From NCBI GenBank assembly GCA_002421665.1, contig DISH01000007.1, positions 209,278-273,277 of the forward strand: a stretch of DNA of 64,000 bases, given 5' to 3'. The notes under the pieces were generated by a model. The model searched no databases and was not told the origin of the DNA. It saw nothing but the letters and a program-made list of their open reading frames with translations. A program made the translations under genes and the position numbers. Shown here in pieces: positions 1 to 64,000 of the stretch (positions are counted from its first letter, which is position 1; each line of letters opens with the position of its first letter). The stretch is from Candidatus Omnitrophica bacterium UBA6215 (GTDB taxonomy: Bacteria > Omnitrophota > Gorgyraeia > Pluralincolimonadales > Pluralincolimonadaceae).

Positions 1-741
1 CTCGCTGGCCTTAGCCGCCAAAGCATCCGCCACTTCCACCGGACAGCGCTTTGAGCCAATGCCGTGCAGATACATATTCATCGCGCACAACCGGGCCACG
101 GATTCTACGATATCCACGCCATACAAAGCCTCATTCACCATTAATTCCTTATCGCCTTTGGAGAGCGTAGGATTATTCTTTATCACATAATCAAAAGCAT
201 TCAGCAAAAACCCGCCGGTTCCGCAGGCAGGATCGCAAATCTTCATTCCCGGCTGGGGTTTCATTACTTCCACCATCGCCTTGATCAACGGCCGAGGAGT
301 AAAATACTGACCGGCGCCGCCTTTGGTATCCTGGGCATTCTTCTCCAACAATCCCTCATAAATCGTACCCTTGATATCAATATCCAGCCCCAGCCATTTC
401 TCGGCATCAATCATATTGATCAGTCGCTTCAGCTTAGCCGGGTCCTGGATTTTATTCTGGGACTTGCTGAAAATCCTGCCGATAATCCCGCGCTGTTTGC
501 TTAATTCCCGCAGCACCGTAATATAATGGCCTTCCAGCGGTTCGCCGTCCAGCTTCTTAAGCGACTTCCAACTATACTTGGCCGGGATCTCGCTGTCATG
601 CAACAACTCATCTCGCTCATCCGACATCTTCAGGAACAGCAAATACGTCAACTGCTCCACGTAATCGCCGTAACTTACGCCGTCATCCCGCAGCACATCG
701 CAGTAATTCCATACTTTTTGGACTATTTCATTTTCGCTCAT
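1..741 (-). CDS. hsdM: Type I R-M DNA methyltransferase subunit HsdM (N-terminal ~247 aa; gene runs off the window start)
   Basis: Minus-strand translation from the ATG at 739-741 reads MSENEIVQKVWNYCDVLRDDG...GQYFTPRPLIKAMVEV...ICDPACGTGGFL (HsdM N-domain plus SAM motif I). It is absent from the ORF track because it is open to the window edge. Confidence 0.85.
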   Translation of the reverse strand, partial: MSENEIVQKVWNYCDVLRDDGVSYGDYVEQLTYLLFLKMSDERDELLHDSEIPAKYSWKSLKKLDGEPLEGHYITVLRELSKQRGIIGRIFSKSQNKIQDPAKLKRLINMIDAEKWLGLDIDIKGTIYEGLLEKNAQDTKGGAGQYFTPRPLIKAMVEVMKPQPGMKICDPACGTGGFLLNAFDYVIKNNPTLSKGDKELMVNEALYGVDIVESVARLCAMNMYLHGIGSKRCPVEVADALAAKASE

Positions 742-760
742 AATTTATCCTCATAGAAGC

Positions 761-1774
761 TTAATCCTTCAATTGCGATAGAATAAAACATTTATTCTTA
801 AGAAAAGAAACAATCTTCTCATCTTTTTCGCCTCTAGTATAAATGTTTTTCCGAATTTCTTCATTGGGGCATACTCTATTCTCAAAATCGTAAATACTAC
901 TATTATCCGCTTCGTAGACGGTGGTATAAAATAGCTTATCTTGGATATTTTCTTGAAACACTTGATGCAAACCTAATCTTTCCATGTTAAGCGAATCAAA
1001 TCCAAATCCTAAAAAGAAAATATAGTCAGCTGCGGCTAAATATTGTTGAGCCTCTGTAAAAATAGCTTGCGTTCCATTAGAGGCATTAGGTCGAATGATC
1101 TCAACGTTTTTTGCAATCTCCCAAAACAAATGTGGCTTAGAAAAGTTAATAAGATTGTCTATTGCTCCATATGCTCTGCCGTCTTTTGTATATAAGTTAC
1201 CCACACTTCCATAAAAATGTAAGATTTTGATTTTATCTAGAAATTCCAAATACGTAGCTTGTTCTTTAGGGGTAGCAGAATGTATATAATTACGAACGTA
1301 ATAAGTTCTAGCAATATAATATTCTAGCGCAAGATCATAATTGAAAGTTATAAAACGAACTCTGCCGTTATGAAGTACTTTGTAATCATCATCTAAAAAA
1401 TTAAAAATGTGCCTATGCCAATTGTCATCAAAATTAAATACCAATCTTTGCCTATTACTTGCTTTTTCGGCAGATAAAATTGCATAGGTTATACCGGCAC
1501 GTCCTATTTTCTCAAAATCAATGGGTTGCTTTTCCTCTCTGGCTAAAACTCTTGCTAAAAAAGCATCGATACTATTTAATCCAGATTCTTCCAACCTATC
1601 AGAGAATATACCAATATCTCTACCCGAAATACCATATCCTTCCATAAATTTAATAAAGAGACTATCATGCTTATATCCAACGATTGTCTTTATTAATTCT
1701 GCACCTGTCGGATATCCAAAATCTTTGGATGCTCCTGCGCCTAAGACAAAAACAAACTTTTTATTATTCATCAT
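761..1774 (-). CDS. SIR2_2-family (sirtuin-like, predicted NAD+-consuming) protein, 337 aa
   Basis: Motifs FVFVLGAGAS, ITFNYDLALE, ILHFYGSVG and DYIFFLGFGFD match the SIR2_2 defence-type fold. Its start overlaps the stop of the upstream gene by 1 nt. It ends 19 bp before the hsdM start. Confidence 0.7.
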   Translation of the reverse strand: MMNNKKFVFVLGAGASKDFGYPTGAELIKTIVGYKHDSLFIKFMEGYGISGRDIGIFSDRLEESGLNSIDAFLARVLAREEKQPIDFEKIGRAGITYAILSAEKASNRQRLVFNFDDNWHRHIFNFLDDDYKVLHNGRVRFITFNYDLALEYYIARTYYVRNYIHSATPKEQATYLEFLDKIKILHFYGSVGNLYTKDGRAYGAIDNLINFSKPHLFWEIAKNVEIIRPNASNGTQAIFTEAQQYLAAADYIFFLGFGFDSLNMERLGLHQVFQENIQDKLFYTTVYEADNSSIYDFENRVCPNEEIRKNIYTRGEKDEKIVSFLKNKCFILSQLKD

Positions 1775-2616
1775 TAAATAGCCTCGTCCAAACGTCTTAA
1801 TAAATTACTAACAGCAAATAATCTCCCCAAAGCTTCTTGATGATCTATTTGTTTAATATCACCATGACTCAAAGAATTACGCCACCATTGCATAATCCCC
1901 ATAACGATATGCATAAATCCCTCTTGTTCGCATTGTTCAGTTTTATTGGATAAAGAATTCAATTTGATAAACGGGTGAGCTAAGTTAAAAACCTGCCCCA
2001 TCAAATCAATCCCCACAAGATTGCTTCCGCTTTTCTTCTGAACATAAGTTTCAAACTTCTCTAACGCCTTACGTACCGACTCATTAATATGCCCCTCCAG
2101 AAATAACTTCTGGCAATCCGGCATAAGTAGAGGATGTAAAGAAAACTTCTTTAGTATATCCTGAATCTCAAACGTCGGCGGGACAATGGTAGGCCTGGAT
2201 TTTGGCAAACTTAAGGCTAATATTTCTTTTCTAAGATCTATTCCTATCTTACATAGCTGCTTTGCGAATAATTCAGCCTCATCATACAGTATTGGATTGC
2301 CCTGTGAGTGTCTGCGCTCAATTGCTTGAGGCATTATTTCTCTAACAATAATCTTGATCGTCCTTGGTTTATCCTTATGTAGCTTGCGAATAAACTCAAC
2401 CAAAGCTTCTTTCTTTGAAGAACTCCCCTTAGATAGATACTTAGACAGTCCTCTTTTCTTGGCAATACTTACTATATTAAATCTGCTTTTATAGCCGGAA
2501 TAAGGCACAAGTTCGCCTAGCATTTCAGCCAATATACGGATATTCTGTATATCTACGGCTGAAAACCGTTTTACACACACCTTTTGTATTCTCTTCTTAT
2601 GTTTTCGCTTTTTCAT
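1774..2616 (-). CDS. HEPN-domain protein (Abi_C / TIGR02391-like C-terminus), 280 aa, basic N-terminus
   Basis: C-terminal block EGHINESVRKALEKFE...GIDLMGQVF...MQWWRNSLSHGD carries an Rx4H HEPN motif in an Abi_C-like context. N-terminus is Lys/Arg-rich (MKKRKHKKRIQK). Confidence 0.55.
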   Translation of the reverse strand: MKKRKHKKRIQKVCVKRFSAVDIQNIRILAEMLGELVPYSGYKSRFNIVSIAKKRGLSKYLSKGSSSKKEALVEFIRKLHKDKPRTIKIIVREIMPQAIERRHSQGNPILYDEAELFAKQLCKIGIDLRKEILALSLPKSRPTIVPPTFEIQDILKKFSLHPLLMPDCQKLFLEGHINESVRKALEKFETYVQKKSGSNLVGIDLMGQVFNLAHPFIKLNSLSNKTEQCEQEGFMHIVMGIMQWWRNSLSHGDIKQIDHQEALGRLFAVSNLLRRLDEAI

Positions 2617-2630
2617 TATTCCTTCAAACT

Positions 2631-3263
2631 CTATTCAATTTTCTTATCCAAAGAACGTAAAATTCTTGGACCTACATCTAATGCCCATAAAGCTGCATTA
2701 ACATCAACATCTTTTGCATGTACTGCACTATTGAGCAAACCGATTAGATCATCTAAGACACTTCTTTCCTCAATCGACAATAATTTATTATTTGCCAAGA
2801 CTACAAGTATCTGTTTTATCCCTCTCATAGGGATGTTTAACTGATGTTTTTCAGCAATATCGTTTAAACGTTTCTCAATTTCAATACGTAAGCCAGCCAA
2901 AGCGAGTTTAGGGTCTTCATTCGCGACTAACTGGAAAGAATATTTAGGAACTTTAGCGTTTGTAACAGTCTTACCAAGCAACCCTCCGGACTCTATCAAT
3001 CCTGCCTTCTCGGCTTCTCGAGTAACCTCCTGTAATTTTCGTAGCTCTACTTTCATCCCACCAGGGAATTCGATGGACTGAATTATCTCACGCAACCAAG
3101 GGATAAGAGCAATCACTATTAAAATTATAGTAATCGCATCCATTCTTAGATACCCCCAAAATGCATGCTCCACGGCCAAAATTAAAAAAATTACAGTTAC
3201 TAATATTTGTGCTCCTTTTTCTCTACAATAACTCCATATTGGAGATATCCAACGCTTGTTCAT
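2631..3263 (-). CDS. Hypothetical 2-TM membrane protein with cytoplasmic alpha-helical C-domain, 210 aa
   Basis: Two hydrophobic helices (ILVTVIFLILAVEHAFWGY / AITIILIVIALIPWL) precede a charged soluble domain. It overlaps the upstream gene by 4 nt (ATGA). No recognisable motif. Confidence 0.5.
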   Translation of the reverse strand: MNKRWISPIWSYCREKGAQILVTVIFLILAVEHAFWGYLRMDAITIILIVIALIPWLREIIQSIEFPGGMKVELRKLQEVTREAEKAGLIESGGLLGKTVTNAKVPKYSFQLVANEDPKLALAGLRIEIEKRLNDIAEKHQLNIPMRGIKQILVVLANNKLLSIEERSVLDDLIGLLNSAVHAKDVDVNAALWALDVGPRILRSLDKKIE

Positions 3264-4099
3264 AATACGTCACCCTCAATTATCTTAAACCCTCTTTTCT
3301 TGAGTTCCTCGGAAATTTCCTCCTTTAATTTAGGATTCTTTAACCGAGGGTCAATAATAACTCCATCCAAAAAATTCTGGAAATTATGCACAACTGGAAC
3401 GAGAGAAAACTCTTTCCCCATATCTAATTTACAGTTAGTTGCAATAAGTCTTATTTCATTCTCAAAATCAAAGCTACTTCTTTTTTCCAAATAACAACTG
3501 GCGATTGTTCTACTCTTGAAATAAGCCATCTGATCGGCCACGGTTCTTAAGAGGATGTCCATTCCATCATAATCAAAACTAGAATAATTAACTTCACCAG
3601 CCCAGAATGTTTCACTGTAATCTAGAACATCCTTACCGTTTTCTAAAGTTCGCATAATTTTATCAACGCTAGAAACCATCGCGACATTCCTATATTGTGG
3701 ATCTTTACCATACTCTTCCCACATTTTCTTTGATTGCTTCTTACTCCAACATTGGCAAAAAGTATCCTCAAAATACCTTTGCGTAACTATCAAGCCATCT
3801 GGCAGGATGACTTTTTTTCTTAAAATGATTGAATCTAATCGATCTCCGACAAGCCATTTCTTAGGATGACTAAAATATAAAACCTTGCCATCAACATTCG
3901 ATAAAAAATTATCTGATGTTTCTATTCTATAAACTGGGGAGAAACAATCTAGGGTTTCAGGAATAACATTCCTCGCATATGGTTTCCCATTGTATTCTTT
4001 TAGTTCCATGATTACTCTCTCAAGGCTATCCTTCAAGTGTTTTTCACCTTCTTTAGTGGACAAAAACTTACGCGCCTCATCAAAAATATCATTGTACAT
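3260..4099 (-). CDS. Hypothetical protein, 279 aa (no recognisable domain)
   Basis: Long AT-rich ORF, 17 bp downstream of hsdS on the same strand. It is translationally coupled to the 2-TM protein. Confidence 0.5.
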   Translation of the reverse strand: MYNDIFDEARKFLSTKEGEKHLKDSLERVIMELKEYNGKPYARNVIPETLDCFSPVYRIETSDNFLSNVDGKVLYFSHPKKWLVGDRLDSIILRKKVILPDGLIVTQRYFEDTFCQCWSKKQSKKMWEEYGKDPQYRNVAMVSSVDKIMRTLENGKDVLDYSETFWAGEVNYSSFDYDGMDILLRTVADQMAYFKSRTIASCYLEKRSSFDFENEIRLIATNCKLDMGKEFSLVPVVHNFQNFLDGVIIDPRLKNPKLKEEISEELKKRGFKIIEGDVL

Positions 4100-4116
4100 T
4101 TTTCAACCATTCCGCA

Positions 4117-5358
4117 TCAAAATTTAGCCTTTTCTTTCTTTATTCGCTCAAGCAAAACTTCTACCGGTTCATCAGCGGGATCAGGCTCAACCAGATTGCC
4201 TTCAAAAGCTTTCTTTAGAATACTCTGCTTTAGCTGCTCAATTTTATCCAAACCCTGAACCACTGCATCTTCAAGTATTTTTGCCCTCTCAAAATAGTCT
4301 TCTATAGCTTTCACTATTTGTAATTGTTCTTGAGAAGAACATAATGGGAACAAATACTGCAATAAATCATCCTTCCTTATTCCCTTAACAGTCGTTCCTG
4401 AAGTCTTAAACTTAACAGTACCGTAATAATAATAGAAGTAGTCAATATTAATTCTTTCTTTTAGAAAAAAGGCTCTTAAATCCTGGTTAATTGCCACAGC
4501 GATCTTATTAATTTGAATCTTCCCTACACTGATTCTAGTGCAAACAATTATGTTACCTGCAGGGATAAGATTAGTTGAACTACTTTCGACTGCTTTTTTT
4601 GTAATTCTATCAATGGTTGACTCTAAATATTTTCCTTCACTATTCATGTCTTTGACACTAGCCCAAGGGATATTTCCATTCCAATATTCCATATGATTCT
4701 TAGAAGGAGTCCCCCCACCTAAGTCTTTTGCTATTACATCAGCCAAAGTAACTCTACTAAAACTAATCCCAGGGGTTAATCTTCCTTCAAACGCCGATTT
4801 GAGCACTGACTGGCGATAGCGCTTGATTTCCTGCCGCACGCGCAGCAGCGAATCCTTGGCACTATCCAACCGCGAAAACAAACTTTCAATCTTGGCGACA
4901 ATGCGTTTTTGCTCAGAAAGAGAATATATCTCGATTGCAAGATCTTCGAGCTCCTTGGAAGGCACACGGAGCTGTCCTGCTGTCCCTGTCATCTTACTTC
5001 GTAAATATTTCCGAACCTTCTTTTGAATTAAGTAATAAAAACAGTACTTCGGATCGATAGCTTTGGCTAATCTTATAACGTGAAACTCAGTTGAACCGAA
5101 ACCAACACCATTTATCAAACCATTAACTAAAGCCAATTTACCATTTTCCATACAGGGAGTAATCTTCGCAAAAAGAATATCCCCATCCCTAAAAGAAGTA
5201 AACCTGCGTTTCCCTTCTTCGCTCTTAATTTTAGCAGATAAATCAACCATTCCCGTTTCAGCTTCTAGCGCCCTCATTGGTAGAAAACTGGCTATAAAAT
5301 TATTCTTAAGTTTATCTCTGGGATTAATAATTGCTATTTCTTTTATTTTTATTATCAT
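4117..5358 (-). CDS. hsdS: Type I R-M specificity subunit HsdS, 413 aa
   Basis: Central conserved block LSEQKRIVAKIESLFSRLDSA...LKSAFEGRLTP and C-terminal LKKAFEGNLV sit between two variable target-recognition regions. The conserved blocks are visibly GC-richer than the TRDs. Confidence 0.85.
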   Translation of the reverse strand: MIIKIKEIAIINPRDKLKNNFIASFLPMRALEAETGMVDLSAKIKSEEGKRRFTSFRDGDILFAKITPCMENGKLALVNGLINGVGFGSTEFHVIRLAKAIDPKYCFYYLIQKKVRKYLRSKMTGTAGQLRVPSKELEDLAIEIYSLSEQKRIVAKIESLFSRLDSAKDSLLRVRQEIKRYRQSVLKSAFEGRLTPGISFSRVTLADVIAKDLGGGTPSKNHMEYWNGNIPWASVKDMNSEGKYLESTIDRITKKAVESSSTNLIPAGNIIVCTRISVGKIQINKIAVAINQDLRAFFLKERINIDYFYYYYGTVKFKTSGTTVKGIRKDDLLQYLFPLCSSQEQLQIVKAIEDYFERAKILEDAVVQGLDKIEQLKQSILKKAFEGNLVEPDPADEPVEVLLERIKKEKAKF

Positions 5359-5564
5359 TCTATTTCTCTAACTGAGCTCCTGCCAATAGTTAACAAAACA
5401 AGGTTACATACGCAATATTTCTATCTCCAAAAATAAAAAAAGCCCCCAAGAATAACCCTTGCTCTCCTGAGAGATTCGAAAGCAATAAGCCTGCTCGATC
5501 TCTTCAAAAGCCTTCTTCTCTTTCTTCAATGAGATTTATTCTGCTTAAATGCGTATTATACATA

Positions 5565-6668
5565 CTATTCCCCTATTATTAAGACCTCGTACAACCCATG
5601 TCCATTTCGATGATTAAGCTTATACTTATACTTTTTTCTGAAGATGCGAACCTTTGGCTTGTACTTCAACATAAGTTTCTTAATCTTATAGATAGACGGA
5701 TATCCAGGCTGCCCATATGACAGAACTATTATTGAGTCCTTAAACTTATTGAATAAAGCGTCAAGATTATCCTCTATTTTTCCTTCATTCCAATGATTCT
5801 TTTGCTTAACCAGTCTCTTATTCTTTGTTTTTAAATCTATATTCTTGGGCCAATTGTCATAATCGACTATTCCGTCAAGGAAATGATATAGTTCGCGATA
5901 ATCTTTTGGCATTTTTTCGTCTGCTCTGGCATATGGAGGGTCAAAATAAACAAGATCAAATTTTCTGTTCTCTATGTCCAAAATATCCTGGGAAATGGCT
6001 TTATGCGTGGAACCATTTGAGAATACTTTGCTTGAAACTTCTTCATTAAAACGCTTCATCAACTTAGTAAAACAAGTATTCCATGTTATCTTATTGCCAA
6101 AACTACGCTCAATATTTTTAGCAGTTCTAAGCGAAAGATTTTTTCTATGAAAGAGGTTGAAAGGTCTTTTGCATAAACAGGACTGAAATAGTAAATGATA
6201 AGCCAAAGCCTGTTTCTTGGCCAAAACATCACCTTTATATCTTTCTGAGAGCATCTTTATGTTTAGTGCCATCACATCTAATAATCTGTTCTCCTCAGAA
6301 GTATAGTACACTCCTTTAAATGTATCCTCAATATAACTTGGATATTTGAAACCGTTTCGGTGAAATACAAATTCCAGATCGGCTTCATCTAAAGTAATTG
6401 AGTCATTCTCAATTAAAGCTACTCCCGTCATGCGATTAGACGGAAGAATATCGTTAAACGTCACTTTCTTATTCATCAATTTGAATAAATAACTAACACT
6501 GCCTGTGCCACCAAACCCATCGAGAACAGTTTTAAACTGCAGAGATTTTAGATTATCATGTATCCACGGCAATATGCTTCTCTTGCTACCTTGATACCTA
6601 GTAGTAGGAACTCTATGCAGGATATCCACTGGTCCTGCGATTATCTTTTCTTCCAGTTTTTTAATCAC
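5565..6668 (-). CDS. Dam-family (alpha-class, D12) N6-adenine DNA methyltransferase, 367 aa
   Basis: N-terminal FxGxG (DGFGGTGSVS) followed later by DPPY (LVYFDPPYA), which is the alpha-class motif order. It overlaps the upstream ORF by 4 nt. Confidence 0.7.
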   Translation of the reverse strand: MIKKLEEKIIAGPVDILHRVPTTRYQGSKRSILPWIHDNLKSLQFKTVLDGFGGTGSVSYLFKLMNKKVTFNDILPSNRMTGVALIENDSITLDEADLEFVFHRNGFKYPSYIEDTFKGVYYTSEENRLLDVMALNIKMLSERYKGDVLAKKQALAYHLLFQSCLCKRPFNLFHRKNLSLRTAKNIERSFGNKITWNTCFTKLMKRFNEEVSSKVFSNGSTHKAISQDILDIENRKFDLVYFDPPYARADEKMPKDYRELYHFLDGIVDYDNWPKNIDLKTKNKRLVKQKNHWNEGKIEDNLDALFNKFKDSIIVLSYGQPGYPSIYKIKKLMLKYKPKVRIFRKKYKYKLNHRNGHGLYEVLIIGE

Positions 6669-7429
6669 ACTCTTCCCCTGATTATCAAACCCAAAGATTG
6701 TTTTAATGCTCTTTTATATGTTGCATCCCCTATCACTTTAAGGACTTTTCTTTGGTTCACTACGCCTAGTGATTTAAAATCCTCGGATAATCCCAGTGCG
6801 AGTACAGTATTAACATATTTTTGGACATCTTTAAACCTACTGAGCCATTTGCCAAATTCTGCTTTTTTGTATGCTGGCGCTACGCCTTGAATTGTAGTCT
6901 GAAAAGAAGAAAAATTGCTGTGTACATATTTTGATAGCGTTGTATACATAGCACGTACTTTATCAAAAAGCTCTCCTCCTGCCTTACCTTTAAAGTTATT
7001 AACATCATCCAGATGCATAAAATAATCATAATTATCTCCCCAAACATGCTTTCCTTTAAAAAAAGCCTTATCATCTTTCCACCACTTCAGCTCTATAGGA
7101 TGCGATGAAAAATATACCAACCTCAAGACGGTTTCCAACTCCGCCCTTAAAGAAACGTGGGCTTGCTTATACAATGACATGCATGCAAAATAAATGGACA
7201 TGTAAGAATCCATAAACGTTTCTTTAATTAAATCTCTGGCTGAGGTGCCATACTTGCGTTCTAGAGTGTTTCTCCAAGTATCAAAGATGCTAACCATTAC
7301 TAATAGTTTTTCTATTTCGCGATGATTAGCCTTGAGAGTATCTTCCCAATTATTTTTACTCAAACGTTGCTGGCTGTCATACATAATCTTTGTTAACTTA
7401 GGCAACCTCTCGGCTTTGAATGTCTTCAT
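6665..7429 (-). CDS. Hypothetical protein, 254 aa (possible nuclease/effector partner of the MTase-ATPase cassette)
   Basis: ORF tightly packed between the 242-aa gene (2-bp gap) and the MTase (4-nt overlap). No recognisable motif. Confidence 0.45.
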   Translation of the reverse strand: MKTFKAERLPKLTKIMYDSQQRLSKNNWEDTLKANHREIEKLLVMVSIFDTWRNTLERKYGTSARDLIKETFMDSYMSIYFACMSLYKQAHVSLRAELETVLRLVYFSSHPIELKWWKDDKAFFKGKHVWGDNYDYFMHLDDVNNFKGKAGGELFDKVRAMYTTLSKYVHSNFSSFQTTIQGVAPAYKKAEFGKWLSRFKDVQKYVNTVLALGLSEDFKSLGVVNQRKVLKVIGDATYKRALKQSLGLIIRGRV

Positions 7430-7431
7430 TT

Positions 7432-8160
7432 TTACCTCACAAGAATAACAGCTAGTGAATAAAGCTGTTGTTGTGTATTGATATCTTTGCTTAAACTTGA
7501 GATTTTAAATATATTATACTTGTATTTTTGGCATAACAATTCGGCGACCTTCTTAATCAAATCCATTTTCTGCGTATTACTAGAAATTGTTGGAGGGAAA
7601 GCATCCAGGGCCAACCCTCCCCACCCACTAGATTGCATAGCATCAGAAACCCTTTTAACATTATCTCGAGAGATGTCTTCGGAATTAACAACTGTAGTTT
7701 GTAATAATACGAATCCTTTACTGCGTTTCTGCCCTTGTAAAACAATAAAACTCTCAACTTTCTCCAATTCCTTTTCAATCCTGGAGTTATTAACATATAT
7801 ATCTTGGGAAGAAAAATCAAGGTTCAGAATATCACATGGGAAAAGGGGATTAAGTTGACAGGTAGCCGTCGAGATAAGTTCATCGCATATAGAGCCATTC
7901 AAAACTACCCCTAACGCCTCCGTCTCTGCCCTAACAGCTTTGATCATATTGCTGACCCATAAAACACAATCTCCTCTTTGCACCAAATTATTATCTTCTA
8001 ATCGAGATATCTCTTTAAAATTAATTCCATCAGTCAAAGTAAAAAGCTTCATCTGTTTATTCTTTCTACGACTATTATAAAATCTGGCGCCTCCTTCTCT
8101 TGCCATAGGAAGCCAGAGTTCTTCTATCAATTGGTCTCTTAGGGTATCAATTTCTGCCAT
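7432..8160 (-). CDS. Hypothetical protein, 242 aa
   Basis: ORF 4 bp downstream of the GHKL ATPase gene. No recognisable motif. Confidence 0.45.
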   Translation of the reverse strand: MAEIDTLRDQLIEELWLPMAREGGARFYNSRRKNKQMKLFTLTDGINFKEISRLEDNNLVQRGDCVLWVSNMIKAVRAETEALGVVLNGSICDELISTATCQLNPLFPCDILNLDFSSQDIYVNNSRIEKELEKVESFIVLQGQKRSKGFVLLQTTVVNSEDISRDNVKRVSDAMQSSGWGGLALDAFPPTISSNTQKMDLIKKVAELLCQKYKYNIFKISSLSKDINTQQQLYSLAVILVR

Positions 8161-8164
8161 GTCA

Positions 8165-9838
8165 TTACCCTTTGAATACAGTCTCTATCAGATGATTCAA
8201 TTCACTTAGTAATTTTTCTTCGTCTTTCCTATCCTTAGCAATTAAGAGGAACCCCAAAGCGATCTTCTTGATAACGTCTTCGCTGATTTTGCTTTTGAAA
8301 AGTGGGTGTGAGGAATTAAAGGCCACCTTCTTCCCGGAACTATCCAGCTTACAGATAGAATAATGGCTTTTCTTGTAATCCCAGTCATCATAAGTCACAG
8401 AGAATTTCTTGTCGTCTATCTCAATACTCTCGACAAACTCAGGGTGATTGTCATAAATGACAATCGATTTTTCTTTTGGCTTAACTTCGACCGGCTGCTG
8501 TTTATCTTTGGGCTCTTCTTTTCTTGATATAATCTTAAACTGAGTTTTATCTGTTAATGCTTTCTTGATTGTCTCTAGGGTAGAGGTGATCCTTTCTCTG
8601 GATTTTTTTACCATCGGCTCTTTAGAAAGCCTTAATCTTTCTTTCGAGAAATGGAGTATATTTGCTTTTTTAAGCTCCTCAATTAATGGCTCAGAGTCTT
8701 TTAATGGCATTAAGGCTTGATAAATGTCCTTGTCTTGTACAGCCCATTTTTCTTGTACATCGCTCCACTTAGTGAGTTTTTTCCGGAAGAAATCCTGCAT
8801 CTCAGAAACTTCCTGCGTATAAGAAAAGCTGTCTCTGTCAATCATCAAGAAAGAATCCAGTCCGTCCAAGACACAAACTTCTCCGGAAATATAATTTAAT
8901 TTACCTGGCACTTTACCAGTAAGCTTGGAGACCTCAAAATCTGTCGGAAGGCCAACTGCAACATCCCTCAATCTTACCTGCAGCCCTCTCGCCTCTTCAG
9001 GCTCGACTGGCTTTTTCGCAGTGGTAATAACGTATTTTAGATGCACATTTCCGAATTTTTCTTCGCCCTTATCAAGAATCTCTATATTTTCGGGAACATT
9101 TCTGAAAAGTTCTTTTCCGTCGAGCCATAACCTCATTGGTACTCTTTCTGCATCGGCAAAGAAACTCCGCAATATTCTCTGTTCAGGTGAAAACTGTATT
9201 GGAGAATACTGACTTATTGTCCATTTGAATTTCTCAAAACCGCTAAATTTATCTATACTAGACCATCCAGAACCACTCTTTTGACGTAGCTCCTTGATGA
9301 GGTGTTGCTTTATGCCTTTTAACGATATGATAGTCTCTCCATCTTTCTTGGCTAAATCGCTCTTATGAACAGTGCATTTCGCCTTTTCTTTTTCGATATC
9401 AGAAGGAGTGCCGGTAAAGAAACGCTGTGTCTCAATCGTCAACTCAATAAGATCATCACTATCCATTTTTTTAGTAATCACATGGACTGTATTACAATAA
9501 GGAAAGACCGAAAGGCAACCGATACCAAAAGTGCCGATTCGTTTTCTTCCCAGCTCATCCAACTTGTCGGAAGGCTGTGTAACATAGCCTATCGTAAGAA
9601 ACTTTTTCTCAATATCCTCTAGGCTCATACCGCGACCATTATCTCTGACTATTATTTCTCCCCTATCAAGATCCAACTTTATTTTTACTTCAGTTGCGCC
9701 GGCATCATAAGAGTTTGATATAAGCTCTTTGATTGCTCGTGCAAAGTTACGATATAATCCCAAACTCAAATGACTTACTACTTCTTTGTTAACCTTAAAG
9801 GGTAATTCTACCTGTTTAGTTTGATTATCTATTTTCAT
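8165..9838 (-). CDS. GHKL-superfamily ATPase (HATPase_c_3, MORC/Hsp90/MutL-like Bergerat fold), ~557 aa
   Basis: N-box ELISNSYDAGA, G1 box RDNGRGMS and G2 box GTFGIGCLS. An AGGAGG sits 7 nt before the ATG at 9838 (the ORF track begins 2 codons earlier at a TTG). It begins 38 bp after the hsdR stop. Confidence 0.7.
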   Translation of the reverse strand: MKIDNQTKQVELPFKVNKEVVSHLSLGLYRNFARAIKELISNSYDAGATEVKIKLDLDRGEIIVRDNGRGMSLEDIEKKFLTIGYVTQPSDKLDELGRKRIGTFGIGCLSVFPYCNTVHVITKKMDSDDLIELTIETQRFFTGTPSDIEKEKAKCTVHKSDLAKKDGETIISLKGIKQHLIKELRQKSGSGWSSIDKFSGFEKFKWTISQYSPIQFSPEQRILRSFFADAERVPMRLWLDGKELFRNVPENIEILDKGEEKFGNVHLKYVITTAKKPVEPEEARGLQVRLRDVAVGLPTDFEVSKLTGKVPGKLNYISGEVCVLDGLDSFLMIDRDSFSYTQEVSEMQDFFRKKLTKWSDVQEKWAVQDKDIYQALMPLKDSEPLIEELKKANILHFSKERLRLSKEPMVKKSRERITSTLETIKKALTDKTQFKIISRKEEPKDKQQPVEVKPKEKSIVIYDNHPEFVESIEIDDKKFSVTYDDWDYKKSHYSICKLDSSGKKVAFNSSHPLFKSKISEDVIKKIALGFLLIAKDRKDEEKLLSELNHLIETVFKG

Positions 9839-9881
9839 GGTCAAACCTCCTATTCAATTTACTCTTCGGAAGAAAAATAAT

Positions 9882-12557
9882 CTATACCAACACACTATTC
9901 AACTCCTCCATAACATCATCCAGCCTATCCCCAAAAACTTCTTTCGCCTTAATAATCCCGCCGCTGCCGCTAAAGGGCGGCAGGAGGAAGTCTTTTTTAT
10001 CCACACTGCCGGAGCCGGCGATGTGCTCGGCAATCATAGTCAACCACTGAATCTGCCGGCCGGTGAAAGTTTTACCCAAAAACTGTTGATCTTTCAACCA
10101 TTCTTGGAAACGATGTTCCACATGCTCTTTAAACGGCTCCAGGACTTCTTCTTTGCGGACGGCAAAACGCACCAAAGAGATAATGTCGGTTAATTGGGTT
10201 TGCACGGAGAAGCCGCGCACTTTGGATTTTTCCAGTTGTTCGTATGCCTGCCAGAGGGCATCGGTGGTAAAGCCGTAAGGCGGCATTTCGATTTTTTCGG
10301 CTAAGTCGCGGATCTCTTCATAGGTAATATGGCGTTTTTTGTAGGGCAGGTTATAGATGATCTGCAGGGCAGTGATCTTATCTTTATTTTCTGCGACGAA
10401 CTGCTCGAACTTCTTGACCAGGGATAAAGCTTTTTCTTTGGCCTGTTGGTCAAAGCCGGATCTGATGATTTTATCTACGGTAGTAGTGTCAATGGTCTGT
10501 TCGGCCTTGGTTTGTAACGCCGTAAGCAGTTGGCGAAAATCCGGATTATCAAAGGGCGCGCAGGCTTGGTCCCGGTCAGGAGCGGTATCCGGATCGATAA
10601 CGGACATAAGATCGTTGGTAATGTCGGTTAAGGACTTGCCGCCGGATGCTTCTTTAATCCGCTGAATGTCTCTCTCCTCTAATTCCAGGTTCAGGCGCGC
10701 TAAACGCGAAGCCAGGCTGGAAAGTGTATCATTATCCCGGATGCCGATGGCTACGTTGTTGAGTAATTTAGGCGTAGGAACGCTTTTCTGGCGGTCAAGG
10801 GTAGTGGTCTGGCTCTTCTCGCTTTCGCAGACGCCAACGGCATCCACGATCACAAAATGAGTTTTGGCTCTGGCGTCGGAGGTTACCGCGTGCAAATCAT
10901 CCGGATCAATCACCCGGGTGCCGCGGCCTTTCATCTGCTCGAAATAGACCGCGGATTTGACGTCACGCATAAATAAGATACATTCCAGGGGCTTGATGTC
11001 GGTGCCGGTTGAGATCATATCCACGGTTACGGCAATCCGGGGATTGAAGCTATTGCGAAAGGCGGCGATCAGGTCATCGGTGTTTTCTTGGGTGCGGTAG
11101 GTTATTTTCTTGCAGAAATCATTGCCTTTACCGAATTCTTCGCGCACGATACCGGTGATGTCCTCGGCATGGCTATCGTCTTTGGCGAAAATCAGGGTTT
11201 TCGGGACTTCACTGCGTCCGGGAAAGATTTCCGTAAAGAGTTTATCCTTAAACTCGCGGGTAACCGTGCGGATCTGATCTTTAACCACAATACTACGGTC
11301 AAGCTGATCCGGAGTGTAATCTAAATCCTCGTCCAGCTTTTCCCAGCGAAGTTTGCGAGTAAGTTTGTCGCGTTTGTCCACGTAAAAACCGGAAAGGATC
11401 TTGCCCCCTTTTTCCGTAGTCTCGGTGCGAATGCGGTAAACATCAAAACCGACGTTGACCTTATCCGCCACTGCCCGATTGTGGTCGTATTCCATCACCA
11501 GGTTCTTGTTAAAGAAACCGATGGTCTGATTAGACGGGGTGGCAGTAAGGCCGATGATAAAGGAATCAAAGTATTCCAGGACCTGGCGCCAGAGATTGTA
11601 AATGGAGCGGTGGCATTCGTCCACGATGATGAAGTCAAAGGTTTCAATGGGGATCTTGCCCCGGAATTTGATCGCCTGGGGGTCGATGTCAAGCGCAGAT
11701 GATTCATAAAGGGACTTCTCTTCCAAACTGGCGTCCAGTTCCTGGTCGCCTTTAAGCATGGAGAAAAGGCGCTGGATGGTGGTAATGCAAACCTTGGCGT
11801 CCTGGTCAAAGACGTTGGTGGCCATATGCTGGACAATATAGAGATCGGTGAAACAGCGGTTGTCGTCAAAAGGGATATAGCTCTGGAATTCTTTTTTGAC
11901 CTGCCGGCCCAGAGAACAGCGATCAACCAAGAAGAGAATACGGCGGGCCTTGGCGAATTTGATCAGGCGGTAGATTTCGCTGATGGCGGTGTAGGTTTTG
12001 CCACTGCCGGTAGCCATTTGCAGAAGCGCGCGCGGACGGCTGTCATGTAAAGATACTTCCAGATTCTTGACCGCCTCGATCTGGCACTGGCGCAGGTTAT
12101 AGGGATCTAATGGCGGTAATTCGCGCAGGCGCCGGCGCAGGGTTTGCGGATCCTGGACCCATTCGGCTAAAGTTGCCGGGCTGTGAAAAGCAAAAACCCG
12201 GCGGGAACAAGGATCCGGATCACGCTGACTGCGAAAAAAGGTCTCAATACCGGTAGATTCGTAGGCAAACGGCAGAACATCGTCAATATGCGGCAGGTTT
12301 TCAGGGATTGAGGCATTGTAGCGGGCGGTTTGTTCAGCCACGCCGGAAAGCGTGGTGCCTTCGGTTTTGGCTTCCACGGTGCCGACGGCTTTACGATCCA
12401 CAAAAAGCAAATAATCGGCCGGGCCGGATTTAGTGGGAAACTCCCGGACAGCTACTCCCCTGCCGGCGGAAAGATTAATCTTACGGACATCCTGGATAAT
12501 CCATCCGGCTTCTTTTAATAAATCATCGATAACTTTACGTGCCTCTGCTTCGCTCAT
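9882..12557 (-). CDS. hsdR: Type I restriction enzyme R subunit HsdR, 891 aa
   Basis: N-terminus MSEAEARKVIDDLLKEAGW...PADYLLF matches the HsdR_N nuclease domain. Downstream are SF2 helicase motifs (GSGKT, DECHRS). GC is host-like. Confidence 0.85.
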   Translation of the reverse strand: MSEAEARKVIDDLLKEAGWIIQDVRKINLSAGRGVAVREFPTKSGPADYLLFVDRKAVGTVEAKTEGTTLSGVAEQTARYNASIPENLPHIDDVLPFAYESTGIETFFRSQRDPDPCSRRVFAFHSPATLAEWVQDPQTLRRRLRELPPLDPYNLRQCQIEAVKNLEVSLHDSRPRALLQMATGSGKTYTAISEIYRLIKFAKARRILFLVDRCSLGRQVKKEFQSYIPFDDNRCFTDLYIVQHMATNVFDQDAKVCITTIQRLFSMLKGDQELDASLEEKSLYESSALDIDPQAIKFRGKIPIETFDFIIVDECHRSIYNLWRQVLEYFDSFIIGLTATPSNQTIGFFNKNLVMEYDHNRAVADKVNVGFDVYRIRTETTEKGGKILSGFYVDKRDKLTRKLRWEKLDEDLDYTPDQLDRSIVVKDQIRTVTREFKDKLFTEIFPGRSEVPKTLIFAKDDSHAEDITGIVREEFGKGNDFCKKITYRTQENTDDLIAAFRNSFNPRIAVTVDMISTGTDIKPLECILFMRDVKSAVYFEQMKGRGTRVIDPDDLHAVTSDARAKTHFVIVDAVGVCESEKSQTTTLDRQKSVPTPKLLNNVAIGIRDNDTLSSLASRLARLNLELEERDIQRIKEASGGKSLTDITNDLMSVIDPDTAPDRDQACAPFDNPDFRQLLTALQTKAEQTIDTTTVDKIIRSGFDQQAKEKALSLVKKFEQFVAENKDKITALQIIYNLPYKKRHITYEEIRDLAEKIEMPPYGFTTDALWQAYEQLEKSKVRGFSVQTQLTDIISLVRFAVRKEEVLEPFKEHVEHRFQEWLKDQQFLGKTFTGRQIQWLTMIAEHIAGSGSVDKKDFLLPPFSGSGGIIKAKEVFGDRLDDVMEELNSVLV

Positions 12558-12568
12558 ACAACCTCTAT

Positions 12569-13258
12569 TCAGTTATCTGAAAAACTATAGTAATCAGCCC
12601 CGCCTACGATTATATGGTCGAGAACCTCGATTCCCAGTAAATCTGCGGCGGCGGATAAGTCTTCGGTAAATTTCTTGTCTTGAGCGCTCGGTGCAGCGTT
12701 GCCGCTTGGGTGGTTGTGAACGCAAACGATAGATTTGGCGAATTTTTGCAATGCGGCGTGAATTATTTCGCGAACAATAGGAAATGCCTTATCGACCGTG
12801 CCGACGGCCGTATCCGAAATATCGATTATGCGGTTGTTGTTGTCGAGATACACCACCTTGAAAACTTCAGTCTTAAGATCGCGGAGTTGGGGCATTATTA
12901 TATCTACGACATCTTTGGCGGAGGCGACCTTTTGTTTGCCGGTGGACACATCGTCCTGACGATAGCGCCGCCCGATTTCAAGCGCGGCTTGAATATGGGC
13001 AATCTTGGCCCCGCCTAAACCTTTGAATTCTTTCCAATCTCTTGTATCTGTGTGAGCCATGCTCCGAAACGAGCCGAATTTCTTGAGGATAGCTCGGGCG
13101 AGGTCTATCGCGCTGGTCCCCTTTGTGCCTGTGCGAAGAAGAATTGCCAGAAGCTCCGAATCGCTCAAAGCCCCCGCCCCCTTCTTGAGCAGCTTCTCGC
13201 GCGGCCTGTCGTCTATGGGCCAGCTTTTGATACCGGTTATTCGATTCGTTTTTTTCAT
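12569..13258 (-). CDS. radC: RadC-family JAB/MPN domain protein, 229 aa
   Basis: HNHPSGNAAPSAQD JAMM motif plus an N-terminal HhH region. It ends 11 bp before hsdR. Confidence 0.8.
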   Translation of the reverse strand: MKKTNRITGIKSWPIDDRPREKLLKKGAGALSDSELLAILLRTGTKGTSAIDLARAILKKFGSFRSMAHTDTRDWKEFKGLGGAKIAHIQAALEIGRRYRQDDVSTGKQKVASAKDVVDIIMPQLRDLKTEVFKVVYLDNNNRIIDISDTAVGTVDKAFPIVREIIHAALQKFAKSIVCVHNHPSGNAAPSAQDKKFTEDLSAAADLLGIEVLDHIIVGGADYYSFSDN

Positions 13259-13266
13259 ATTTATTG

Positions 13267-14706
13267 CTAGAAGAACAAGAGAAATATCGACAATGGAATG
13301 AACAGCAGCTTCTTTTCGTCTTGCGTCTTAACGAAATCTTTTGTCACAACAATTCCAAATTTCTGATCAAAAGCGTTAACAAAATACTTGATTGACGCCA
13401 GATCGTCCATCGCATCTCTATATTTGACTTCGACCGGCAGATACCGCTTGCCGCCTACATGAACTACAAAATCGACCTCGCGTTTCGCGTCCTTATAGTA
13501 AGACAGCTCTATTGCTCCCTCGAATTGCCGCAAGGCGTTAAATACGAGATTTTCGGCATAAAATCCCATGGCTGAGGGGTCGCTTAAAACGCTTTCGTTC
13601 AGTTTCAAGATAGCGTTTCGCAGCGCTAAATCAAGAAGATAGCATTTCACGCTACCCCGCCTGAACTTAAGCGGCCTTTTTGAGAATCGAGGTAGCGTTT
13701 TTACGAGATCTGTCATTTCCAAAAGCGGCAAATATTTTTCAAGCATCGGCCTGCTGACGCCAACCTTCTGAGAGGCCTTTTCTATATTAATCTCTTGTCC
13801 GGGCTGTTCGATAAGCGACAAATAGTAACTCTTTATTTTCTCCGGCTTCCGGAACTCCGTAGCTATAATCAAATCCTCGAAAATCACCTTTTGTACCTGA
13901 TTATCGAAAAGGTATTCCTGCTTGGCAACAATATCTTCTATTTCCCAGGACTCCGGGAATCCTCCTTCGATAAAATATCTATTCAACTGAATGTTTAATT
14001 CGCGAAAGACGTTCCCCGGAACGTTCAATGGACCGGATTCCGATTGAAATTCCTTCCAATCAACGGCCATTTCTCTTTGAAGTTTATATCCGAAAGCCTG
14101 AGCGCGTTTTACGAAATCAAGGACCTCGCTATCGCCCGCTTTATGAAAATAAACGAATTCCTTGAAAGAAAACGGCAATATATGATTATCTTTTATCCTT
14201 CCTAATAGACTCTCTCGGCTTTTACGGAATATCGGCGATGAGGCGGAACCGGATATGACAAATCTTACAGGAAACCCGAGGTCATAGTATTTCTTCAGAT
14301 ACAGCTCCCAGCGGTCAAAACGCTGAACTTCATCCAGAAAAAAATAAACCGTTTCGCTTTTACGCGTAATATCGGCCCACTTTATCATCTCATCGAAGAA
14401 ATGTTCGCGCATCTGTGGTTCCGACAAAAGTGGATCATCGAAAGAAAAATAGACAATTTGATTGGGCTTGGCATGACCGTCATTAATCAGTGATTGGATA
14501 ATTTGTTTAAGGAGGGTTGTCTTTCCGACTCGACGCGGTCCTGTAATCGAAATGATTTGTTTCAGTGATAAGAGGTCTTTGTAGATTTTATGAAAGACGG
14601 GTCTTTTAAAAACCTCGGTTTTAACTACGCCTTCTTTCCACCAATGGTTATATGGAGTTAATATCGCCTCTATCTGAACGCCGTCAAATTCGCCTCTTCT
14701 CACCAA
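13267..14706 (-). CDS. AAA+ ATPase with DUF4143 C-terminal domain (AAA_14 family), 479 aa
   Basis: Walker A ITGPRRVGKTTLL and Walker B FFLDEVQ. Overall architecture is typical of the DUF4143 ATPase family. Confidence 0.7.
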   Translation of the reverse strand: MVRRGEFDGVQIEAILTPYNHWWKEGVVKTEVFKRPVFHKIYKDLLSLKQIISITGPRRVGKTTLLKQIIQSLINDGHAKPNQIVYFSFDDPLLSEPQMREHFFDEMIKWADITRKSETVYFFLDEVQRFDRWELYLKKYYDLGFPVRFVISGSASSPIFRKSRESLLGRIKDNHILPFSFKEFVYFHKAGDSEVLDFVKRAQAFGYKLQREMAVDWKEFQSESGPLNVPGNVFRELNIQLNRYFIEGGFPESWEIEDIVAKQEYLFDNQVQKVIFEDLIIATEFRKPEKIKSYYLSLIEQPGQEINIEKASQKVGVSRPMLEKYLPLLEMTDLVKTLPRFSKRPLKFRRGSVKCYLLDLALRNAILKLNESVLSDPSAMGFYAENLVFNALRQFEGAIELSYYKDAKREVDFVVHVGGKRYLPVEVKYRDAMDDLASIKYFVNAFDQKFGIVVTKDFVKTQDEKKLLFIPLSIFLLFF

Positions 14707-14789
14707 AACCTCCTATATATTTATGTAAACTATATTTAACATAAATATACTTATTTGTCAACCCTTTAATTATCAATGGGTTAGCCCGC

Positions 14790-15161
14790 TCAAATCTTCC
14801 CCCAAAACTCCTCGCACTTCATTGGCGTCGCCCGTGCATCCTTCGCGTAAAAATACAGCGAGCGGTCGGAGGAGACGACGCGCAGGTTGCGGCGCTGTCG
14901 TGGGGCGATGCTGTCGATGTAGCGCTTAATCCAGCCGTCGGCGTCCTTTGCCGCGACGATGCGCAGCTTCGCGGTGCTCCTTATGGGCATATCGAGGTAC
15001 TCGTTCTTGCTGTCGAAGACAAGTACTATCGGGTCCGCGTGCGACTCCTGGAACTTCTCGAGTATCGCTATCAAGTGCGCGGCCCCGGCGAGGGCGTCGT
15101 CATAATCTATGCTGCTGTGCTCGTGGCGCACCATGTTCCAACCGTCGATGATTATGGGCAT
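14790..15161 (-). CDS. YacP/Rae1-like NYN (PIN-like) domain protein, 123 aa
   Basis: PIIIDGWNMV, IVLVFDS and RVVSSDRSLY align with YacP (LLVDGYNMI, VIVVFDA, ATSDYTEQ). Confidence 0.55.
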   Translation of the reverse strand: MPIIIDGWNMVRHEHSSIDYDDALAGAAHLIAILEKFQESHADPIVLVFDSKNEYLDMPIRSTAKLRIVAAKDADGWIKRYIDSIAPRQRRNLRVVSSDRSLYFYAKDARATPMKCEEFWGKI

Positions 15162-15163
15162 TC

Positions 15164-15991
15164 TTACCTTATGAAATAACCTTTAACTCGAGGCCGCGTA
15201 AAATAAACAACTATAAACACCGATAACGCAATCATAATAATAAAAAACCCCGACCTTATAAACAAACCTAAGGCATCGGATAACCGGAGTACTATAAACG
15301 AAAACACGATACCTGTTACCCAGGAAAATATAACATGTAAAAACCAAGCCAAGCGCAAGCGAAATACGGTTAAAATAGACCTTATAATCAACAATATCCC
15401 CGCAAGAAAAAGAAATCTATAATCAAACCATGGCAAACCTAAAAGTTGCCGCGCAATATATAAAGTGATTGCCCCGACTAAAAAATCCGCTAAACATAAA
15501 CCCTGTATCACCGGCAACCTGCGAAGCGGGTTGTTCTCAATCCTGTTTTTAATGACCGTTGTGGTTGTCCAACCCAAAGCTAAAATTGCGGATATGACAT
15601 TAACTAAAGTGATGGGCGGAAAACCTCTGATAATATTTGGGTCAGCCTTAACCGCTTCCGCTATAGTTCCAGCAACGGCTAATATTACTATATAAAACAT
15701 AACAACAAAATATAAATCCATAACAACAAAACGCCACAATATATCCCAACCGATAAAATCGGTTATTGCAAAGTTATACTTGGTTTTTGAGATCTTTTTG
15801 CCCAAAAAGTCAAAAAGAAATAAACATATAACAGCGCAAATACCGTACTGTAGCGGCTGCAGGCGTTCCGGTATCAAGAAACCCCTTCCCCCGTCCATGT
15901 TAATTTGAGCTATCAGGAAAAACAGGAAAAATATCGGGAAAGTTCTCCAGAACATCGACCAGCCGTTTATAATATCTTCTTTGGTAAACAA
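15164..15991 (-). CDS. Polytopic membrane protein, 275 aa
   Basis: About 7 hydrophobic helices. The C-terminal ~45 aa are paralogous to the downstream 128-aa protein. Confidence 0.55.
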   Translation of the reverse strand: MFTKEDIINGWSMFWRTFPIFFLFFLIAQINMDGGRGFLIPERLQPLQYGICAVICLFLFDFLGKKISKTKYNFAITDFIGWDILWRFVVMDLYFVVMFYIVILAVAGTIAEAVKADPNIIRGFPPITLVNVISAILALGWTTTTVIKNRIENNPLRRLPVIQGLCLADFLVGAITLYIARQLLGLPWFDYRFLFLAGILLIIRSILTVFRLRLAWFLHVIFSWVTGIVFSFIVLRLSDALGLFIRSGFFIIMIALSVFIVVYFTRPRVKGYFIR

Positions 15992-16001
15992 TTAGACCGC
16001 C

Positions 16002-16388
16002 TTATTTGTTAAACTGCTTCCTTACGTCAGGTAAAATAAGGAAGATAACCAAAATAACCGTAGATATTATCAAAGTCACGATAAACTCTTTTTCGCTGTC
16101 CGAACTGCGAAATAGCGTAACAAATATAGCGATTATAATAGCTGTTGCCCAAGAAAACGCTAAATGCAATATCCATGCTATACGATACCGCATCAGAGTC
16201 AAAATGCCCCTGACCAGAAACAGAATGGCAAAAAGGACTAATTCACCTCCTTTTACGTTTGAATCTACGCTTGGGCCTAAAAAACTTAAGAATAATACAA
16301 AAGGAAATACGAGTAAATCAAAAATACCGAACATCTGTGTTGCAGGCAGGTCGTTTTCTTTCGTGTTCTCCATTTTTACCCCCAGCAA
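16002..16388 (-). CDS. Small membrane protein, 128 aa, paralogous to the C-terminus of the preceding protein
   Basis: Shared block ILT(L/V)xR(Y/L)R(I/L)AW(I/F)LH(L/V)xFSW(A/V)T. Confidence 0.5.
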   Translation of the reverse strand: MLGVKMENTKENDLPATQMFGIFDLLVFPFVLFLSFLGPSVDSNVKGGELVLFAILFLVRGILTLMRYRIAWILHLAFSWATAIIIAIFVTLFRSSDSEKEFIVTLIISTVILVIFLILPDVRKQFNK

Positions 16389-19300
16389 ATATCATAAAAA
16401 TCACACCTAGCACCCCCGGCGCCGCACCTGCCGGGCTTGTCGTCTTTCTCCGGGAGTTTCGCGAAATCGAGTTTCTTTATGCGGGCACGGACGTCCTTGA
16501 TGAGCGCGGCAAGCTCGGCAACCATATCATCGGTCAATTCCACCCTCTTCTTGACGAACCCACCCGCCTCAAGGTCGTGTTTGGCGACAGACTCCTTGGC
16601 CGGGTCGAGAAAGACGAGCACCCCCTCCTTCACCTTGCGGCCCTGCGATTCTTTCTTGTCGTTGTCGAAGAGCAGTTTATAGGAGATGAGCTGGCGCAGG
16701 TAGTCCTCAAAGTCGCCGCTCGATACCGGGATCTCCTTTGAGATGGAATTGTTGATGCCCTTGACGTGCTTGTCCGGCTCGCCGGTCTTATAGTCGACCA
16801 CGCGCACACAGCCTTCGGCGAGGCAACCGGTACCGATCGCCTCGGTCTTGTCGTACTTACCGGTAAATTTCAGGTCGTCGCCGAGCATCACGACAAGCCG
16901 CCTCTCGAGGCCGAGCGGCTTGACCGGCAGGCGCGACTCTTCCTTGAACCAGGCCTTGAAAGTCTCCGCCTGGCGCAGGCACGCGGTCTTTATCGCCTCT
17001 TCCGGGGCCTCGTGGGCCAATTCCCGGATAAAGGCATCCTTGAAGAACGCAAAATCCGGGAACTTGCCTTCTTTCATGAACTTGCCGTAGGTATCTTCAA
17101 GCGCCTTGTGCGTGCAGTTACCGAAGACGAGCGACTGCTTCTTCGGCGACGGCAGCATGAGGACATCGTCGTATAAATACTTGCGCGGGCAGTTGATGTA
17201 ATTGTTGAGCGCCGTCGGGTTAAGCGACAGGTCCGCGACGAGGTCGGCGAGGACCTTGTCCGTGCCGATGAACGGGTCTTGGGCGTCGGTGGAGTCGAGC
17301 GCCGCTTTAAGGAGCTCCTCTTCTTTCGCCTTCGACTCCCTGGCATCTACGCCTGCCAGGTACGAGCTTGGGACAGCGCTCTCCGTGGGGCTCGCCGTAT
17401 AGATAAGGTTCGCCTTGGCGCGCGTCGAGGCAACGTAAAAAAGGCGCGTCTCATCGTAATAATCGAGCTGCTTTAATATCTCCTTGTCGGTCGGGATCTC
17501 TTTCGATTTGTATACCTCCGGCGGAAGCGGGATAGTGACCCCCTGCGGGCGTTTCGGCCAGCGCTTCTTTTCAAGGCAGAACGGGATGAAGACCGTGTGG
17601 AACTCGAGGCCCTTCGAGCCGTGCGCCGTGTAGATGCGCACACCTTCCTGTGCGGCCGTGACAAGCTCGCCCTGCAGCGGCATGCCGTGGGCCTTGCGCG
17701 TCTCGAGCTCGTCAATGAATTCCTTCAGCGTGATGCCCGGACGTGCTACGTCGGATTCCTTCACCATGTTGACGAACGACGTCAGCGCGCGCAGGTCGCG
17801 GATACGCAGGAGGTCGTTGTCGTCGTATTTATCGAGGATGAACTTCATCACCCCGGCATCCTTGATATACTGCATAAGGATCGCGTGCACCGGCCTCGTC
17901 TCCGCCTCGAACAGCAGGTTCTTAATAGGGGACGTGTCAAAAAGGGACACTCCGCTGCCCGCCATATATTCCGAGAACATCGAGACCGTCGGGGCCTCGC
18001 CTTTCTTGCGCTGGTCGTATTTCTTCGCGCGCACCGAGGCGATGAATCGCAGGACGTCGTTCATCGGGATGCGCATGTAATCGGCGGTGAGGATCCGGTA
18101 AAGGTAAGCGTCCTTCTGCTCCACCTCGATATCCGGCGTGTGCGCGAAATAAAGGACATCGAGCATCTGGCGGACGCGCTTCTCGCCGGAGATGTCTTCC
18201 TTGCCGTCGGTGGCATAGGGAATGCCCGCGCGCAGGAACGCGTCGACCACGCGCAGGATATCGTCGCGCTGGCGCACAAGGACGGCCATGTCGTCGAACG
18301 CCACGCCCTCTTTCTTCAAGATCTCTTTTATGCGCCGGGCAATGAAGAGCATCTCTTCGGTCTCGGTCGTAAATTCATCGTACTCGATAGTCTTCTTCTT
18401 GAAATCTCTTTCGGGGGCGAGGGCTTTGACTTCGTAGCGCTCTTTTTTGGGCAAGTTATTGATTATGCGGTCGGAAAGCGAGATTATCTCTTTGGTCGAG
18501 CGGTAATTCTTCTCCAGGGCGATAACCTTCAGGCCGGGAAACCTCTTCTTGAGTTCCTTAAAATTAGCGACGGAAGCGCCTTGGAACCTGAAGATAGACT
18601 GGTCGTCGTCGCCGACACAGCAAATGTTCGGGGAGCCTATTTCAAACAGCAGGTCGAGCTGGGCGCCGTTGGTGTCCTGGAACTCGTCGACCATTATATA
18701 GGTATATTGTGAGCGCAGCGCGAGCGCAAGCTCATGCTCGCTGCGGATCGCCTCGATGGCGAAGAGGATCATGTCATCGTAATCGTAGCGGCCACGGTCG
18801 TCAAACAGGTCCTTGTTCTTCCCGGCCTTGTATTCCTCGTAAAGTTTATAGACGACGGCGAGGGCCTTGAGCCGCTCGATGTGCTTCTCTTCGATGTAGG
18901 CGCCGTCGGGTCCGGCCTTTTCCACGATCCCGGCGAATTGAGCCGGCGATATACCCTCGCGCTTTAGCTCGGTTATCCTCTGGCTGATCTCTCTCTCGAA
19001 AGCATAAGGCGCGCGGAACGGACGGATCTTATCAATGCCCTCGGTGTTATCCAAAATATATTCGAGAAGTTTTATCCGCTCGATGTCAGTTATCTGGACG
19101 CGTTCCTGTATGTATTCGGCGGCCTCCTCAGACTCGAGCACGATGGAATTCGCGAAACTGTGGAATGTCGCGGTTTCAATATTATATGCGGCCGCTCCTA
19201 GTATCCTGACCAGGCGCTCTTTCATAGCCTTGGCGGCGGCATTCGTGTACGTCAGGATGAGGATATTCTCGGGCTTTGCCTTCTTCGCCCTGATAATGTT

Positions 19301-19411
19301 GGCCGCGCGCACCGATAAGAGCTCGGTCTTGCCCGTTCCGGGACCCGCGAGTACCAGTACGGGACCGTCGAGGGTCTCGGCGGCTAATTTTTGTTTGGTA
19401 TTCAGTTCCAT
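16376..19411 (-). CDS. UvrD/PcrA-family SF1 helicase fused to a C-terminal Cas4/AddB-like PD-(D/E)xK nuclease with 4-Cys Fe-S motif, 1011 aa
   Basis: N-terminal LVLAGPGTGKTE Walker A. C-terminal CPRKY...VDYKTG...CGAGGARCDFYDIC. Confidence 0.8.
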   Translation of the reverse strand: MELNTKQKLAAETLDGPVLVLAGPGTGKTELLSVRAANIIRAKKAKPENILILTYTNAAAKAMKERLVRILGAAAYNIETATFHSFANSIVLESEEAAEYIQERVQITDIERIKLLEYILDNTEGIDKIRPFRAPYAFEREISQRITELKREGISPAQFAGIVEKAGPDGAYIEEKHIERLKALAVVYKLYEEYKAGKNKDLFDDRGRYDYDDMILFAIEAIRSEHELALALRSQYTYIMVDEFQDTNGAQLDLLFEIGSPNICCVGDDDQSIFRFQGASVANFKELKKRFPGLKVIALEKNYRSTKEIISLSDRIINNLPKKERYEVKALAPERDFKKKTIEYDEFTTETEEMLFIARRIKEILKKEGVAFDDMAVLVRQRDDILRVVDAFLRAGIPYATDGKEDISGEKRVRQMLDVLYFAHTPDIEVEQKDAYLYRILTADYMRIPMNDVLRFIASVRAKKYDQRKKGEAPTVSMFSEYMAGSGVSLFDTSPIKNLLFEAETRPVHAILMQYIKDAGVMKFILDKYDDNDLLRIRDLRALTSFVNMVKESDVARPGITLKEFIDELETRKAHGMPLQGELVTAAQEGVRIYTAHGSKGLEFHTVFIPFCLEKKRWPKRPQGVTIPLPPEVYKSKEIPTDKEILKQLDYYDETRLFYVASTRAKANLIYTASPTESAVPSSYLAGVDARESKAKEEELLKAALDSTDAQDPFIGTDKVLADLVADLSLNPTALNNYINCPRKYLYDDVLMLPSPKKQSLVFGNCTHKALEDTYGKFMKEGKFPDFAFFKDAFIRELAHEAPEEAIKTACLRQAETFKAWFKEESRLPVKPLGLERRLVVMLGDDLKFTGKYDKTEAIGTGCLAEGCVRVVDYKTGEPDKHVKGINNSISKEIPVSSGDFEDYLRQLISYKLLFDNDKKESQGRKVKEGVLVFLDPAKESVAKHDLEAGGFVKKRVELTDDMVAELAALIKDVRARIKKLDFAKLPEKDDKPGRCGAGGARCDFYDICWG

Positions 19412-19421
19412 AGGTGTCTTG

Positions 19422-19616
19422 TTATTTGTCTAAAAGTTTTTTTAATTCTACGGTAAGCCCTACATGCCTTAGCTCGTCTTTAAGCACATTCTTTATATTC
19501 GCCGTGATCACCTTATCTTTTATGAGCGGCAGCGCGTCTTCCAGGTTCTTGGCCATCCCCTGTTCCTTAGTATTTATATCGCGGAAATATTCCTCATAAT
19601 CCTCTTTAGTAAACAT
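19422..19616 (-). CDS. Small hypothetical protein, 64 aa
   Basis: ORF 10 bp upstream of the helicase-nuclease. Its start overlaps the stop of the 86-aa ORF (ATGtttacTAA). Confidence 0.35.
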   Translation of the reverse strand: MFTKEDYEEYFRDINTKEQGMAKNLEDALPLIKDKVITANIKNVLKDELRHVGLTVELKKLLDK

Positions 19617-19866
19617 CGGTTCCGGACTCCTTGACCTTCTTTATTAGACCGCTGAATATCTTCCTGTGCCGCATCGAATCCGCGCGCAGTTTATCTAATA
19701 TACTGCCTGCCTTGGCGCGGTCCTCGCTGTTGAACCCGGAAAGAAAAAGACTGCTTTTCACGTGTTTTGAATAAAGCGGTATTATCTCCTCCTCGCGCCG
19801 GAGGCACTCTTCAAGGAATTCCAGCATTTCGTTCTTGTCCGGCATATTATCCGCCCTTCTCTTCAT
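19606..19866 (-). CDS. Small hypothetical protein, 86 aa
   Basis: ORF overlapping the GT2 synthase stop by 20 nt. Charged and helical. Confidence 0.35.
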   Translation of the reverse strand: MKRRADNMPDKNEMLEFLEECLRREEEIIPLYSKHVKSSLFLSGFNSEDRAKAGSILDKLRADSMRHRKIFSGLIKKVKESGTDVY

Positions 19867-21394
19867 TGAAATAAAAAACGGATGAAAACAGGATACAATG
19901 ATAAGCTATCCACGCGACATTTAACATTATAGCGGTTGTCCGTTCATAAATACACTTGTTTATTCCCCATAGGAGAGCGATATAATTCAGCGCGAGTAAC
20001 AACAGTTGGGGCCAGAGCCTCAAATACGGTATGCGGGGCGATACCCCTTTCTTCGTCACCTGGAATTTGCCCCTGACACCGAGCAGGCCGCTTATACCCG
20101 CACGAATGTAAACGGGTATCGTGACGAACGAGAGCGCCTGCGCGAGAAAAGCCGACTTTGGAGTGTAGCGGCGTATTCCCATCGTCGAATAGAATATCGC
20201 GACGGAGAGTATAAGGTACGGTACGAACGTCAGCGTGTATACGACCGGGTGCATGAAGAACGACGGGATGCCGAAGAGTATGTAAATGACCGGGCACAAG
20301 ACCAGGAAAATATACGCCCACCCCGCCAGGTAATACGAGCTCGTGATAAAATACTCGAACCACTGCAGCGGTTTCATCGCGAAAGGCCTCGTGAACAGGG
20401 CCCGGAGGATCCTCCCGAGTATGCTGACGTTGCCCATCGCCCACCTGTTCTGCTGCGAAAGATACGCGCTGAGGTTTTCGGGACCCATGCCGAAGGTGTT
20501 GACATGGTTACAGTAAAGCGTCCTCCAGCCGTTCGTTTGCAGCCGAAAGGATGTCGAAAAATCCTCTGTCACCGACGTCTCGTCGAACCCGCCGACGCTG
20601 GCGAGAGCCTCACGGCGCATCAGTACGTTGGTGCCGCAGCAGATCATCGCCCCGCCGGAGCTCTTGCCTTCGCACACGTATTCGTAAAATACAGCCTGCT
20701 GTGTATTAGCTGAATCCGCTATGCGGCTCGCGTCGGTATTGCTGTAAAATTGCGGTGTCTGCACGAAGGCAAGCTTTGGGTCCGCCTCCATTATCGGCAT
20801 AAGCCTGCTCAGGAACGAGGGCATCGGGTTCTGGTCGACGTCAAAAATTGCGATGTATTTCTCGTCGAGCCCTTTCATGCAGTCGTTTATTATCCCGGCT
20901 TTGGCGCCATGGCGCTCCTGTCTCCTGAAAAGCGCGCACTTGTATCTCCCGGCAAGCTCCTCCGCTTCTTCCTTATACCTTTCTTCCGAGGAATCATCCA
21001 GGAGGTATATACGCTTCTCCGGATAGTCAAGGTTATAGATACACGCCAGCGTGCCCTCAAGTACATCCCTCGGCTCGTGCCTCGCGGGGACGAGTATTGC
21101 TACCGGCGGTTGTGCGCTGGCCGCGGGTCCGGGCGGCTGCGCGGCAAAAATCCCCCGGCCGATGCGATACATCCCGCTGAAGTATCCGATCGCGTGGAAC
21201 ATTATGAAAAGCTCGGACAAGAGGAATACGACCGCAAACGATTTCTCAAGGAAGGAATATTGCGCGAAGGTCACGAATACGGAGCGTGAGATCGCGTATA
21301 CGATAATGAACACAAAAACGATGACTATGAGGCCTTTTGTGAAGTAAAGACCCGCCGTTTTCCCGTCTTCCTTATCAGAACCTGTATAGCGCAT
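19847..21394 (-). CDS. Processive family-2 glycosyltransferase (cellulose synthase / PgaC-like synthase), 515 aa
   Basis: D, DxD (FDVD), TED (VTEDFS) and QxxRW (QQNRWAMG) motifs. TM helices at both ends. Confidence 0.75.
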   Translation of the reverse strand: MRYTGSDKEDGKTAGLYFTKGLIVIVFVFIIVYAISRSVFVTFAQYSFLEKSFAVVFLLSELFIMFHAIGYFSGMYRIGRGIFAAQPPGPAASAQPPVAILVPARHEPRDVLEGTLACIYNLDYPEKRIYLLDDSSEERYKEEAEELAGRYKCALFRRQERHGAKAGIINDCMKGLDEKYIAIFDVDQNPMPSFLSRLMPIMEADPKLAFVQTPQFYSNTDASRIADSANTQQAVFYEYVCEGKSSGGAMICCGTNVLMRREALASVGGFDETSVTEDFSTSFRLQTNGWRTLYCNHVNTFGMGPENLSAYLSQQNRWAMGNVSILGRILRALFTRPFAMKPLQWFEYFITSSYYLAGWAYIFLVLCPVIYILFGIPSFFMHPVVYTLTFVPYLILSVAIFYSTMGIRRYTPKSAFLAQALSFVTIPVYIRAGISGLLGVRGKFQVTKKGVSPRIPYLRLWPQLLLLALNYIALLWGINKCIYERTTAIMLNVAWIAYHCILFSSVFYFNEEKGG

Positions 21395-23921
21395 AGACCA
21401 TCACCCTGTCGGCCTTGTAGATCTTCCTGTGGTTATAGACCGTTTTGGACCATTCGGCGCGGGTAGAGAACCTGTCGTTCCAGTCCTTGCAGAATCCCGC
21501 GTAGAATACATTACCGATATTATCATTGACCTCGAAGTTAGCGGTATATTTCAGCGTATAGTATGTATCGTTCGACCCCCAAAAGAGCTCTTCCTTGTTC
21601 AGGAAATGGCGCCATTCCAGCGAGATACTGTTATAATGGAAACTTCCCGGAGAGAAATAGTACCCGCTGCCGTGATCATAACCGTATTGCTCGTACCTGT
21701 ACTTCAGGCTCAGGCTGCGCGGCTCGTATAAAAGCTGCGCCTTCGCGTCGAGGCCGAAGGTATCCTTGTCGTTGCCGTCGCTTAAGTCCGTATACATGAA
21801 GTCGCCGCCGAGCGATACCCTCCTGTTGGGGTCAAACTGCACGCGGCCCTTGATATCGTCTTTCTTGAGGCTGCGCCGCAGGGTCTCGGAGTTATCGAGC
21901 ACGTCGTCGCGCAAGTGCGAGAAACCCAGCAGCAGGCAGCCCGCGGGTTTTACTTCTACCTCTTCGTTCGAGTTCAGGTTATCTTTATAACCCTTGTTAT
22001 ACATGCTCGCGTAGAGTTCCGCCTTAGCCCTGAAGAACGGCATCTTCGTGATCTCAAGGCCGGCGCCCGCTTTCTCCCTAGTAACGGACGAGATGTCGCT
22101 GAACTCGTGCATGAACGTATCTTCGCGAACGGTTAGATAAAGGTCCTTCATCAGCGGCGCGCGGAACTTCGTGCAGATGTCATAGTATTTTTCGTCGGTA
22201 TCGCGGGAGGTACTGTCCTGTTCAAAATACTCGAACCCGCCCGAGATCTCCCTGCATTTAGAGAGCAGTTCGGCCTTCGCGAGCGCCTCCTTTGCCCTGA
22301 AATGGGAAGGAAATACCTTAAGGACCTCGCCGTACTGCGAACGCGCATCCTCCCACCGGCCGTTCCTTGAATATACCTGTGCGAGGTCGAAGAGCGCTTC
22401 GAGGTCAACCGGCTCCTTATCGAGCCATTTCCCGTAGGCCTTTATCGCTTCCGCGTCAAACCTCTTGTAGAGGGCTTCCTTCGCTGCCATCTCAAGAGCG
22501 GAGGCTTCATCGCGCGCGGCCTCGTCCTGTATCTTCCTGTATTCCGCGATCGAATCCCTGTAGCGCCGCATCCAGCCGAGCACCCGGGCCTTCTCCCTCC
22601 GCGGCATGACTTCCGACGGGTCTTTCGCTATGAGTCTGTCGTACGCCGACAGCGCATCCTTATACCTGCGGTCCCAGCTCAGGACACGCGCGAGCCACCA
22701 TAACGCGTCGACATTGTCCGGCTCCGCAATGGTGATCCTCTTGAGAAGCGATATCGCGGCGCCGTATTTCTGCTCCGCGCCGAGCAGCTGCGAAAGGCGT
22801 TTCATTACTTCGACATCCGAAGGCTCGCGCGAGAGAAGGGCGGAATATTCCGTCTCCGCTTCCGCGAGTTTACCGCCTCCGAATAGCGTATCGGCAAGCG
22901 CAAGTTGTATCGACTCATCGGCGGGATAGATTTCCTGCAGCCGTTTGAAGATCCTTGAAGCCTCATCATAGCGCTTAAGGGCAAGATAACAGAACCCGAG
23001 GTTTTTGAGGCGTTCTTTATCGGCAGTATAGCTTAGGTTCAAGCCGGTATAAAGGCCCGCCGCGGCCTCATAATTCTCCGACCAGAACAGGACATCCGCA
23101 AGCTCTGCGGTCAATGCGGCGTCGCCGGGGCGCACAACGAGGAGTTCCTTGTACAACCTGACCGCCTCCGGATAATCTTTTACCCAGGCGGAAAGACGCG
23201 CAACCTTCGTCTTCAGCGCGAAATTCCCGGGTTCCTTCAACAACAGTTCCGCATATCTCTTGCGCGCGGCCTTGAGGCTTCCGTTGGATTCCAGCACAAC
23301 GGCAAACAGGTATTTAACTTTCATGTCCCCGGGATACTTTTCCTCAAGGGATAAAAAGACTTTTATTGCATCTTCAGGATATTTGCCGTAACCGAGAGCC
23401 TGGGCATATACAAGCGCGATCTCCTTGTCCGAGGGGTCTTTGTCGTATAGTTCCCTAAGTATAGGTATCGCTTCATCATACTTGCGCTGCCACGTAAGGA
23501 CCTCGGCAAGCTTTTTCTTTATCCCGGGGTCTTTGGACATAATGGATGCCCGGCGGTAGAGTTCCTCGGCACGCGACAGGTCTTCGAGCGAGTAGCATAT
23601 ATCCGCGTATTGGGAAAGGAGTTTTCCGTCGGCAGGATCCTTTGCGATCATTTTTTCAAGCAAACCGGCCGCGGGTCCTTTCATGCCAAGATTAAAGTAC
23701 ACCCGGAGCAGACGCATGGCCGTATTGTCGTCTTCGGGCCTTATCGCACGGGCTTTCTCGAAATACTTAAGAGCCGTATTATAATCGCCGGCCCTGAAGT
23801 ACCTTTCCGCCGCAGCATAATTCATGTAGAACGATTGCGTAGATTCAAAGACCGTACTCGTGATGTATGCAACCGCTACGGCAACGGCAAAGACCAGGAA
23901 CATCCTCTTGCGCTTCGTCAT
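21375..23921 (-). CDS. TPR-repeat protein with C-terminal outer-membrane beta-barrel (PgaA/BcsC-like exopolysaccharide export porin), 848 aa
   Basis: N-terminal signal/anchor, more than 10 TPR units, and a C-terminal aromatic-rich alternating region ending ...YALYRF. It overlaps the GT2 gene by 20 nt. Confidence 0.6.
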   Translation of the reverse strand: MTKRKRMFLVFAVAVAVAYITSTVFESTQSFYMNYAAAERYFRAGDYNTALKYFEKARAIRPEDDNTAMRLLRVYFNLGMKGPAAGLLEKMIAKDPADGKLLSQYADICYSLEDLSRAEELYRRASIMSKDPGIKKKLAEVLTWQRKYDEAIPILRELYDKDPSDKEIALVYAQALGYGKYPEDAIKVFLSLEEKYPGDMKVKYLFAVVLESNGSLKAARKRYAELLLKEPGNFALKTKVARLSAWVKDYPEAVRLYKELLVVRPGDAALTAELADVLFWSENYEAAAGLYTGLNLSYTADKERLKNLGFCYLALKRYDEASRIFKRLQEIYPADESIQLALADTLFGGGKLAEAETEYSALLSREPSDVEVMKRLSQLLGAEQKYGAAISLLKRITIAEPDNVDALWWLARVLSWDRRYKDALSAYDRLIAKDPSEVMPRREKARVLGWMRRYRDSIAEYRKIQDEAARDEASALEMAAKEALYKRFDAEAIKAYGKWLDKEPVDLEALFDLAQVYSRNGRWEDARSQYGEVLKVFPSHFRAKEALAKAELLSKCREISGGFEYFEQDSTSRDTDEKYYDICTKFRAPLMKDLYLTVREDTFMHEFSDISSVTREKAGAGLEITKMPFFRAKAELYASMYNKGYKDNLNSNEEVEVKPAGCLLLGFSHLRDDVLDNSETLRRSLKKDDIKGRVQFDPNRRVSLGGDFMYTDLSDGNDKDTFGLDAKAQLLYEPRSLSLKYRYEQYGYDHGSGYYFSPGSFHYNSISLEWRHFLNKEELFWGSNDTYYTLKYTANFEVNDNIGNVFYAGFCKDWNDRFSTRAEWSKTVYNHRKIYKADRVMVYALYRF

Positions 23922-24057
23922 CAGAGGTTTATCTCGATCTCCGAGTTTCTGTTCTCCTTGAACACCGGCTGCGGCGTTTTCTTGACCTCAGCCGACACAT
24001 GGTAAACGTATTTCCGGCCTTGTATGATATATCTAATATATACATACGGCCCGCCGG

Positions 24058-24993
24058 TTATTTCCTGAGCAGGTACTTACGGTTCTTGATGGTAATGAAG
24101 TTAGACCACATCTTGTCGCCGTCGGACTGCTGGGCGATGACCTCCTTGACCGCGTTCGCCTGCGAGACGAGCTCATCGGCGTGATAGACGATGGTCGCCT
24201 CGAGCGTCTTGGGGAGTATAGGCGACTGCTGCTCGTATTCGCCGTGGTGGCTGAGGATGATATGCTTGAGCGCGAGCGCCTTCTCCTGCGGGAATCCCTT
24301 GATCCCCGCGATCTTGCGCGAGAGTATCTCGAAACCGAGCGTCAGGTGGCCTATCAGGCCGCCGTCTATGGTATATTCGAAGGTATTGATATCAAGCTCG
24401 ACGGTCTTTCCGATGTCGTGCGTGAACGCCCCTATGGTCACGGTATCCTTGTCGGCTTCGGGATAGAGATTGCATATTTCGCGGCAGATATGCATTACCT
24501 CGTAGGTGTGCTCCATGAGCCCGCCTATGTAGGCGTTGTGCCAGTTCTGCGCCCCGGGCGACTTGCGGAATTTTGTCATAAGTTCTTCGTCGTCGAGGAA
24601 TTCCTTCGCGAGCGCCGCGAGCCATTTGTCCGAGATCCCGTCGAGCATCCCGTTGATCTGCTTGTATATCTTGTCGGGGTCCTCTACCGAACGCACGAGG
24701 TCCTCGAACTTGTATTCTTTCTGGTCGGCCAGGCGTATCTCATCGACGCGTATCTGCAGGCCGTTGTAGGAATCGACACGCCCGCGCACGAATACCGCCG
24801 CGCCGGTAGCCACCATCTCATCCGCCTGCTCGCCGCCTTCCCACATCTTGGCCTCCATGCGGCCAGTCTTGTCGGAAAGGGTCAGTTTAAGGTAAGGCTT
24901 GCCCGCCTGCGTGCGCGCGAGTTCCTTCTTCTTGAGGAAGAATACGGATTCGATCCCGTCGTTCACTTTGAGGTCTTTTATGAACTTTTTCAT
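24058..24993 (-). CDS. yhaM: YhaM-like 3'-5' exoribonuclease (OB-fold + HD domain), 311 aa
   Basis: N-terminal OB fold followed by an HD motif (GGLMEHT...FTHDIGK). Confidence 0.7.
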   Translation of the reverse strand: MKKFIKDLKVNDGIESVFFLKKKELARTQAGKPYLKLTLSDKTGRMEAKMWEGGEQADEMVATGAAVFVRGRVDSYNGLQIRVDEIRLADQKEYKFEDLVRSVEDPDKIYKQINGMLDGISDKWLAALAKEFLDDEELMTKFRKSPGAQNWHNAYIGGLMEHTYEVMHICREICNLYPEADKDTVTIGAFTHDIGKTVELDINTFEYTIDGGLIGHLTLGFEILSRKIAGIKGFPQEKALALKHIILSHHGEYEQQSPILPKTLEATIVYHADELVSQANAVKEVIAQQSDGDKMWSNFITIKNRKYLLRK

Positions 24994-25040
24994 CGGATTT
25001 ACCGTTATTATACCAGATAATACGCGGACGGCAACCTAAT

Positions 25041-26093
25041 TCAAGGGGCCGGACAGCTCTTCCGGCGCCAAACGGCGTTTGCCATCAATATCAGCAGGAC
25101 CGGCGAGGCAAAAGAACCCAGCAGTCGGGCCGGCATCGAGTGTCCGCCGCTGCCGACGATAGCCCTGGCGTTTATGTGCATTGCCGCGTAAAAATAATTC
25201 AGCAGCAGGCCCAGCGCTATAGAGCAGGCGGCTATTGCCGCAAGGTATATCACCACGGAACGTTTCCCGAGAAATTTGCCTATGGTCAGTATCCCTGCGG
25301 TATTCGTCGCCGGACCGGCAAGCAAAAATACGAGCGCCGCCCCCGGCGCCATTCCCTTGGCGATCAACGCCGCCGCTATAGGGGTCGAGGCCGATGCGCA
25401 GATGTAGAGCGGTATGCCTATTATAAGCATTATCAGCATGGAGAGCAGGTTATAGCCGAGGTAATTCTCTATGAGTGATGCCGGGACGAAATATGAGATC
25501 ACCCCGCCTATGATTATGCCGAGGGCGAGCCATGGCGCTATGTCCCCCAAAAGGTTCACGAAAGCGTATCCGATCCCGTCTATAAAACGCCTGCCGTAAT
25601 GCGCGTGGCGTGTCCCCGCGGCGGTTTTCTTCCTGCAATGCGGGCATTCCTCTTCCTTCGGAGGCTCCGGAGCGGCTTCTTTCCTGCCGAAAATATTCTC
25701 AAGGATACCGGCGGTTATGGCCGTTATTATCGCCGCGATAGGCCTGAATATCGCCAGGATGGGGTCTAAAAGCGCGAAAGAGAGCATTATGGAGTCTATG
25801 CCCGTCTCGGGTGTCGATATCAGGAATGAAAGAGTCGCCCCTTTCGAAGCGCCGTTCTTTCGCAGGGACATCGCCGTCGGCAGGACTCCGCACGAGCAGA
25901 GCGGCAAAGGCACGCCGAAGAGCGCCGCCAGGACAACGGACTTGGCGCCAGGTTTGCCCAGGTAGCGCGCTATGCGGTCCTTGTCGACGAACGTCTGGAT
26001 GACGCCCGCCATTAACGTGCCGAAGAGTATATAAGGCGCGGCCTCGTTGAAGGTATGCCAGACCTCTTTTACCAGCCCGATAAGCATATCCAT
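25041..26093 (-). CDS. Permease of the DUF318/ArsP-like family, 350 aa
   Basis: Polytopic membrane protein with a CSCG motif and a cytoplasmic Cys-rich loop (CPHCRKK). Confidence 0.55.
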   Translation of the reverse strand: MDMLIGLVKEVWHTFNEAAPYILFGTLMAGVIQTFVDKDRIARYLGKPGAKSVVLAALFGVPLPLCSCGVLPTAMSLRKNGASKGATLSFLISTPETGIDSIMLSFALLDPILAIFRPIAAIITAITAGILENIFGRKEAAPEPPKEEECPHCRKKTAAGTRHAHYGRRFIDGIGYAFVNLLGDIAPWLALGIIIGGVISYFVPASLIENYLGYNLLSMLIMLIIGIPLYICASASTPIAAALIAKGMAPGAALVFLLAGPATNTAGILTIGKFLGKRSVVIYLAAIAACSIALGLLLNYFYAAMHINARAIVGSGGHSMPARLLGSFASPVLLILMANAVWRRKSCPAP

Positions 26094-26131
26094 TGTTTAT
26101 ATTTTACTATAATTGTATTATAATAGCCAGC

Positions 26132-26581
26132 ATGGGAAAACTCCTGGTAAAATTGTCGGGTTTCTACCTGCTGGTCTTCGGGGCGTTCCACCTGGCGCGC
26201 TTCTGGCCGCGGTACGACTTCATCATGGCCAATTCCGATACTTACCACCGGATGTTCTACTCGATGAACTTCACCATCATAACCTTATTCGCGGTCATAT
26301 CTATAATAATGGGCATAGGGCTGCTGCTTTTCAGGAATTGGGCAAGGAACATGCTCTTGGTGCTCTCTGTACTTGCGATAATATTCGGGTTGTCGATATT
26401 CATAATGACATACTTCCTCCATTATATGCTCCCTGCAGGTATCGGTCCGATGGCTGTGCGGGACATCCGAGGGTTATATTACTGGCTGGAAGTACTGGTG
26501 TGCCTGGTAGTAATGCCTTCTCTGTTTTTGTTCTTCTTCACGCGCCGCTCCACGATAAAATTATTCGCCGGCCGTAAATAA
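26132..26581 (+). CDS. Small membrane protein (4 TM), ~149 aa
   Basis: Hydrophobic helices. Likely start MGKLLVKL at 26132, preceded by a TATAAT-like box at 26119-26124. Confidence 0.45.
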   Translation: MGKLLVKLSGFYLLVFGAFHLARFWPRYDFIMANSDTYHRMFYSMNFTIITLFAVISIIMGIGLLLFRNWARNMLLVLSVLAIIFGLSIFIMTYFLHYMLPAGIGPMAVRDIRGLYYWLEVLVCLVVMPSLFLFFFTRRSTIKLFAGRK

Positions 26582-26582
26582 G

Positions 26583-27701
26583 CTACATACTGCCTTTAAG
26601 GGACTTCTCCTCGAGGGATTCTATCTCTTTCTTGAGGATATCGGGAAGGCCGAGGATATCTACATCCATGAACCCGCGGACGATTACGGACTGGGCCTCC
26701 TCAACGGACATGCCGCGGGCGCTCAGGTATTCTATCTCTTCCCTGCTTATCTTGCCGATGGCGGCTTCGTGCGACATATCAACGTCGCGGTAGTTCGTGT
26801 CGAGCTCCGGAATGGCCTCGACCGTGCCTTCACGAGAGATTATCAGGCCGCGGCACTCCAGGTGGGCCTTGACCCTCTCGGCTTCCGCCTTCAGCTGGCC
26901 GCGGGCTATCATCCTGCCGCCCAGACTGACCGCGCGGGCTATCATCTCGCCCTGCGTGTCATCCGCACGGAAGATTATCCGCGAGCCGATATCCTGCAAG
27001 GAATTCGGGTGCGACAGGACAAGCGAGTTGAAACTCGCACGGGCGCCCTTGCCTTGTAATACGGCCGTCGGGTACATAGTTATCTCTTTTACGGGTTTCA
27101 TGCATACGTAATTCGATATATAAGTGGCGCCCTCCTCGACAAGGGCAATACCCATAGGCTTTACGGTGACGTCCTCTTTCCACGTGTGTATCATCGTGAA
27201 GTTCAGGTAAGCGCCTTTTTGCACAAAGAATTCTGATATCCCCAGGTGGAAGCCTTCATCGGCGGCCTTCGAGGCGGAACAGCCGGTTATAAGGTATGCC
27301 CTGGCGCCCTCCTCTATTATGACGATATTGTGCACCTTCTGTTTGAAACCCTGCCTCTTAAGCAATAGGCACGCCTGTATGGGAAGTTCTACGGCCTTGC
27401 CCTTTCTGACGCGTATGAAATAGCCGCCTTCGGTATCCGCCGGGTACTCCCTGCCCAGCGACCTGAACGCCTTGCCGTAATATTCGCGAGCCTCCGGGTA
27501 TTTCTCCAGGGCTTCGTTCGTACCCATTATCTCCACCCCGTCGAAGAGGCTGCGGCGGAACTCTACCTGAGAGTCCTGCTGCAGGAAACTCGCCGAGCGC
27601 GTCTTCTCGGAAAGGTCCATCCCGGATGAAGCGAGTTTATCGGCGTCTTCTTCGGCTACTTTTTTGTTCAGTTCGTCTGAGGGCATTCGCACACCTTGCA
27701 A
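26583..27701 (-). CDS. sufB: Fe-S cluster assembly protein SufB/SufD family
   Basis: SufBD-fold sequence. It overlaps the sufC stop. Confidence 0.7.
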   Translation of the reverse strand: MQGVRMPSDELNKKVAEEDADKLASSGMDLSEKTRSASFLQQDSQVEFRRSLFDGVEIMGTNEALEKYPEAREYYGKAFRSLGREYPADTEGGYFIRVRKGKAVELPIQACLLLKRQGFKQKVHNIVIIEEGARAYLITGCSASKAADEGFHLGISEFFVQKGAYLNFTMIHTWKEDVTVKPMGIALVEEGATYISNYVCMKPVKEITMYPTAVLQGKGARASFNSLVLSHPNSLQDIGSRIIFRADDTQGEMIARAVSLGGRMIARGQLKAEAERVKAHLECRGLIISREGTVEAIPELDTNYRDVDMSHEAAIGKISREEIEYLSARGMSVEEAQSVIVRGFMDVDILGLPDILKKEIESLEEKSLKGSM

Positions 27702-28387
27702 TGTTCATAACCCTTGGAGCGTATGTTCCTGAACATCTCCTTCGGGTCGCCGGCGCACCAGAACCTGCCGTCTATCATCACGCAGCCCCTGGTCGCCTTG
27801 ACGTAATCGAGTATATATCCTGTATGTGTGATTATAAGCGCGGACTTACCTTCCTGCTTGAGGTACTTGTCGAGCACCTTTCCCATGATCGATATGTTCT
27901 CGAGGTCTACGCCCGATTCGGGTTCATCCAGCAGGAGCATGTCAGGGTTCTGGAGCATCAGCTGGAAGAGCTCGGAGCGTTTCATCTCGCCGCCCGAGAA
28001 CCCGAAATTGACGTCGCGCGCGAGGTGGCCCTTGAGAGAAAGTTTCCCGGCAAGGTCGTCTATCTTGGCCTCATCCTTGCACAGGTAGCGGGCGATCTGC
28101 TGGAGCTTCACGCCGCGTATGACCGGCGGGTGCTGGAACATGATACCGAGCCCGTGCCTTACCCTCGCCTCCGTCGGTATCTCGAGGACGGACTTCCCGT
28201 TCAGGGTAATGCTTCCCCCCGTAACGCTATAACCGCTGAAACCGGCTATAGTCTTGATAAGCGTTGACTTGCCGCTGCCGTTAGGGCCGAAAAGTATCAC
28301 CACCTCTCCCTTCTTTATGGAGAGGTTTATCCCGTTGAGGATCGGCTTGCCGCCTATGTTCACGAAAAGTTTTTTTATCTCAAGCAT
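27668..28387 (-). CDS. sufC: Fe-S cluster assembly ATPase SufC
   Basis: Walker A GPNGSGKST, ABC signature FSGGEMKR, and LLDEPESG. Confidence 0.8.
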   Translation of the reverse strand: MLEIKKLFVNIGGKPILNGINLSIKKGEVVILFGPNGSGKSTLIKTIAGFSGYSVTGGSITLNGKSVLEIPTEARVRHGLGIMFQHPPVIRGVKLQQIARYLCKDEAKIDDLAGKLSLKGHLARDVNFGFSGGEMKRSELFQLMLQNPDMLLLDEPESGVDLENISIMGKVLDKYLKQEGKSALIITHTGYILDYVKATRGCVMIDGRFWCAGDPKEMFRNIRSKGYEHCKVCECPQTN

Positions 28388-28389
28388 AT

Positions 28390-29748
28390 CTAGTATTTAT
28401 ACGTAAGCTCCCACCTCAGGAAGAGGGCGTCGTCTGCGGACTTCACGTAAAAGTTCCCGGGAACAAAATATTCAGCAAGGAAATATGTATTTATGTTCTT
28501 GCTTATCGCGTAATCCAGCCTGAGCTGCGGCAGGTGTCCCCTCTCCTTTCCCGTGCCGGAGAAGAGCGTCTTGGTGGCCGCAACCTGATTATTGGCCCTC
28601 AAGTAATTATACCATAAAGTCAGCTTTAATTTATCAATAGGCTTTACCGAGACCGATGCCCTGTACATCTGCAGGTTGGTCCAGTAGCTGTTCTCCGTCT
28701 CGCTCGAGTAGCAAGAGGCATAAAGCACCGAATGCCATGTGTCCCTCGAGAAGAGCGGGTCCCAGGTCTCGTTCGTAGACGTGCTCCTGTTATTACCGGA
28801 GAGGTATATGGCACCCGCGCTGAACTGCGGCGACCACGATGCCTTCTTGAGGTCCTTGTCCACGAAGAAATATCCGCCTATGCCTGTCCTGTCATTCTTG
28901 CCGTAATCGCCGAACTGCCCGGCTATCTGCCCGCGCAGGGCCAATGACGGGTCCAGGTTATACTTCGCGTAGGTGCCGATGGTATTTAATTTGGTCTCCT
29001 CGCGGGTCATCCTCGCGGTCGGCGAAGCGTCCTCGTGCTTGTATACGTAATAGTTCTCCCAGTGGAGGTTCTGGATGGAATCGGTCTTGTGATAGAGAGA
29101 GAACGCGTATTCGTTGCTTGAGTTGAGCGCCTGGCGCGGGTTCGACTCGTTTATGACAGGCAGATAAACGTCGTTCTTGGTGTCGCGTATCGCTATAAGG
29201 TCGAGAGAATTCTTGTCGTTGACCTGCCACGAGAGCTTGCCGGCATTGAAATAAAAGGTCCTTGTGCCGTCAAGCGGGGTGCCGTTCTTGAATATAAAAC
29301 CCTCGCCGTATCCTTCGAGGTCCTGCCTTCCTACGCGCACGCTCACCGGTGCCGCGAATATATTCTTCCAATCGAAATAAAGGTTGTCGAAAACGGTCTC
29401 GTTGATGTCGTAGTGGTAACCCTTCTTGCTGGCGGACTTACCGGCAGATGCAGAAGACCCGGCCCAGTAGGTATACGCCCTGTTCTCGTTGGTAAGTCGA
29501 AGGTATATATCCGCATCTTTGGTGAAATCGTATTCTACGGAAGGCGAGGTCTTGAAGCGGAAATAACCCTTGTTATCTTTTGCGGAACTGTTGAGGTCGG
29601 GGATATTCTTGGAATATTCATACCTGATACGCTCGTATATCCCGATCTTTACCTTGTCGTTCTTTACCAATTCGGTCTCGGCGGCATTGGCACAAACCGG
29701 TAATAAAAGCGCTGCGGCAGCCGTAATCCCAAATAAAACTTTACGCAT
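28390..29748 (-). CDS. Secreted outer-membrane beta-barrel protein (alginate-export/porin-like), 452 aa
   Basis: Signal peptide, alternating aromatic pattern, and C-terminal ...WELTYKY. Confidence 0.5.
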   Translation of the reverse strand: MRKVLFGITAAAALLLPVCANAAETELVKNDKVKIGIYERIRYEYSKNIPDLNSSAKDNKGYFRFKTSPSVEYDFTKDADIYLRLTNENRAYTYWAGSSASAGKSASKKGYHYDINETVFDNLYFDWKNIFAAPVSVRVGRQDLEGYGEGFIFKNGTPLDGTRTFYFNAGKLSWQVNDKNSLDLIAIRDTKNDVYLPVINESNPRQALNSSNEYAFSLYHKTDSIQNLHWENYYVYKHEDASPTARMTREETKLNTIGTYAKYNLDPSLALRGQIAGQFGDYGKNDRTGIGGYFFVDKDLKKASWSPQFSAGAIYLSGNNRSTSTNETWDPLFSRDTWHSVLYASCYSSETENSYWTNLQMYRASVSVKPIDKLKLTLWYNYLRANNQVAATKTLFSGTGKERGHLPQLRLDYAISKNINTYFLAEYFVPGNFYVKSADDALFLRWELTYKY

Positions 29749-29827
29749 AGTAAATCCTCCTTTTATCGTTCGGATGATGAACGATAAAATATTCTATGCG
29801 TTTACTGCCGGATTTGTCAATAGAAAT

Positions 29828-31843
29828 TTACCAGCCACCACCACCGCCTCCGCCGCCGCCACCACCACCGCCACCACCCCCGCCGAACCCGGAACTTGAT
29901 CCGGGGGCCTGCGATGACGACGATATGGTGTTCGAAAGACCTCCGCCTATCGCGGAGGCAAACCCTCCTGCGGTAAAATGGCTGTAAGAAGAGCCCGAAT
30001 ACCATGACGGCGAATAATGGCTCCCGTCGATACCCGCGCGGGAAAGCACATTTGTAAACCTTTCGGCCCAGGCATTTTCTACGTCGAGGGCAATGGCATA
30101 AGGAAGATATTTTTCGAAGAGCTGCGGCGTCTCGGCCGGGGCCCCCATCGCCCGTATCTCGTCTTTCTCAGCCGTCGCCAGGTACATCTTAAACCCTTCG
30201 ATGACATCCATTATAGCCCTGCCGGCAAGCGTGCGGGCCTTAAGGAGGTGATAAAAGAGGATATTCACGAATATAAGCTCAAAAAGCATTACGGGCATAA
30301 ATATAGAGGACGCCGCGGTAAATATACCGAGTCCGAACAGTTCAAAGAACACGAAAGGCACGGTAAAGAGCGATATAAAGACCGCCTCTCCCAGGTAAGC
30401 GAACCTTCCCGCACAAAACAGGACATTACGCCATTTGTTCGCGGCGGTCATAAGCAAAGCTAAAACACCGGCGGTCCAGCCCGAGAGCCATATAGACATG
30501 AAAAAGATCATGATAGCCTTGTTTAAGCTCATGTTGGGCGTGGTAAAGAAAGCGGCAAAAACCAGTATAAAGAAAGACAGGATGGCGCCCGGCACGAAAT
30601 ATCGGGTATTGGTCAAGAAATATACCTTCTCGTAGGCGCTCTTTAGCGAATCCTTGAGGTTATCAACGGCATTCTTTATCCTGGTATGGTTCTCCTGTTT
30701 TAGCTTTATATATCCGTCGCGCTTCAGGAGCCATTCGACGGCCTTCATCTCTTCCTTGCTCAATGCCGACGTCTCCACGGAAGCGCGCTTGACCGCGAAA
30801 CTGCCTTTCTTCTCCTCTACTATGGTCACGCAGCCCTTTACCGCCGCGTTCACAAGCGCCGCGGTGAAGGCCTTATCGTCATAGTACATCCTGGATATAT
30901 ACCTGCATGCCGCCGGGGATATGCCTTTAGGCGGGACGAATAACGGGACTATGACACCCTTCTCCGGATCGCGTCCGACCTTGGACCAGACCGCTATATA
31001 ATAGAAGACCAGCGCTATTATCAGGGCTTCACCCCATGCCGCTCTATCCGCGCTAGGCATTGTAAGGATATCGAACTCGGAAAAAGGTTTGGGAAGTTCT
31101 TTCTTCTCTTCCTCGACCGGCCTCGAGGCTGAGGGCTTCTCGACAAAACCCTTTGGCCAGCCGATCACGATCGTCAACCCTTCGGAAGGCCGAAGGATCG
31201 TGTTGGTAATGAAATACGGGCGGCCGTGGGTAAGCATTGCGGTCAATTCGCGCGCCTTTGAACCCTGCGGCCCGGTGAAGCCGTCCATCTTTATGGCATC
31301 TTCAGGCACCCCCTCCGGCAGGACTACCGTCGCCGTGGCCCGGTCTATCGGGAATGTCCATCCGTTACCTGTAACATTCCAATAAAGCTCATCGTGATCG
31401 CTGAAATAACCCAGCTGCCTGTCGGTATAGTAGGTGATCTCGTAGGTGTGTTCCCCGCGGGGAATGAATACGTCGGTCTTGCCGATGTATATACGGATAC
31501 CGTTGGGCTGGCCCTGTGTATGGTAAGATTCTGGCATGCCGTCGCATTTGACGCTTTTGAGCTTGAAGCCGACCTTGTAGCCGCCCTCATAAAGCATGGG
31601 GAAATCCCTGTAGATGCCGCGCTTTATCTGCGCGCCCTCGGCATTGACCTTTATGGTCTCGGTAACTATAAGCGAGGAATCTTTATTGACCTCAATGCGG
31701 CTGTCAAAGGAAAGTATGCGTTCTGAGGCGAATACGGCAGAAGAAAATGATAGAACAAAAAACCCGGCGGTGATTAATCTTGCTGCACGGCGAAGTAACC
31801 TGTCCCTTTTTGACACGTCCCAAAGTGGCACGTCCCCTGTCAT
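29828..31843 (-). CDS. DUF2207-family membrane protein with C-terminal poly-Gly tail, 671 aa
   Basis: YRDFP-type N-domain, TM segments, and a C-terminal SSGFGGGGGGGGGGGGGGGGGW. It overlaps the lemA stop. Confidence 0.65.
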   Translation of the reverse strand: MTGDVPLWDVSKRDRLLRRAARLITAGFFVLSFSSAVFASERILSFDSRIEVNKDSSLIVTETIKVNAEGAQIKRGIYRDFPMLYEGGYKVGFKLKSVKCDGMPESYHTQGQPNGIRIYIGKTDVFIPRGEHTYEITYYTDRQLGYFSDHDELYWNVTGNGWTFPIDRATATVVLPEGVPEDAIKMDGFTGPQGSKARELTAMLTHGRPYFITNTILRPSEGLTIVIGWPKGFVEKPSASRPVEEEKKELPKPFSEFDILTMPSADRAAWGEALIIALVFYYIAVWSKVGRDPEKGVIVPLFVPPKGISPAACRYISRMYYDDKAFTAALVNAAVKGCVTIVEEKKGSFAVKRASVETSALSKEEMKAVEWLLKRDGYIKLKQENHTRIKNAVDNLKDSLKSAYEKVYFLTNTRYFVPGAILSFFILVFAAFFTTPNMSLNKAIMIFFMSIWLSGWTAGVLALLMTAANKWRNVLFCAGRFAYLGEAVFISLFTVPFVFFELFGLGIFTAASSIFMPVMLFELIFVNILFYHLLKARTLAGRAIMDVIEGFKMYLATAEKDEIRAMGAPAETPQLFEKYLPYAIALDVENAWAERFTNVLSRAGIDGSHYSPSWYSGSSYSHFTAGGFASAIGGGLSNTISSSSQAPGSSSGFGGGGGGGGGGGGGGGGGW

Positions 31844-32391
31844 AGCTTGACTTCGGGGGTTTTGCGTTCGGTGGCGTATTCGATCTCGAAGAAATCGGCC
31901 TTACCGAACCCGGAAACCGAAGCGACGATACTGCTCGGGAAAGATTGGGTAAGGATACTGTAATCGCGCACGGTGCCGTTGTAATAACGGCGCGCCATCT
32001 GCAGCTGGTCCTCGATATCCACGAGGTTCTTGTGCAGGTCGAGGAAGCTTTTGTTCGCCTTAAGGTCGGGGTATGCCTCGGCGACGGCGAATATGGACTT
32101 CAGCGCCTGAGAAACGGCATTTTCCGAGTCGGCCTTCTCCTTTATGTCCCCGGTCGCCGCCGCTTTCGCGCGCAGAGCCGTAACGTTCTCGAGAGTGGAG
32201 CTCTCGAATTGTTTATAGCCCTTTACGGCCTCGACGAGGTTCGGTATAAGGTCTGCGCGGCGCTTGAGCTGGACGTCTATGCCGCTCCATGCTTCGCGCA
32301 TGAGATTCTTTTGTTTTATCAGGAGATTATAGGTAAGGACCGACCATATCGCGAGCGCCGCGATAAGCAGCAGGCCGACAAGAAGCAGCAT
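31840..32391 (-). CDS. lemA: LemA family protein, 183 aa
   Basis: N-terminal TM followed by a LemA-like helical domain. This is the canonical LemA-DUF2207 pairing. Confidence 0.7.
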   Translation of the reverse strand: MLLLVGLLLIAALAIWSVLTYNLLIKQKNLMREAWSGIDVQLKRRADLIPNLVEAVKGYKQFESSTLENVTALRAKAAATGDIKEKADSENAVSQALKSIFAVAEAYPDLKANKSFLDLHKNLVDIEDQLQMARRYYNGTVRDYSILTQSFPSSIVASVSGFGKADFFEIEYATERKTPEVKL

Positions 32392-32399
32392 TTTGCCTC

Positions 32400-33293
32400 C
32401 TATTTCGTAAGCGGTTTACCGTATAAAGGCGGGTTGATCTTTCCGGTATCTATGCCCATCCTGTCCAGGACGGTAGGAGTGACATCGGCCTGGAAACCCT
32501 GCCTGATGCCCCGCGGATCGTTGGTCGACATGAAGACATAGGGGGCATAACTATGCCCGCAGCTCCCCTCGTCGAAACCGTGGTCCGCGGTAACATAAAT
32601 TATCGTCTTGTCGTATATGCCGAGTTTCTTAAGCTCGTTGATTATATCTCCGGTCAATTTATCATAGGTTATAAGGGCATCATTATATTCGACGGAATTC
32701 TCGCCCTTCGAGTGCCCTTTCCTGTCCGCATCGGCGAACTGGACAAAGAAAAAGAAGGGCCTGTCCTTGTAGCGGGCAAGCATCTTCTTCGCCTGCGCGG
32801 CGACGTCCTCGTCCTCTCCCAGGCCGTTCCTGAAGACATCTGCCGACTTCGCGGCGTTATAATAAGGCTTATCCGGGGTATCGGATTTGAACCTGTGGCC
32901 TTTCGAGAAGAGACCGACCGTCACGATATTGTCCTTTCCGAAATGGTCCTCTATCCTTTCAAATACGGTATATCCCTTCGGTATGCAGGTATACCTGTCA
33001 TTCGTGATGACCCCTGAAACCTCATCGTCGTATCCCGTTAGGATCTGGGCGAAGCCGGGCTCGGTCTCGGTCTGGTGACCCTGGACGTCTATCTCAACGA
33101 ACGCCCCTTCCTCCGAGAGTTTCTTTATATTCGGAAGCTCTCCGCGGCCCAGACATTCCTTTACGTGGTTAAGCTGCGCGCCGTCCCAGCCGATAAGGAC
33201 TACGTTACTGGGTGTCTCGGAAGGCTGGATGGGATATGCCGGCATAACGGCACAGAACAGCAGTAAAACCGCCAGTAAGCAGCGTATCTTCAT
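32400..33293 (-). CDS. Secreted alkaline-phosphatase-superfamily metalloenzyme (phosphodiesterase/sulfatase-like), 297 aa
   Basis: Signal peptide, and GWDG...VTADHGF motifs. Confidence 0.5.
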   Translation of the reverse strand: MKIRCLLAVLLLFCAVMPAYPIQPSETPSNVVLIGWDGAQLNHVKECLGRGELPNIKKLSEEGAFVEIDVQGHQTETEPGFAQILTGYDDEVSGVITNDRYTCIPKGYTVFERIEDHFGKDNIVTVGLFSKGHRFKSDTPDKPYYNAAKSADVFRNGLGEDEDVAAQAKKMLARYKDRPFFFFVQFADADRKGHSKGENSVEYNDALITYDKLTGDIINELKKLGIYDKTIIYVTADHGFDEGSCGHSYAPYVFMSTNDPRGIRQGFQADVTPTVLDRMGIDTGKINPPLYGKPLTK

Positions 33294-33664
33294 TTTGACA
33301 GCGCAGCCCCGATCTTATCTACAAGTTCGCGTATCTTTACGGGTTTGGCGATAAAACGCTTCCCTTCCAGCAGGTACCCCTCATCCTTTACTTCGCGTTC
33401 GGTGACCACCGCGGTAAGGAATATAATGGGGATATCCCTTGTCTCCTGGGAGCTCTTGAGCGCTTCGGCCACTTCGTAGCCGCCCATTTTGGGCATCATC
33501 ACATCCAGTATTATCAGGTCGGGCAGCAGCTCTTTCGCTTTCTTTATGCCGTCTTCCCCTTCGTTCGCCGTCGTAACCTTGAACTCCTCTGTGGCTTCAA
33601 GGGCCTTCTTCACAAAATGGCAGAAATCCTTTTCGTCATCCACTACAAGTATCTTCTTCTTCAT
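33290..33664 (-). CDS. Stand-alone response regulator receiver (CheY-like), 124 aa
   Basis: VVDDE...D(54)...KP receiver motifs. Confidence 0.8.
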   Translation of the reverse strand: MKKKILVVDDEKDFCHFVKKALEATEEFKVTTANEGEDGIKKAKELLPDLIILDVMMPKMGGYEVAEALKSSQETRDIPIIFLTAVVTEREVKDEGYLLEGKRFIAKPVKIRELVDKIGAALSK

Positions 33665-33688
33665 GAACGGCCTCCGATTTTACCCCTT

Positions 33689-35242
33689 TTAAGCAAGAGG
33701 AAGTATTATCTTTACCGTGGTCCCGCGGCCCAGCTTGCTGTCTATTGATATATTACCCTTATTATTATCAATAATCAACTTGGTTATGAAAAGCCCCAGC
33801 CCGGTACCCTTCTCGGATTTCGTGGTAAAGAACGGCTCGAAGAGCTTCGACATGTTCTCTTCCGCGATCCCCGGGCCGTTATCGGATATCTCGATAATAC
33901 AAGCCGGTTGCGCGAAATAAAATTCCGACTGTTCCTGTTTGTAAGCCCTGATGGTTATCTCGCCGCCTCTTGCCATTGCCTCGGCGGCATTCAGGACCAT
34001 GTTTATTATAGCCTGCTGCATCTGGTTCTTATCTACGTTTACGGCCATGGGCTCCCTGGAGAGTTCGGTATTTATCTTGATCTCTCCCTGGGGCGAAGAA
34101 TATTTGAGGAAAGGAAGCGTGTCATTTATGAGTTCGTCGGGCTTTATCTTTTCGAACTTGACCTCGGACGGCCTCGCGAACTTAAGAAGTTTCTTTATGA
34201 TGCCGTCGGCCCTGAGTGTGGACCTCTTTATGATATCCAGGTCCTCTTTTACGTCAGCGCCCTGGTCTTTCAATTTCATCTCGAGGTACTCGACACCGTT
34301 AAGGACTATACCCAGCGGGTTCTTTATCTCGTGGGCAAAAGCGGAGGAAAATTTCCCGAGGGCAGAGAATTTCTCTGCCTGTATAAGGCGGTGCTGCGTC
34401 TCCTTGAGCTCCACATACGCTTTCTTCAGCTCTTCTTCCGCGTTCTTGCGGTCCGTAACGTCGCGGGAAATACCGGTGGTGCCGATCACTTCCTTCTTAT
34501 CATTGAATATAGGCGTCTTGATGGTCTCGATCCAGGACATATGGCCGTCGATCGAGAATAACGGCTCTGTTACGACTTTCCGTTTCCCGGAAAGCATTAC
34601 TTCCTTGTCATCGGCTATATATTTTTCTGCAACCTCTCTCGGCCAGACATCTAGGTCCTGTTTGCCTATGATATCCTCTATGCTGCTGCCGCATGCCTTG
34701 GCAAAGGGTTCGTTCACGGCTATGAACCTGCTGTCCCTGTCCTTGAGCCATGCCATATCCGTTATGTTATCCAGTATGGCCTTTTCCTGTATCTCGGCCC
34801 TCCGGCGTTCCTGGCTGACATTCTTGAGCGCGGCGGACTGCTGGAAGAATTCCGAGACAAGCCGGGCTATCTCGCCGAACTCATCTTTCTTCCCCTTCAT
34901 GGGCATGATCACGGACGCATCCTTCTTCTTTAGCGAAGCGGAAACAAGCTTAAGCGGATGGGAGACCCATCTGACAACCGATATGAAGAGCACCAGGAGC
35001 GACAATGCCGACAGCAGGGTGAATATATTCAGGATGGTCTGGCCCATCCTGTTGTAATGCCTTATGGCCTCGGACTTGAAAGAGGCCGTTATCTTCATTA
35101 CAGGTTTCCCGTCCCAGCCGTTGAGCGCCCTCATGAAGCTGTATTCGCCTTTCATGGCATTTGCGGCTGTATTGGGCGGTTGCCTTTCCAGGATGGAAGC
35201 AGGCCTGACATCCGTGCCCGTAAGCGCGCTTATCTCCTTCAA
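33689..35242 (-). CDS. Sensor histidine kinase, C-terminal part (TM2-PAS-HisKA-HATPase); TTG start in the track, probably a 3' fragment of a split gene
   Basis: Contains a PAS domain, an H-box FAHEIKNPLG, and N/G boxes. Its reading frame continues upstream without an ATG. Confidence 0.75.
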   Translation of the reverse strand: MKEISALTGTDVRPASILERQPPNTAANAMKGEYSFMRALNGWDGKPVMKITASFKSEAIRHYNRMGQTILNIFTLLSALSLLVLFISVVRWVSHPLKLVSASLKKKDASVIMPMKGKKDEFGEIARLVSEFFQQSAALKNVSQERRRAEIQEKAILDNITDMAWLKDRDSRFIAVNEPFAKACGSSIEDIIGKQDLDVWPREVAEKYIADDKEVMLSGKRKVVTEPLFSIDGHMSWIETIKTPIFNDKKEVIGTTGISRDVTDRKNAEEELKKAYVELKETQHRLIQAEKFSALGKFSSAFAHEIKNPLGIVLNGVEYLEMKLKDQGADVKEDLDIIKRSTLRADGIIKKLLKFARPSEVKFEKIKPDELINDTLPFLKYSSPQGEIKINTELSREPMAVNVDKNQMQQAIINMVLNAAEAMARGGEITIRAYKQEQSEFYFAQPACIIEISDNGPGIAEENMSKLFEPFFTTKSEKGTGLGLFITKLIIDNNKGNISIDSKLGRGTTVKIILPLA

Positions 35243-35793
35243 ATACTTGTCGTTCCAGAGTATCCCTGCAAAAAAATAACCCTGCGGCTCCGTCTTCCTT
35301 TCGCGGTCGGCGGTCGGATGTATAGAGGCCCCCTTATCTCAACCGCACCGGAAGCAGTGCTTATGAAGAAATGGCAAAGGCGCCTGCCCTTGAACAGGTA
35401 TGCCATGGCGTCCCTGGATAAAGGAAGTTCTTCCGGAAGGCCCGTGGCAACCCGGGGAGAATATACGTAGGAGAAGTCCTTGTCGTATACCCATATGGAC
35501 TTTACGTCGAAAACGGGAAGCGCGGTGTCTATATTCTCGGCAGCCCAGGTCTTGTCTTTGCTCTTCGCAAAATTGACCATCTCGTCCCAAAAAGAATAAT
35601 CGCTGACGAGCGCGTCCAGGCGGCCGTTCTTGAGCGTTATTATCTTATCGAAGCTCGCTTCTTCCCTGGCGCGGTTGTTCTCGAAAAGAATGACCAGTCT
35701 CCTGACCTCGATCTCCCTTTCGATCGATATCGCCAGGGCGACAGCCACTATTATGGCAAGGAATAGCAGGGTTAATTTCGTGCGTATGCTCAT
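35239..35793 (-). CDS. N-terminal TM1 + periplasmic sensor fragment of the same histidine kinase (frame-shifted relative to 33689..35242)
   Basis: The 184-aa ORF ends within an A7 run (35268-35274). One extra base in that run fuses it in frame to the kinase (...RRVIFFAGILWNDKYLKEISALTG...). Confidence 0.55.
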   Translation of the reverse strand: MSIRTKLTLLFLAIIVAVALAISIEREIEVRRLVILFENNRAREEASFDKIITLKNGRLDALVSDYSFWDEMVNFAKSKDKTWAAENIDTALPVFDVKSIWVYDKDFSYVYSPRVATGLPEELPLSRDAMAYLFKGRRLCHFFISTASGAVEIRGPLYIRPPTAKGRRSRRVIFLQGYSGTTSI

Positions 35794-35837
35794 TCTTAAT
35801 TATAATACCTAAACGGGTTCAGGCGCGTCAATGGGAT

Positions 35838-37157
35838 TTAATAGGATATCTTTTTGACCTCTTCGGCCTTCCTGAACATAGTTTCGGCATCGTCCTGCCT
35901 GTTCTGCATAAGATAATGCACCGCCAGGTAAGTATACATGCGCGCGCTGCCGGGTGAATACTCCAGTGTCTTCTTGTAGAAAAACTCGGGTTCGCTCCAA
36001 TAGCGGTTTTGCTTTATCGTGGCCATGGTATACGAACCCAGCACCACGACGGCCAGGGCAACAGCCGCCAACCTGGTCCTTTCTATCCGGTAGATATAAA
36101 ACAGCGCCGACGAGACGAGAACGAAGAATCCCGCCGAGGGCAGGTAAAGCCAGTGTTCTGCCATGTAAGCGTTAAGCGGGAAGATATTAGATACGGGCAG
36201 AAGGGCGATGATAAACCATCCCGAGCAGAAGAGATCGAGGCCCCTGCTGGCGCGCTTTTTCAGGATAAAAAAAACGCACACGGCAAAAAGCGCCAGCCCT
36301 GACAGCGTAAGCGGGTCGCCGAAACCAAACGCCTTCCTGCCGTATTCCATGTGCAGGCCGTACGGGAAAAAAAGTATCCTAATATATTCGGCGAAAGCCG
36401 CGAAGAAAGCGGCAATACGTCCTAACGCAGGTCCCGAAACACTGAAATGCGGGAGCATGGACTTGAGCGCGCAGGCGCGTGCAACTAAATAGAGGCCCGT
36501 AACCGCCACCAGCGGCGCCAAACCTGCCGCAGATATCCTGCGTCTGAATGAATAATGGTACAACAGGACCAGCGGGATTACCAGCAGCGCGCTCTCGCGC
36601 GAAAAAACAGCGATAATATAACACAGCGGAAAGAGCGCGTAATAGACAACCTTATTCGTGTAGAGGTATTTTACGTAAGATATAAGACAAAGTAAGATAA
36701 AGGCCGCCGAAAGCGGGTCGGCACGGCCGGATATATAAGACACCGCTTCGGTATTTACCGGATGGACGGCGAACAAAGCCCCGGACAGGAACGCTAAGAG
36801 GTCCCTGCCCGATATCATCCTGACGAAATAATACAGGCCCAGGGCCGCCGATATGTGTAATAAGAGATTCGTGAAATGACAGCCAATATAGCTAAGGCCC
36901 CATACCCTGAGATCGAGCGCGTAAGTGAGCATCTGGAACGGGCGGTAAAAAGACGAACTCACATCGGGTCCCATCCCGGCGCCTATATTTTCCGAAAAAA
37001 GCCCGGCTGCGCCCGAGAGGTCCCTGATATGGGGATTAAAGACTACCAAGGTGAGGTCATCGAGGAGGAACTTGCCGAAGAGGGAACCCCGGTAAGCCAT
37101 TATGCCGAGAATAACTATTGCGGCGGCGTACAACAGAGGCCTTCTGTCTTTAGACAT
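35838..37157 (-). CDS. GT-C-type membrane glycosyltransferase-like protein (PMT_2/ArnT/TMTC-like) with C-terminal TPR, 439 aa
   Basis: About 10 TM helices followed by a TPR unit. Confidence 0.45.
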   Translation of the reverse strand: MSKDRRPLLYAAAIVILGIMAYRGSLFGKFLLDDLTLVVFNPHIRDLSGAAGLFSENIGAGMGPDVSSSFYRPFQMLTYALDLRVWGLSYIGCHFTNLLLHISAALGLYYFVRMISGRDLLAFLSGALFAVHPVNTEAVSYISGRADPLSAAFILLCLISYVKYLYTNKVVYYALFPLCYIIAVFSRESALLVIPLVLLYHYSFRRRISAAGLAPLVAVTGLYLVARACALKSMLPHFSVSGPALGRIAAFFAAFAEYIRILFFPYGLHMEYGRKAFGFGDPLTLSGLALFAVCVFFILKKRASRGLDLFCSGWFIIALLPVSNIFPLNAYMAEHWLYLPSAGFFVLVSSALFYIYRIERTRLAAVALAVVVLGSYTMATIKQNRYWSEPEFFYKKTLEYSPGSARMYTYLAVHYLMQNRQDDAETMFRKAEEVKKISY

Positions 37158-38223
37158 TGAATCTGATGTTCAGTATGTCTCCGTCTTCTACTATATAATC
37201 CTTGCCTTTAAGGTAGAGCTTGCCTGCTTCCTTGACCTTATCTTCCCCGCCCAGCGAGGAGAGGTCTTCGAACTTAATTAGTTCGGCCCTTATGAAACCT
37301 TTTTGCAGGTCGGAATGTATGGCACCGGCGGCCTCAGGCGCTGAAGAAGCGCGCTTTATGGGCCATTGCCGGACCTCGTCCTCGCCCACGGTAAAGAACG
37401 ATATCAGGTTCAGGGCCTTTATACAAAGGCGGGTCAGGGCGTTGACCGCGGGCTCGGAAATGCCTATGGCGGAAAGGAACTCTTCCTTCTCCTTCTCGGT
37501 CTCGAGCGAGGCGATCTCGGATTCGACCTTGGCAGAGACAAGCATGACCTCGATCTTAAGGGCGGCATACCTGCCCGCGATCTCCTTAAGCAGGGTCTCG
37601 TTCTTAACGTCGTCCTCGGAGACATTGACCGCCAGTATCATCTCCTTGAGCGTGACGAACGGGTAACTGGCGATGGCCCTCTTCTCTTCCGGTTTGAGCT
37701 CAAGCAGACGCAGGGGAATCTCCTTGTCCAGGTGCTCCTTCAGCCTGGAGAGCAATTCCTTCTCCTTCGCTTTTCCTTCGTCCTTTATCTTCTTGAGTTC
37801 AAGTTCCAGCCGTTCGAGGCGCTTCTCGACAAAAATAAGGTCGTGCAGTATAAGTTCCGAATTGACGCTGTCGATATCCCTTACCGGATCGACCGTACCG
37901 TTTATATGGTAGACCGAATCATCCGCGAACTTGCGCACGACATGGCAAAGCGCGTCCGTCTCGGCTATATCCCTGAATATATCACCCTTGGTTATGGCGT
38001 CTTTCTCTATCTTTGGAAGGAGTTCTATATCTATGCGGGCACGGACATGCTTCTTGGGATTGTACATCGCCAAAAGCTTATCGAAACGCGGGTCCCTTAT
38101 CTCTGCCATGCTCTTGATATTCTTACCGGAAGCGAGATCTTTCTCCGTAATCTCATGGCCTGTAAGGAGTTCGAAAAGGGTCTTCTTTCCTGTCTGGGGG
38201 AGTCCTATTATTCCGACTTTCAT
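37150..38223 (-). CDS. ychF: Ribosome-binding ATPase YchF
   Basis: MKVGIIGLPQTGKKTLF G1 motif, and C-terminal TGS domain. Confidence 0.8.
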   Translation of the reverse strand: MKVGIIGLPQTGKKTLFELLTGHEITEKDLASGKNIKSMAEIRDPRFDKLLAMYNPKKHVRARIDIELLPKIEKDAITKGDIFRDIAETDALCHVVRKFADDSVYHINGTVDPVRDIDSVNSELILHDLIFVEKRLERLELELKKIKDEGKAKEKELLSRLKEHLDKEIPLRLLELKPEEKRAIASYPFVTLKEMILAVNVSEDDVKNETLLKEIAGRYAALKIEVMLVSAKVESEIASLETEKEKEEFLSAIGISEPAVNALTRLCIKALNLISFFTVGEDEVRQWPIKRASSAPEAAGAIHSDLQKGFIRAELIKFEDLSSLGGEDKVKEAGKLYLKGKDYIVEDGDILNIRFNV

Positions 38224-38278
38224 GTTTTTATTATACTATAAATCAGGGGACGTGTCAAAAAGGGACGGGTTACCAAAT

Positions 38279-38309
38279 AAAAAAGGGCCCGCGAGCTTAT
38301 CGCGGGCCC
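38279..38309 (-). terminator. Rho-independent terminator downstream of cspA
   Basis: GGGCCCGCGA-gctta-TCGCGGGCCC, a perfect 10-bp stem. It is followed on the minus-strand transcript by U6. Confidence 0.7.
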
Positions 38310-38323
38310 GTCGTTTTCGGGTC

Positions 38324-38524
38324 TTAGACCTTCGTTACGTTCTTGGCCTGTTCGCCTTTCTCACCTTTTTCGATATCGAACTCTACTTCCTGGCCCTCTT
38401 CCAGAGTCTTGTAACCGTCGCCCTGGATAGCGCTGTAATGCACGAACACGTCACTTCCCGACTCAGGGGTTATAAAACCATAACCCTTCTGATTGCTGAA
38501 CCACTTTACCTTACCTCTTGCCAC
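38324..38524 (-). CDS. cspA: Cold-shock protein (CspA family), 66 aa, GTG start
   Basis: [19 protein letters not shown] motifs. An AGGAGGT sits 6 nt before the GTG. Confidence 0.85.
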
Positions 38525-38556
38525 TGTACTACCTCCTTTTGTTAAATCTTTGCTGC

Positions 38557-38594
38557 AAAAAAAACCGTAAGGTCAGACTAATATGGCCTTACGG
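38557..38594 (-). terminator. Terminator-like hairpin + U8 between GH130 gene and cspA (GH130 terminator and/or csp leader attenuator)
   Basis: CCGTAAGG (38565-38572), 14-nt loop, CCTTACGG (38587-38594). On the minus transcript the stem is followed by U8 (A-run 38557-38564). It lies only ~25 nt upstream of the csp RBS. Confidence 0.55.
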
Positions 38595-38669
38595 CGCACT
38601 CTTTCTAAACCTTCATAAATATACCCCAGAAACCTTATTTTGTCAACTAAATAATAGGGTAATTTTATG

Positions 38670-39590
38670 TTAAAAACTATGCTTTTTTATAAACTTTACT
38701 ACTTCCTTAAGGCTGGCTTCCGCCATACCTATGCAGGTATCGGCGCAACCGTAATAAAGTCTTATATGATCGCCTTCCAAGAGCGCCGAGCTCGGGAAAA
38801 GCACGTTAGGGACATCGCCGACGCGTTCATATGTCTCCGTAGGGTAGAGCATATAATCCCTGGTCCTGTAAAGGACCTTCCACGGCTTCTTGAGGTCAAG
38901 CAAGGCGCCGCCCGCGGAATAGATGTAGCCGTTGCAGCTGGTCCATACGCCGTGGTAAATAAGCAGCCAGCCGTCCTTCGTCCTTATAGGATGCGGCCCA
39001 GGCCCGACTTTTGTGGACTGCCAGCCTCCTTTTGGACCGAAAACGAACCTGTGATGCCCCCAATGGACCAGGTCCGGGCTTTCGGCATAAAAAACATCGC
39101 CGAAAGGTGTATGGCCCCTGTCGCTGGGCCTGTGGAGCATGGCGTATTTCCCGTTTATCTTCTCCGGAAATATCACGCAATTGCGGTTCGCCGGCGGAAG
39201 CGGGTTCTCGGACTGCTTGAACGTCTTGAAATCCCTGGTAGTGGCCAGGCCTATACAGGGCCCCTGGGCGCCTGCATTGCACCAGGTCACTATATAGGTG
39301 TTACCCATCCTGGTTATGCGCGGGTCATAGCTGTGGTCGGTAACGAAGACTTCCGGGTCGCTGCTCTTCATCTTTATGGGGGAAGGATCTATTTCCCACT
39401 TTATGCCGTCTTCGCTGCGGCCCATGTGAAGGGTATAGCTCAGGTCTATCTCGTCAACACGGAATATGCCCCTGAAATCCTTTCCGAAACGCACTATGGC
39501 GCTGTTATGGATGGAATTTGCCCGCGGAACGGCTTTCGCCGTTATGATGGGATTGCCCTTGTAACGCCTGAAAACAGTCTCATTAGCCAT
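38670..39590 (-). CDS. Glycoside hydrolase family 130-like (beta-mannoside phosphorylase/DUF377 fold), 306 aa
   Basis: Beta-propeller GH130-like motifs (DGWLLIYHGV). Confidence 0.5.
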   Translation of the reverse strand: MANETVFRRYKGNPIITAKAVPRANSIHNSAIVRFGKDFRGIFRVDEIDLSYTLHMGRSEDGIKWEIDPSPIKMKSSDPEVFVTDHSYDPRITRMGNTYIVTWCNAGAQGPCIGLATTRDFKTFKQSENPLPPANRNCVIFPEKINGKYAMLHRPSDRGHTPFGDVFYAESPDLVHWGHHRFVFGPKGGWQSTKVGPGPHPIRTKDGWLLIYHGVWTSCNGYIYSAGGALLDLKKPWKVLYRTRDYMLYPTETYERVGDVPNVLFPSSALLEGDHIRLYYGCADTCIGMAEASLKEVVKFIKKHSF

Positions 39591-39667
39591 ATCTTCTCCT
39601 TAATATGGCCCCCTACCCGAATGCGAAAAGTATACTAGGTAATACCTTAAAAGTCAAGCCTAGCCGC

Positions 39668-39934
39668 TCAAGGGACCACTATCTTGGTCACCGTGACGGA
39701 TGCCCTCACAGCGTCGGAATCCTTGTCTTTTGCGAGGGTCACGTTCTCCGCCCTGAGCAACTGGGGGGAAGCGCTCACCAGGTAAAGGAAATTAACGACG
39801 GCATCCATGCTGCCTTCGGCATCCAGCTTTACCTCATACTTCTTATATGAATTCAGCGTCTGGGGGGCCGACTGTTTCATGTTCGAAATGGGAACACCGG
39901 CCTGGCGCGACAGGTTCTCGATCTCCCCGAGCAT
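39668..39934 (-). CDS. Short ORF, 88 aa, PilO/GspM-like C-terminal-looking fragment
   Basis: It overlaps the tail of the ExeA-like ORF in another frame. Stop codons sit immediately upstream in its own frame. Confidence 0.25.
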   Translation of the reverse strand: MLGEIENLSRQAGVPISNMKQSAPQTLNSYKKYEVKLDAEGSMDAVVNFLYLVSASPQLLRAENVTLAKDKDSDAVRASVTVTKIVVP

Positions 39935-40322
39935 CTTCGACTCCCTTCCGGAAAAGGAACCGCTCTATTGCGTTCATATAATCAAGGGAAGTCGGAGCGC
40001 ATCCATTCCCCGAGTGCAACTTAATATGGAAGCGCTCCGACAAATCCTGCAGAAAATGCTCCTGTGAATCGTAAATGGGATTAAGTACCATCGCCGTTAT
40101 GACATCCGGCTCCTGTCCGAGTACCTGAAAAAGCTTGCGGCTCAAGGTGGTCTTTCCGGCCCCCACATCGGCCATGACAAGGCTAAGCCCGCGCCTTAGC
40201 TCAATGGCTATCCTCAACCGGTAAAACGCGGCTTTATGTTCGGCGGAAAGGTAAAAGAACTCCGGGTCGGGGCTGGTAGAGAACGGCTCTTTTTTCATTC
40301 CGAGCAGTTTATAATAACTCAT
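39843..40322 (-). CDS. ExeA/GspA-like AAA ATPase, N-terminal fragment (159 aa; homologous region ends ~aa 110)
   Basis: KEPFSTSPDPEFFY plus Walker A VGAGKTTL. The rest of the ATPase domain is missing or out of frame. Confidence 0.45.
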   Translation of the reverse strand: MSYYKLLGMKKEPFSTSPDPEFFYLSAEHKAAFYRLRIAIELRRGLSLVMADVGAGKTTLSRKLFQVLGQEPDVITAMVLNPIYDSQEHFLQDLSERFHIKLHSGNGCAPTSLDYMNAIERFLFRKGVEDARGDREPVAPGRCSHFEHETVGPPDAEFI

Positions 40323-40585
40323 GCCGCACCCCCGCCGTTGCCGGGTATCTTGACCGCGAGTTCATCGTTAAGCGCTTTCCTGATCAACCGCAAAGGCAGA
40401 CCGGCATTAATATATTGCGTTATCTTTGACATGCGTTCGGCTATGACGGCCTCGTCATAAAGCCGGACGTTGCCCCTCTTCGTAACGACATCAAAAAGAC
40501 CCAAATTGGTGTAATGGTTGATAGTCTGGTAGGTAAGGTTGTATTTCTGGATAAGTTCTTTGGCGGCTATGAGCTTCGACTTCAT
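40319..40585 (-). CDS. MerR-like HTH protein, ~88 aa
   Basis: MKSKLIAAKELIQKYNLTYQTINHYTNLGLF. Its ATGA overlaps the ExeA-like ORF. The ORF track extends it upstream spuriously. Confidence 0.45.
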   Translation of the reverse strand: MKSKLIAAKELIQKYNLTYQTINHYTNLGLFDVVTKRGNVRLYDEAVIAERMSKITQYINAGLPLRLIRKALNDELAVKIPGNGGGAA

Positions 40586-40739
40586 ATCGTAAGCACTCCG
40601 TGCCTCCGTCGATCTTGACTTATTGTATTTACAATAACTACTATTTTTTTCATTTATATAATTTGTATTATACTTATCATAAACACAATAACTTGTCAAC
40701 AAAAATCTGCCCAAGGGGTGTTTAAAAGGTATTCCCTTT

Positions 40740-42092
40740 CTATTTGGCTTGCAGGTAAACGAACCTGAGGATAAAAAGCGCGGCAAGCAGATAGACGAGC
40801 CAGGAGACCTCCCTGCCCTTGCCGGTAAGGAGTTTTATGGAAGCATAGCTTATAAACCCGATGGCAACTCCCGAAGCTATGCTGAAGGTGAGCGGCATCA
40901 TTATCACTACCAGGAATGAAGGTATCGCTTCCGTGTAATCCTTCCAGTCTATCTTCGTGATGGACTGCATCATCATACAGCCAACTATTATAAGGGCCGG
41001 GGCCGTGACCGGATACAGGAAAACTCCGGGCGAGGCTTCTATCCCTCCCCCCACCATCTTTACCAGCGGGAAAAAGAACATGGCCGCGCCGAACAACAGG
41101 GCGGTCACTACACTGGCAAACCCCGTCCTGCCCCCGCTGCTTATGCCCGAGGCACTTTCTATATAGCTCGTGACCGTAGGGGTCCCGCATATCGCCCCGG
41201 CGCAGGTGCCTGCCGCGTCGGAAAGCATTGCCCTGCCTACGCGCGGCATCTTGCCGTTCTTCATGAAACCGCCCAGTTCGGCCACACCGGCAAGCGTTCC
41301 TACCGTGTCGAAGACATCCATGAACAGGAATATGAACATAACGGTGAGCAGGCCCATGTTCATCGCCCCGGATATGTCCATCTGCATGAATGTCGGAGCC
41401 ATTGACGGCGGCGCTGAAACGAATCCCTGGTATTTCACTATACCAAGCGGGATCCCGGCGATCGCCGTTACCAGTATGCCCCAGAGCATAGCGCCCTTCA
41501 CATTCTTTACAAGGAGTACGCTTGTAAATATCAGCCCGAAGACCGCAAGGAATGTCGGTTTGTTCACGAGGTTGCCGAGAGCCACGAACGTGGACGGCTG
41601 AGCGATTATTATTCCCGCGTCCTTGAGCCCGACAAAAGCTATCAGAAGCCCTATGCCGCAAGCGATAGAAAATCTTATAGACGAAGGTATCGCTTCTATG
41701 AGCATCTGCCTGATATTCGTTACGGTCAGCACTATGAACGCCGCCCCTGTTATAAATACGCAGCCAAGTGCCGTCTGCCACGGGATCCCCATCGTTATGC
41801 ATACGGTATAAGTAAAGAAAGCATTCTCTCCCATGCCGGGCGCAAGGGCTATCGGGTAGTTCGCATATAGGCCCATAAGCATCGTGGAAAAAGCGGCCGC
41901 AGCACAGGTGGCCATCATCGCTGCGCCAAAATCCATTCCGGTCTGCGATATCATGGCGGGATTGACGAAAATAATATAGGCCATCGTCATGAATGTAGTC
42001 ATACCGGCGATGGCCTCGGTCTTTATATCCGTCCCGTTATCCCTGAACTTAAAGAAATCGCTAAGCGCCTTAAGCAGGGTCTTTTTTTGCAT
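40740..42092 (-). CDS. NCS2-family purine permease (AzgA/PbuG-like)
   Basis: Polytopic protein with NCS2 signature blocks. Confidence 0.7.
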   Translation of the reverse strand: MQKKTLLKALSDFFKFRDNGTDIKTEAIAGMTTFMTMAYIIFVNPAMISQTGMDFGAAMMATCAAAAFSTMLMGLYANYPIALAPGMGENAFFTYTVCITMGIPWQTALGCVFITGAAFIVLTVTNIRQMLIEAIPSSIRFSIACGIGLLIAFVGLKDAGIIIAQPSTFVALGNLVNKPTFLAVFGLIFTSVLLVKNVKGAMLWGILVTAIAGIPLGIVKYQGFVSAPPSMAPTFMQMDISGAMNMGLLTVMFIFLFMDVFDTVGTLAGVAELGGFMKNGKMPRVGRAMLSDAAGTCAGAICGTPTVTSYIESASGISSGGRTGFASVVTALLFGAAMFFFPLVKMVGGGIEASPGVFLYPVTAPALIIVGCMMMQSITKIDWKDYTEAIPSFLVVIMMPLTFSIASGVAIGFISYASIKLLTGKGREVSWLVYLLAALFILRFVYLQAK

Positions 42093-42095
42093 TGT

Positions 42096-42683
42096 TTACC
42101 TGCATGGCTCCTTGGGCAATATGAACCCTGCTATCCCTGCCGCTATGAAAGATTTTATGACATCCCCGGGAATAAAAGGTACCGCTCCCATCCACAAGGC
42201 CTCCGATATACCTATAGGCCTGCCGGTAACCGCGCCGGCCCATACGCTCAGGTATATCGAACCCATCACGAGTATCAAGGCGCTGCAGAAAAGCATTATA
42301 TTGAGCATGGGCAGGAAATTCCTCGCCTTCGCGTGGCAATCAACGGCGTACCCGATCATAAAAGCCGAGAGGACATAACCGAAAAGGTATCCCGTCGTCG
42401 GCCCGAAAAATACTCCGGTGCCGCTGTTGAACCCGGTAAATACCGGAAGGCCCGCGGCGCCGAGCGCGAGATATATAAGCATGCTCACCCCGCCCCAGAT
42501 ATTTCCCAGTATGACACCGGCGAGAATCACGCCAAAAGTAGAACCGGTTATCGGGACAGGCGTCCACGGAAGGGCTATCCTTACCTGCGCGAGAAGCGCT
42601 ATCACAAACGCCATCGCCAGGGAAAGCGCCAGTTTCTTTTCTAACGCGAGATGGGACCTCCAGCTGAACACTATTGCCTGCAT
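42096..42683 (-). CDS. bioY: Biotin transporter BioY
   Basis: LPWTPVPITGSTFGVILAGVILG...GLPVF. Confidence 0.8.
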   Translation of the reverse strand: MQAIVFSWRSHLALEKKLALSLAMAFVIALLAQVRIALPWTPVPITGSTFGVILAGVILGNIWGGVSMLIYLALGAAGLPVFTGFNSGTGVFFGPTTGYLFGYVLSAFMIGYAVDCHAKARNFLPMLNIMLFCSALILVMGSIYLSVWAGAVTGRPIGISEALWMGAVPFIPGDVIKSFIAAGIAGFILPKEPCR

Positions 42684-42732
42684 CGTATACCTCCGCTGTT
42701 TTAATTGTTTACAATTATACCATATCCCGGGA

Positions 42733-43875
42733 TTAAAGCAATTCGCTTGAGACGGTGTCGCAATGCATAAACCCCGCCCTGGTAAGGCGTATACCCGTCC
42801 TGCGTCCTTTCGAGCTTACGATCTTTATTAGCCCGGATCCTTCCAGCCCGGCAATAACGCCGGCCTCGAGATTAATCAGGTCGTATCCCGTCTTCCTCTT
42901 GAACCAGGCGAATCCTATTCCGCCCGCGGTCCTGATCTTGAGCGCGGCCGTCTCCTTTGCCTTGCGTTCCCCGATGAGCTTCTCGGGGGAAACAAAGACA
43001 TTCCCTCCCGACGAGATCCTTTTCATATATTCGTCGACGTCCGGGATGCAGCGTTTCCTTACCCCGTCTATACAGGACGCTGCCGAGGGCCCTATGCCCA
43101 TATATTCGTTGTTATCCCAGTAATTGATATTGTGCATGCACCTGTAACCCTTGGCTGCGAAATTCGAGACCTCATAATGCGCAAAACCGTTCTTCGGAAG
43201 GTACGACATGGCATAAGCATACATCTTGGCGGAGCATTCCTCGTCTACCGGGACCACGATGCCTTTCTTCCTCTCGTCGAAAAGGGGCGTACCCCTCTCA
43301 TAGCTCAAGCAATAGCACGACAGATGCTTTACCGGAAGGCGGACCGCCTCCCTAAGTTCCCGCTCGCAAGACTCAAGGGTTTCGTCCGGCGCCCCGAATA
43401 TCAGGTCGGCGCTGATGTTCCTGAAACCTTTCTTTCCGGAAGCGATGACCGAATCGCGGGCCCTCTTCGCATTATGCAGCCTTCCCAGTCTTTTAAGCTT
43501 TATATCATTGAACGACTGCACGCCTATGCTCAGCCTGTTGACTCCCATATCAAGCATAAGACCTATCTTATCCGGCGTCAGGCTTTCCGGATTTGCCTCA
43601 ACGGTAAACTCCCGGTGCCCCCGTGAAAGTTTTTTAAGACTGCCGAGCAATCTTCCCAAGACGGGCGTCTCCAGCACCGTAGGAGTCCCCCCTCCGATGA
43701 ATATCGTAGATACCGGCCAGTCTATACGGCTTATCTGCCTGCATACCACGTCTACATACGCCTCGGCGCGGGCCTTGTCATAGACCACGCTGTAAAAATC
43801 ACAATAGGCGCATTTCCTGGCGCAAAAAGGTATGTGGATATACAGCGAAGGATACTTCCCTTTTATCCCTTGCAT
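42733..43875 (-). CDS. hemW: Radical-SAM heme chaperone HemW (HemN-like)
   Basis: CxxxCxxC (CARKCAYCDF). A GGAGG sits before the ATG at 43875. The ORF track's longer start is unlikely. Confidence 0.75.
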   Translation of the reverse strand: MQGIKGKYPSLYIHIPFCARKCAYCDFYSVVYDKARAEAYVDVVCRQISRIDWPVSTIFIGGGTPTVLETPVLGRLLGSLKKLSRGHREFTVEANPESLTPDKIGLMLDMGVNRLSIGVQSFNDIKLKRLGRLHNAKRARDSVIASGKKGFRNISADLIFGAPDETLESCERELREAVRLPVKHLSCYCLSYERGTPLFDERKKGIVVPVDEECSAKMYAYAMSYLPKNGFAHYEVSNFAAKGYRCMHNINYWDNNEYMGIGPSAASCIDGVRKRCIPDVDEYMKRISSGGNVFVSPEKLIGERKAKETAALKIRTAGGIGFAWFKRKTGYDLINLEAGVIAGLEGSGLIKIVSSKGRRTGIRLTRAGFMHCDTVSSELL

Positions 43876-43917
43876 TATACCTCCATTGATGTATAATTGT
43901 AAACCAAAGTTAAAAAG

Positions 43918-44698
43918 GAGGTTTACAATGCGTATTGCGGCGGCATCTCTCCTCGTCTCTGCCATCATTATGATACCAAATATATCCCGAGCCGTAAACT
44001 TCTATGACGGCGCGCGGGCACCGAAGGGGTTGTACTTCCTGACCTACTCCTCCTTCTATACATCAAACAAGGTCCTCAAGGCCGAAGAATTGTTGCGTTT
44101 TTGTTATTACTCGCCTGACTTTGTGGTAACGGCATTGCTTCCGGCAGGCGGCCTTGAACCGAAACCGTCCGGCAAAAGTTCCTGGGGGCTCGGGGATGCA
44201 ACCGCAGGCGCAGGGTATTTCCTGCCCGTAAAGGAAGTGGACATCCTGCCCATGCTTTTCGTAAAAGTCCCTACCGGCGAATACGCTTCCGACAAAAGCA
44301 CCAACTACGGGACCCACCAGGTAGACATAAGGCCCGTCCTTTTCTTCAGTAAAACGGCAGGCAACCTAAGCGTGGACGCAGCCGTCAAATACTACTTCAG
44401 GCTCGAGAACGACAAGGAAATCTCCCCGGGAGACGAACTTCACCTGCAGTATCTGCTGGGTTACGGCATAACCAAGGATATAAGGCTTGGCCCTTCCATA
44501 AACTGGATGATGAGCCGGGACCAGAGGCATGACGGGATAAGGATAGCGGGCAGCGAACGCAGGACCCTTTCGGTCGGAGGCGATATTTATACCAGGTTCC
44601 GGGGCATGAGCTTCTCGTTCACTTACCTGTATGACGCGTACACACAGAATACCCCGAAGGGCCAGTTCTTCCAGCTGAAGAGCTGCTATAAGTTCTGA
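43918..44698 (+). CDS. Secreted outer-membrane beta-barrel protein (MetA-pathway/transporter-like), 260 aa
   Basis: GGAGG RBS, signal peptide MRIAAASLLVSAIIMIPNISRA, and C-terminal ...YKF. Confidence 0.5.
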
Positions 44699-44701
44699 TG
44701 T

Positions 44702-47152
44702 TTATTCGTACCCGAACCTTTTCACGAAAAGTGTCTTCGCGAACTGCACGGTGACCAGGTAACACGCGATTATCACAGCCAGTACCGCGTAGTACATGAC
44801 GGGAGGAGGCGTAAAACCGAAATGACTGCCTATCGGAGAAAGGACGATAGCTATTCCCGCGGCGGCTATGCACAATGATGTCAGGACCAGGGATCTGCTC
44901 GGCCGGCTTTCCAGGAACGGGACCTTCCCCGTGCGTATCACGTGCACGACAAGTGTTTGCGTACAAAGCGACTCTATGAACCAGCCTGTATGGAATAACG
45001 CCGGGTTCTTCCAAGTATTAAAGATAAATAACATCGCCCCGTAGGTAAGGAAATCGAATATAGAGCTTATCGGCCCTATCATGACCATAAAATTCCTTAT
45101 GTATTTTATATTCCAGGGTCTCGGTTTCTCGAGGTATTCCTTATCTACCTCATCGGCAGGTATCGCTACCTGGGACATGTCATAAAGGAAATTGTTCAAG
45201 AGGATCTGTATGGGCAGCATAGGCAGGAACGGCAGGAAGAGGCTCCCTCCTGTCATGCTGAACATGTTGCCGAAGTTCGAACTTGAGCCCATCTTTATGT
45301 ATTTGACTATATTACCGAAGGTCTTCCTGCCTTCTATGACCCCGTCCTCCAGGACAAGCAGGCTCTTCCTCAGCAGTATCATATCCGCGGATTCCTTTGC
45401 GATGTCCACGGCATTGTCAACGGATATGCCTACATCCGAAGCCTTTAAGGCCGGGGCATCGTTTATGCCGTCCCCGAGGTATCCCACTATATGGTTGTTC
45501 CTGTGGAGAGCCCGTATTACGCTCTCCTTCTGCAATGGCGACATCCGGGCAAAAACGTTGGCGGCCTTCACTGCCTCCTGCAATTCGGCATCCGTCATCT
45601 TCTCCACCTGCCCGCCGAGGATAAGGCCTGTTATTTCGAGCCCGACCTCGCTGCATATCTTCTTGGTGACAAGCTCGTTATCGCCCGTAAGCACCTTGAA
45701 CTGGATACCGAGCTTTGTCAGCGCCCTTATCGCTTCCTTTGCGTCGGCCTTCGGCGGATCGAGGAAAGCAACGTAACCCTTAAGCACCAGCCCCTGCTCG
45801 TCGTCTTTCGAATACGTATCTTTCCTGACGTCGCTGTCCCTGTAGGCTATCGCAAGCACCCTGAAACCGTCCGCGCTCAACCTGTCGTATTCCTCCCGCA
45901 GGTCGGCAAGGAGCCATTGCTCCATCTCGAAGGTCTCGCCATCGAGCTCATAATGGGTACAGCGCTTGAATATCTCTTCGGGCGCGCCTTTAGATATAAG
46001 GGTATGTTTGTTCTCGGCCCCTACGACAACCGACATGATCTTCCTTGAAAAATCAAACGGCATCTCATCGACCTTCTTGAACTTCTTTACCGCTATTTTT
46101 TCGTGCTTGAGGATAGCCTTATCAAGGAGGTTCTTCAGCCCGGTCTGGTAGTAACTGTTGATGTATGCGTATTGAAGGACATCCTCGTTCTCTTTCCTCA
46201 CCACGTCGCAATGTTTCTCGAGGATGATCTGGTCCATGGTAAGCGTGCCGGTCTTGTCGGTGCATATAACGTCCATGGCGCCGAAGTTCTGTATGGAATT
46301 AAGCCTCTTTACGATGACCTCTTTCTTTGACATCGCGATGGCTCCCTTGGAAAGGTTTATGGTGATAAGCATTGGGAGCATCTCGGGAGTAAGGCCTACC
46401 GCGACACCAAGTGAAAAGAGCAGCGGCTGGACGATCCCCCTGCCCCTGAGCAGGTTTATCATGAAGATAAAGACCACCATGAAGAGCATGGCGCGTATCA
46501 TTAGCCAGGTAAAGCTATGTACGCCCTTGTCAAAGCTGGTCTCCACCCTCATCCTGGCAAGCCGGCGCGAAAGTTCGCCGAACTGGGTGGATATCCCGGT
46601 CTTGGTAACAACTGCCAGGGCCGTTCCGCTTACCACGCTTGAGCCCATATATGCCGTGCTCCCGGCGGCCTTCTCTATGGGGAATGACTCTCCGGTAAGC
46701 GACGCCTGGTTGACGAAAAGGTCCTTGCAGGAGATGATGCGCAGGTCGGCGGGTATAAGGTCGCCGGCGAAAAGGTCTACAGTATCCCCCGGCACTATCT
46801 CGCGGATATTTACTTCCCTCGGACGTCCGTTGCGGTATACCGTGGCGGTAGTCCTGACCATCTCGCTTAATTTTTCCGCGGCTTTTTCCGAACGGAATTC
46901 CTGCACGAACGACAGAAAAACGCTCAAGACCACCATAAGGAAGACGAGGAAGGCGCTCATCCTCGAACCGAAATACAATGAGAACGAGCCTATTATTATA
47001 AGGACTATTACCAGGGGATTTACGAACTTGGAAAGGACCTGGACAAACAGAGCCCGCTTCTGCCTCTTAGCGGGCTCATTATAACCGTACTCTTCCAGCC
47101 GCCTGCGGGCTTCTTTCTCCGACAGGCCTTTTGAATAATCCGAAGATGCCAT
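44702..47152 (-). CDS. mgtA: Mg2+-importing P-type ATPase MgtA/MgtB
   Basis: DKTGTLT, TGD and GDGINDAP motifs. The start is taken at MASSDYSKG (47152). An in-frame extension to 47278 would overlap rubrerythrin. Confidence 0.8.
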   Translation of the reverse strand: MASSDYSKGLSEKEARRRLEEYGYNEPAKRQKRALFVQVLSKFVNPLVIVLIIIGSFSLYFGSRMSAFLVFLMVVLSVFLSFVQEFRSEKAAEKLSEMVRTTATVYRNGRPREVNIREIVPGDTVDLFAGDLIPADLRIISCKDLFVNQASLTGESFPIEKAAGSTAYMGSSVVSGTALAVVTKTGISTQFGELSRRLARMRVETSFDKGVHSFTWLMIRAMLFMVVFIFMINLLRGRGIVQPLLFSLGVAVGLTPEMLPMLITINLSKGAIAMSKKEVIVKRLNSIQNFGAMDVICTDKTGTLTMDQIILEKHCDVVRKENEDVLQYAYINSYYQTGLKNLLDKAILKHEKIAVKKFKKVDEMPFDFSRKIMSVVVGAENKHTLISKGAPEEIFKRCTHYELDGETFEMEQWLLADLREEYDRLSADGFRVLAIAYRDSDVRKDTYSKDDEQGLVLKGYVAFLDPPKADAKEAIRALTKLGIQFKVLTGDNELVTKKICSEVGLEITGLILGGQVEKMTDAELQEAVKAANVFARMSPLQKESVIRALHRNNHIVGYLGDGINDAPALKASDVGISVDNAVDIAKESADMILLRKSLLVLEDGVIEGRKTFGNIVKYIKMGSSSNFGNMFSMTGGSLFLPFLPMLPIQILLNNFLYDMSQVAIPADEVDKEYLEKPRPWNIKYIRNFMVMIGPISSIFDFLTYGAMLFIFNTWKNPALFHTGWFIESLCTQTLVVHVIRTGKVPFLESRPSRSLVLTSLCIAAAGIAIVLSPIGSHFGFTPPPVMYYAVLAVIIACYLVTVQFAKTLFVKRFGYE

Positions 47153-47166
47153 TTGTCTTCCGTGAT

Positions 47167-47745
47167 TCAGATATTCTCTGCCAGTACCTCGTAGAACGGC
47201 TGCGGGTGTTTGCACGCAGGGCATTCTTTCGGGGCTTCTGCGCCCTCGAAGACGTAACCGCAGTTCCTGCAATGCCACTTCACGGCGGTCTTCTTCTTAA
47301 AGACCTCTCCGCCGGCTATATTGCTTACGAGCTTCCTGTACCTGGCCTCGTGGAATTTTTCTACCTTGGATATCTGTTCGAAAGAACGCGCGACTTCCGG
47401 GAACCCTTCGTCCTGGGCTGTCTTCGCGAAATTCGCGTAGAGCGTGGTCCATTCGAGGTTCTCGCCTGCGGCCGCGTGCTCAAGATTAGACTTCGTGTCC
47501 TTTATCGTTCCCGCGGGATAAGCGGCGGTTATCTCCACGTCGCCGCCTTCGAGATACTTAAAGAACACCTTGGCATGTTCTTTCTCATTCTCGGCGGTCT
47601 CCAGGAAGATAGCCGATATCTGCTCATATCCCTCTTTCTTCGCCGCGCTGGCAAAATAGGTATACCTGTTCCTGGCCTGGGATTCCCCCGCAAAAGCGGC
47701 CAGAAGGTTCTTCTCGGTCTGCGTGCCTCTTAATGATCTTCCCAT
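47167..47745 (-). CDS. rbr: Rubrerythrin
   Basis: Di-iron ExxH pairs plus C-terminal rubredoxin CxxC...CxxC. Confidence 0.85.
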
Positions 47746-47767
47746 GTCAATCCTCCTGTTATTGTAT

Positions 47768-48547
47768 CTATCTGCCGGTCGTGAACGCCTCTATACTGAA
47801 CACTATTATATACAAAACCAGGCATAAAGGCATAGCAAATTTCATAAGTTCATATACAGCCCTCCAGGTCTGGTCGGCCTTCCTCAATATCTTGAAATCG
47901 GTGACGTAAACCACTTCGCAGGCGTGTGAACCGGTATCATCCCTCGTCGTGCTGGAAGCACGCCAGAAATTTTCCCAGCATGGCGTAGTGTAATTGACAA
48001 GGTATCCCTTCATCCATATCTGGTCGCCGCGTTCCGCGCTCAAGACAAGCTTCGCGATCCTGTCGTCAGCCGGAAGTATGTGGTTATTCGATATCTTACT
48101 CGGATCGAATTTATCCATTATCTCCTTTTGCTTCGCGGCGGGTGTCCCCCATTTAAAATCCCAGTAAAGGGTCCATGACCCGCTCGTGAATTTCATGTCC
48201 AGGTATACCCCGGAGCTTATATTACTTCCCCAGACTACCCCCATATCCTTATTGTTCAGGTAATCCTGCCATTGCTTGTGTTCCATGTCCCAGAATACTT
48301 TGCTGTGGTGGTACGAGACTACGAGCCCGTACAATTCATAATCGAACTTCGGCTCTATGGTGTAGGCGCAAGAACCCGTCTTTATTAAAAAACTGTTCAT
48401 GTTTGTCGGCTTTTGCGCGGGTTCCGAGTATAATTCGGGCAATATCTCATCTTTGGGAGGTAATTTGTCCTTTTCCACGAAAGCCGCCGCAAACAGTACG
48501 ACGCTGAACAAAAAAGCCGTCTTGATCATGAATTTTATCGCCTTCAT
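47768..48547 (-). CDS. Secreted hypothetical protein with C-terminal TM anchor, 259 aa
   Basis: Signal peptide. No recognisable domain. Confidence 0.4.
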
Positions 48548-49488
48548 CTTCCTGCCTCCGGTCGTATATCAAAAACCGTTATCTCCGGCCTGGCGCAGAA
48601 TCTGGCTTTTATGGGGGCCTTCCCTTCAAGGCCTATACCCCTGTTCACGTAAAGAACGGTATCCCCTGCTTTATATTCCCCGGCTTCATACCTCTTACCG
48701 TACCTGCCAAAAGTTATTACTGCCCCGTATACCGGCAGGGCTATCTGGCCGCCGTGCGTATGACCGCAAAGATAAAGGTCGGCATTGCAGCCTTTTATAT
48801 CCTCTATAAGGTCAGGCTTATGGTACAGGAATATGCTGTAATAGCCGGGCGGGACCCTCCCGAGCGCGCTCCCCCACATATTGCCTTTTTCGAAACCCAA
48901 GCCTGAAATATAAAAGGTATCGGGCCCCTTGGATAATTTGATCGTATCATTCCTGAGGACGCGAAAACCTGTCCCGCCGAAAAGGTCATAGCCCCTGAGG
49001 TACCAGTAATCGAAATTTCCGGTAACGGCGAATTTCCCGATGCCTGCCTTGAGCCCGGACAGTGTCTTCTTGAAAAGGGGTATCGCCGCAGGCGTATTGA
49101 CCGCATCCCCGGTAAAGACTATTATGTCCGGCTTGAACGAATTGACTATCCCGGATATTCTGTCTTCGGTCACGGCCGAAGGTTCGCTGTGAAGGTCGGA
49201 TATCTGGACTATCCTCAAACATGCGCCGTGCAATTTCCCGCTGTTAAGGTCGACCTTCCTGACCTCCAGCCATTTGGGTTCTATGAAGATCCCGTAAAGT
49301 ATGCACGCGATACCTGCCAGCGCGGCAACATGGACAGCTATCGCCGGCTTAGTCAGGTATCCGGAAGGACCTTTAATCCCGCGCAACCTGCGAAATACAA
49401 AACGTGCCATAAGCTGCGCTTCCTTGATATATACCGAAAGCACCATCACCAGAAAAAGTGCCAGGGATACGATCTCGCGCATAAGCAT
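48544..49488 (-). CDS. Calcineurin-like metallophosphoesterase (YkuE-like), membrane-anchored
   Basis: DLH...GD..N...GNFD...GHTH motifs. Confidence 0.75.
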   Translation of the reverse strand: MLMREIVSLALFLVMVLSVYIKEAQLMARFVFRRLRGIKGPSGYLTKPAIAVHVAALAGIACILYGIFIEPKWLEVRKVDLNSGKLHGACLRIVQISDLHSEPSAVTEDRISGIVNSFKPDIIVFTGDAVNTPAAIPLFKKTLSGLKAGIGKFAVTGNFDYWYLRGYDLFGGTGFRVLRNDTIKLSKGPDTFYISGLGFEKGNMWGSALGRVPPGYYSIFLYHKPDLIEDIKGCNADLYLCGHTHGGQIALPVYGAVITFGRYGKRYEAGEYKAGDTVLYVNRGIGLEGKAPIKARFCARPEITVFDIRPEAGR

Positions 49489-52001
49489 CAGATAGGCCTG
49501 CCCGGTTCCAGGGTAAATTTACCGATAAGTCTCGCGTCCCGCGATGAACTGCCCACGATCACCTCGAATTCACCCGATTCCGCGACCCAATCTTTCCTCG
49601 ACACGCTATAAAAAGCCAGGGACCTCTTATCCAGTTTGATAACGACCTTCCTGGCCTCCCCCGGCTTAAGGAACACTTTCCTGAAACCCTTGAGTTCCCT
49701 CGGAGGCCTGTCCGCGCTGGACTCCGGGTCACTGACATAAAGCTGGGCGATCTCCGCGCCTTCCATCCGCCCCGTATTCTTTACGTCAAAACTTACCTCT
49801 ACGTTCACATCGTCGCGCGCGACCGATACCGGGGTAATAGAGAGGTTGGAATACTCGAATGTCGTGTAAGAAAGCCCGTACCCGAACGGGAAACGGACTT
49901 CTTTCTTCTGCTTGTCAAAATACCTGTACCCGACATAGATACCTTCGGAATAGAATGCCTTGCCGTTCCTGCCGGGATAGGTATCGTATGCCGAACAGTC
50001 TTCCCAGCGTACGGGGAATGTCATCGGAAGTTTTCCGGAAGGATTACAGCGGCCGAGAAGGACCTCCGAGACCGAATCTCCGCCTTCCTGGCCCGGGAAC
50101 CACGCCTCTACCAGCGCGGCAACGTCGTCCAGCCATTTTTCGACAATGACCGGCGCACCGTTGTTGAGGACCACTATGGTATTCTTATTGGCAGAGGCAA
50201 CCTTCTTTATCAGGTCATCCTGGCCCTCCGGCAAATCCAGGGTCTTCCTGTCGAAGCCTTCCGCCTCATAGCGCCTGGACATCCCCGCAAATACTATAGC
50301 TACGTCAGATTTCCTCGCGGCTTCTACTGCCGCTTCAAGAAGGTCTTCGCGCGTGTCCCATCCGAGTTTCACCGAGGCCATGCCATAGCTCTCAAAGAAC
50401 TCCACCTTAAGGTCGTACTCTTTTCCGGCCTCCAGCCTGACCTTAGCGGTCTTCGTCTCTTCTCCGTGGTCGCGCCACTGGTTTATTATCTGCCGTCCGT
50501 CGAGGTATAGCCTCGAGCCGTCATCGCTCATAAGGCTTATGTCATATTCCGCAGTCTTTGGAGGGACAATCCTGGCGGTCCATCTTGCCGAAAAACAGTC
50601 CTGTGGGATATCATCGTCCGGAGAACCATCCGCCCACCTGAAATCCACCTGTTTCTCGACCCTCCTGACGACAGGAGAGCCTTCAAGGTCTTTATTATCG
50701 AAATATTCCGCGAGAAAACCGTTCTCCCGCTTCCCGTTGAATAATGTATGGACGCACGAAGGGTCTATCGGCCCCATCTCGCCTTCTATCTTGCATCCTA
50801 AGGCATAATATAAGTCGGCCTTCCCGGACACCTTCTTCTTCAGGCTGTCCAACGGGCTGACCGTCGAGAAAGGTTCCATTTGGGAACTGCCTCCGCCTCC
50901 AAAACGGCATACCGCCGCGTTCGGGCCTATTACCGCTATGGACCTTACCTTATCGAGGTCTATGGGAAGGACTCCGCCCGAGTTCTTCAACAATACTATA
51001 CCGTCCCTGGCTGCCTCAAATGCCACGTTCCTGTGTTCCGGCGTATCGAGTGAACCTTTGTCGGGTCTTCTCTCCTTATCGAAAAGGCCGAGCCAGAACA
51101 TGGCCCTTAGTATGCGCCTCGCCTTATCGTCAATTACCGATTCTTTCACCTTCCCGTCATTTACGGCTTCTATCAATCTTTTATTGAAAAAATCGCCTTT
51201 CGGCATCTCCAGGTCAAGCCCGCCTTTGGCTGCATTGACCGTGCTGTGCGTAGCATTCCAGTCGGAAACCACAAAACCCTTAAAGCCCCACTCCTCTTTA
51301 AGGATCTCATTATTCAGCCGGTTGTTCTCGGTGCAATGATAGCCGTTGACCTTATTATAGGCATCCATTATTGACCATGAACCGGCTTCTTTTATCGCCG
51401 CCTCGAAACCGGGCAGGTATATCTCGCGTAATGCCCTTTCGTCTACAACCACATCTATCGTACCGCGCTCCCATTCCTGGTTGTTGCACGCGTAGTGTTT
51501 TACCGTAGCTATGACATTATGGTCCTGCAACCCTTTTATATAAGCGACCGTAAGGCGGGATGTAAGGTAAGGGTCTTCACCGAAACTCTCGAAATTCCTC
51601 CCGCCCATCGGGACCCTGAGTATGTTTATGCACGGCGCAAGCGACATGTTCCTGCCCTTGGCCTTGACCTCTTCGGACAATGCCGTAGAAACTTTGTACA
51701 CAATATCGGGATCCCACGTAGCCGAGAGCGCCGCGGGAGCAGGGAAGGCCGTCGCCTGGCCATGGCGCACGCCGAGCGGGCCGTCGCACATCTTCAGCTG
51801 AGGTATGCCAAGCCTGTTTATGGCATATGTTTCCATCTCGTTGCCGGCGATCAGCCTGACCTTCTCGTCAAGGGTCATCCTGGATATGATATCGTCTATC
51901 TTCTTTTCCGCCGCGGGGCCGGTCTCAGCATCCAATATTCCCGCCGAACAGGCAAGCGCGGATATTACAGCGGAAAGGAGGAGCGCCTTAATCCTCTTCA
52001 T
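49488..52001 (-). CDS. bglX: Secreted GH3 beta-glucosidase with PA14 domain (BglX-like), 837 aa
   Basis: GH3 N- and C-domains, PA14 insert, and signal peptide. Confidence 0.8.
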   Translation of the reverse strand: MKRIKALLLSAVISALACSAGILDAETGPAAEKKIDDIISRMTLDEKVRLIAGNEMETYAINRLGIPQLKMCDGPLGVRHGQATAFPAPAALSATWDPDIVYKVSTALSEEVKAKGRNMSLAPCINILRVPMGGRNFESFGEDPYLTSRLTVAYIKGLQDHNVIATVKHYACNNQEWERGTIDVVVDERALREIYLPGFEAAIKEAGSWSIMDAYNKVNGYHCTENNRLNNEILKEEWGFKGFVVSDWNATHSTVNAAKGGLDLEMPKGDFFNKRLIEAVNDGKVKESVIDDKARRILRAMFWLGLFDKERRPDKGSLDTPEHRNVAFEAARDGIVLLKNSGGVLPIDLDKVRSIAVIGPNAAVCRFGGGGSSQMEPFSTVSPLDSLKKKVSGKADLYYALGCKIEGEMGPIDPSCVHTLFNGKRENGFLAEYFDNKDLEGSPVVRRVEKQVDFRWADGSPDDDIPQDCFSARWTARIVPPKTAEYDISLMSDDGSRLYLDGRQIINQWRDHGEETKTAKVRLEAGKEYDLKVEFFESYGMASVKLGWDTREDLLEAAVEAARKSDVAIVFAGMSRRYEAEGFDRKTLDLPEGQDDLIKKVASANKNTIVVLNNGAPVIVEKWLDDVAALVEAWFPGQEGGDSVSEVLLGRCNPSGKLPMTFPVRWEDCSAYDTYPGRNGKAFYSEGIYVGYRYFDKQKKEVRFPFGYGLSYTTFEYSNLSITPVSVARDDVNVEVSFDVKNTGRMEGAEIAQLYVSDPESSADRPPRELKGFRKVFLKPGEARKVVIKLDKRSLAFYSVSRKDWVAESGEFEVIVGSSSRDARLIGKFTLEPGRPI

Positions 52002-52569
52002 TCGTCAATCCCTTCATCAGGTCCCCCATGTTCGACGTATCAAACTTATTATATCCGGAAGGTATTTCGAAAAGCTGTCCTGGCTGCGGGCCTTTCTTGA
52101 TATTCTTGTATTCGATCATCCAGCTTCCGTCGGCGGCCTGCGTCTTTAGGGGGATATTCAAAGATTTTGAAAGCCACATATACATGACGTTCTGCATCCC
52201 GCCCAAGCTATACGTGATCTTGTACTTATCGACGGGATAGCCGTCGATATTATCGGTTCCCATCAGCTCCCTGTCGGTCTCCCCGTCGACCTTATCCGAC
52301 GTCACGGTCATCTGCGTCGGGTCCAAGGCCTGCTCCATATATATCTTCTGGGAAGGCACGAGAACCCATACCACCGATTTATCCATCCTCGATATCACTA
52401 TATTGTTATCGGACTCCACCCGCATCTTGTCTTTGCCCACGTTTATATGGGCATTATACACTCCGCTCCTGCTGGTGTTGACCATGTCGGCCTCGAACTC
52501 CTGGGCCGCGGCCTCTATCGAAAAAACAGAAAAAGACAACGCCAAAAGGGTAAATACCGCTTTTTTCAT
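51988..52569 (-). CDS. Secreted hypothetical protein (DUF4412-like), 193 aa
   Basis: Signal peptide, beta-rich. Confidence 0.4.
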   Translation of the reverse strand: MKKAVFTLLALSFSVFSIEAAAQEFEADMVNTSRSGVYNAHINVGKDKMRVESDNNIVISRMDKSVVWVLVPSQKIYMEQALDPTQMTVTSDKVDGETDRELMGTDNIDGYPVDKYKITYSLGGMQNVMYMWLSKSLNIPLKTQAADGSWMIEYKNIKKGPQPGQLFEIPSGYNKFDTSNMGDLMKGLTNEED

Positions 52570-52591
52570 GTGGACCTCCGTTTTAGAGGGA

Positions 52592-53239
52592 TTATATCAC
52601 AAAAATGCGCAATTGGATTATATTACGGTCGTGCGGAGATTCCTTGAGGACGGGCATTATGCGGATCTTACCGGACACCTGGAGGTCATTGAGCTTGGAC
52701 ATAAAATCCTGGTAGCGGTCGGCGGGGACTTCGACGTCTATATATGATTCACCGGCTTTATCTCTTCCGATATCTGCGCGGGTTATCCTGCCTCCCGCGG
52801 CCAGTATGCGCTCCTTCAGGGATGGGGCGGCCTTCTCGCACTTCAGGCAGAATTCATCCGCTTCGGCGCTTGCCGACTTGCGCTCCATCCTCTTCATTTT
52901 AACGTCTTCTGTATCCGCAAGCCGTGCATTCGAGACGTTACCCACAACAGCCTCTTCTGCCATATCAGACTTGGGGGCGTAAGCGAGTTGCTTGTCGGGC
53001 TTGGTCACCTCCAGGGTCGAGATCACCAGCAACAGAGTGGCCGTGGCGGCTGCTACTTCAAGAGGTATCTTGATCCTGACCGGGACAAAAAGGGCATGCA
53101 TCAATTTTTCACGGAACGGACGTTCTTCGATCCGCTCCCGCACCTTCTGCAGGAAATCGTCCGGGGCTTTCACCTTGGGCAGGGAACTCATCCGCTTCAG
53201 GTATTCATCCTCAGGCATCATGTCTCTCTTGTCTTCCAT
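52592..53239 (-). CDS. Putative anti-sigma factor (single TM), 215 aa
   Basis: It lies directly downstream of the ECF sigma gene, has a central TM, and is 5 bp from the sigma stop. Confidence 0.5.
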   Translation of the reverse strand: MEDKRDMMPEDEYLKRMSSLPKVKAPDDFLQKVRERIEERPFREKLMHALFVPVRIKIPLEVAAATATLLLVISTLEVTKPDKQLAYAPKSDMAEEAVVGNVSNARLADTEDVKMKRMERKSASAEADEFCLKCEKAAPSLKERILAAGGRITRADIGRDKAGESYIDVEVPADRYQDFMSKLNDLQVSGKIRIMPVLKESPHDRNIIQLRIFVI

Positions 53240-53243
53240 CTGT

Positions 53244-53786
53244 CTATGCCAGCCCTTTCAGTTTTTCCCTTAATTCCTGTCTCGCGCGCGACAATTTCGA
53301 CTTCACGGTGCCTATGTTCAGGCCTGTGGCCTCCGCGATATCTTCATAGGAAAGGCCCTCTATATCACGCAATACCACAACCGCCCTCTGGTCTGCGGGC
53401 AATGAGTCTATCGCTTTTTGTATCAGCTCGCCTTTCTCGTTCCTGTCGGCCCGGGCATCCGGCGACAGCTTTTCGTCGCCTATCTCGAACGGGCGCTCAT
53501 CCTCTCCGTCTGCAACCGGCCCGTCGAGACGAATTGCTCTCCTGTTGTTGCGGTACTGCGCTGAAGCCACCCTGTTCTTGCAGGTATTGACCGCTATCCT
53601 GTATACCCAGGTCGAGACGGAAGAATCCCCCCTGAAGTTTTTCAGGCAACGGTATACCTTGACGAAGGTCTCCTGCGCACAGTCATCCGCTTCCTCGTAA
53701 TTACCGAGAAAACGGAAGCACAAATTGAAGACCTTGTCCTTGAGTTCAAGGACGAGCCTGTCGAAATCTATGCTCTCTCCAGACAT
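53244..53786 (-). CDS. ECF-family RNA polymerase sigma-70 factor
   Basis: Region-2 and region-4 motifs (ETFVKVYR, LSYEDIAEATGLNIGTVKSKLSRAR). Confidence 0.85.
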   Translation of the reverse strand: MSGESIDFDRLVLELKDKVFNLCFRFLGNYEEADDCAQETFVKVYRCLKNFRGDSSVSTWVYRIAVNTCKNRVASAQYRNNRRAIRLDGPVADGEDERPFEIGDEKLSPDARADRNEKGELIQKAIDSLPADQRAVVVLRDIEGLSYEDIAEATGLNIGTVKSKLSRARQELREKLKGLA

Positions 53787-53819
53787 TTAGACAGTTTTCT
53801 ATAAGAAAAGTTCCGTTAT

Positions 53820-54746
53820 TCAAAATGGCCGCTTATTGGGCTTGAAATATACTATAATATCGAGGTGGGGCAGGTGGGTCTTAAGGTCTTTCTCGAAAGC
53901 CGCGGATATCTCCTCTACTTCCCTTACGGTCATCTCTTCCTTTACTACAAAACATATGTCCACGAATATCTTGTTCCCCGCTTTCCTTGTCCGTATCCTG
54001 TGTATGCCGAACATCTTCGGCCTGTATTGTTCCGCGACTTTACGGACCTGGGCCCTGATCTCCTTGGAAGGCACGGCATCGAGCAGCTCCATAAGGTTCT
54101 TTTTTACGGTCTTGAGAGGCGGCAGCATGAATACCAGCGCGAGCACTATCGCCATCACGGGGTCTACATAGGGTGCTGTCTCCGGGAAACCGTAGTGCTC
54201 AAGCAAATAGCCGCCGTAGAAACCTAAAAGCATGCCGACCGACATCATGGTATCTACGAACCAGTGCATGCTCGCCGCGTGCAGCATTGACGACCCGGAA
54301 CGCTTCGCGGCCATCCTGAGGAATAAGACTATACCGAACCCGGCAACTACCGATACGGACGAGGCCAATACGGGCATCCAGTAGTTCTTCATGCTCTCGG
54401 CATGGATGATGTCCTGTACGGCGAATTTTATGCTTATTGCGCAGGTCGTTATTATAAGGCATCCCTGCAGGACAACGGTGAATGGCTCGTATTTCTCGTA
54501 ACCAAAGTTGAATATCTCGTCCGGGGGGCTGTGTATCTTTTTTATCGTGGAATCCATCATGCAGGCAACCGCAAGTATAACAAGGCTCGCGGAAGCGTCG
54601 AGTATAAGCGTTATGGAATCCACCGCAAGACCGGCGGCGGCGGAGATGAAAAAGAGCGTCAGGGAACCCCAAAGTGATACCTTGGCAGCGGCTGACTGCA
54701 TCTTCTCGCTTTTTTCGGAAGAAACCTGTGCGCTTGAGATCGCCAA
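53820..54746 (-). CDS. Cation diffusion facilitator (CDF) family transporter
   Basis: 6 TM plus a C-terminal cytoplasmic domain; CDF signature. Confidence 0.7.
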   Translation of the reverse strand: MAISSAQVSSEKSEKMQSAAAKVSLWGSLTLFFISAAAGLAVDSITLILDASASLVILAVACMMDSTIKKIHSPPDEIFNFGYEKYEPFTVVLQGCLIITTCAISIKFAVQDIIHAESMKNYWMPVLASSVSVVAGFGIVLFLRMAAKRSGSSMLHAASMHWFVDTMMSVGMLLGFYGGYLLEHYGFPETAPYVDPVMAIVLALVFMLPPLKTVKKNLMELLDAVPSKEIRAQVRKVAEQYRPKMFGIHRIRTRKAGNKIFVDICFVVKEEMTVREVEEISAAFEKDLKTHLPHLDIIVYFKPNKRPF

Positions 54747-54758
54747 AGTCCGTATACA

Positions 54759-55304
54759 TTATTTAATATAGGCCTTAATTATTTTCTGTTCTTCTTTGGG
54801 CTTATCAAATTTTCCCGTAGGCGAGCTCTCTATCTTCTGCACGACATCATAGCCGGAAACCACCTTCCCGAATATGGTGTGCTTTCCATTGAGCCACGGT
54901 GTCTTGACCGTGGTTATGAAGAACTGGCTACCGTTCGTGCACGGTCCGGCGTTCGCCATAGCGACTATACCGACATCATTAAAGGCGATCTCATTGCTCA
55001 CCTCATCCTCAAACGGCTTGCCCCAGCACGACTGCCCGCCCCTGCCGGTCCCGGTCGGGTCACCGCCCTGTATCATGAAACCCTTTATGACCCTGTGAAA
55101 TATGATCCCGTTATAGTAGCCTTTCTCCACGAGTTTCTCGAAATTCTCGCAAGCCTTTGGGGCAACATCCGGCATAAGCTGTATCTCGATATTACCCTGA
55201 GTCGTCTCAAGGACGACGGTCTTACCTTCCATAGCGAATATCCCTCCGTTGTTGAGGAGCAGCAGGACTGGCAGGACTACGCATATCAGCATTGACCTTT
55301 TCAT
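54759..55304 (-). CDS. ppiB: Secreted cyclophilin-type peptidyl-prolyl isomerase
   Basis: FHRVIKGFMIQGGDP. Confidence 0.85.
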   Translation of the reverse strand: MKRSMLICVVLPVLLLLNNGGIFAMEGKTVVLETTQGNIEIQLMPDVAPKACENFEKLVEKGYYNGIIFHRVIKGFMIQGGDPTGTGRGGQSCWGKPFEDEVSNEIAFNDVGIVAMANAGPCTNGSQFFITTVKTPWLNGKHTIFGKVVSGYDVVQKIESSPTGKFDKPKEEQKIIKAYIK

Positions 55305-55338
55305 CTCGGCCGTTCTCCTTTTTTACTATTTTACAACA

Positions 55339-56763
55339 TTAAATGTCGGGTGTCTCGTGAAAATTATCCGAGGGAAGCATGACGGGTTCGGGGTGCACCA
55401 TCTTTATGGACTTCCATTTACCGCTCCTGTACCTGAGCACGGCTACCACCGAAAAGAACAGGAACATTACTACCATGACAGTCCACGCGTTTTCCGCCGC
55501 AGCACCCGCCCATAAGAGCATAATCGCAAGCACGCCAACCGACGCCCAGTGCATAGTTACGGACATCCCCATAGCCCAAAGGGTATCTCCTGCCCCCCGC
55601 AACGCGCCGATATATACCACAAGCAGGGCTTCCACGAGCACGTAAAGCGAGGCGAGCCTTATCATGAAGACCGCCGTCGGCTGCGCAGAGGTAAATATAT
55701 GCCCGGCTACATCCGGCCGGAAAACCTTTACGAGCATCCCCGGGAATCCCGCGAAAAGGACCAGTATGACCGCCGAATACATGAAACCCAGCTTGAGCCC
55801 CGATTGCACGCTGCGGTGCGCCGTAGCGGGGTCCCGCGCTCCCATTGACCGCCCGACGAGACTGGTAACGCCTATCTCCACGCCTATAAGGGGCAGGAAA
55901 GAGACCATGTCCCAGTTAAACATTATAGTTGCGGCGGTCGCCGTGACCGGCCCGCGCGAATAGAATATGAACACCATGAAATTGAACGCGAGGTTGTTCA
56001 GGAACATCTCGGCGCCGACGGAAGAACCGAAACGCAGGAGCTTGGCCATGACCGCCCTGTCGAAGCGCAAGGCCTCGGGTATATGGAATTCCCTGAGGTT
56101 CTTTTTGCTGAAATAGGCCGCCGCCAGCACGGCAAGGCCGCTAAAGCCCCCTATCATCGTGCCGTATGCCGCCCCGCGTATGCCCATCGCCTGGCAACCG
56201 AACTTTCCGTATATGAGCACATAGTTCATGAATACATTGATAAGCATAGCCGTTATAGATGAGACCATCACTATGGCTGTCCGGCCGATCCCGGAGAAGA
56301 AAGCGCTGAAACAGTTCCTGAGTAGCCCCATGACAGACGCCCAGAGAACTATGTTAAAATACAGTTTCTGGGAAGCCAACTGGGACGGGGTGATGCCCGA
56401 TGCCTCAAACAGCATGTGCGCGAACGGCCTGCAGGCAAGCACAACAGGATATGCTGCCAGCGAGATTATTGCCGCCTGAGAGATAACAACCGCGCAGTTC
56501 TTCTTCCTTCGGGCCCCGAGATATTGCGCGGTAAGCGCGGTGGAATAGCCCGTAAGGCCCAGGAAGAAAGACATCATCACAAAACAGGTCAGGCCTCCGC
56601 CCATGGCCGCGTTCATCATTTCCGGGCCAAGCCTGGAAAGGAACATACGGTCGGTAAAGACCATTATGGTCTCACACGACGTCGAGACCACCATAGGCAG
56701 CGCGATGGCTATCATCTCGCCTATGCTGCCGCGTTCATATTTGGATATATTCTCGTTATTCAT
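55339..56763 (-). CDS. MATE-family efflux transporter
   Basis: 12 TM with MATE repeats. The start is taken at MNNENISKYERG. Confidence 0.75.
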   Translation of the reverse strand: MNNENISKYERGSIGEMIAIALPMVVSTSCETIMVFTDRMFLSRLGPEMMNAAMGGGLTCFVMMSFFLGLTGYSTALTAQYLGARRKKNCAVVISQAAIISLAAYPVVLACRPFAHMLFEASGITPSQLASQKLYFNIVLWASVMGLLRNCFSAFFSGIGRTAIVMVSSITAMLINVFMNYVLIYGKFGCQAMGIRGAAYGTMIGGFSGLAVLAAAYFSKKNLREFHIPEALRFDRAVMAKLLRFGSSVGAEMFLNNLAFNFMVFIFYSRGPVTATAATIMFNWDMVSFLPLIGVEIGVTSLVGRSMGARDPATAHRSVQSGLKLGFMYSAVILVLFAGFPGMLVKVFRPDVAGHIFTSAQPTAVFMIRLASLYVLVEALLVVYIGALRGAGDTLWAMGMSVTMHWASVGVLAIMLLWAGAAAENAWTVMVVMFLFFSVVAVLRYRSGKWKSIKMVHPEPVMLPSDNFHETPDI

Positions 56764-56875
56764 CTGTATGGGGGAAAGGTTAATTATACACCCGCGGCGG
56801 GGCATAACAAACAAAAAAATCCCCCCACGTTTTCCGGAAACCCGCGGGGGGATTGGGGTGATATATAAAATCGGT

Positions 56876-57253
56876 TTACATGTCCGGAGGGCCGCCTCCC
56901 ATGCCTCCGCCGGGACCCCGGCCCATCCTTGACCTGCGCTCGCTCTCCTGCTCTTCCCACTTCGTCATCTGTTCCCCGGTAAGATACTTCTTTAGTATGG
57001 ACCCGAAGTCAGGCGGACCTCTGCGGGTGGACGAGTTTTCATTCTTTTCCATCTCCTCTTTTATAAGAGGCAGTATCTGCTCCGCCTGCTCATCGCTCAG
57101 GTCCAGGGTCTTCTTCATATCGGAGACTATCTGGTCGGCCGTCATCCTGGGCGGCCTTCCGCCGCCTGACGGCTGGGCCTGGCAAAGTTTCCCGGTAGAA
57201 AGATAAATAAGGACCATCAATAAAGCCGCTATTATCCTTGTATCTATCTTCAT
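56876..57253 (-). CDS. Secreted LTXXQ-motif (Spy/CpxP-like) periplasmic protein with Gly-rich tail, 125 aa
   Basis: Signal peptide. LSDEQAEQI and LTGEQMTKW repeats. Confidence 0.5.
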   Translation of the reverse strand: MKIDTRIIAALLMVLIYLSTGKLCQAQPSGGGRPPRMTADQIVSDMKKTLDLSDEQAEQILPLIKEEMEKNENSSTRRGPPDFGSILKKYLTGEQMTKWEEQESERRSRMGRGPGGGMGGGPPDM

Positions 57254-57263
57254 TCTGCCCCCT

Positions 57264-57797
57264 TTATTTTCCGTATAAAGCTTTAAGTTGTCCTACGGTA
57301 GGATGCCCTTCGTAAAACTCACCCTGTGGGCCTTTATAACCGTTCTTGTGCTTGAATAATTTTACCGGAGTGTATGTGCCGTCGGAATTCGGGATATTTA
57401 CAGTCACCGGCTCCCCGTCAAGATCGGTAGCCGGCGCGTTCACCACGATATAACCGTCCGGGCAGGCCGTATAATAAACATCCTCGTAGTAATAATAGGT
57501 TGCCCCGTTTATTATTACGACATTGCGTGTTTCCGGTATGACCTTGACGACAACACCCGGCGGAGGTGTGATCAAAGTATCGAACAATCCAAAGAGACCG
57601 GTCCTGTAAAACTTTCCGTCGCGGTAATGATACTTGTGCGGTCCGGAAACTACCACCTCTTCGTGATGCGGCCTCCCGCGCCCGGGACTTGTATCCTGCC
57701 CGGGCTCCCTGGCCGAAACATCTCCGGAAAACGGGAACGCAATAAAACAATATATTGCCGCTATGCACAATTTTTTCCTTAATGAATAGGCAGGCAT
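57264..57797 (-). CDS. Secreted hypothetical protein, 177 aa
   Basis: Signal peptide. Pro/Tyr-rich. Confidence 0.4.
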   Translation of the reverse strand: MPAYSLRKKLCIAAIYCFIAFPFSGDVSAREPGQDTSPGRGRPHHEEVVVSGPHKYHYRDGKFYRTGLFGLFDTLITPPPGVVVKVIPETRNVVIINGATYYYYEDVYYTACPDGYIVVNAPATDLDGEPVTVNIPNSDGTYTPVKLFKHKNGYKGPQGEFYEGHPTVGQLKALYGK

Positions 57798-57862
57798 ATC
57801 TTTTCCCCTTTTAAAGATTAGACGAGCGGCAGGTAAAAAGGTTTACATAATTTTTACGGGCT

Positions 57863-58441
57863 TCAGGATATCTTCTTCCCCAGCGCAAGGGCTTTTTCGC
57901 GGATGCCTTTGAGCTCCAGGATTTCCCCGGATTCACGGGCATCAGGCACAAGGAGGGATAAAAATTTCATCTCGCTGTAATCGGCAATAAGCCTGAAGGA
58001 TTCTTCCACGTTCTTTAACCCGATGTCCTCATAGGCGCTGAGCAGCAGGACCATCGTCTTGCCCGGCATGGGGGACTTGAACGTGTCGGTCGTGTTGTCC
58101 CATTTATAAAGACAGAACATACGGTCTATAAGGGCTTTCAGCTGGGCGCTGGGGCCGTAGAAGTACAGCGGGGTCGCGAATACTATGACATCCGCACCGG
58201 CCATCTTCCTTAACACGGCGCGGGCGTCATCCTTGATAACGCAGGCGTATTCTTTTATCTTCTGGCAGGTCCTGCACGAGGTGCATCCGCACACTTTATA
58301 CTTGAGCCCGGCCGCGCGGATCACCTCGACCCGCGCGCCCTTGGAGCGCGCCCCGAGGGCGAACCAGGATACAAGATTGTCGGTGTTCCCGCCTCGCTTT
58401 GGGCTTCCGTTAAGGATTAATATCCTTTTGGACAGGGCCAT
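57863..58441 (-). CDS. Iron-sulfur flavoprotein (NADPH-dependent FMN reductase fold, Isf-like)
   Basis: Flavodoxin-like N-terminus (LILNGSPKRGGNT) plus a compact Cys cluster CGCTSCRTC. Confidence 0.65.
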   Translation of the reverse strand: MALSKRILILNGSPKRGGNTDNLVSWFALGARSKGARVEVIRAAGLKYKVCGCTSCRTCQKIKEYACVIKDDARAVLRKMAGADVIVFATPLYFYGPSAQLKALIDRMFCLYKWDNTTDTFKSPMPGKTMVLLLSAYEDIGLKNVEESFRLIADYSEMKFLSLLVPDARESGEILELKGIREKALALGKKIS

Positions 58442-58793
58442 ACTCTTTCAATACCTCTTCCCTCGATGAAGACACCTTTACAAGGTTCTTGCCGACAAAT
58501 ACAAGATACTGGTTCCTGGTCACGAAATCGTTCTGGCTGAACAGGCTTAAAGGCTTGACCTTGTACGTCCACAACTCTTTCCTGAGGCCCGTCTCATCGG
58601 AGCCGAGGCTCTCTATCTCGTCCGGCTCACCCCACGTATTTCTTACCTTGTCCATCTTATACCCCGCAGAAGCAGGCGGGGAACAGAAAAGCGGGCGCCT
58701 TCCCCCATTATCCTGCGCTGCTATAGGCGCGGAGCCTATTACAAAATACGCCGCGATAACGGCCAATAATACCGTAAAAATACTTTTGCGCAT
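58410..58793 (-). CDS. Secreted hypothetical protein, ~127 aa
   Basis: Signal peptide MRKSIFTVLLAVIAAYFVIGSAPIAAQ. Confidence 0.4.
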   Translation of the reverse strand: MRKSIFTVLLAVIAAYFVIGSAPIAAQDNGGRRPLFCSPPASAGYKMDKVRNTWGEPDEIESLGSDETGLRKELWTYKVKPLSLFSQNDFVTRNQYLVFVGKNLVKVSSSREEVLKEYGPVQKDINP

Positions 58794-58880
58794 CTTGCCC
58801 TCCTTATAATATGTCGTCATTATATCGCAAGAGCGGGCTTTCCGTCATTAAATATTAATTCGGAACGCGGCAATTACCGG

Positions 58881-59453
58881 TCAGAACGACCAGTTGACCA
58901 GCACCATGAATTCCATCGGTTTCTTGTTGCCGTTGTAGTTGGCAAGGCCGATCTGGAGGCCTTCGAGTGATTTTGTGGCATTAACGACACCGAACTGGAT
59001 GCCGTGCATCTCCCCTGCATAGTTAAAGAACCCGCCCTGAAAACCGCCGTAATAGTCCTTGCTGTAGTTCATTATGCCCCACTCTATGCCGCGCGACTCT
59101 CCCTGCGAGAAGTTCAGGCCTCCGAGCTGGATGCCGTGCATGAAACCAGTCGTCCAGTTCACGAAACCGAGCTGGATACCGCTAAGATCGCCTTCAGTCA
59201 CGTTCGCGGCGCCCCACTGCAGACCGATGGCGCGGTTCTTGACGTGGTTGATGAGGCCGATGTCTATGCCGCTGAAATTCTCGTTGGAACCGTAGAGCAG
59301 GTTAATGCCGGCACCCTTAACCGATTCGCTTTCAGGGACGATCTGGAGCGGGTTGACTATCGCGAGCTGGAAAGGTTTTTCTTCGGCACGGGCCGATGAC
59401 GATAACATCACCATCGCCGATAAAACGAACAATACCGCTATTTTCTTTGGCAT
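58881..59453 (-). CDS. Secreted protein built of ~9 tandem degenerate ~15-aa G(I/L)Q(L/I/F)G..N repeats, 190 aa
   Basis: Signal peptide, followed by GIDIGLINH / GLQWGAANV / GIQLGFVNW / GIQLGGLNF / GIEWGIMNY / GIQFGVVNA / GLQIGLANY units. Confidence 0.5.
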   Translation of the reverse strand: MPKKIAVLFVLSAMVMLSSSARAEEKPFQLAIVNPLQIVPESESVKGAGINLLYGSNENFSGIDIGLINHVKNRAIGLQWGAANVTEGDLSGIQLGFVNWTTGFMHGIQLGGLNFSQGESRGIEWGIMNYSKDYYGGFQGGFFNYAGEMHGIQFGVVNATKSLEGLQIGLANYNGNKKPMEFMVLVNWSF

Positions 59454-59464
59454 GTTTTTTCCTT

Positions 59465-59824
59465 TCAGCTGCCCTCACCCAGACAATGGATAGAAACCGC
59501 CTTGTCATTACCGTTATTGGCGCCCGGCAGATATTTTATTTCCACGCGCTCGTCTTTCTTGAGCTTCCACGCCCCTCTCATATCCCCGCCCGGGCACATA
59601 TCTTTTCCGGAGGCATCGGTGATCACCGTATCCTTTACGACACTGACTTTTACCTTTTCACCGCCGTCCGATGTAATTCCTATAATTGCAAAACGCAGGT
59701 TAGGGGGTTTAGGATAGCATTTGGTGACGGATTCGACTTTGCCGGTAAGGGTCTTTGCTTCATCAGCGAAACATAAGGACCCGGCAACCAAAAAGGCAAG
59801 CAGTAAAGGCAATACCTTCTTCAT
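59465..59824 (-). CDS. Secreted/lipoprotein-like hypothetical protein, 119 aa
   Basis: Signal peptide. Confidence 0.4.
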   Translation of the reverse strand: MKKVLPLLLAFLVAGSLCFADEAKTLTGKVESVTKCYPKPPNLRFAIIGITSDGGEKVKVSVVKDTVITDASGKDMCPGGDMRGAWKLKKDERVEIKYLPGANNGNDKAVSIHCLGEGS

Positions 59825-59840
59825 GTCTCTGCTCCTTTTA

Positions 59841-60254
59841 TTATTCGCCGTATATAGCGGCGATTATCAATCCCATAATTGGATATTCAACCAGACTCAG
59901 AATAGTCCAATATACAATGACAGCGGTAGCCACCGTCATAAAATAATAGGTCGCGAACATCCCCGGAAGCATGCCGACGGCCCAGACGCATAACCCGAAG
60001 ACAAACCCCTTGACCAATCTGTTCTTGCCGGGAATGCCTTTGCGGAACAAAGCGTATACAGCCGCAAGCACTATGTTGAGTATGAATCCGACTATGAGAT
60101 GGTCCACTCCGGGCGGGCCGTCCATCGGCTTCCAGACATTTGTCGGCTCGAGTTTGTATACCCAGTTAAACACGCCTCCGCAGGTGGCTGTGCCGAAAAT
60201 TACGCCGAAGATTGAGAGTGCTATTGCGGCGATAAGAATCTTACCTATTTTCAT
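59841..60254 (-). CDS. Small membrane protein (4 TM), 137 aa
   Basis: Hydrophobic helices. Confidence 0.4.
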   Translation of the reverse strand: MKIGKILIAAIALSIFGVIFGTATCGGVFNWVYKLEPTNVWKPMDGPPGVDHLIVGFILNIVLAAVYALFRKGIPGKNRLVKGFVFGLCVWAVGMLPGMFATYYFMTVATAVIVYWTILSLVEYPIMGLIIAAIYGE

Positions 60255-60288
60255 GATGGGCCTCCTTATTGGTGATCGCTTATCTGAG

Positions 60289-60777
60289 CTACCTCTTGAT
60301 CAATTCAGGATGCATCGCCATTAATAACACAACTATGCCTATCTGCACTACCACTAAAACTATTACGAGTAAAACCGAGATCAGGAGGAAAACGTTATCC
60401 TTTATATGTGGTTTTAAATCGTTCACTTTTGTCTTTGTAGCTTTATCCCCGATCCTTTTCCCCTCTTCTTTATCTCTTAGCATTATGACATATTCAACGA
60501 GAGGAAAAAACGGTATGATCATGAAAATGTTCCTGATTACGGTTTTTAATGGCTGTGCCGGAAGGTTGTTTTCATCTATGACCTGCGTACCCACTAAATA
60601 TTTACCAGCGCTTTGCCCGTTAAGGCAATCTTTAAAAAGAATATAGATCGCCCATATCATCCAGCTAAGATCTACGGCAAGTATAAGCGAAATAATGCCG
60701 CCGCTGACTTCGCCTATTACTGAATCGATAAAAAATGCGCATACCCTCTTGTTGGGTCCCGGCTTACTAAATTCCAT
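60289..60777 (-). CDS. RDD-family membrane protein
   Basis: FFIDSVI...GQSAGKYLVGTQVID RDD signature. Confidence 0.6.
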   Translation of the reverse strand: MEFSKPGPNKRVCAFFIDSVIGEVSGGIISLILAVDLSWMIWAIYILFKDCLNGQSAGKYLVGTQVIDENNLPAQPLKTVIRNIFMIIPFFPLVEYVIMLRDKEEGKRIGDKATKTKVNDLKPHIKDNVFLLISVLLVIVLVVVQIGIVVLLMAMHPELIKR

Positions 60778-60953
60778 CTGAACGCCTCCTTTTATATGAC
60801 AACCTTAACAAAACATCCGCCCGCTGTCAACTGTTCGCCGTATTTAGAATCTTACCTATCTGCTTTTTCAATTAAATAATCAAGTTTATTATTTACAATG
60901 TTTGCTTGCCCTTATATTTTTACTCGTTCGGCTCTTTAATGAGTTCTTGTTCG

Positions 60954-60989
60954 CAAATAAAATACCTCCCCCGTATACGGGTGAGGTAT
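60954..60989 (-). terminator. Near-perfect 28-nt palindrome + U-rich tract downstream of AKR gene (terminator and/or operator)
   Basis: atACCTCCCCCGTATACGGGTGAGGTat (60962-60989) has one mismatch. On the minus RNA it is followed by UUUUAUUU. Confidence 0.5.
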
Positions 60990-61106
60990 AGATGGCGACA
61001 AGCCGGTAATGAGTGGTTGTCATACCGTGAATCCTTATTTTTCGAAGTATTCCCCAAAAATCCGAACTTTTGTGTGACTGTTTATGTGGGGATGAATTAT
61101 TATAAA

Positions 61107-61982
61107 TTAACTCGACTTTCCCCCGTATACCGGAAACATGCTGGCCTCCCCATAATCCTTGATATGTTCCATATTTTTTAAAGATTGCATATCTTCTTCA
61201 GATATTTCAAAATTTACATCGGCATTGTTTTTCATGTGCGCCGGATTTGCCGTTTTAGGTAATGGCAAAAGACCAAGCTGAAGGCAATAGCGAATAGATA
61301 GTTGTGGCACTGAAACATCATATTTTTTAGCCGCTTCTATAACTTCTTGATTTTTCATCAATACTCCGTGCGCAAACGGTGAATAGGCCTCAACAAGAAT
61401 GCCTTTTTCCTGACAATATCGAATAAGATCTTTAGGTGTATTGCTTATATGCGCCAATATCTGATTGACCATTGGCTTAACAGTACATATTTCAAGGATA
61501 TTATCGATGTCCGCTTTTTCGAAATTCGAGAGGCCAATAGCACGAAGCTTTCCGCCCTTATAGGCTTCTTCAAGAGCTTTCCATGCTTCGCGGTTTCCAT
61601 CAAAATAATGATCATCTTCGTGAAATTTTGCCCATGGTTTAGGACTGTGAATGATCATCATATCAATATAATCCAATCCTAATCTTTTAAGTGAACCATC
61701 GATGGATGCAACAGCTTCTTTATATGACTTTACTTCTGCAGCGAGTTTGGTAGTCACAAACATATCTGTTCTCTTCACGCCACAGGCTCTAATACCGTTG
61801 CCGACTCCTTTTTCATTCTCATATGCCTGAGCTGTGTCAATATGACGATAACCGATCTTCGCAGAATCCTTCACGGCCTGCCCAGCATCTTTATCATTTA
61901 TAAACCATGTCCCAAGGCCCAACTTTGGGATTTCAATCCCATTGGATAAGATATATTTTTCTTCTAAGATCATAATTAACAC
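61107..61982 (-). CDS. Aldo/keto reductase (AKR), visibly lower GC than flanks
   Basis: LGTW...GYRHIDTAQAYENE...IIHSP motifs. Confidence 0.8.
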   Translation of the reverse strand: MLIMILEEKYILSNGIEIPKLGLGTWFINDKDAGQAVKDSAKIGYRHIDTAQAYENEKGVGNGIRACGVKRTDMFVTTKLAAEVKSYKEAVASIDGSLKRLGLDYIDMMIIHSPKPWAKFHEDDHYFDGNREAWKALEEAYKGGKLRAIGLSNFEKADIDNILEICTVKPMVNQILAHISNTPKDLIRYCQEKGILVEAYSPFAHGVLMKNQEVIEAAKKYDVSVPQLSIRYCLQLGLLPLPKTANPAHMKNNADVNFEISEEDMQSLKNMEHIKDYGEASMFPVYGGKSS

Positions 61983-62087
61983 CTCGTTATCTTCTTTTTA
62001 TTATTTAAACACAAAACCCCTGCCCTGCACCCATTAAACTGTGCCAGCATTTAAGCTACAATTATGCTAACAGAAAGGGGTGTTATA

Positions 62088-62216
62088 TGGCAAGGAAAAG
62101 ATTCACTCCGAAACAGATAGTCGTCATCCTGCGCGAGATAGAGGTCCTTCTCTCACAGGGCCAGGACTTGGGGCTTGCCTGCCGCGGCCAGGGTATCAGC
62201 ACCTGGAGCTATTAAA
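62088..62216 (+). mobile_element. IS3-family transposase OrfA remnant (N-terminal HTH, 42 codons then stop)
   Basis: MARKRFTPKQIVVILREIEVLLSQGQDLGLACRGQGISTWSY* is the canonical IS3 OrfA start, truncated. It lies between the low-GC AKR and tRNA-Asn. Confidence 0.55.
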
Positions 62217-62338
62217 CCAAAGTGGCCGAAAAACGCGGTTGTTCTGTCTTAAGAAGTGGTATAACTAATGAGTGCAGGCCAATTTTGAAGCTGATAGCCT
62301 CGAACTACGTCTTAAATGACGTAACCCTTTATCCCGCA

Positions 62339-62375
62339 TATAAAAAGCCCTTTTCGCTGTTCGCAAAAAGGGCTT
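62339..62375 (-). terminator. Rho-independent terminator downstream of tRNA-Asn
   Basis: AAGCCCTTTT (62345-62354), loop cgctgttcgc, AAAAGGGCTT (62366-62375). On the minus RNA the stem is followed by UUUUAUAU. Confidence 0.6.
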
Positions 62376-62386
62376 CTCTTCCAAAC

Positions 62387-62462
62387 TGGCTCCCCCGCCT
62401 GGGCTCGAACCAGGGACACGTGGATTAACAGTCCACTGCTCTACCGACTGAGCTACAGGGGA
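62387..62462 (-). tRNA. tRNA-Asn (anticodon GTT)
   Basis: Reverse complement folds as acceptor TCCCCTG/CGGGGGA, D-arm GCTCAGTCGGTAGAGC, anticodon arm GTGGA-CTGTTAA-TCCAC, T-arm CCTGG-TTCGAGC-CCAGG, and ends G-CCA. It closely resembles E. coli tRNA-Asn. Confidence 0.85.
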
Positions 62463-62523
62463 GCGATAAACTACCTAAAGAACAACATTACTTAACTTTC
62501 AATCCCGCTGAGGCGGGACGTCG

Positions 62524-63453
62524 CTACGCTTCTGCGCCGCAGCGCTTCAATAACGCGGCCCAATCATCGTCGACCTTCTTCTGGATCTGCTCTACCACAG
62601 CTGCGTTCTCCGGCCTCATCAGGTGGCGGAAACGCCCCTGGGCCTTGAGATAATCAGTTATCGGCTTCTTCGCTGCGGGCTTGTAGCTGAGTTTCCAGGT
62701 CAAACCATTCTCTACTTCAAACAGCGGCCAGAAGCAGGTATCCACCGCGAGCTTGGCGAGCTCTATCGTCTTCTCGGAGGAGTATCCCCACCCGAGGGGG
62801 CACGGCGAAAGTACGTTCATGAACGCCGGGCCTTCTACCGAAAGAGCCTTCTGCGACTTCGTTATGAGGTCGTTCCAGTGGCTCGGGGACGCCTGAGCGA
62901 CAAAGGGTATTCTATGCGCTACCGCTATCGCTGTCAAGTCTTTGGGATACTGCTTCTTGCCTATGGATTCCTTGCCTACCGGGGCCGTTGTCGTCTGCGA
63001 ACCGAGAGGTGTCGCACCCGAACGCTGGACGCCGGTGTTCATGTAAGCTTCGTTGTTATAGCACAGGTAAAGTATCCTCGGACCGCGCTCGAGCATGCCC
63101 GAGAGCGACTGCAGGCCGATGTCATACGTGCCACCGTCGCCGCCGAGGGCAACGAATCTTAGTTCGTCCTTGACCTTGCCGCGGCGCCTAAGCGACCTGT
63201 ACGCTGCTTCGACTCCCGAAACTGTCGCCGCGGAGTTCTCGAACGCGCAATGCACAAAGCTCGAGTTCCAGGCGGTAAACGGGTTCGGGGTCGTGGATAC
63301 CTCGAGGCATCCTGTGGCACTTCCGACCACAAGCGGTATCTCCTGCGAAAGGCCCATCTGCCTTATGATCATCGGGGAGGCGCAGCCCGCGCACATCCTG
63401 TGGCCGCCGGAGAGGAGTTCTTTTCTCTTGTTGAGCTCTTTTAAGTTTGCCAT
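62524..63453 (-). CDS. porB: 2-oxoacid:ferredoxin oxidoreductase beta subunit (TPP-binding; PorB/KorB-like)
   Basis: GCxGC...GGDGG TPP motif. Confidence 0.75.
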   Translation of the reverse strand: MANLKELNKRKELLSGGHRMCAGCASPMIIRQMGLSQEIPLVVGSATGCLEVSTTPNPFTAWNSSFVHCAFENSAATVSGVEAAYRSLRRRGKVKDELRFVALGGDGGTYDIGLQSLSGMLERGPRILYLCYNNEAYMNTGVQRSGATPLGSQTTTAPVGKESIGKKQYPKDLTAIAVAHRIPFVAQASPSHWNDLITKSQKALSVEGPAFMNVLSPCPLGWGYSSEKTIELAKLAVDTCFWPLFEVENGLTWKLSYKPAAKKPITDYLKAQGRFRHLMRPENAAVVEQIQKKVDDDWAALLKRCGAEA

Positions 63454-64000
63454 CAGTCCCTCACCCCCAGGTATGTCACAAGGTTTCTGACGGAGTCAGC
63501 CTTGCCGGTCTTGGCTATATCAGCCAAGTCACTGTATACCTTATTTATCTCGGCGAGGCCCATGTCGCGGCCGCCGAGTCCGTATATGTAATTTACTACC
63601 GGTGTATTCGACTTCTTGTAAAGCCCGCTCCTGACCTCATCGAAGATAGGCCCTCCGACGGCGTTCAAGGCATCCGCGCGGTCAAGGACAGCCACCGCCT
63701 TCTTGTCCTTAAGCGCGCTGGCTATCTCCTCTTCGGGGAACGGCCTGAATACGCGTATCTTCAGGATGCCCGCCTTGACGCCCTTCTCGCGAAGGTCATC
63801 GACAACGGCACGCGCGGTTCCAACCGTCGAGCCGAGAGCCACAATGACTATCTCGGCGTCCTCGAGCTTGTAGCCCTCGATGAATTTATACTCGCGGCCG
63901 CATATCTTGGAGAACTCCTTGGCCACGTCGGCTATCACCTTCTTCGAGCCGCTCATCGCGCCTGCCATCTGGCGCCTGTGCTCGAAGTAATAATCCGGAA
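63453..64000 (-). CDS. porA: 2-oxoacid:ferredoxin oxidoreductase alpha subunit, C-terminal part (gene continues beyond window end)
   Basis: Domain-II sequence of the alpha subunit. The frame stays open upstream to the window edge. Confidence 0.65.
   Translation of the reverse strand, partial: PDYYFEHRRQMAGAMSGSKKVIADVAKEFSKICGREYKFIEGYKLEDAEIVIVALGSTVGTARAVVDDLREKGVKAGILKIRVFRPFPEEEIASALKDKKAVAVLDRADALNAVGGPIFDEVRSGLYKKSNTPVVNYIYGLGGRDMGLAEINKVYSDLADIAKTGKADSVRNLVTYLGVRD

Follow-up and report, generated by a model that had tools for sequence, protein, structure and literature searches.

GHKL ATPases of the paraMORC type were predicted to work in restriction-modification (R-M) operons (Iyer, Abhiman & Aravind 2008, PMC2292703), where they occur mostly with SFII helicases, C5 methylases, and Vsr, HNH, or RE-fold nucleases, and "rarely" with adenine methylases. 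In R-M neighbourhoods, paraMORCs are also fused to Ymh-HEPN domains, and these fusions were proposed to be analogues of PrrC/RloC, with an RNase that is restrained by the R-M machinery (PMC3710099). R.HgiDII and R.NmeAIP are restriction enzymes containing GHKL (PMC2441816), and the BbrUII/HgiDII group (NF050001) consists of two-gene systems with an enzyme of ~660 aa. GHKL-Shedu (paraMORC3) was found to be anti-phage by experiment; this single protein, represented by VcSduA, carries a DUF4263 PD-(D/E)xK nuclease without a methylase, and its GHKL ATPase is thought to control the effector nuclease (PMC12137116).

The four-gene cassette described here, from a 64,000-nucleotide stretch (the window) of Candidatus Omnitrophica bacterium UBA6215, resembles each of these systems in part. 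In common with the paraMORC/MORC operons (PMC2292703), the cassette has a GHKL ATPase that belongs to the MutL/Hsp90/MORC branch and keeps its ATP motifs intact. It is likewise a laterally mobile operon that includes a DNA methylase, and, as in the paraMORCs, the MORC-specific motif is missing. However, it contains no helicase and no recognisable nuclease, its methylase is a D12 adenine enzyme, and the other partners, a methyltransferase-fold protein and a HEPN-like protein by structure prediction, differ from those of the paraMORC operons. The paraMORC-Ymh(HEPN) fusions, such as R.NmeAIP (PMC3710099, PMC2441816), join a GHKL ATPase to helices of HEPN type among R-M genes, a pairing that the cassette may resemble, but the HEPN-like protein of the cassette is encoded by a separate gene, is related to DUF5677, appears to lack a conserved Rx4-6H motif, and is separated from the ATPase by the methyltransferase-fold gene. 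BbrUII/HgiDII likewise combine a methylase with a GHKL protein whose N-terminal domain is homologous, whereas the cassette ATPase has 557 aa and an unrelated C-terminus, and two extra genes are obligatory. Unlike GHKL-Shedu, the cassette has no DUF4263 and is known from sequence and predicted structure. The eukaryotic sacsin is a single giant chaperone-like protein unconnected to DNA methylation, and its resemblance to the cassette is confined to architecture and may have arisen by convergence. As the original prediction had supposed for BREX, DISARM, and Dnd, a search of PADLOC-DB v2 with the four proteins matched no system among BREX, DISARM, Dnd/Pbe, MADS, Mza, and others; the matches were weak and short (MzaB, 3.5e-6; TmtA, 3e-6; mad2, 2.9e-5) or generic (REase_II, MTase_II).

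Organization, genomic setting, and distribution

ORF analysis of the window placed the cassette at 5565-9838, entirely on the minus strand, with the genes in the 5' to 3' order GHKL ATPase, 242-aa protein (p242), 254-aa protein (p254), and D12 methyltransferase. The first two junctions are gaps of 4 bp and 2 bp and the third is an overlap of 4 nt, the same arrangement as originally read.

9839 to 9881, minus strand: hsdR-GHKL intergenic spacer, 43 bp, with a GGAGG ribosome-binding site (sequence reading)
8165 to 9838, minus strand: GHKL (HATPase_c_3, paraMORC-type) ATPase, 557 aa (Pfam, NCBIfam, motifs)
7432 to 8160, minus strand: p242, predicted methyltransferase-fold partner related to PP_RS20740, with a degenerate SAM-binding loop, 242 aa (predicted structure)
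6665 to 7429, minus strand: p254, all-alpha, distant DUF5677 relative with a predicted HEPN-like fold, candidate effector, 254 aa (predicted structure)
5565 to 6668, minus strand: D12-class (alpha) N6-adenine DNA methyltransferase, 367 aa, GTG start (Pfam, PADLOC, motifs)
5428 to 5473, minus strand: terminator-like hairpin and U7 run, ~95 nt past the methyltransferase stop and before hsdS (RNA fold)

The true start of the GHKL gene is the ATG at 9838, with the GGAGG Shine-Dalgarno sequence upstream, while the mechanical ORF list puts it further out, at the TTG at 9844. Counted from the hsdR stop (9882-9884), the distance is 43 bp to the ATG or 37 bp to the TTG, so the gene does lie closely downstream of hsdR, as first described, with the spacing of 38 bp now corrected.

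The type I operon around the cassette is split, with hsdR on one side and hsdS on the other; hsdS (4117-5358) follows the methyltransferase gene, and hsdM begins at ~740 and runs past the window start. A second four-gene block was located between hsdS and hsdM. The region 760-9850 is an island of 36% GC, compared with 50% for the flanking hsdR and hsdM, which marks the cassette as a foreign insertion. Neither hsdS, hsdM, the island, nor the second block had been noticed before. The hairpin downstream of the methyltransferase gene consists of 13 pairs followed by CUUUUUUUAUUUUU; it is weak, with a z-score of only -1.4, and was unflagged by the consensus scan. A promoter-like TTGGCA-18-TAGAAT was present at 5386-5357, immediately upstream of hsdS. 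Since the scan found no terminator-like site in the 43-bp spacer, co-transcription of the cassette with hsdR is possible.

Such a position could suggest an accessory of the surrounding type I system, comparable to PrrC with EcoprrI, which would depend on HsdR/HsdM/HsdS and be co-transcribed with hsdR; HEPN proteins are known to occur embedded in operons of this type (PMC3710099), and three other copies (L036, L071, and L074) also adjoin type I genes. This relationship is very improbable. Apart from the window, those three were the only ones among ~55 other loci with hsd genes nearby, ~50 other copies having no type I genes within 6-10 kb, and the cassette brings its own methylase into a GC context foreign to hsdR and hsdM. 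In addition, the type I genes beside the other copies are just 25-31% identical to the hsd genes of the window, which points to a shared hotspot rather than a partnership. Judged from these sequences, the hsdR link is incidental, and the scarcity of type I genes near most loci indicates that the cassette is autonomous.

The cassette is a genuine unit of four genes that is tightly conserved and moves horizontally. Using the ATPase alone as the query, the same genes in the same order were recovered in 43/43 informative metagenome loci, that is, loci whose GHKL homologue is intact and at least 41% identical and whose contig includes sufficient downstream DNA. All of these carried genes resembling those for p242 and p254, and the methylase was present wherever the contig extended, a conserved operonic association that is characteristic of paraMORCs. 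The full set was also found in ~12 genome loci, comprising all nine untruncated loci from the search with the 254-aa protein (9/9) and three further contexts, whose neighbours included Tra genes, integrases, a type III R-M system, and toxin-antitoxin pairs. The synteny on which the original prediction depended was thus borne out, and the arrangement is far beyond chance because it recurs in dozens of unrelated contigs. Their joint inheritance extends over both Bacteria and Archaea, with hosts in Planctomycetota, Gemmatimonadota, Desulfobacteraceae, Methanophagales, Methanoperedens, Aenigmatarchaeota, Woesearchaeota, and Micrarchaeota. All members found were derived from uncultured organisms, four copies (L064, L075, L081, and L083) were decayed, and searches of IMG/VR viral contigs, PLSDB plasmids, and GenBank phages yielded none.

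The GHKL ATPase

The ATPase matched Pfam HATPase_c_3 at 4e-18, and its Bergerat motifs (E38/N42/D45, D66xGxG70, and G102xFGIG107) were invariant in 47 homologues, in agreement with the GHKL boxes recognised earlier. Its assignment as a MORC-type ATPase in the strict sense was rejected, since a regex search for the MORC S5 signature GhXhhpXXRhl gave no match in any of the 30 aligned family members; because this motif is absent, the protein appears better described as paraMORC-like. An identity as histidine kinase or MutL, the two misreadings considered at the outset, was also rejected. No HisKA domain was found with Pfam or NCBIfam, the MutL models scored only 20-41 bits (cut-offs 180-937) over ~50 residues, and the PDB profile matches were restricted to residues ~20-132, the best PDB and NCBIfam matches (Hsp90, MutL, and sacsin) covering the N-terminal Bergerat fold only.

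By sequence comparison, the nearest named relative of the ATPase is the BbrUII/HgiDII restriction enzyme, over the N-terminal 170 residues only. Residues 16-184 aligned with positions 3-173 of NF050001 at 9e-30, and the score of 103.8 bits was below the cut-off of 550 bits, which places the ATPase outside this family. It also matched PADLOC REase_II (3e-19), and hhalign showed homology (probability 98.7%) between its residues 16-352 and a prophage-encoded GHKL protein that has a C5 methylase as its partner. The C-terminal ~200 aa contained two conserved HPxF motifs, and H465, Y483, W486, C496, N508, and H511 were invariant or near-invariant in the C-terminal ~100 aa.

The homology of the N-terminal half to these two proteins, together with the conserved polar and aromatic residues near the C-terminus, would be compatible with a multi-subunit, DNA-cleaving, type II-like restriction enzyme with its methylase, the nuclease being situated in the GHKL C-terminal domain (as presumed for R.HgiDII) or in p242, and p254 having a structural or regulatory role rather than RNase activity. 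However, Pfam, NCBIfam, and PDB profile searches detected no nuclease fold or motif in the C-terminus, which is unrelated to the C-terminal half of the HgiDII-like protein. RE-fold, TIR, and DUF4263 domains were not detected in the ATPase either (Pfam, PADLOC, and NCBIfam).

The two middle proteins and the methyltransferase

No Pfam, PADLOC, or PHROG family matched p242 or p254 above threshold, and p242 drew no PADLOC hit at all. Structure prediction gave p242 a seven-strand, Rossmann-like class I methyltransferase fold. The conserved glycine-rich SAM motif I is missing from this predicted methyltransferase-fold protein; the corresponding loop reads T(D/N)G(V/I)xF, in which G45 was not invariant among 45 sequences, and no acidic residue is conserved after beta2. 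The conserved surface falls on the loops after beta1-beta4 that canonically bind the ligand. This feature, the methyltransferase folds in two of the four proteins, and the failure to find a nuclease would suit a non-immune module for DNA/RNA modification or epigenetic regulation, which would combine an ATPase with two enzymes of methyltransferase fold and a helical protein serving for specificity or as a scaffold, with no restriction or toxic arm. Such a module is improbable. Conflict systems typically show the features seen here: a sporadic spread over Bacteria and Archaea, mobile or defence neighbourhoods, decayed copies, and, for p242 and p254, rapid evolution. In addition, restriction and defence proteins are known to include GHKL proteins of the same branch (PMC12137116).

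The score of p242 against the PP_RS20740 family (NCBIfam NF047698; 22.5 bits, E 6e-5) was below the curated cut-off of 200 bits, yet profile comparison with PP_RS20740-like proteins (hhalign probability 97%, E 1e-10) indicates that the homology is real. These homologues include the partners of distant GHKL ATPases in C5-methylase-linked loci. In such sister loci (L087-L101), a distant GHKL gene is accompanied by a PP_RS20740-family protein and a C5 methylase fused to a MutY/Nth-like glycosylase. They share with the cassette the ATPase followed by a methyltransferase-fold partner, the FPxDxxNLD motif (hhalign probability 97%), and the adjoining DNA methylase, but their ATPases are ~27% identical, the partner has 340-410 aa instead of 242 aa, and the methylase is of the C5 class. 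The ATPase-partner pair therefore persists whatever methylase class is attached. The sister loci also have no 254-like gene, which favours the DNA-cleaving enzyme considered above, as an effector must then exist without p254.

The predicted structure of p254 was all-alpha with a HEPN-like helical fold; Foldseek gave no support for HEPN, a further point in favour of the DNA-cleaving enzyme. R103-x6-H110 was present in p254 of the cassette family, but R103 varied in the wider superfamily, where the canonical Rx4-6H motif was not conserved and the invariant residues were R95 and H170. DUF5677 (PF18928) did not match p254 of the window; it matched 22/26 close relatives weakly (best 1.5e-5) and 8/45 distant relatives at 1e-3 or better. 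The match to PADLOC Cas12b (0.0055) was at chance level, and hhalign found no similarity to Ymh. One DUF5677 protein assayed in Enterococcus gave no phage protection (PMC12632615). Two properties argue against a purely structural p254: the cluster of strongly conserved polar residues, as is typical of active sites, and the tight co-evolution with GHKL and p242, the distance matrices of the three correlating at r = 0.80-0.87. On balance, the type II-like enzyme is unlikely, and p254 is regarded as a candidate effector, distantly related to DUF5677 with a HEPN-like predicted fold. The two middle proteins, initially left without assignment, still show no recognisable DNase fold but are not featureless.

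The methyltransferase matched Pfam MethyltransfD12 (PF02086) at 7.7e-16, with 59 bits against a gathering cut-off of 22, and PADLOC MTase_II at 1.3e-45. FGGTGS (residues 52-57) precedes DPPY (243-246), the order of the alpha class, and motif I (D50, F52, G53, and G54) and motif IV (D243, P245, and Y246) were invariant in 35 homologues, which upheld the alpha-class N6A assignment. To judge from these motifs, it has the full catalytic set of a D12 N6-adenine DNA methylase. Among the four cassette genes it shows the highest conservation, and in 5 loci it lies in the opposite orientation to the other three. Its distance matrix showed lower correlations (r = 0.58-0.65); this pattern, with the occasional inversion, is what separate R and M halves would give. 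In none of the loci did a conventional type II endonuclease accompany it.

Proposed function

From the homologies and conserved context, we infer an R-M-like function for the cassette. With slightly better than even confidence, we favour an autonomous, horizontally mobile, four-gene R-M-like module for self/non-self discrimination, here inserted in a type I R-M operon, with p254 as the effector. The methylase would mark host DNA with m6A. The GHKL ATPase would act as an ATP-driven dimeric clamp, as do MutL and MORC, and, together with its partner p242, would interrogate DNA for the missing mark; p242 itself probably serves as a reader of sites or bases, either non-catalytic or atypical. Engagement of unmarked DNA would release or activate the fast-evolving, HEPN-like p254. 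The paraMORC-HEPN fusions and PrrC/RloC suggest, as analogues, that its effect may be RNA cleavage and growth arrest. [quoted passage not shown] As judged from sequence, the cassette is probably an undescribed variant of paraMORC-linked, R-M-like immunity.

Architecture of the cassette within a split type I operon

The original prediction described four genes transcribed in one direction after hsdR, and the ORFs, the junctions (4-bp gap, 2-bp gap and 4-nt overlap, in order), the Pfam domains and the intact motifs all agreed with that description. The genes, in order of transcription, are listed below.

8165-9838, minus strand, GHKL ATPase, 557 aa, ATG start at 9838 behind a GGAGG ribosome-binding site (the mechanical ORF list runs on to TTG at 9844)
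7432-8160, minus strand, p242, methyltransferase-fold protein, 242 aa
6665-7429, minus strand, p254, candidate effector, 254 aa
5565-6668, minus strand, D12-class N6-adenine DNA methylase, 367 aa, GTG start

The ATPase matched Pfam HATPase_c_3 (4e-18) and the methylase MethyltransfD12 (7.7e-16), while neither p242 nor p254 reached the threshold of any Pfam, NCBIfam, PADLOC or PHROGs family. The Bergerat motifs of the ATPase (E38/N42/D45, D66xGxG70 and G102xFGIG107) were invariant among 47 homologues, as were the FGGTGS (52-57) and DPPY (243-246) motifs of the methylase among 35. The methylase had no PDB match at 0.01 in sequence and profile searches.

The cassette lies inside a type I restriction-modification operon, together with a second four-gene block.

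9882-12557, minus strand, hsdR, EcoAI/EcoEI-type type I R subunit
4117-5358, minus strand, hsdS (Methylase_S; PADLOC Specificity_I, 4e-92), 206 bp downstream of the methylase
3260-4099, minus strand, DUF2971/PADLOC PDC-S31 protein, second block
2631-3263, minus strand, 210-aa protein with hydrophobic N-terminal stretches, second block
1774-2616, minus strand, Hypoth_Ymh HEPN protein (PADLOC PD-Lambda-3_B, 1e-10; Aga_HEPN, 2e-9), second block
761-1774, minus strand, SIR2-like protein (PADLOC SIR2, 3e-5), second block
1-740, minus strand, hsdM, starting at about 740 and leaving the window at its beginning (484 aa on the full contig)

On the full contig, an Mrr-type restriction gene comes after hsdM. 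The GC content of hsdR and hsdM was about 50% and that of everything between them (760-9850) about 36%, with hsdS itself low; two foreign insertions therefore split the type I operon: the cassette, which separates hsdR from hsdS, and the second block, which separates hsdS from hsdM. The latter (761-4099) probably represents one or more extra defence modules inside the same operon. A repeat search over 600-10100 for insertion scars returned only short, chance-level repeats. A scan of the 43-bp spacer between hsdR and the ATPase gene detected no terminator-like site; about 95 nt past the methylase stop there was a hairpin followed by a U7 run, which was statistically weak (z = -1.4), and a promoter-like site was located immediately before hsdS. 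Upstream of hsdR, the minus strand of 12569-19411 encodes a RadC/JAB protein, an AAA_14+DUF4143 ATPase, a NYN_YacP nuclease-like protein and a 1011-aa UvrD helicase fused to a PD-(D/E)xK nuclease, so that the region resembles a larger defence island.

Recurrence of the four genes in Bacteria and Archaea

The four genes form one unit, with the same set and order found by three independent searches, so that the original prediction withstood its own synteny check. Tracing the exact p242 and its homologues to their contigs gave the same four genes in the same order in GCA_016187625 (a Brocadiaceae MAG), GCA_964471325 (a Planctomycetia MAG) and GCA_043956695. A genome scan with the p254 family gave 11 loci, and 9 of the 9 untruncated ones carried GHKL, 242, 254 and methylase genes in order; the hosts were bacterial (Planctomycetia, Phycisphaerae, Pirellulales, Gemmatimonadota and Desulfobacteraceae) and archaeal (Methanophagales, Methanoperedens, Aenigmatarchaeota, Woesearchaeota and Micrarchaeota). 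Metagenomes were scanned with the ATPase alone to avoid circularity, and the loci were then searched with HMMs of all four families: all four genes were present in 29 loci, and 14 further loci end with the contig, the expected genes being present up to that point. Every locus of this metagenome scan that had an intact ATPase (at least 41% identity) and sufficient sequence downstream also had the partner genes. Partnerless truncated ATPase remnants at four loci (L064, L075, L081 and L083) look like decayed copies. The methylase was inverted yet adjacent in five loci.

Identity to the proteins of the window was highest for the methylase (52-84%), followed by the ATPase (43-79%), p254 (30-72%) and p242 (25-62%). 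The pairwise distance matrices of 32 cassettes correlated at r = 0.80-0.87 among ATPase, p242 and p254, and at 0.58-0.65 between the methylase and these three.

The position of the cassette raises the alternative that it depends on the surrounding type I system, which is unlikely in view of its distribution. The flanks of the three copies from the p242 search were wholly different, with HepT/MNT and TacAT toxin-antitoxin pairs, TraU/TraH, a relaxase, integrases and type III restriction-modification genes, and no hsd genes were found around any of them. Three other copies (L036, L071 and L074) did have type I genes nearby, at 25-31% identity to those of the window; being so dissimilar, these genes point to a shared insertion hotspot rather than functional dependence, and suggest that the cassette lands repeatedly at type I loci. 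Searches of IMG/VR viral contigs, PLSDB plasmids and GenBank phages yielded neither cassette copies nor full-length ATPase relatives.

Some cassettes have a small and sometimes truncated HTH_17 (excisionase/MerR-like) ORF 50-150 bp upstream of the ATPase (L007, 8135-8239; L009, 8050-8172; L046, 476-613; L078, 779-973), which could encode a controller or be a mobile-element remnant. It was rejected as a fifth, controller-like core part, since only some loci have it and the window does not.

The ATPase and its methyltransferase-fold partner

Profile comparison of the ATPase with the PDB gave matches confined to the N-terminal Bergerat fold (residues about 20-132, E 1e-8 to 1e-5), namely to HtpG, Grp94, Hsp90, MutL and PMS2. 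It proved to be neither a histidine kinase nor MutL, either of which would have weighed against the original prediction: no histidine-kinase architecture was present, and the MutL equivalog models fell far under their cut-offs. The description as MORC-like did not hold in the strict sense, because the S5 motif GhXhhpXXRhl, which defines MORC (PMC2292703), was found in 0 of 30 aligned family members; on its sequence the ATPase is classed as paraMORC-like, not MORC. The best named match was to the BbrUII/HgiDII restriction-enzyme family (9e-30, residues 16-184 only), and the PADLOC REase_II models matched the same region. In addition, residues 16-352 were homologous to a 661-aa GHKL protein of a Pantoea prophage (hhalign probability 98.7%), and the GHKL and middle modules are therefore common to methylase-paired GHKL proteins of the type of R.HgiDII, a GHKL-containing restriction enzyme (PMC2441816). 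The C-terminal part of about 200 residues, with conserved H465, Y483, W486, C496, N508 and H511, was unrelated to the Pantoea protein.

The Pantoea protein, annotated as an "ATP-binding protein", is encoded in a prophage region of the P. agglomerans plasmid pPagL15_1 beside a C5 DNA methylase, amid phage replication and lysis genes, and thus represents a methylase-paired GHKL protein from a cultured organism. It is reminiscent of R.HgiDII, a likeness only and not a family assignment.

By sequence comparison, p242 is related to NCBIfam PP_RS20740, though shorter, and its direct match is weak (6e-5). Its glycine-rich SAM loop is degenerate (T(D/N)G(V/I)xF, G45 not invariant) and the conserved acidic residue after beta2 is absent; its hallmark, N113-L-D-F116-x-x-Q119 after beta4, occupies the position of (D/N)PP(Y/F) in amino-methyltransferases. 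Sequence and profile searches of the PDB with p242 returned chance matches only, and hhalign detected no similarity between its family and the Pantoea GHKL protein.

A sister three-gene system was observed at metagenome loci L087, L089, L090, L095, L099 and L100/L101, consisting of a GHKL ATPase about 27% identical to that of the cassette, a PP_RS20740-family protein directly downstream (340-410 aa, match up to 7e-22) and a C5 methylase fused to a MutY/Nth-like HhH-GPD glycosylase. The sister partner and p242 share the motif FPxD(V/I)xNLD (hhalign probability 97%, E 1e-10). Since a PP_RS20740-like partner occurs in both systems, the ATPase and the methyltransferase-fold partner are a conserved pair whatever the methylase class; on this argument, the partner should be grouped with the ATPase and not with the modification enzyme. 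A search of plasmids with the PP_RS20740-like protein gave no match. At L088 (2618-4270) and L102 (6228-7844), the gene after a distant GHKL ATPase instead encodes a B12-binding radical SAM protein.

The sister system has no 254-like gene. This would also be explained by the main rival to an effector role of p254, in which DNA cleavage would be seated in the ATPase C-terminus or in the partner protein.

The candidate effector and the proposed self/non-self module

The predicted structure of p254, made with 26 homologues, was all-helical (pLDDT 87, pTM 0.86). Pfam DUF5677 matched weakly in 22 of 26 close relatives (best 1.5e-5). We assign p254 as HEPN-like at moderate confidence only, because Foldseek of the model against the PDB gave nothing significant, the family profile had no PDB match at E up to 10, and hhalign did not relate it to the Ymh HEPN protein encoded in the window. 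An HMM search run exhaustively over 1.84 billion representatives gave 752 relatives (187 below 1e-10 and 37 below 1e-30). In the alignment, which reached down to 17% identity, R95 and H170 were invariant and W52, E70, D74, S78, E99, H110, E113, Y162 and S166 were at least 90% conserved; this polar cluster suggests a catalytic or ligand site. R103, which would complete an R-x6-H motif with H110, was not conserved beyond the cassette family, which makes the motif non-canonical.

Neither PP_RS20740-like proteins nor the C-terminal half of the HgiDII-like prophage protein resembled p254 by hhalign, and its origin as a split-off domain of these or of Ymh-HEPN proteins was rejected. A DUF5677 protein tried in Enterococcus had no anti-phage activity (PMC12632615).

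In MutL, topoisomerases and MORCs, the GHKL and S5 modules make up an ATP-driven dimeric clamp, which works with nucleases and responds to methylation marks. The same clamp role was proposed by Iyer et al. for prokaryotic MORCs and paraMORCs in restriction-modification operons (PMC2292703). For such neighbourhoods, Anantharaman et al. described fusions of paraMORCs with Ymh-HEPN domains and proposed a PrrC/RloC-like RNase back-up (PMC3710099), and a GHKL-Shedu fusion was anti-phage by experiment (PMC12137116). From these precedents and the anatomy of the cassette, we infer that it acts as a self/non-self module, in which the D12 methylase would mark host DNA, the ATPase with its methyltransferase-fold partner would detect unmarked DNA, and p254 would be the favoured effector. 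A pure modification module is a possible alternative. A broader reading, which we regard as improbable, is that the ATPase and its catalytically degenerate partner are an ancient, unrecognised "methylation reader" core common to adenine- and cytosine-methylase-linked sister systems of Bacteria and Archaea, whose clamping on unmethylated invader DNA would turn on a non-canonical HEPN-like RNase, giving methylation-gated abortive infection instead of DNA-cutting restriction.

Mobile, restriction-modification-like operons that pair a paraMORC-type ATPase with a methylase, and sometimes include HEPN, were predicted as a general theme in 2008-2013. The cassette combines a D12 methylase, a PP_RS20740-type partner and a DUF5677-related HEPN-like protein, with no helicase or recognisable nuclease. 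In line with the original prediction that no named system matches, this architecture was absent from PADLOC-DB v2 and was not found in literature searches. Membership in MADS was rejected: the mad5 match reflected generic HsdS similarity, the mad2 match scored 21 bits and the remaining mad models gave no match.

To our knowledge, the GHKL/paraMORC branch of prokaryotic immunity is poorly studied, with only the Shedu-type fusion validated; the cassette, if functional, would add a distinct four-component architecture to it. At about 4.3 kb, it offers a compact test case for MutL/MORC-like ATPases linking DNA-methylation status to an effector, and the question of ATPase-methylation coupling also touches eukaryotic MORC biology. 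The uncharacterised PP_RS20740 family gains a suggested role in methylase-linked systems, as the obligate partner of their GHKL ATPases, and a DUF5677-related superfamily of about 750 representatives gains context. Its hosts include ANME archaea, DPANN archaea and anammox-related Planctomycetota, from which few defence systems are known.
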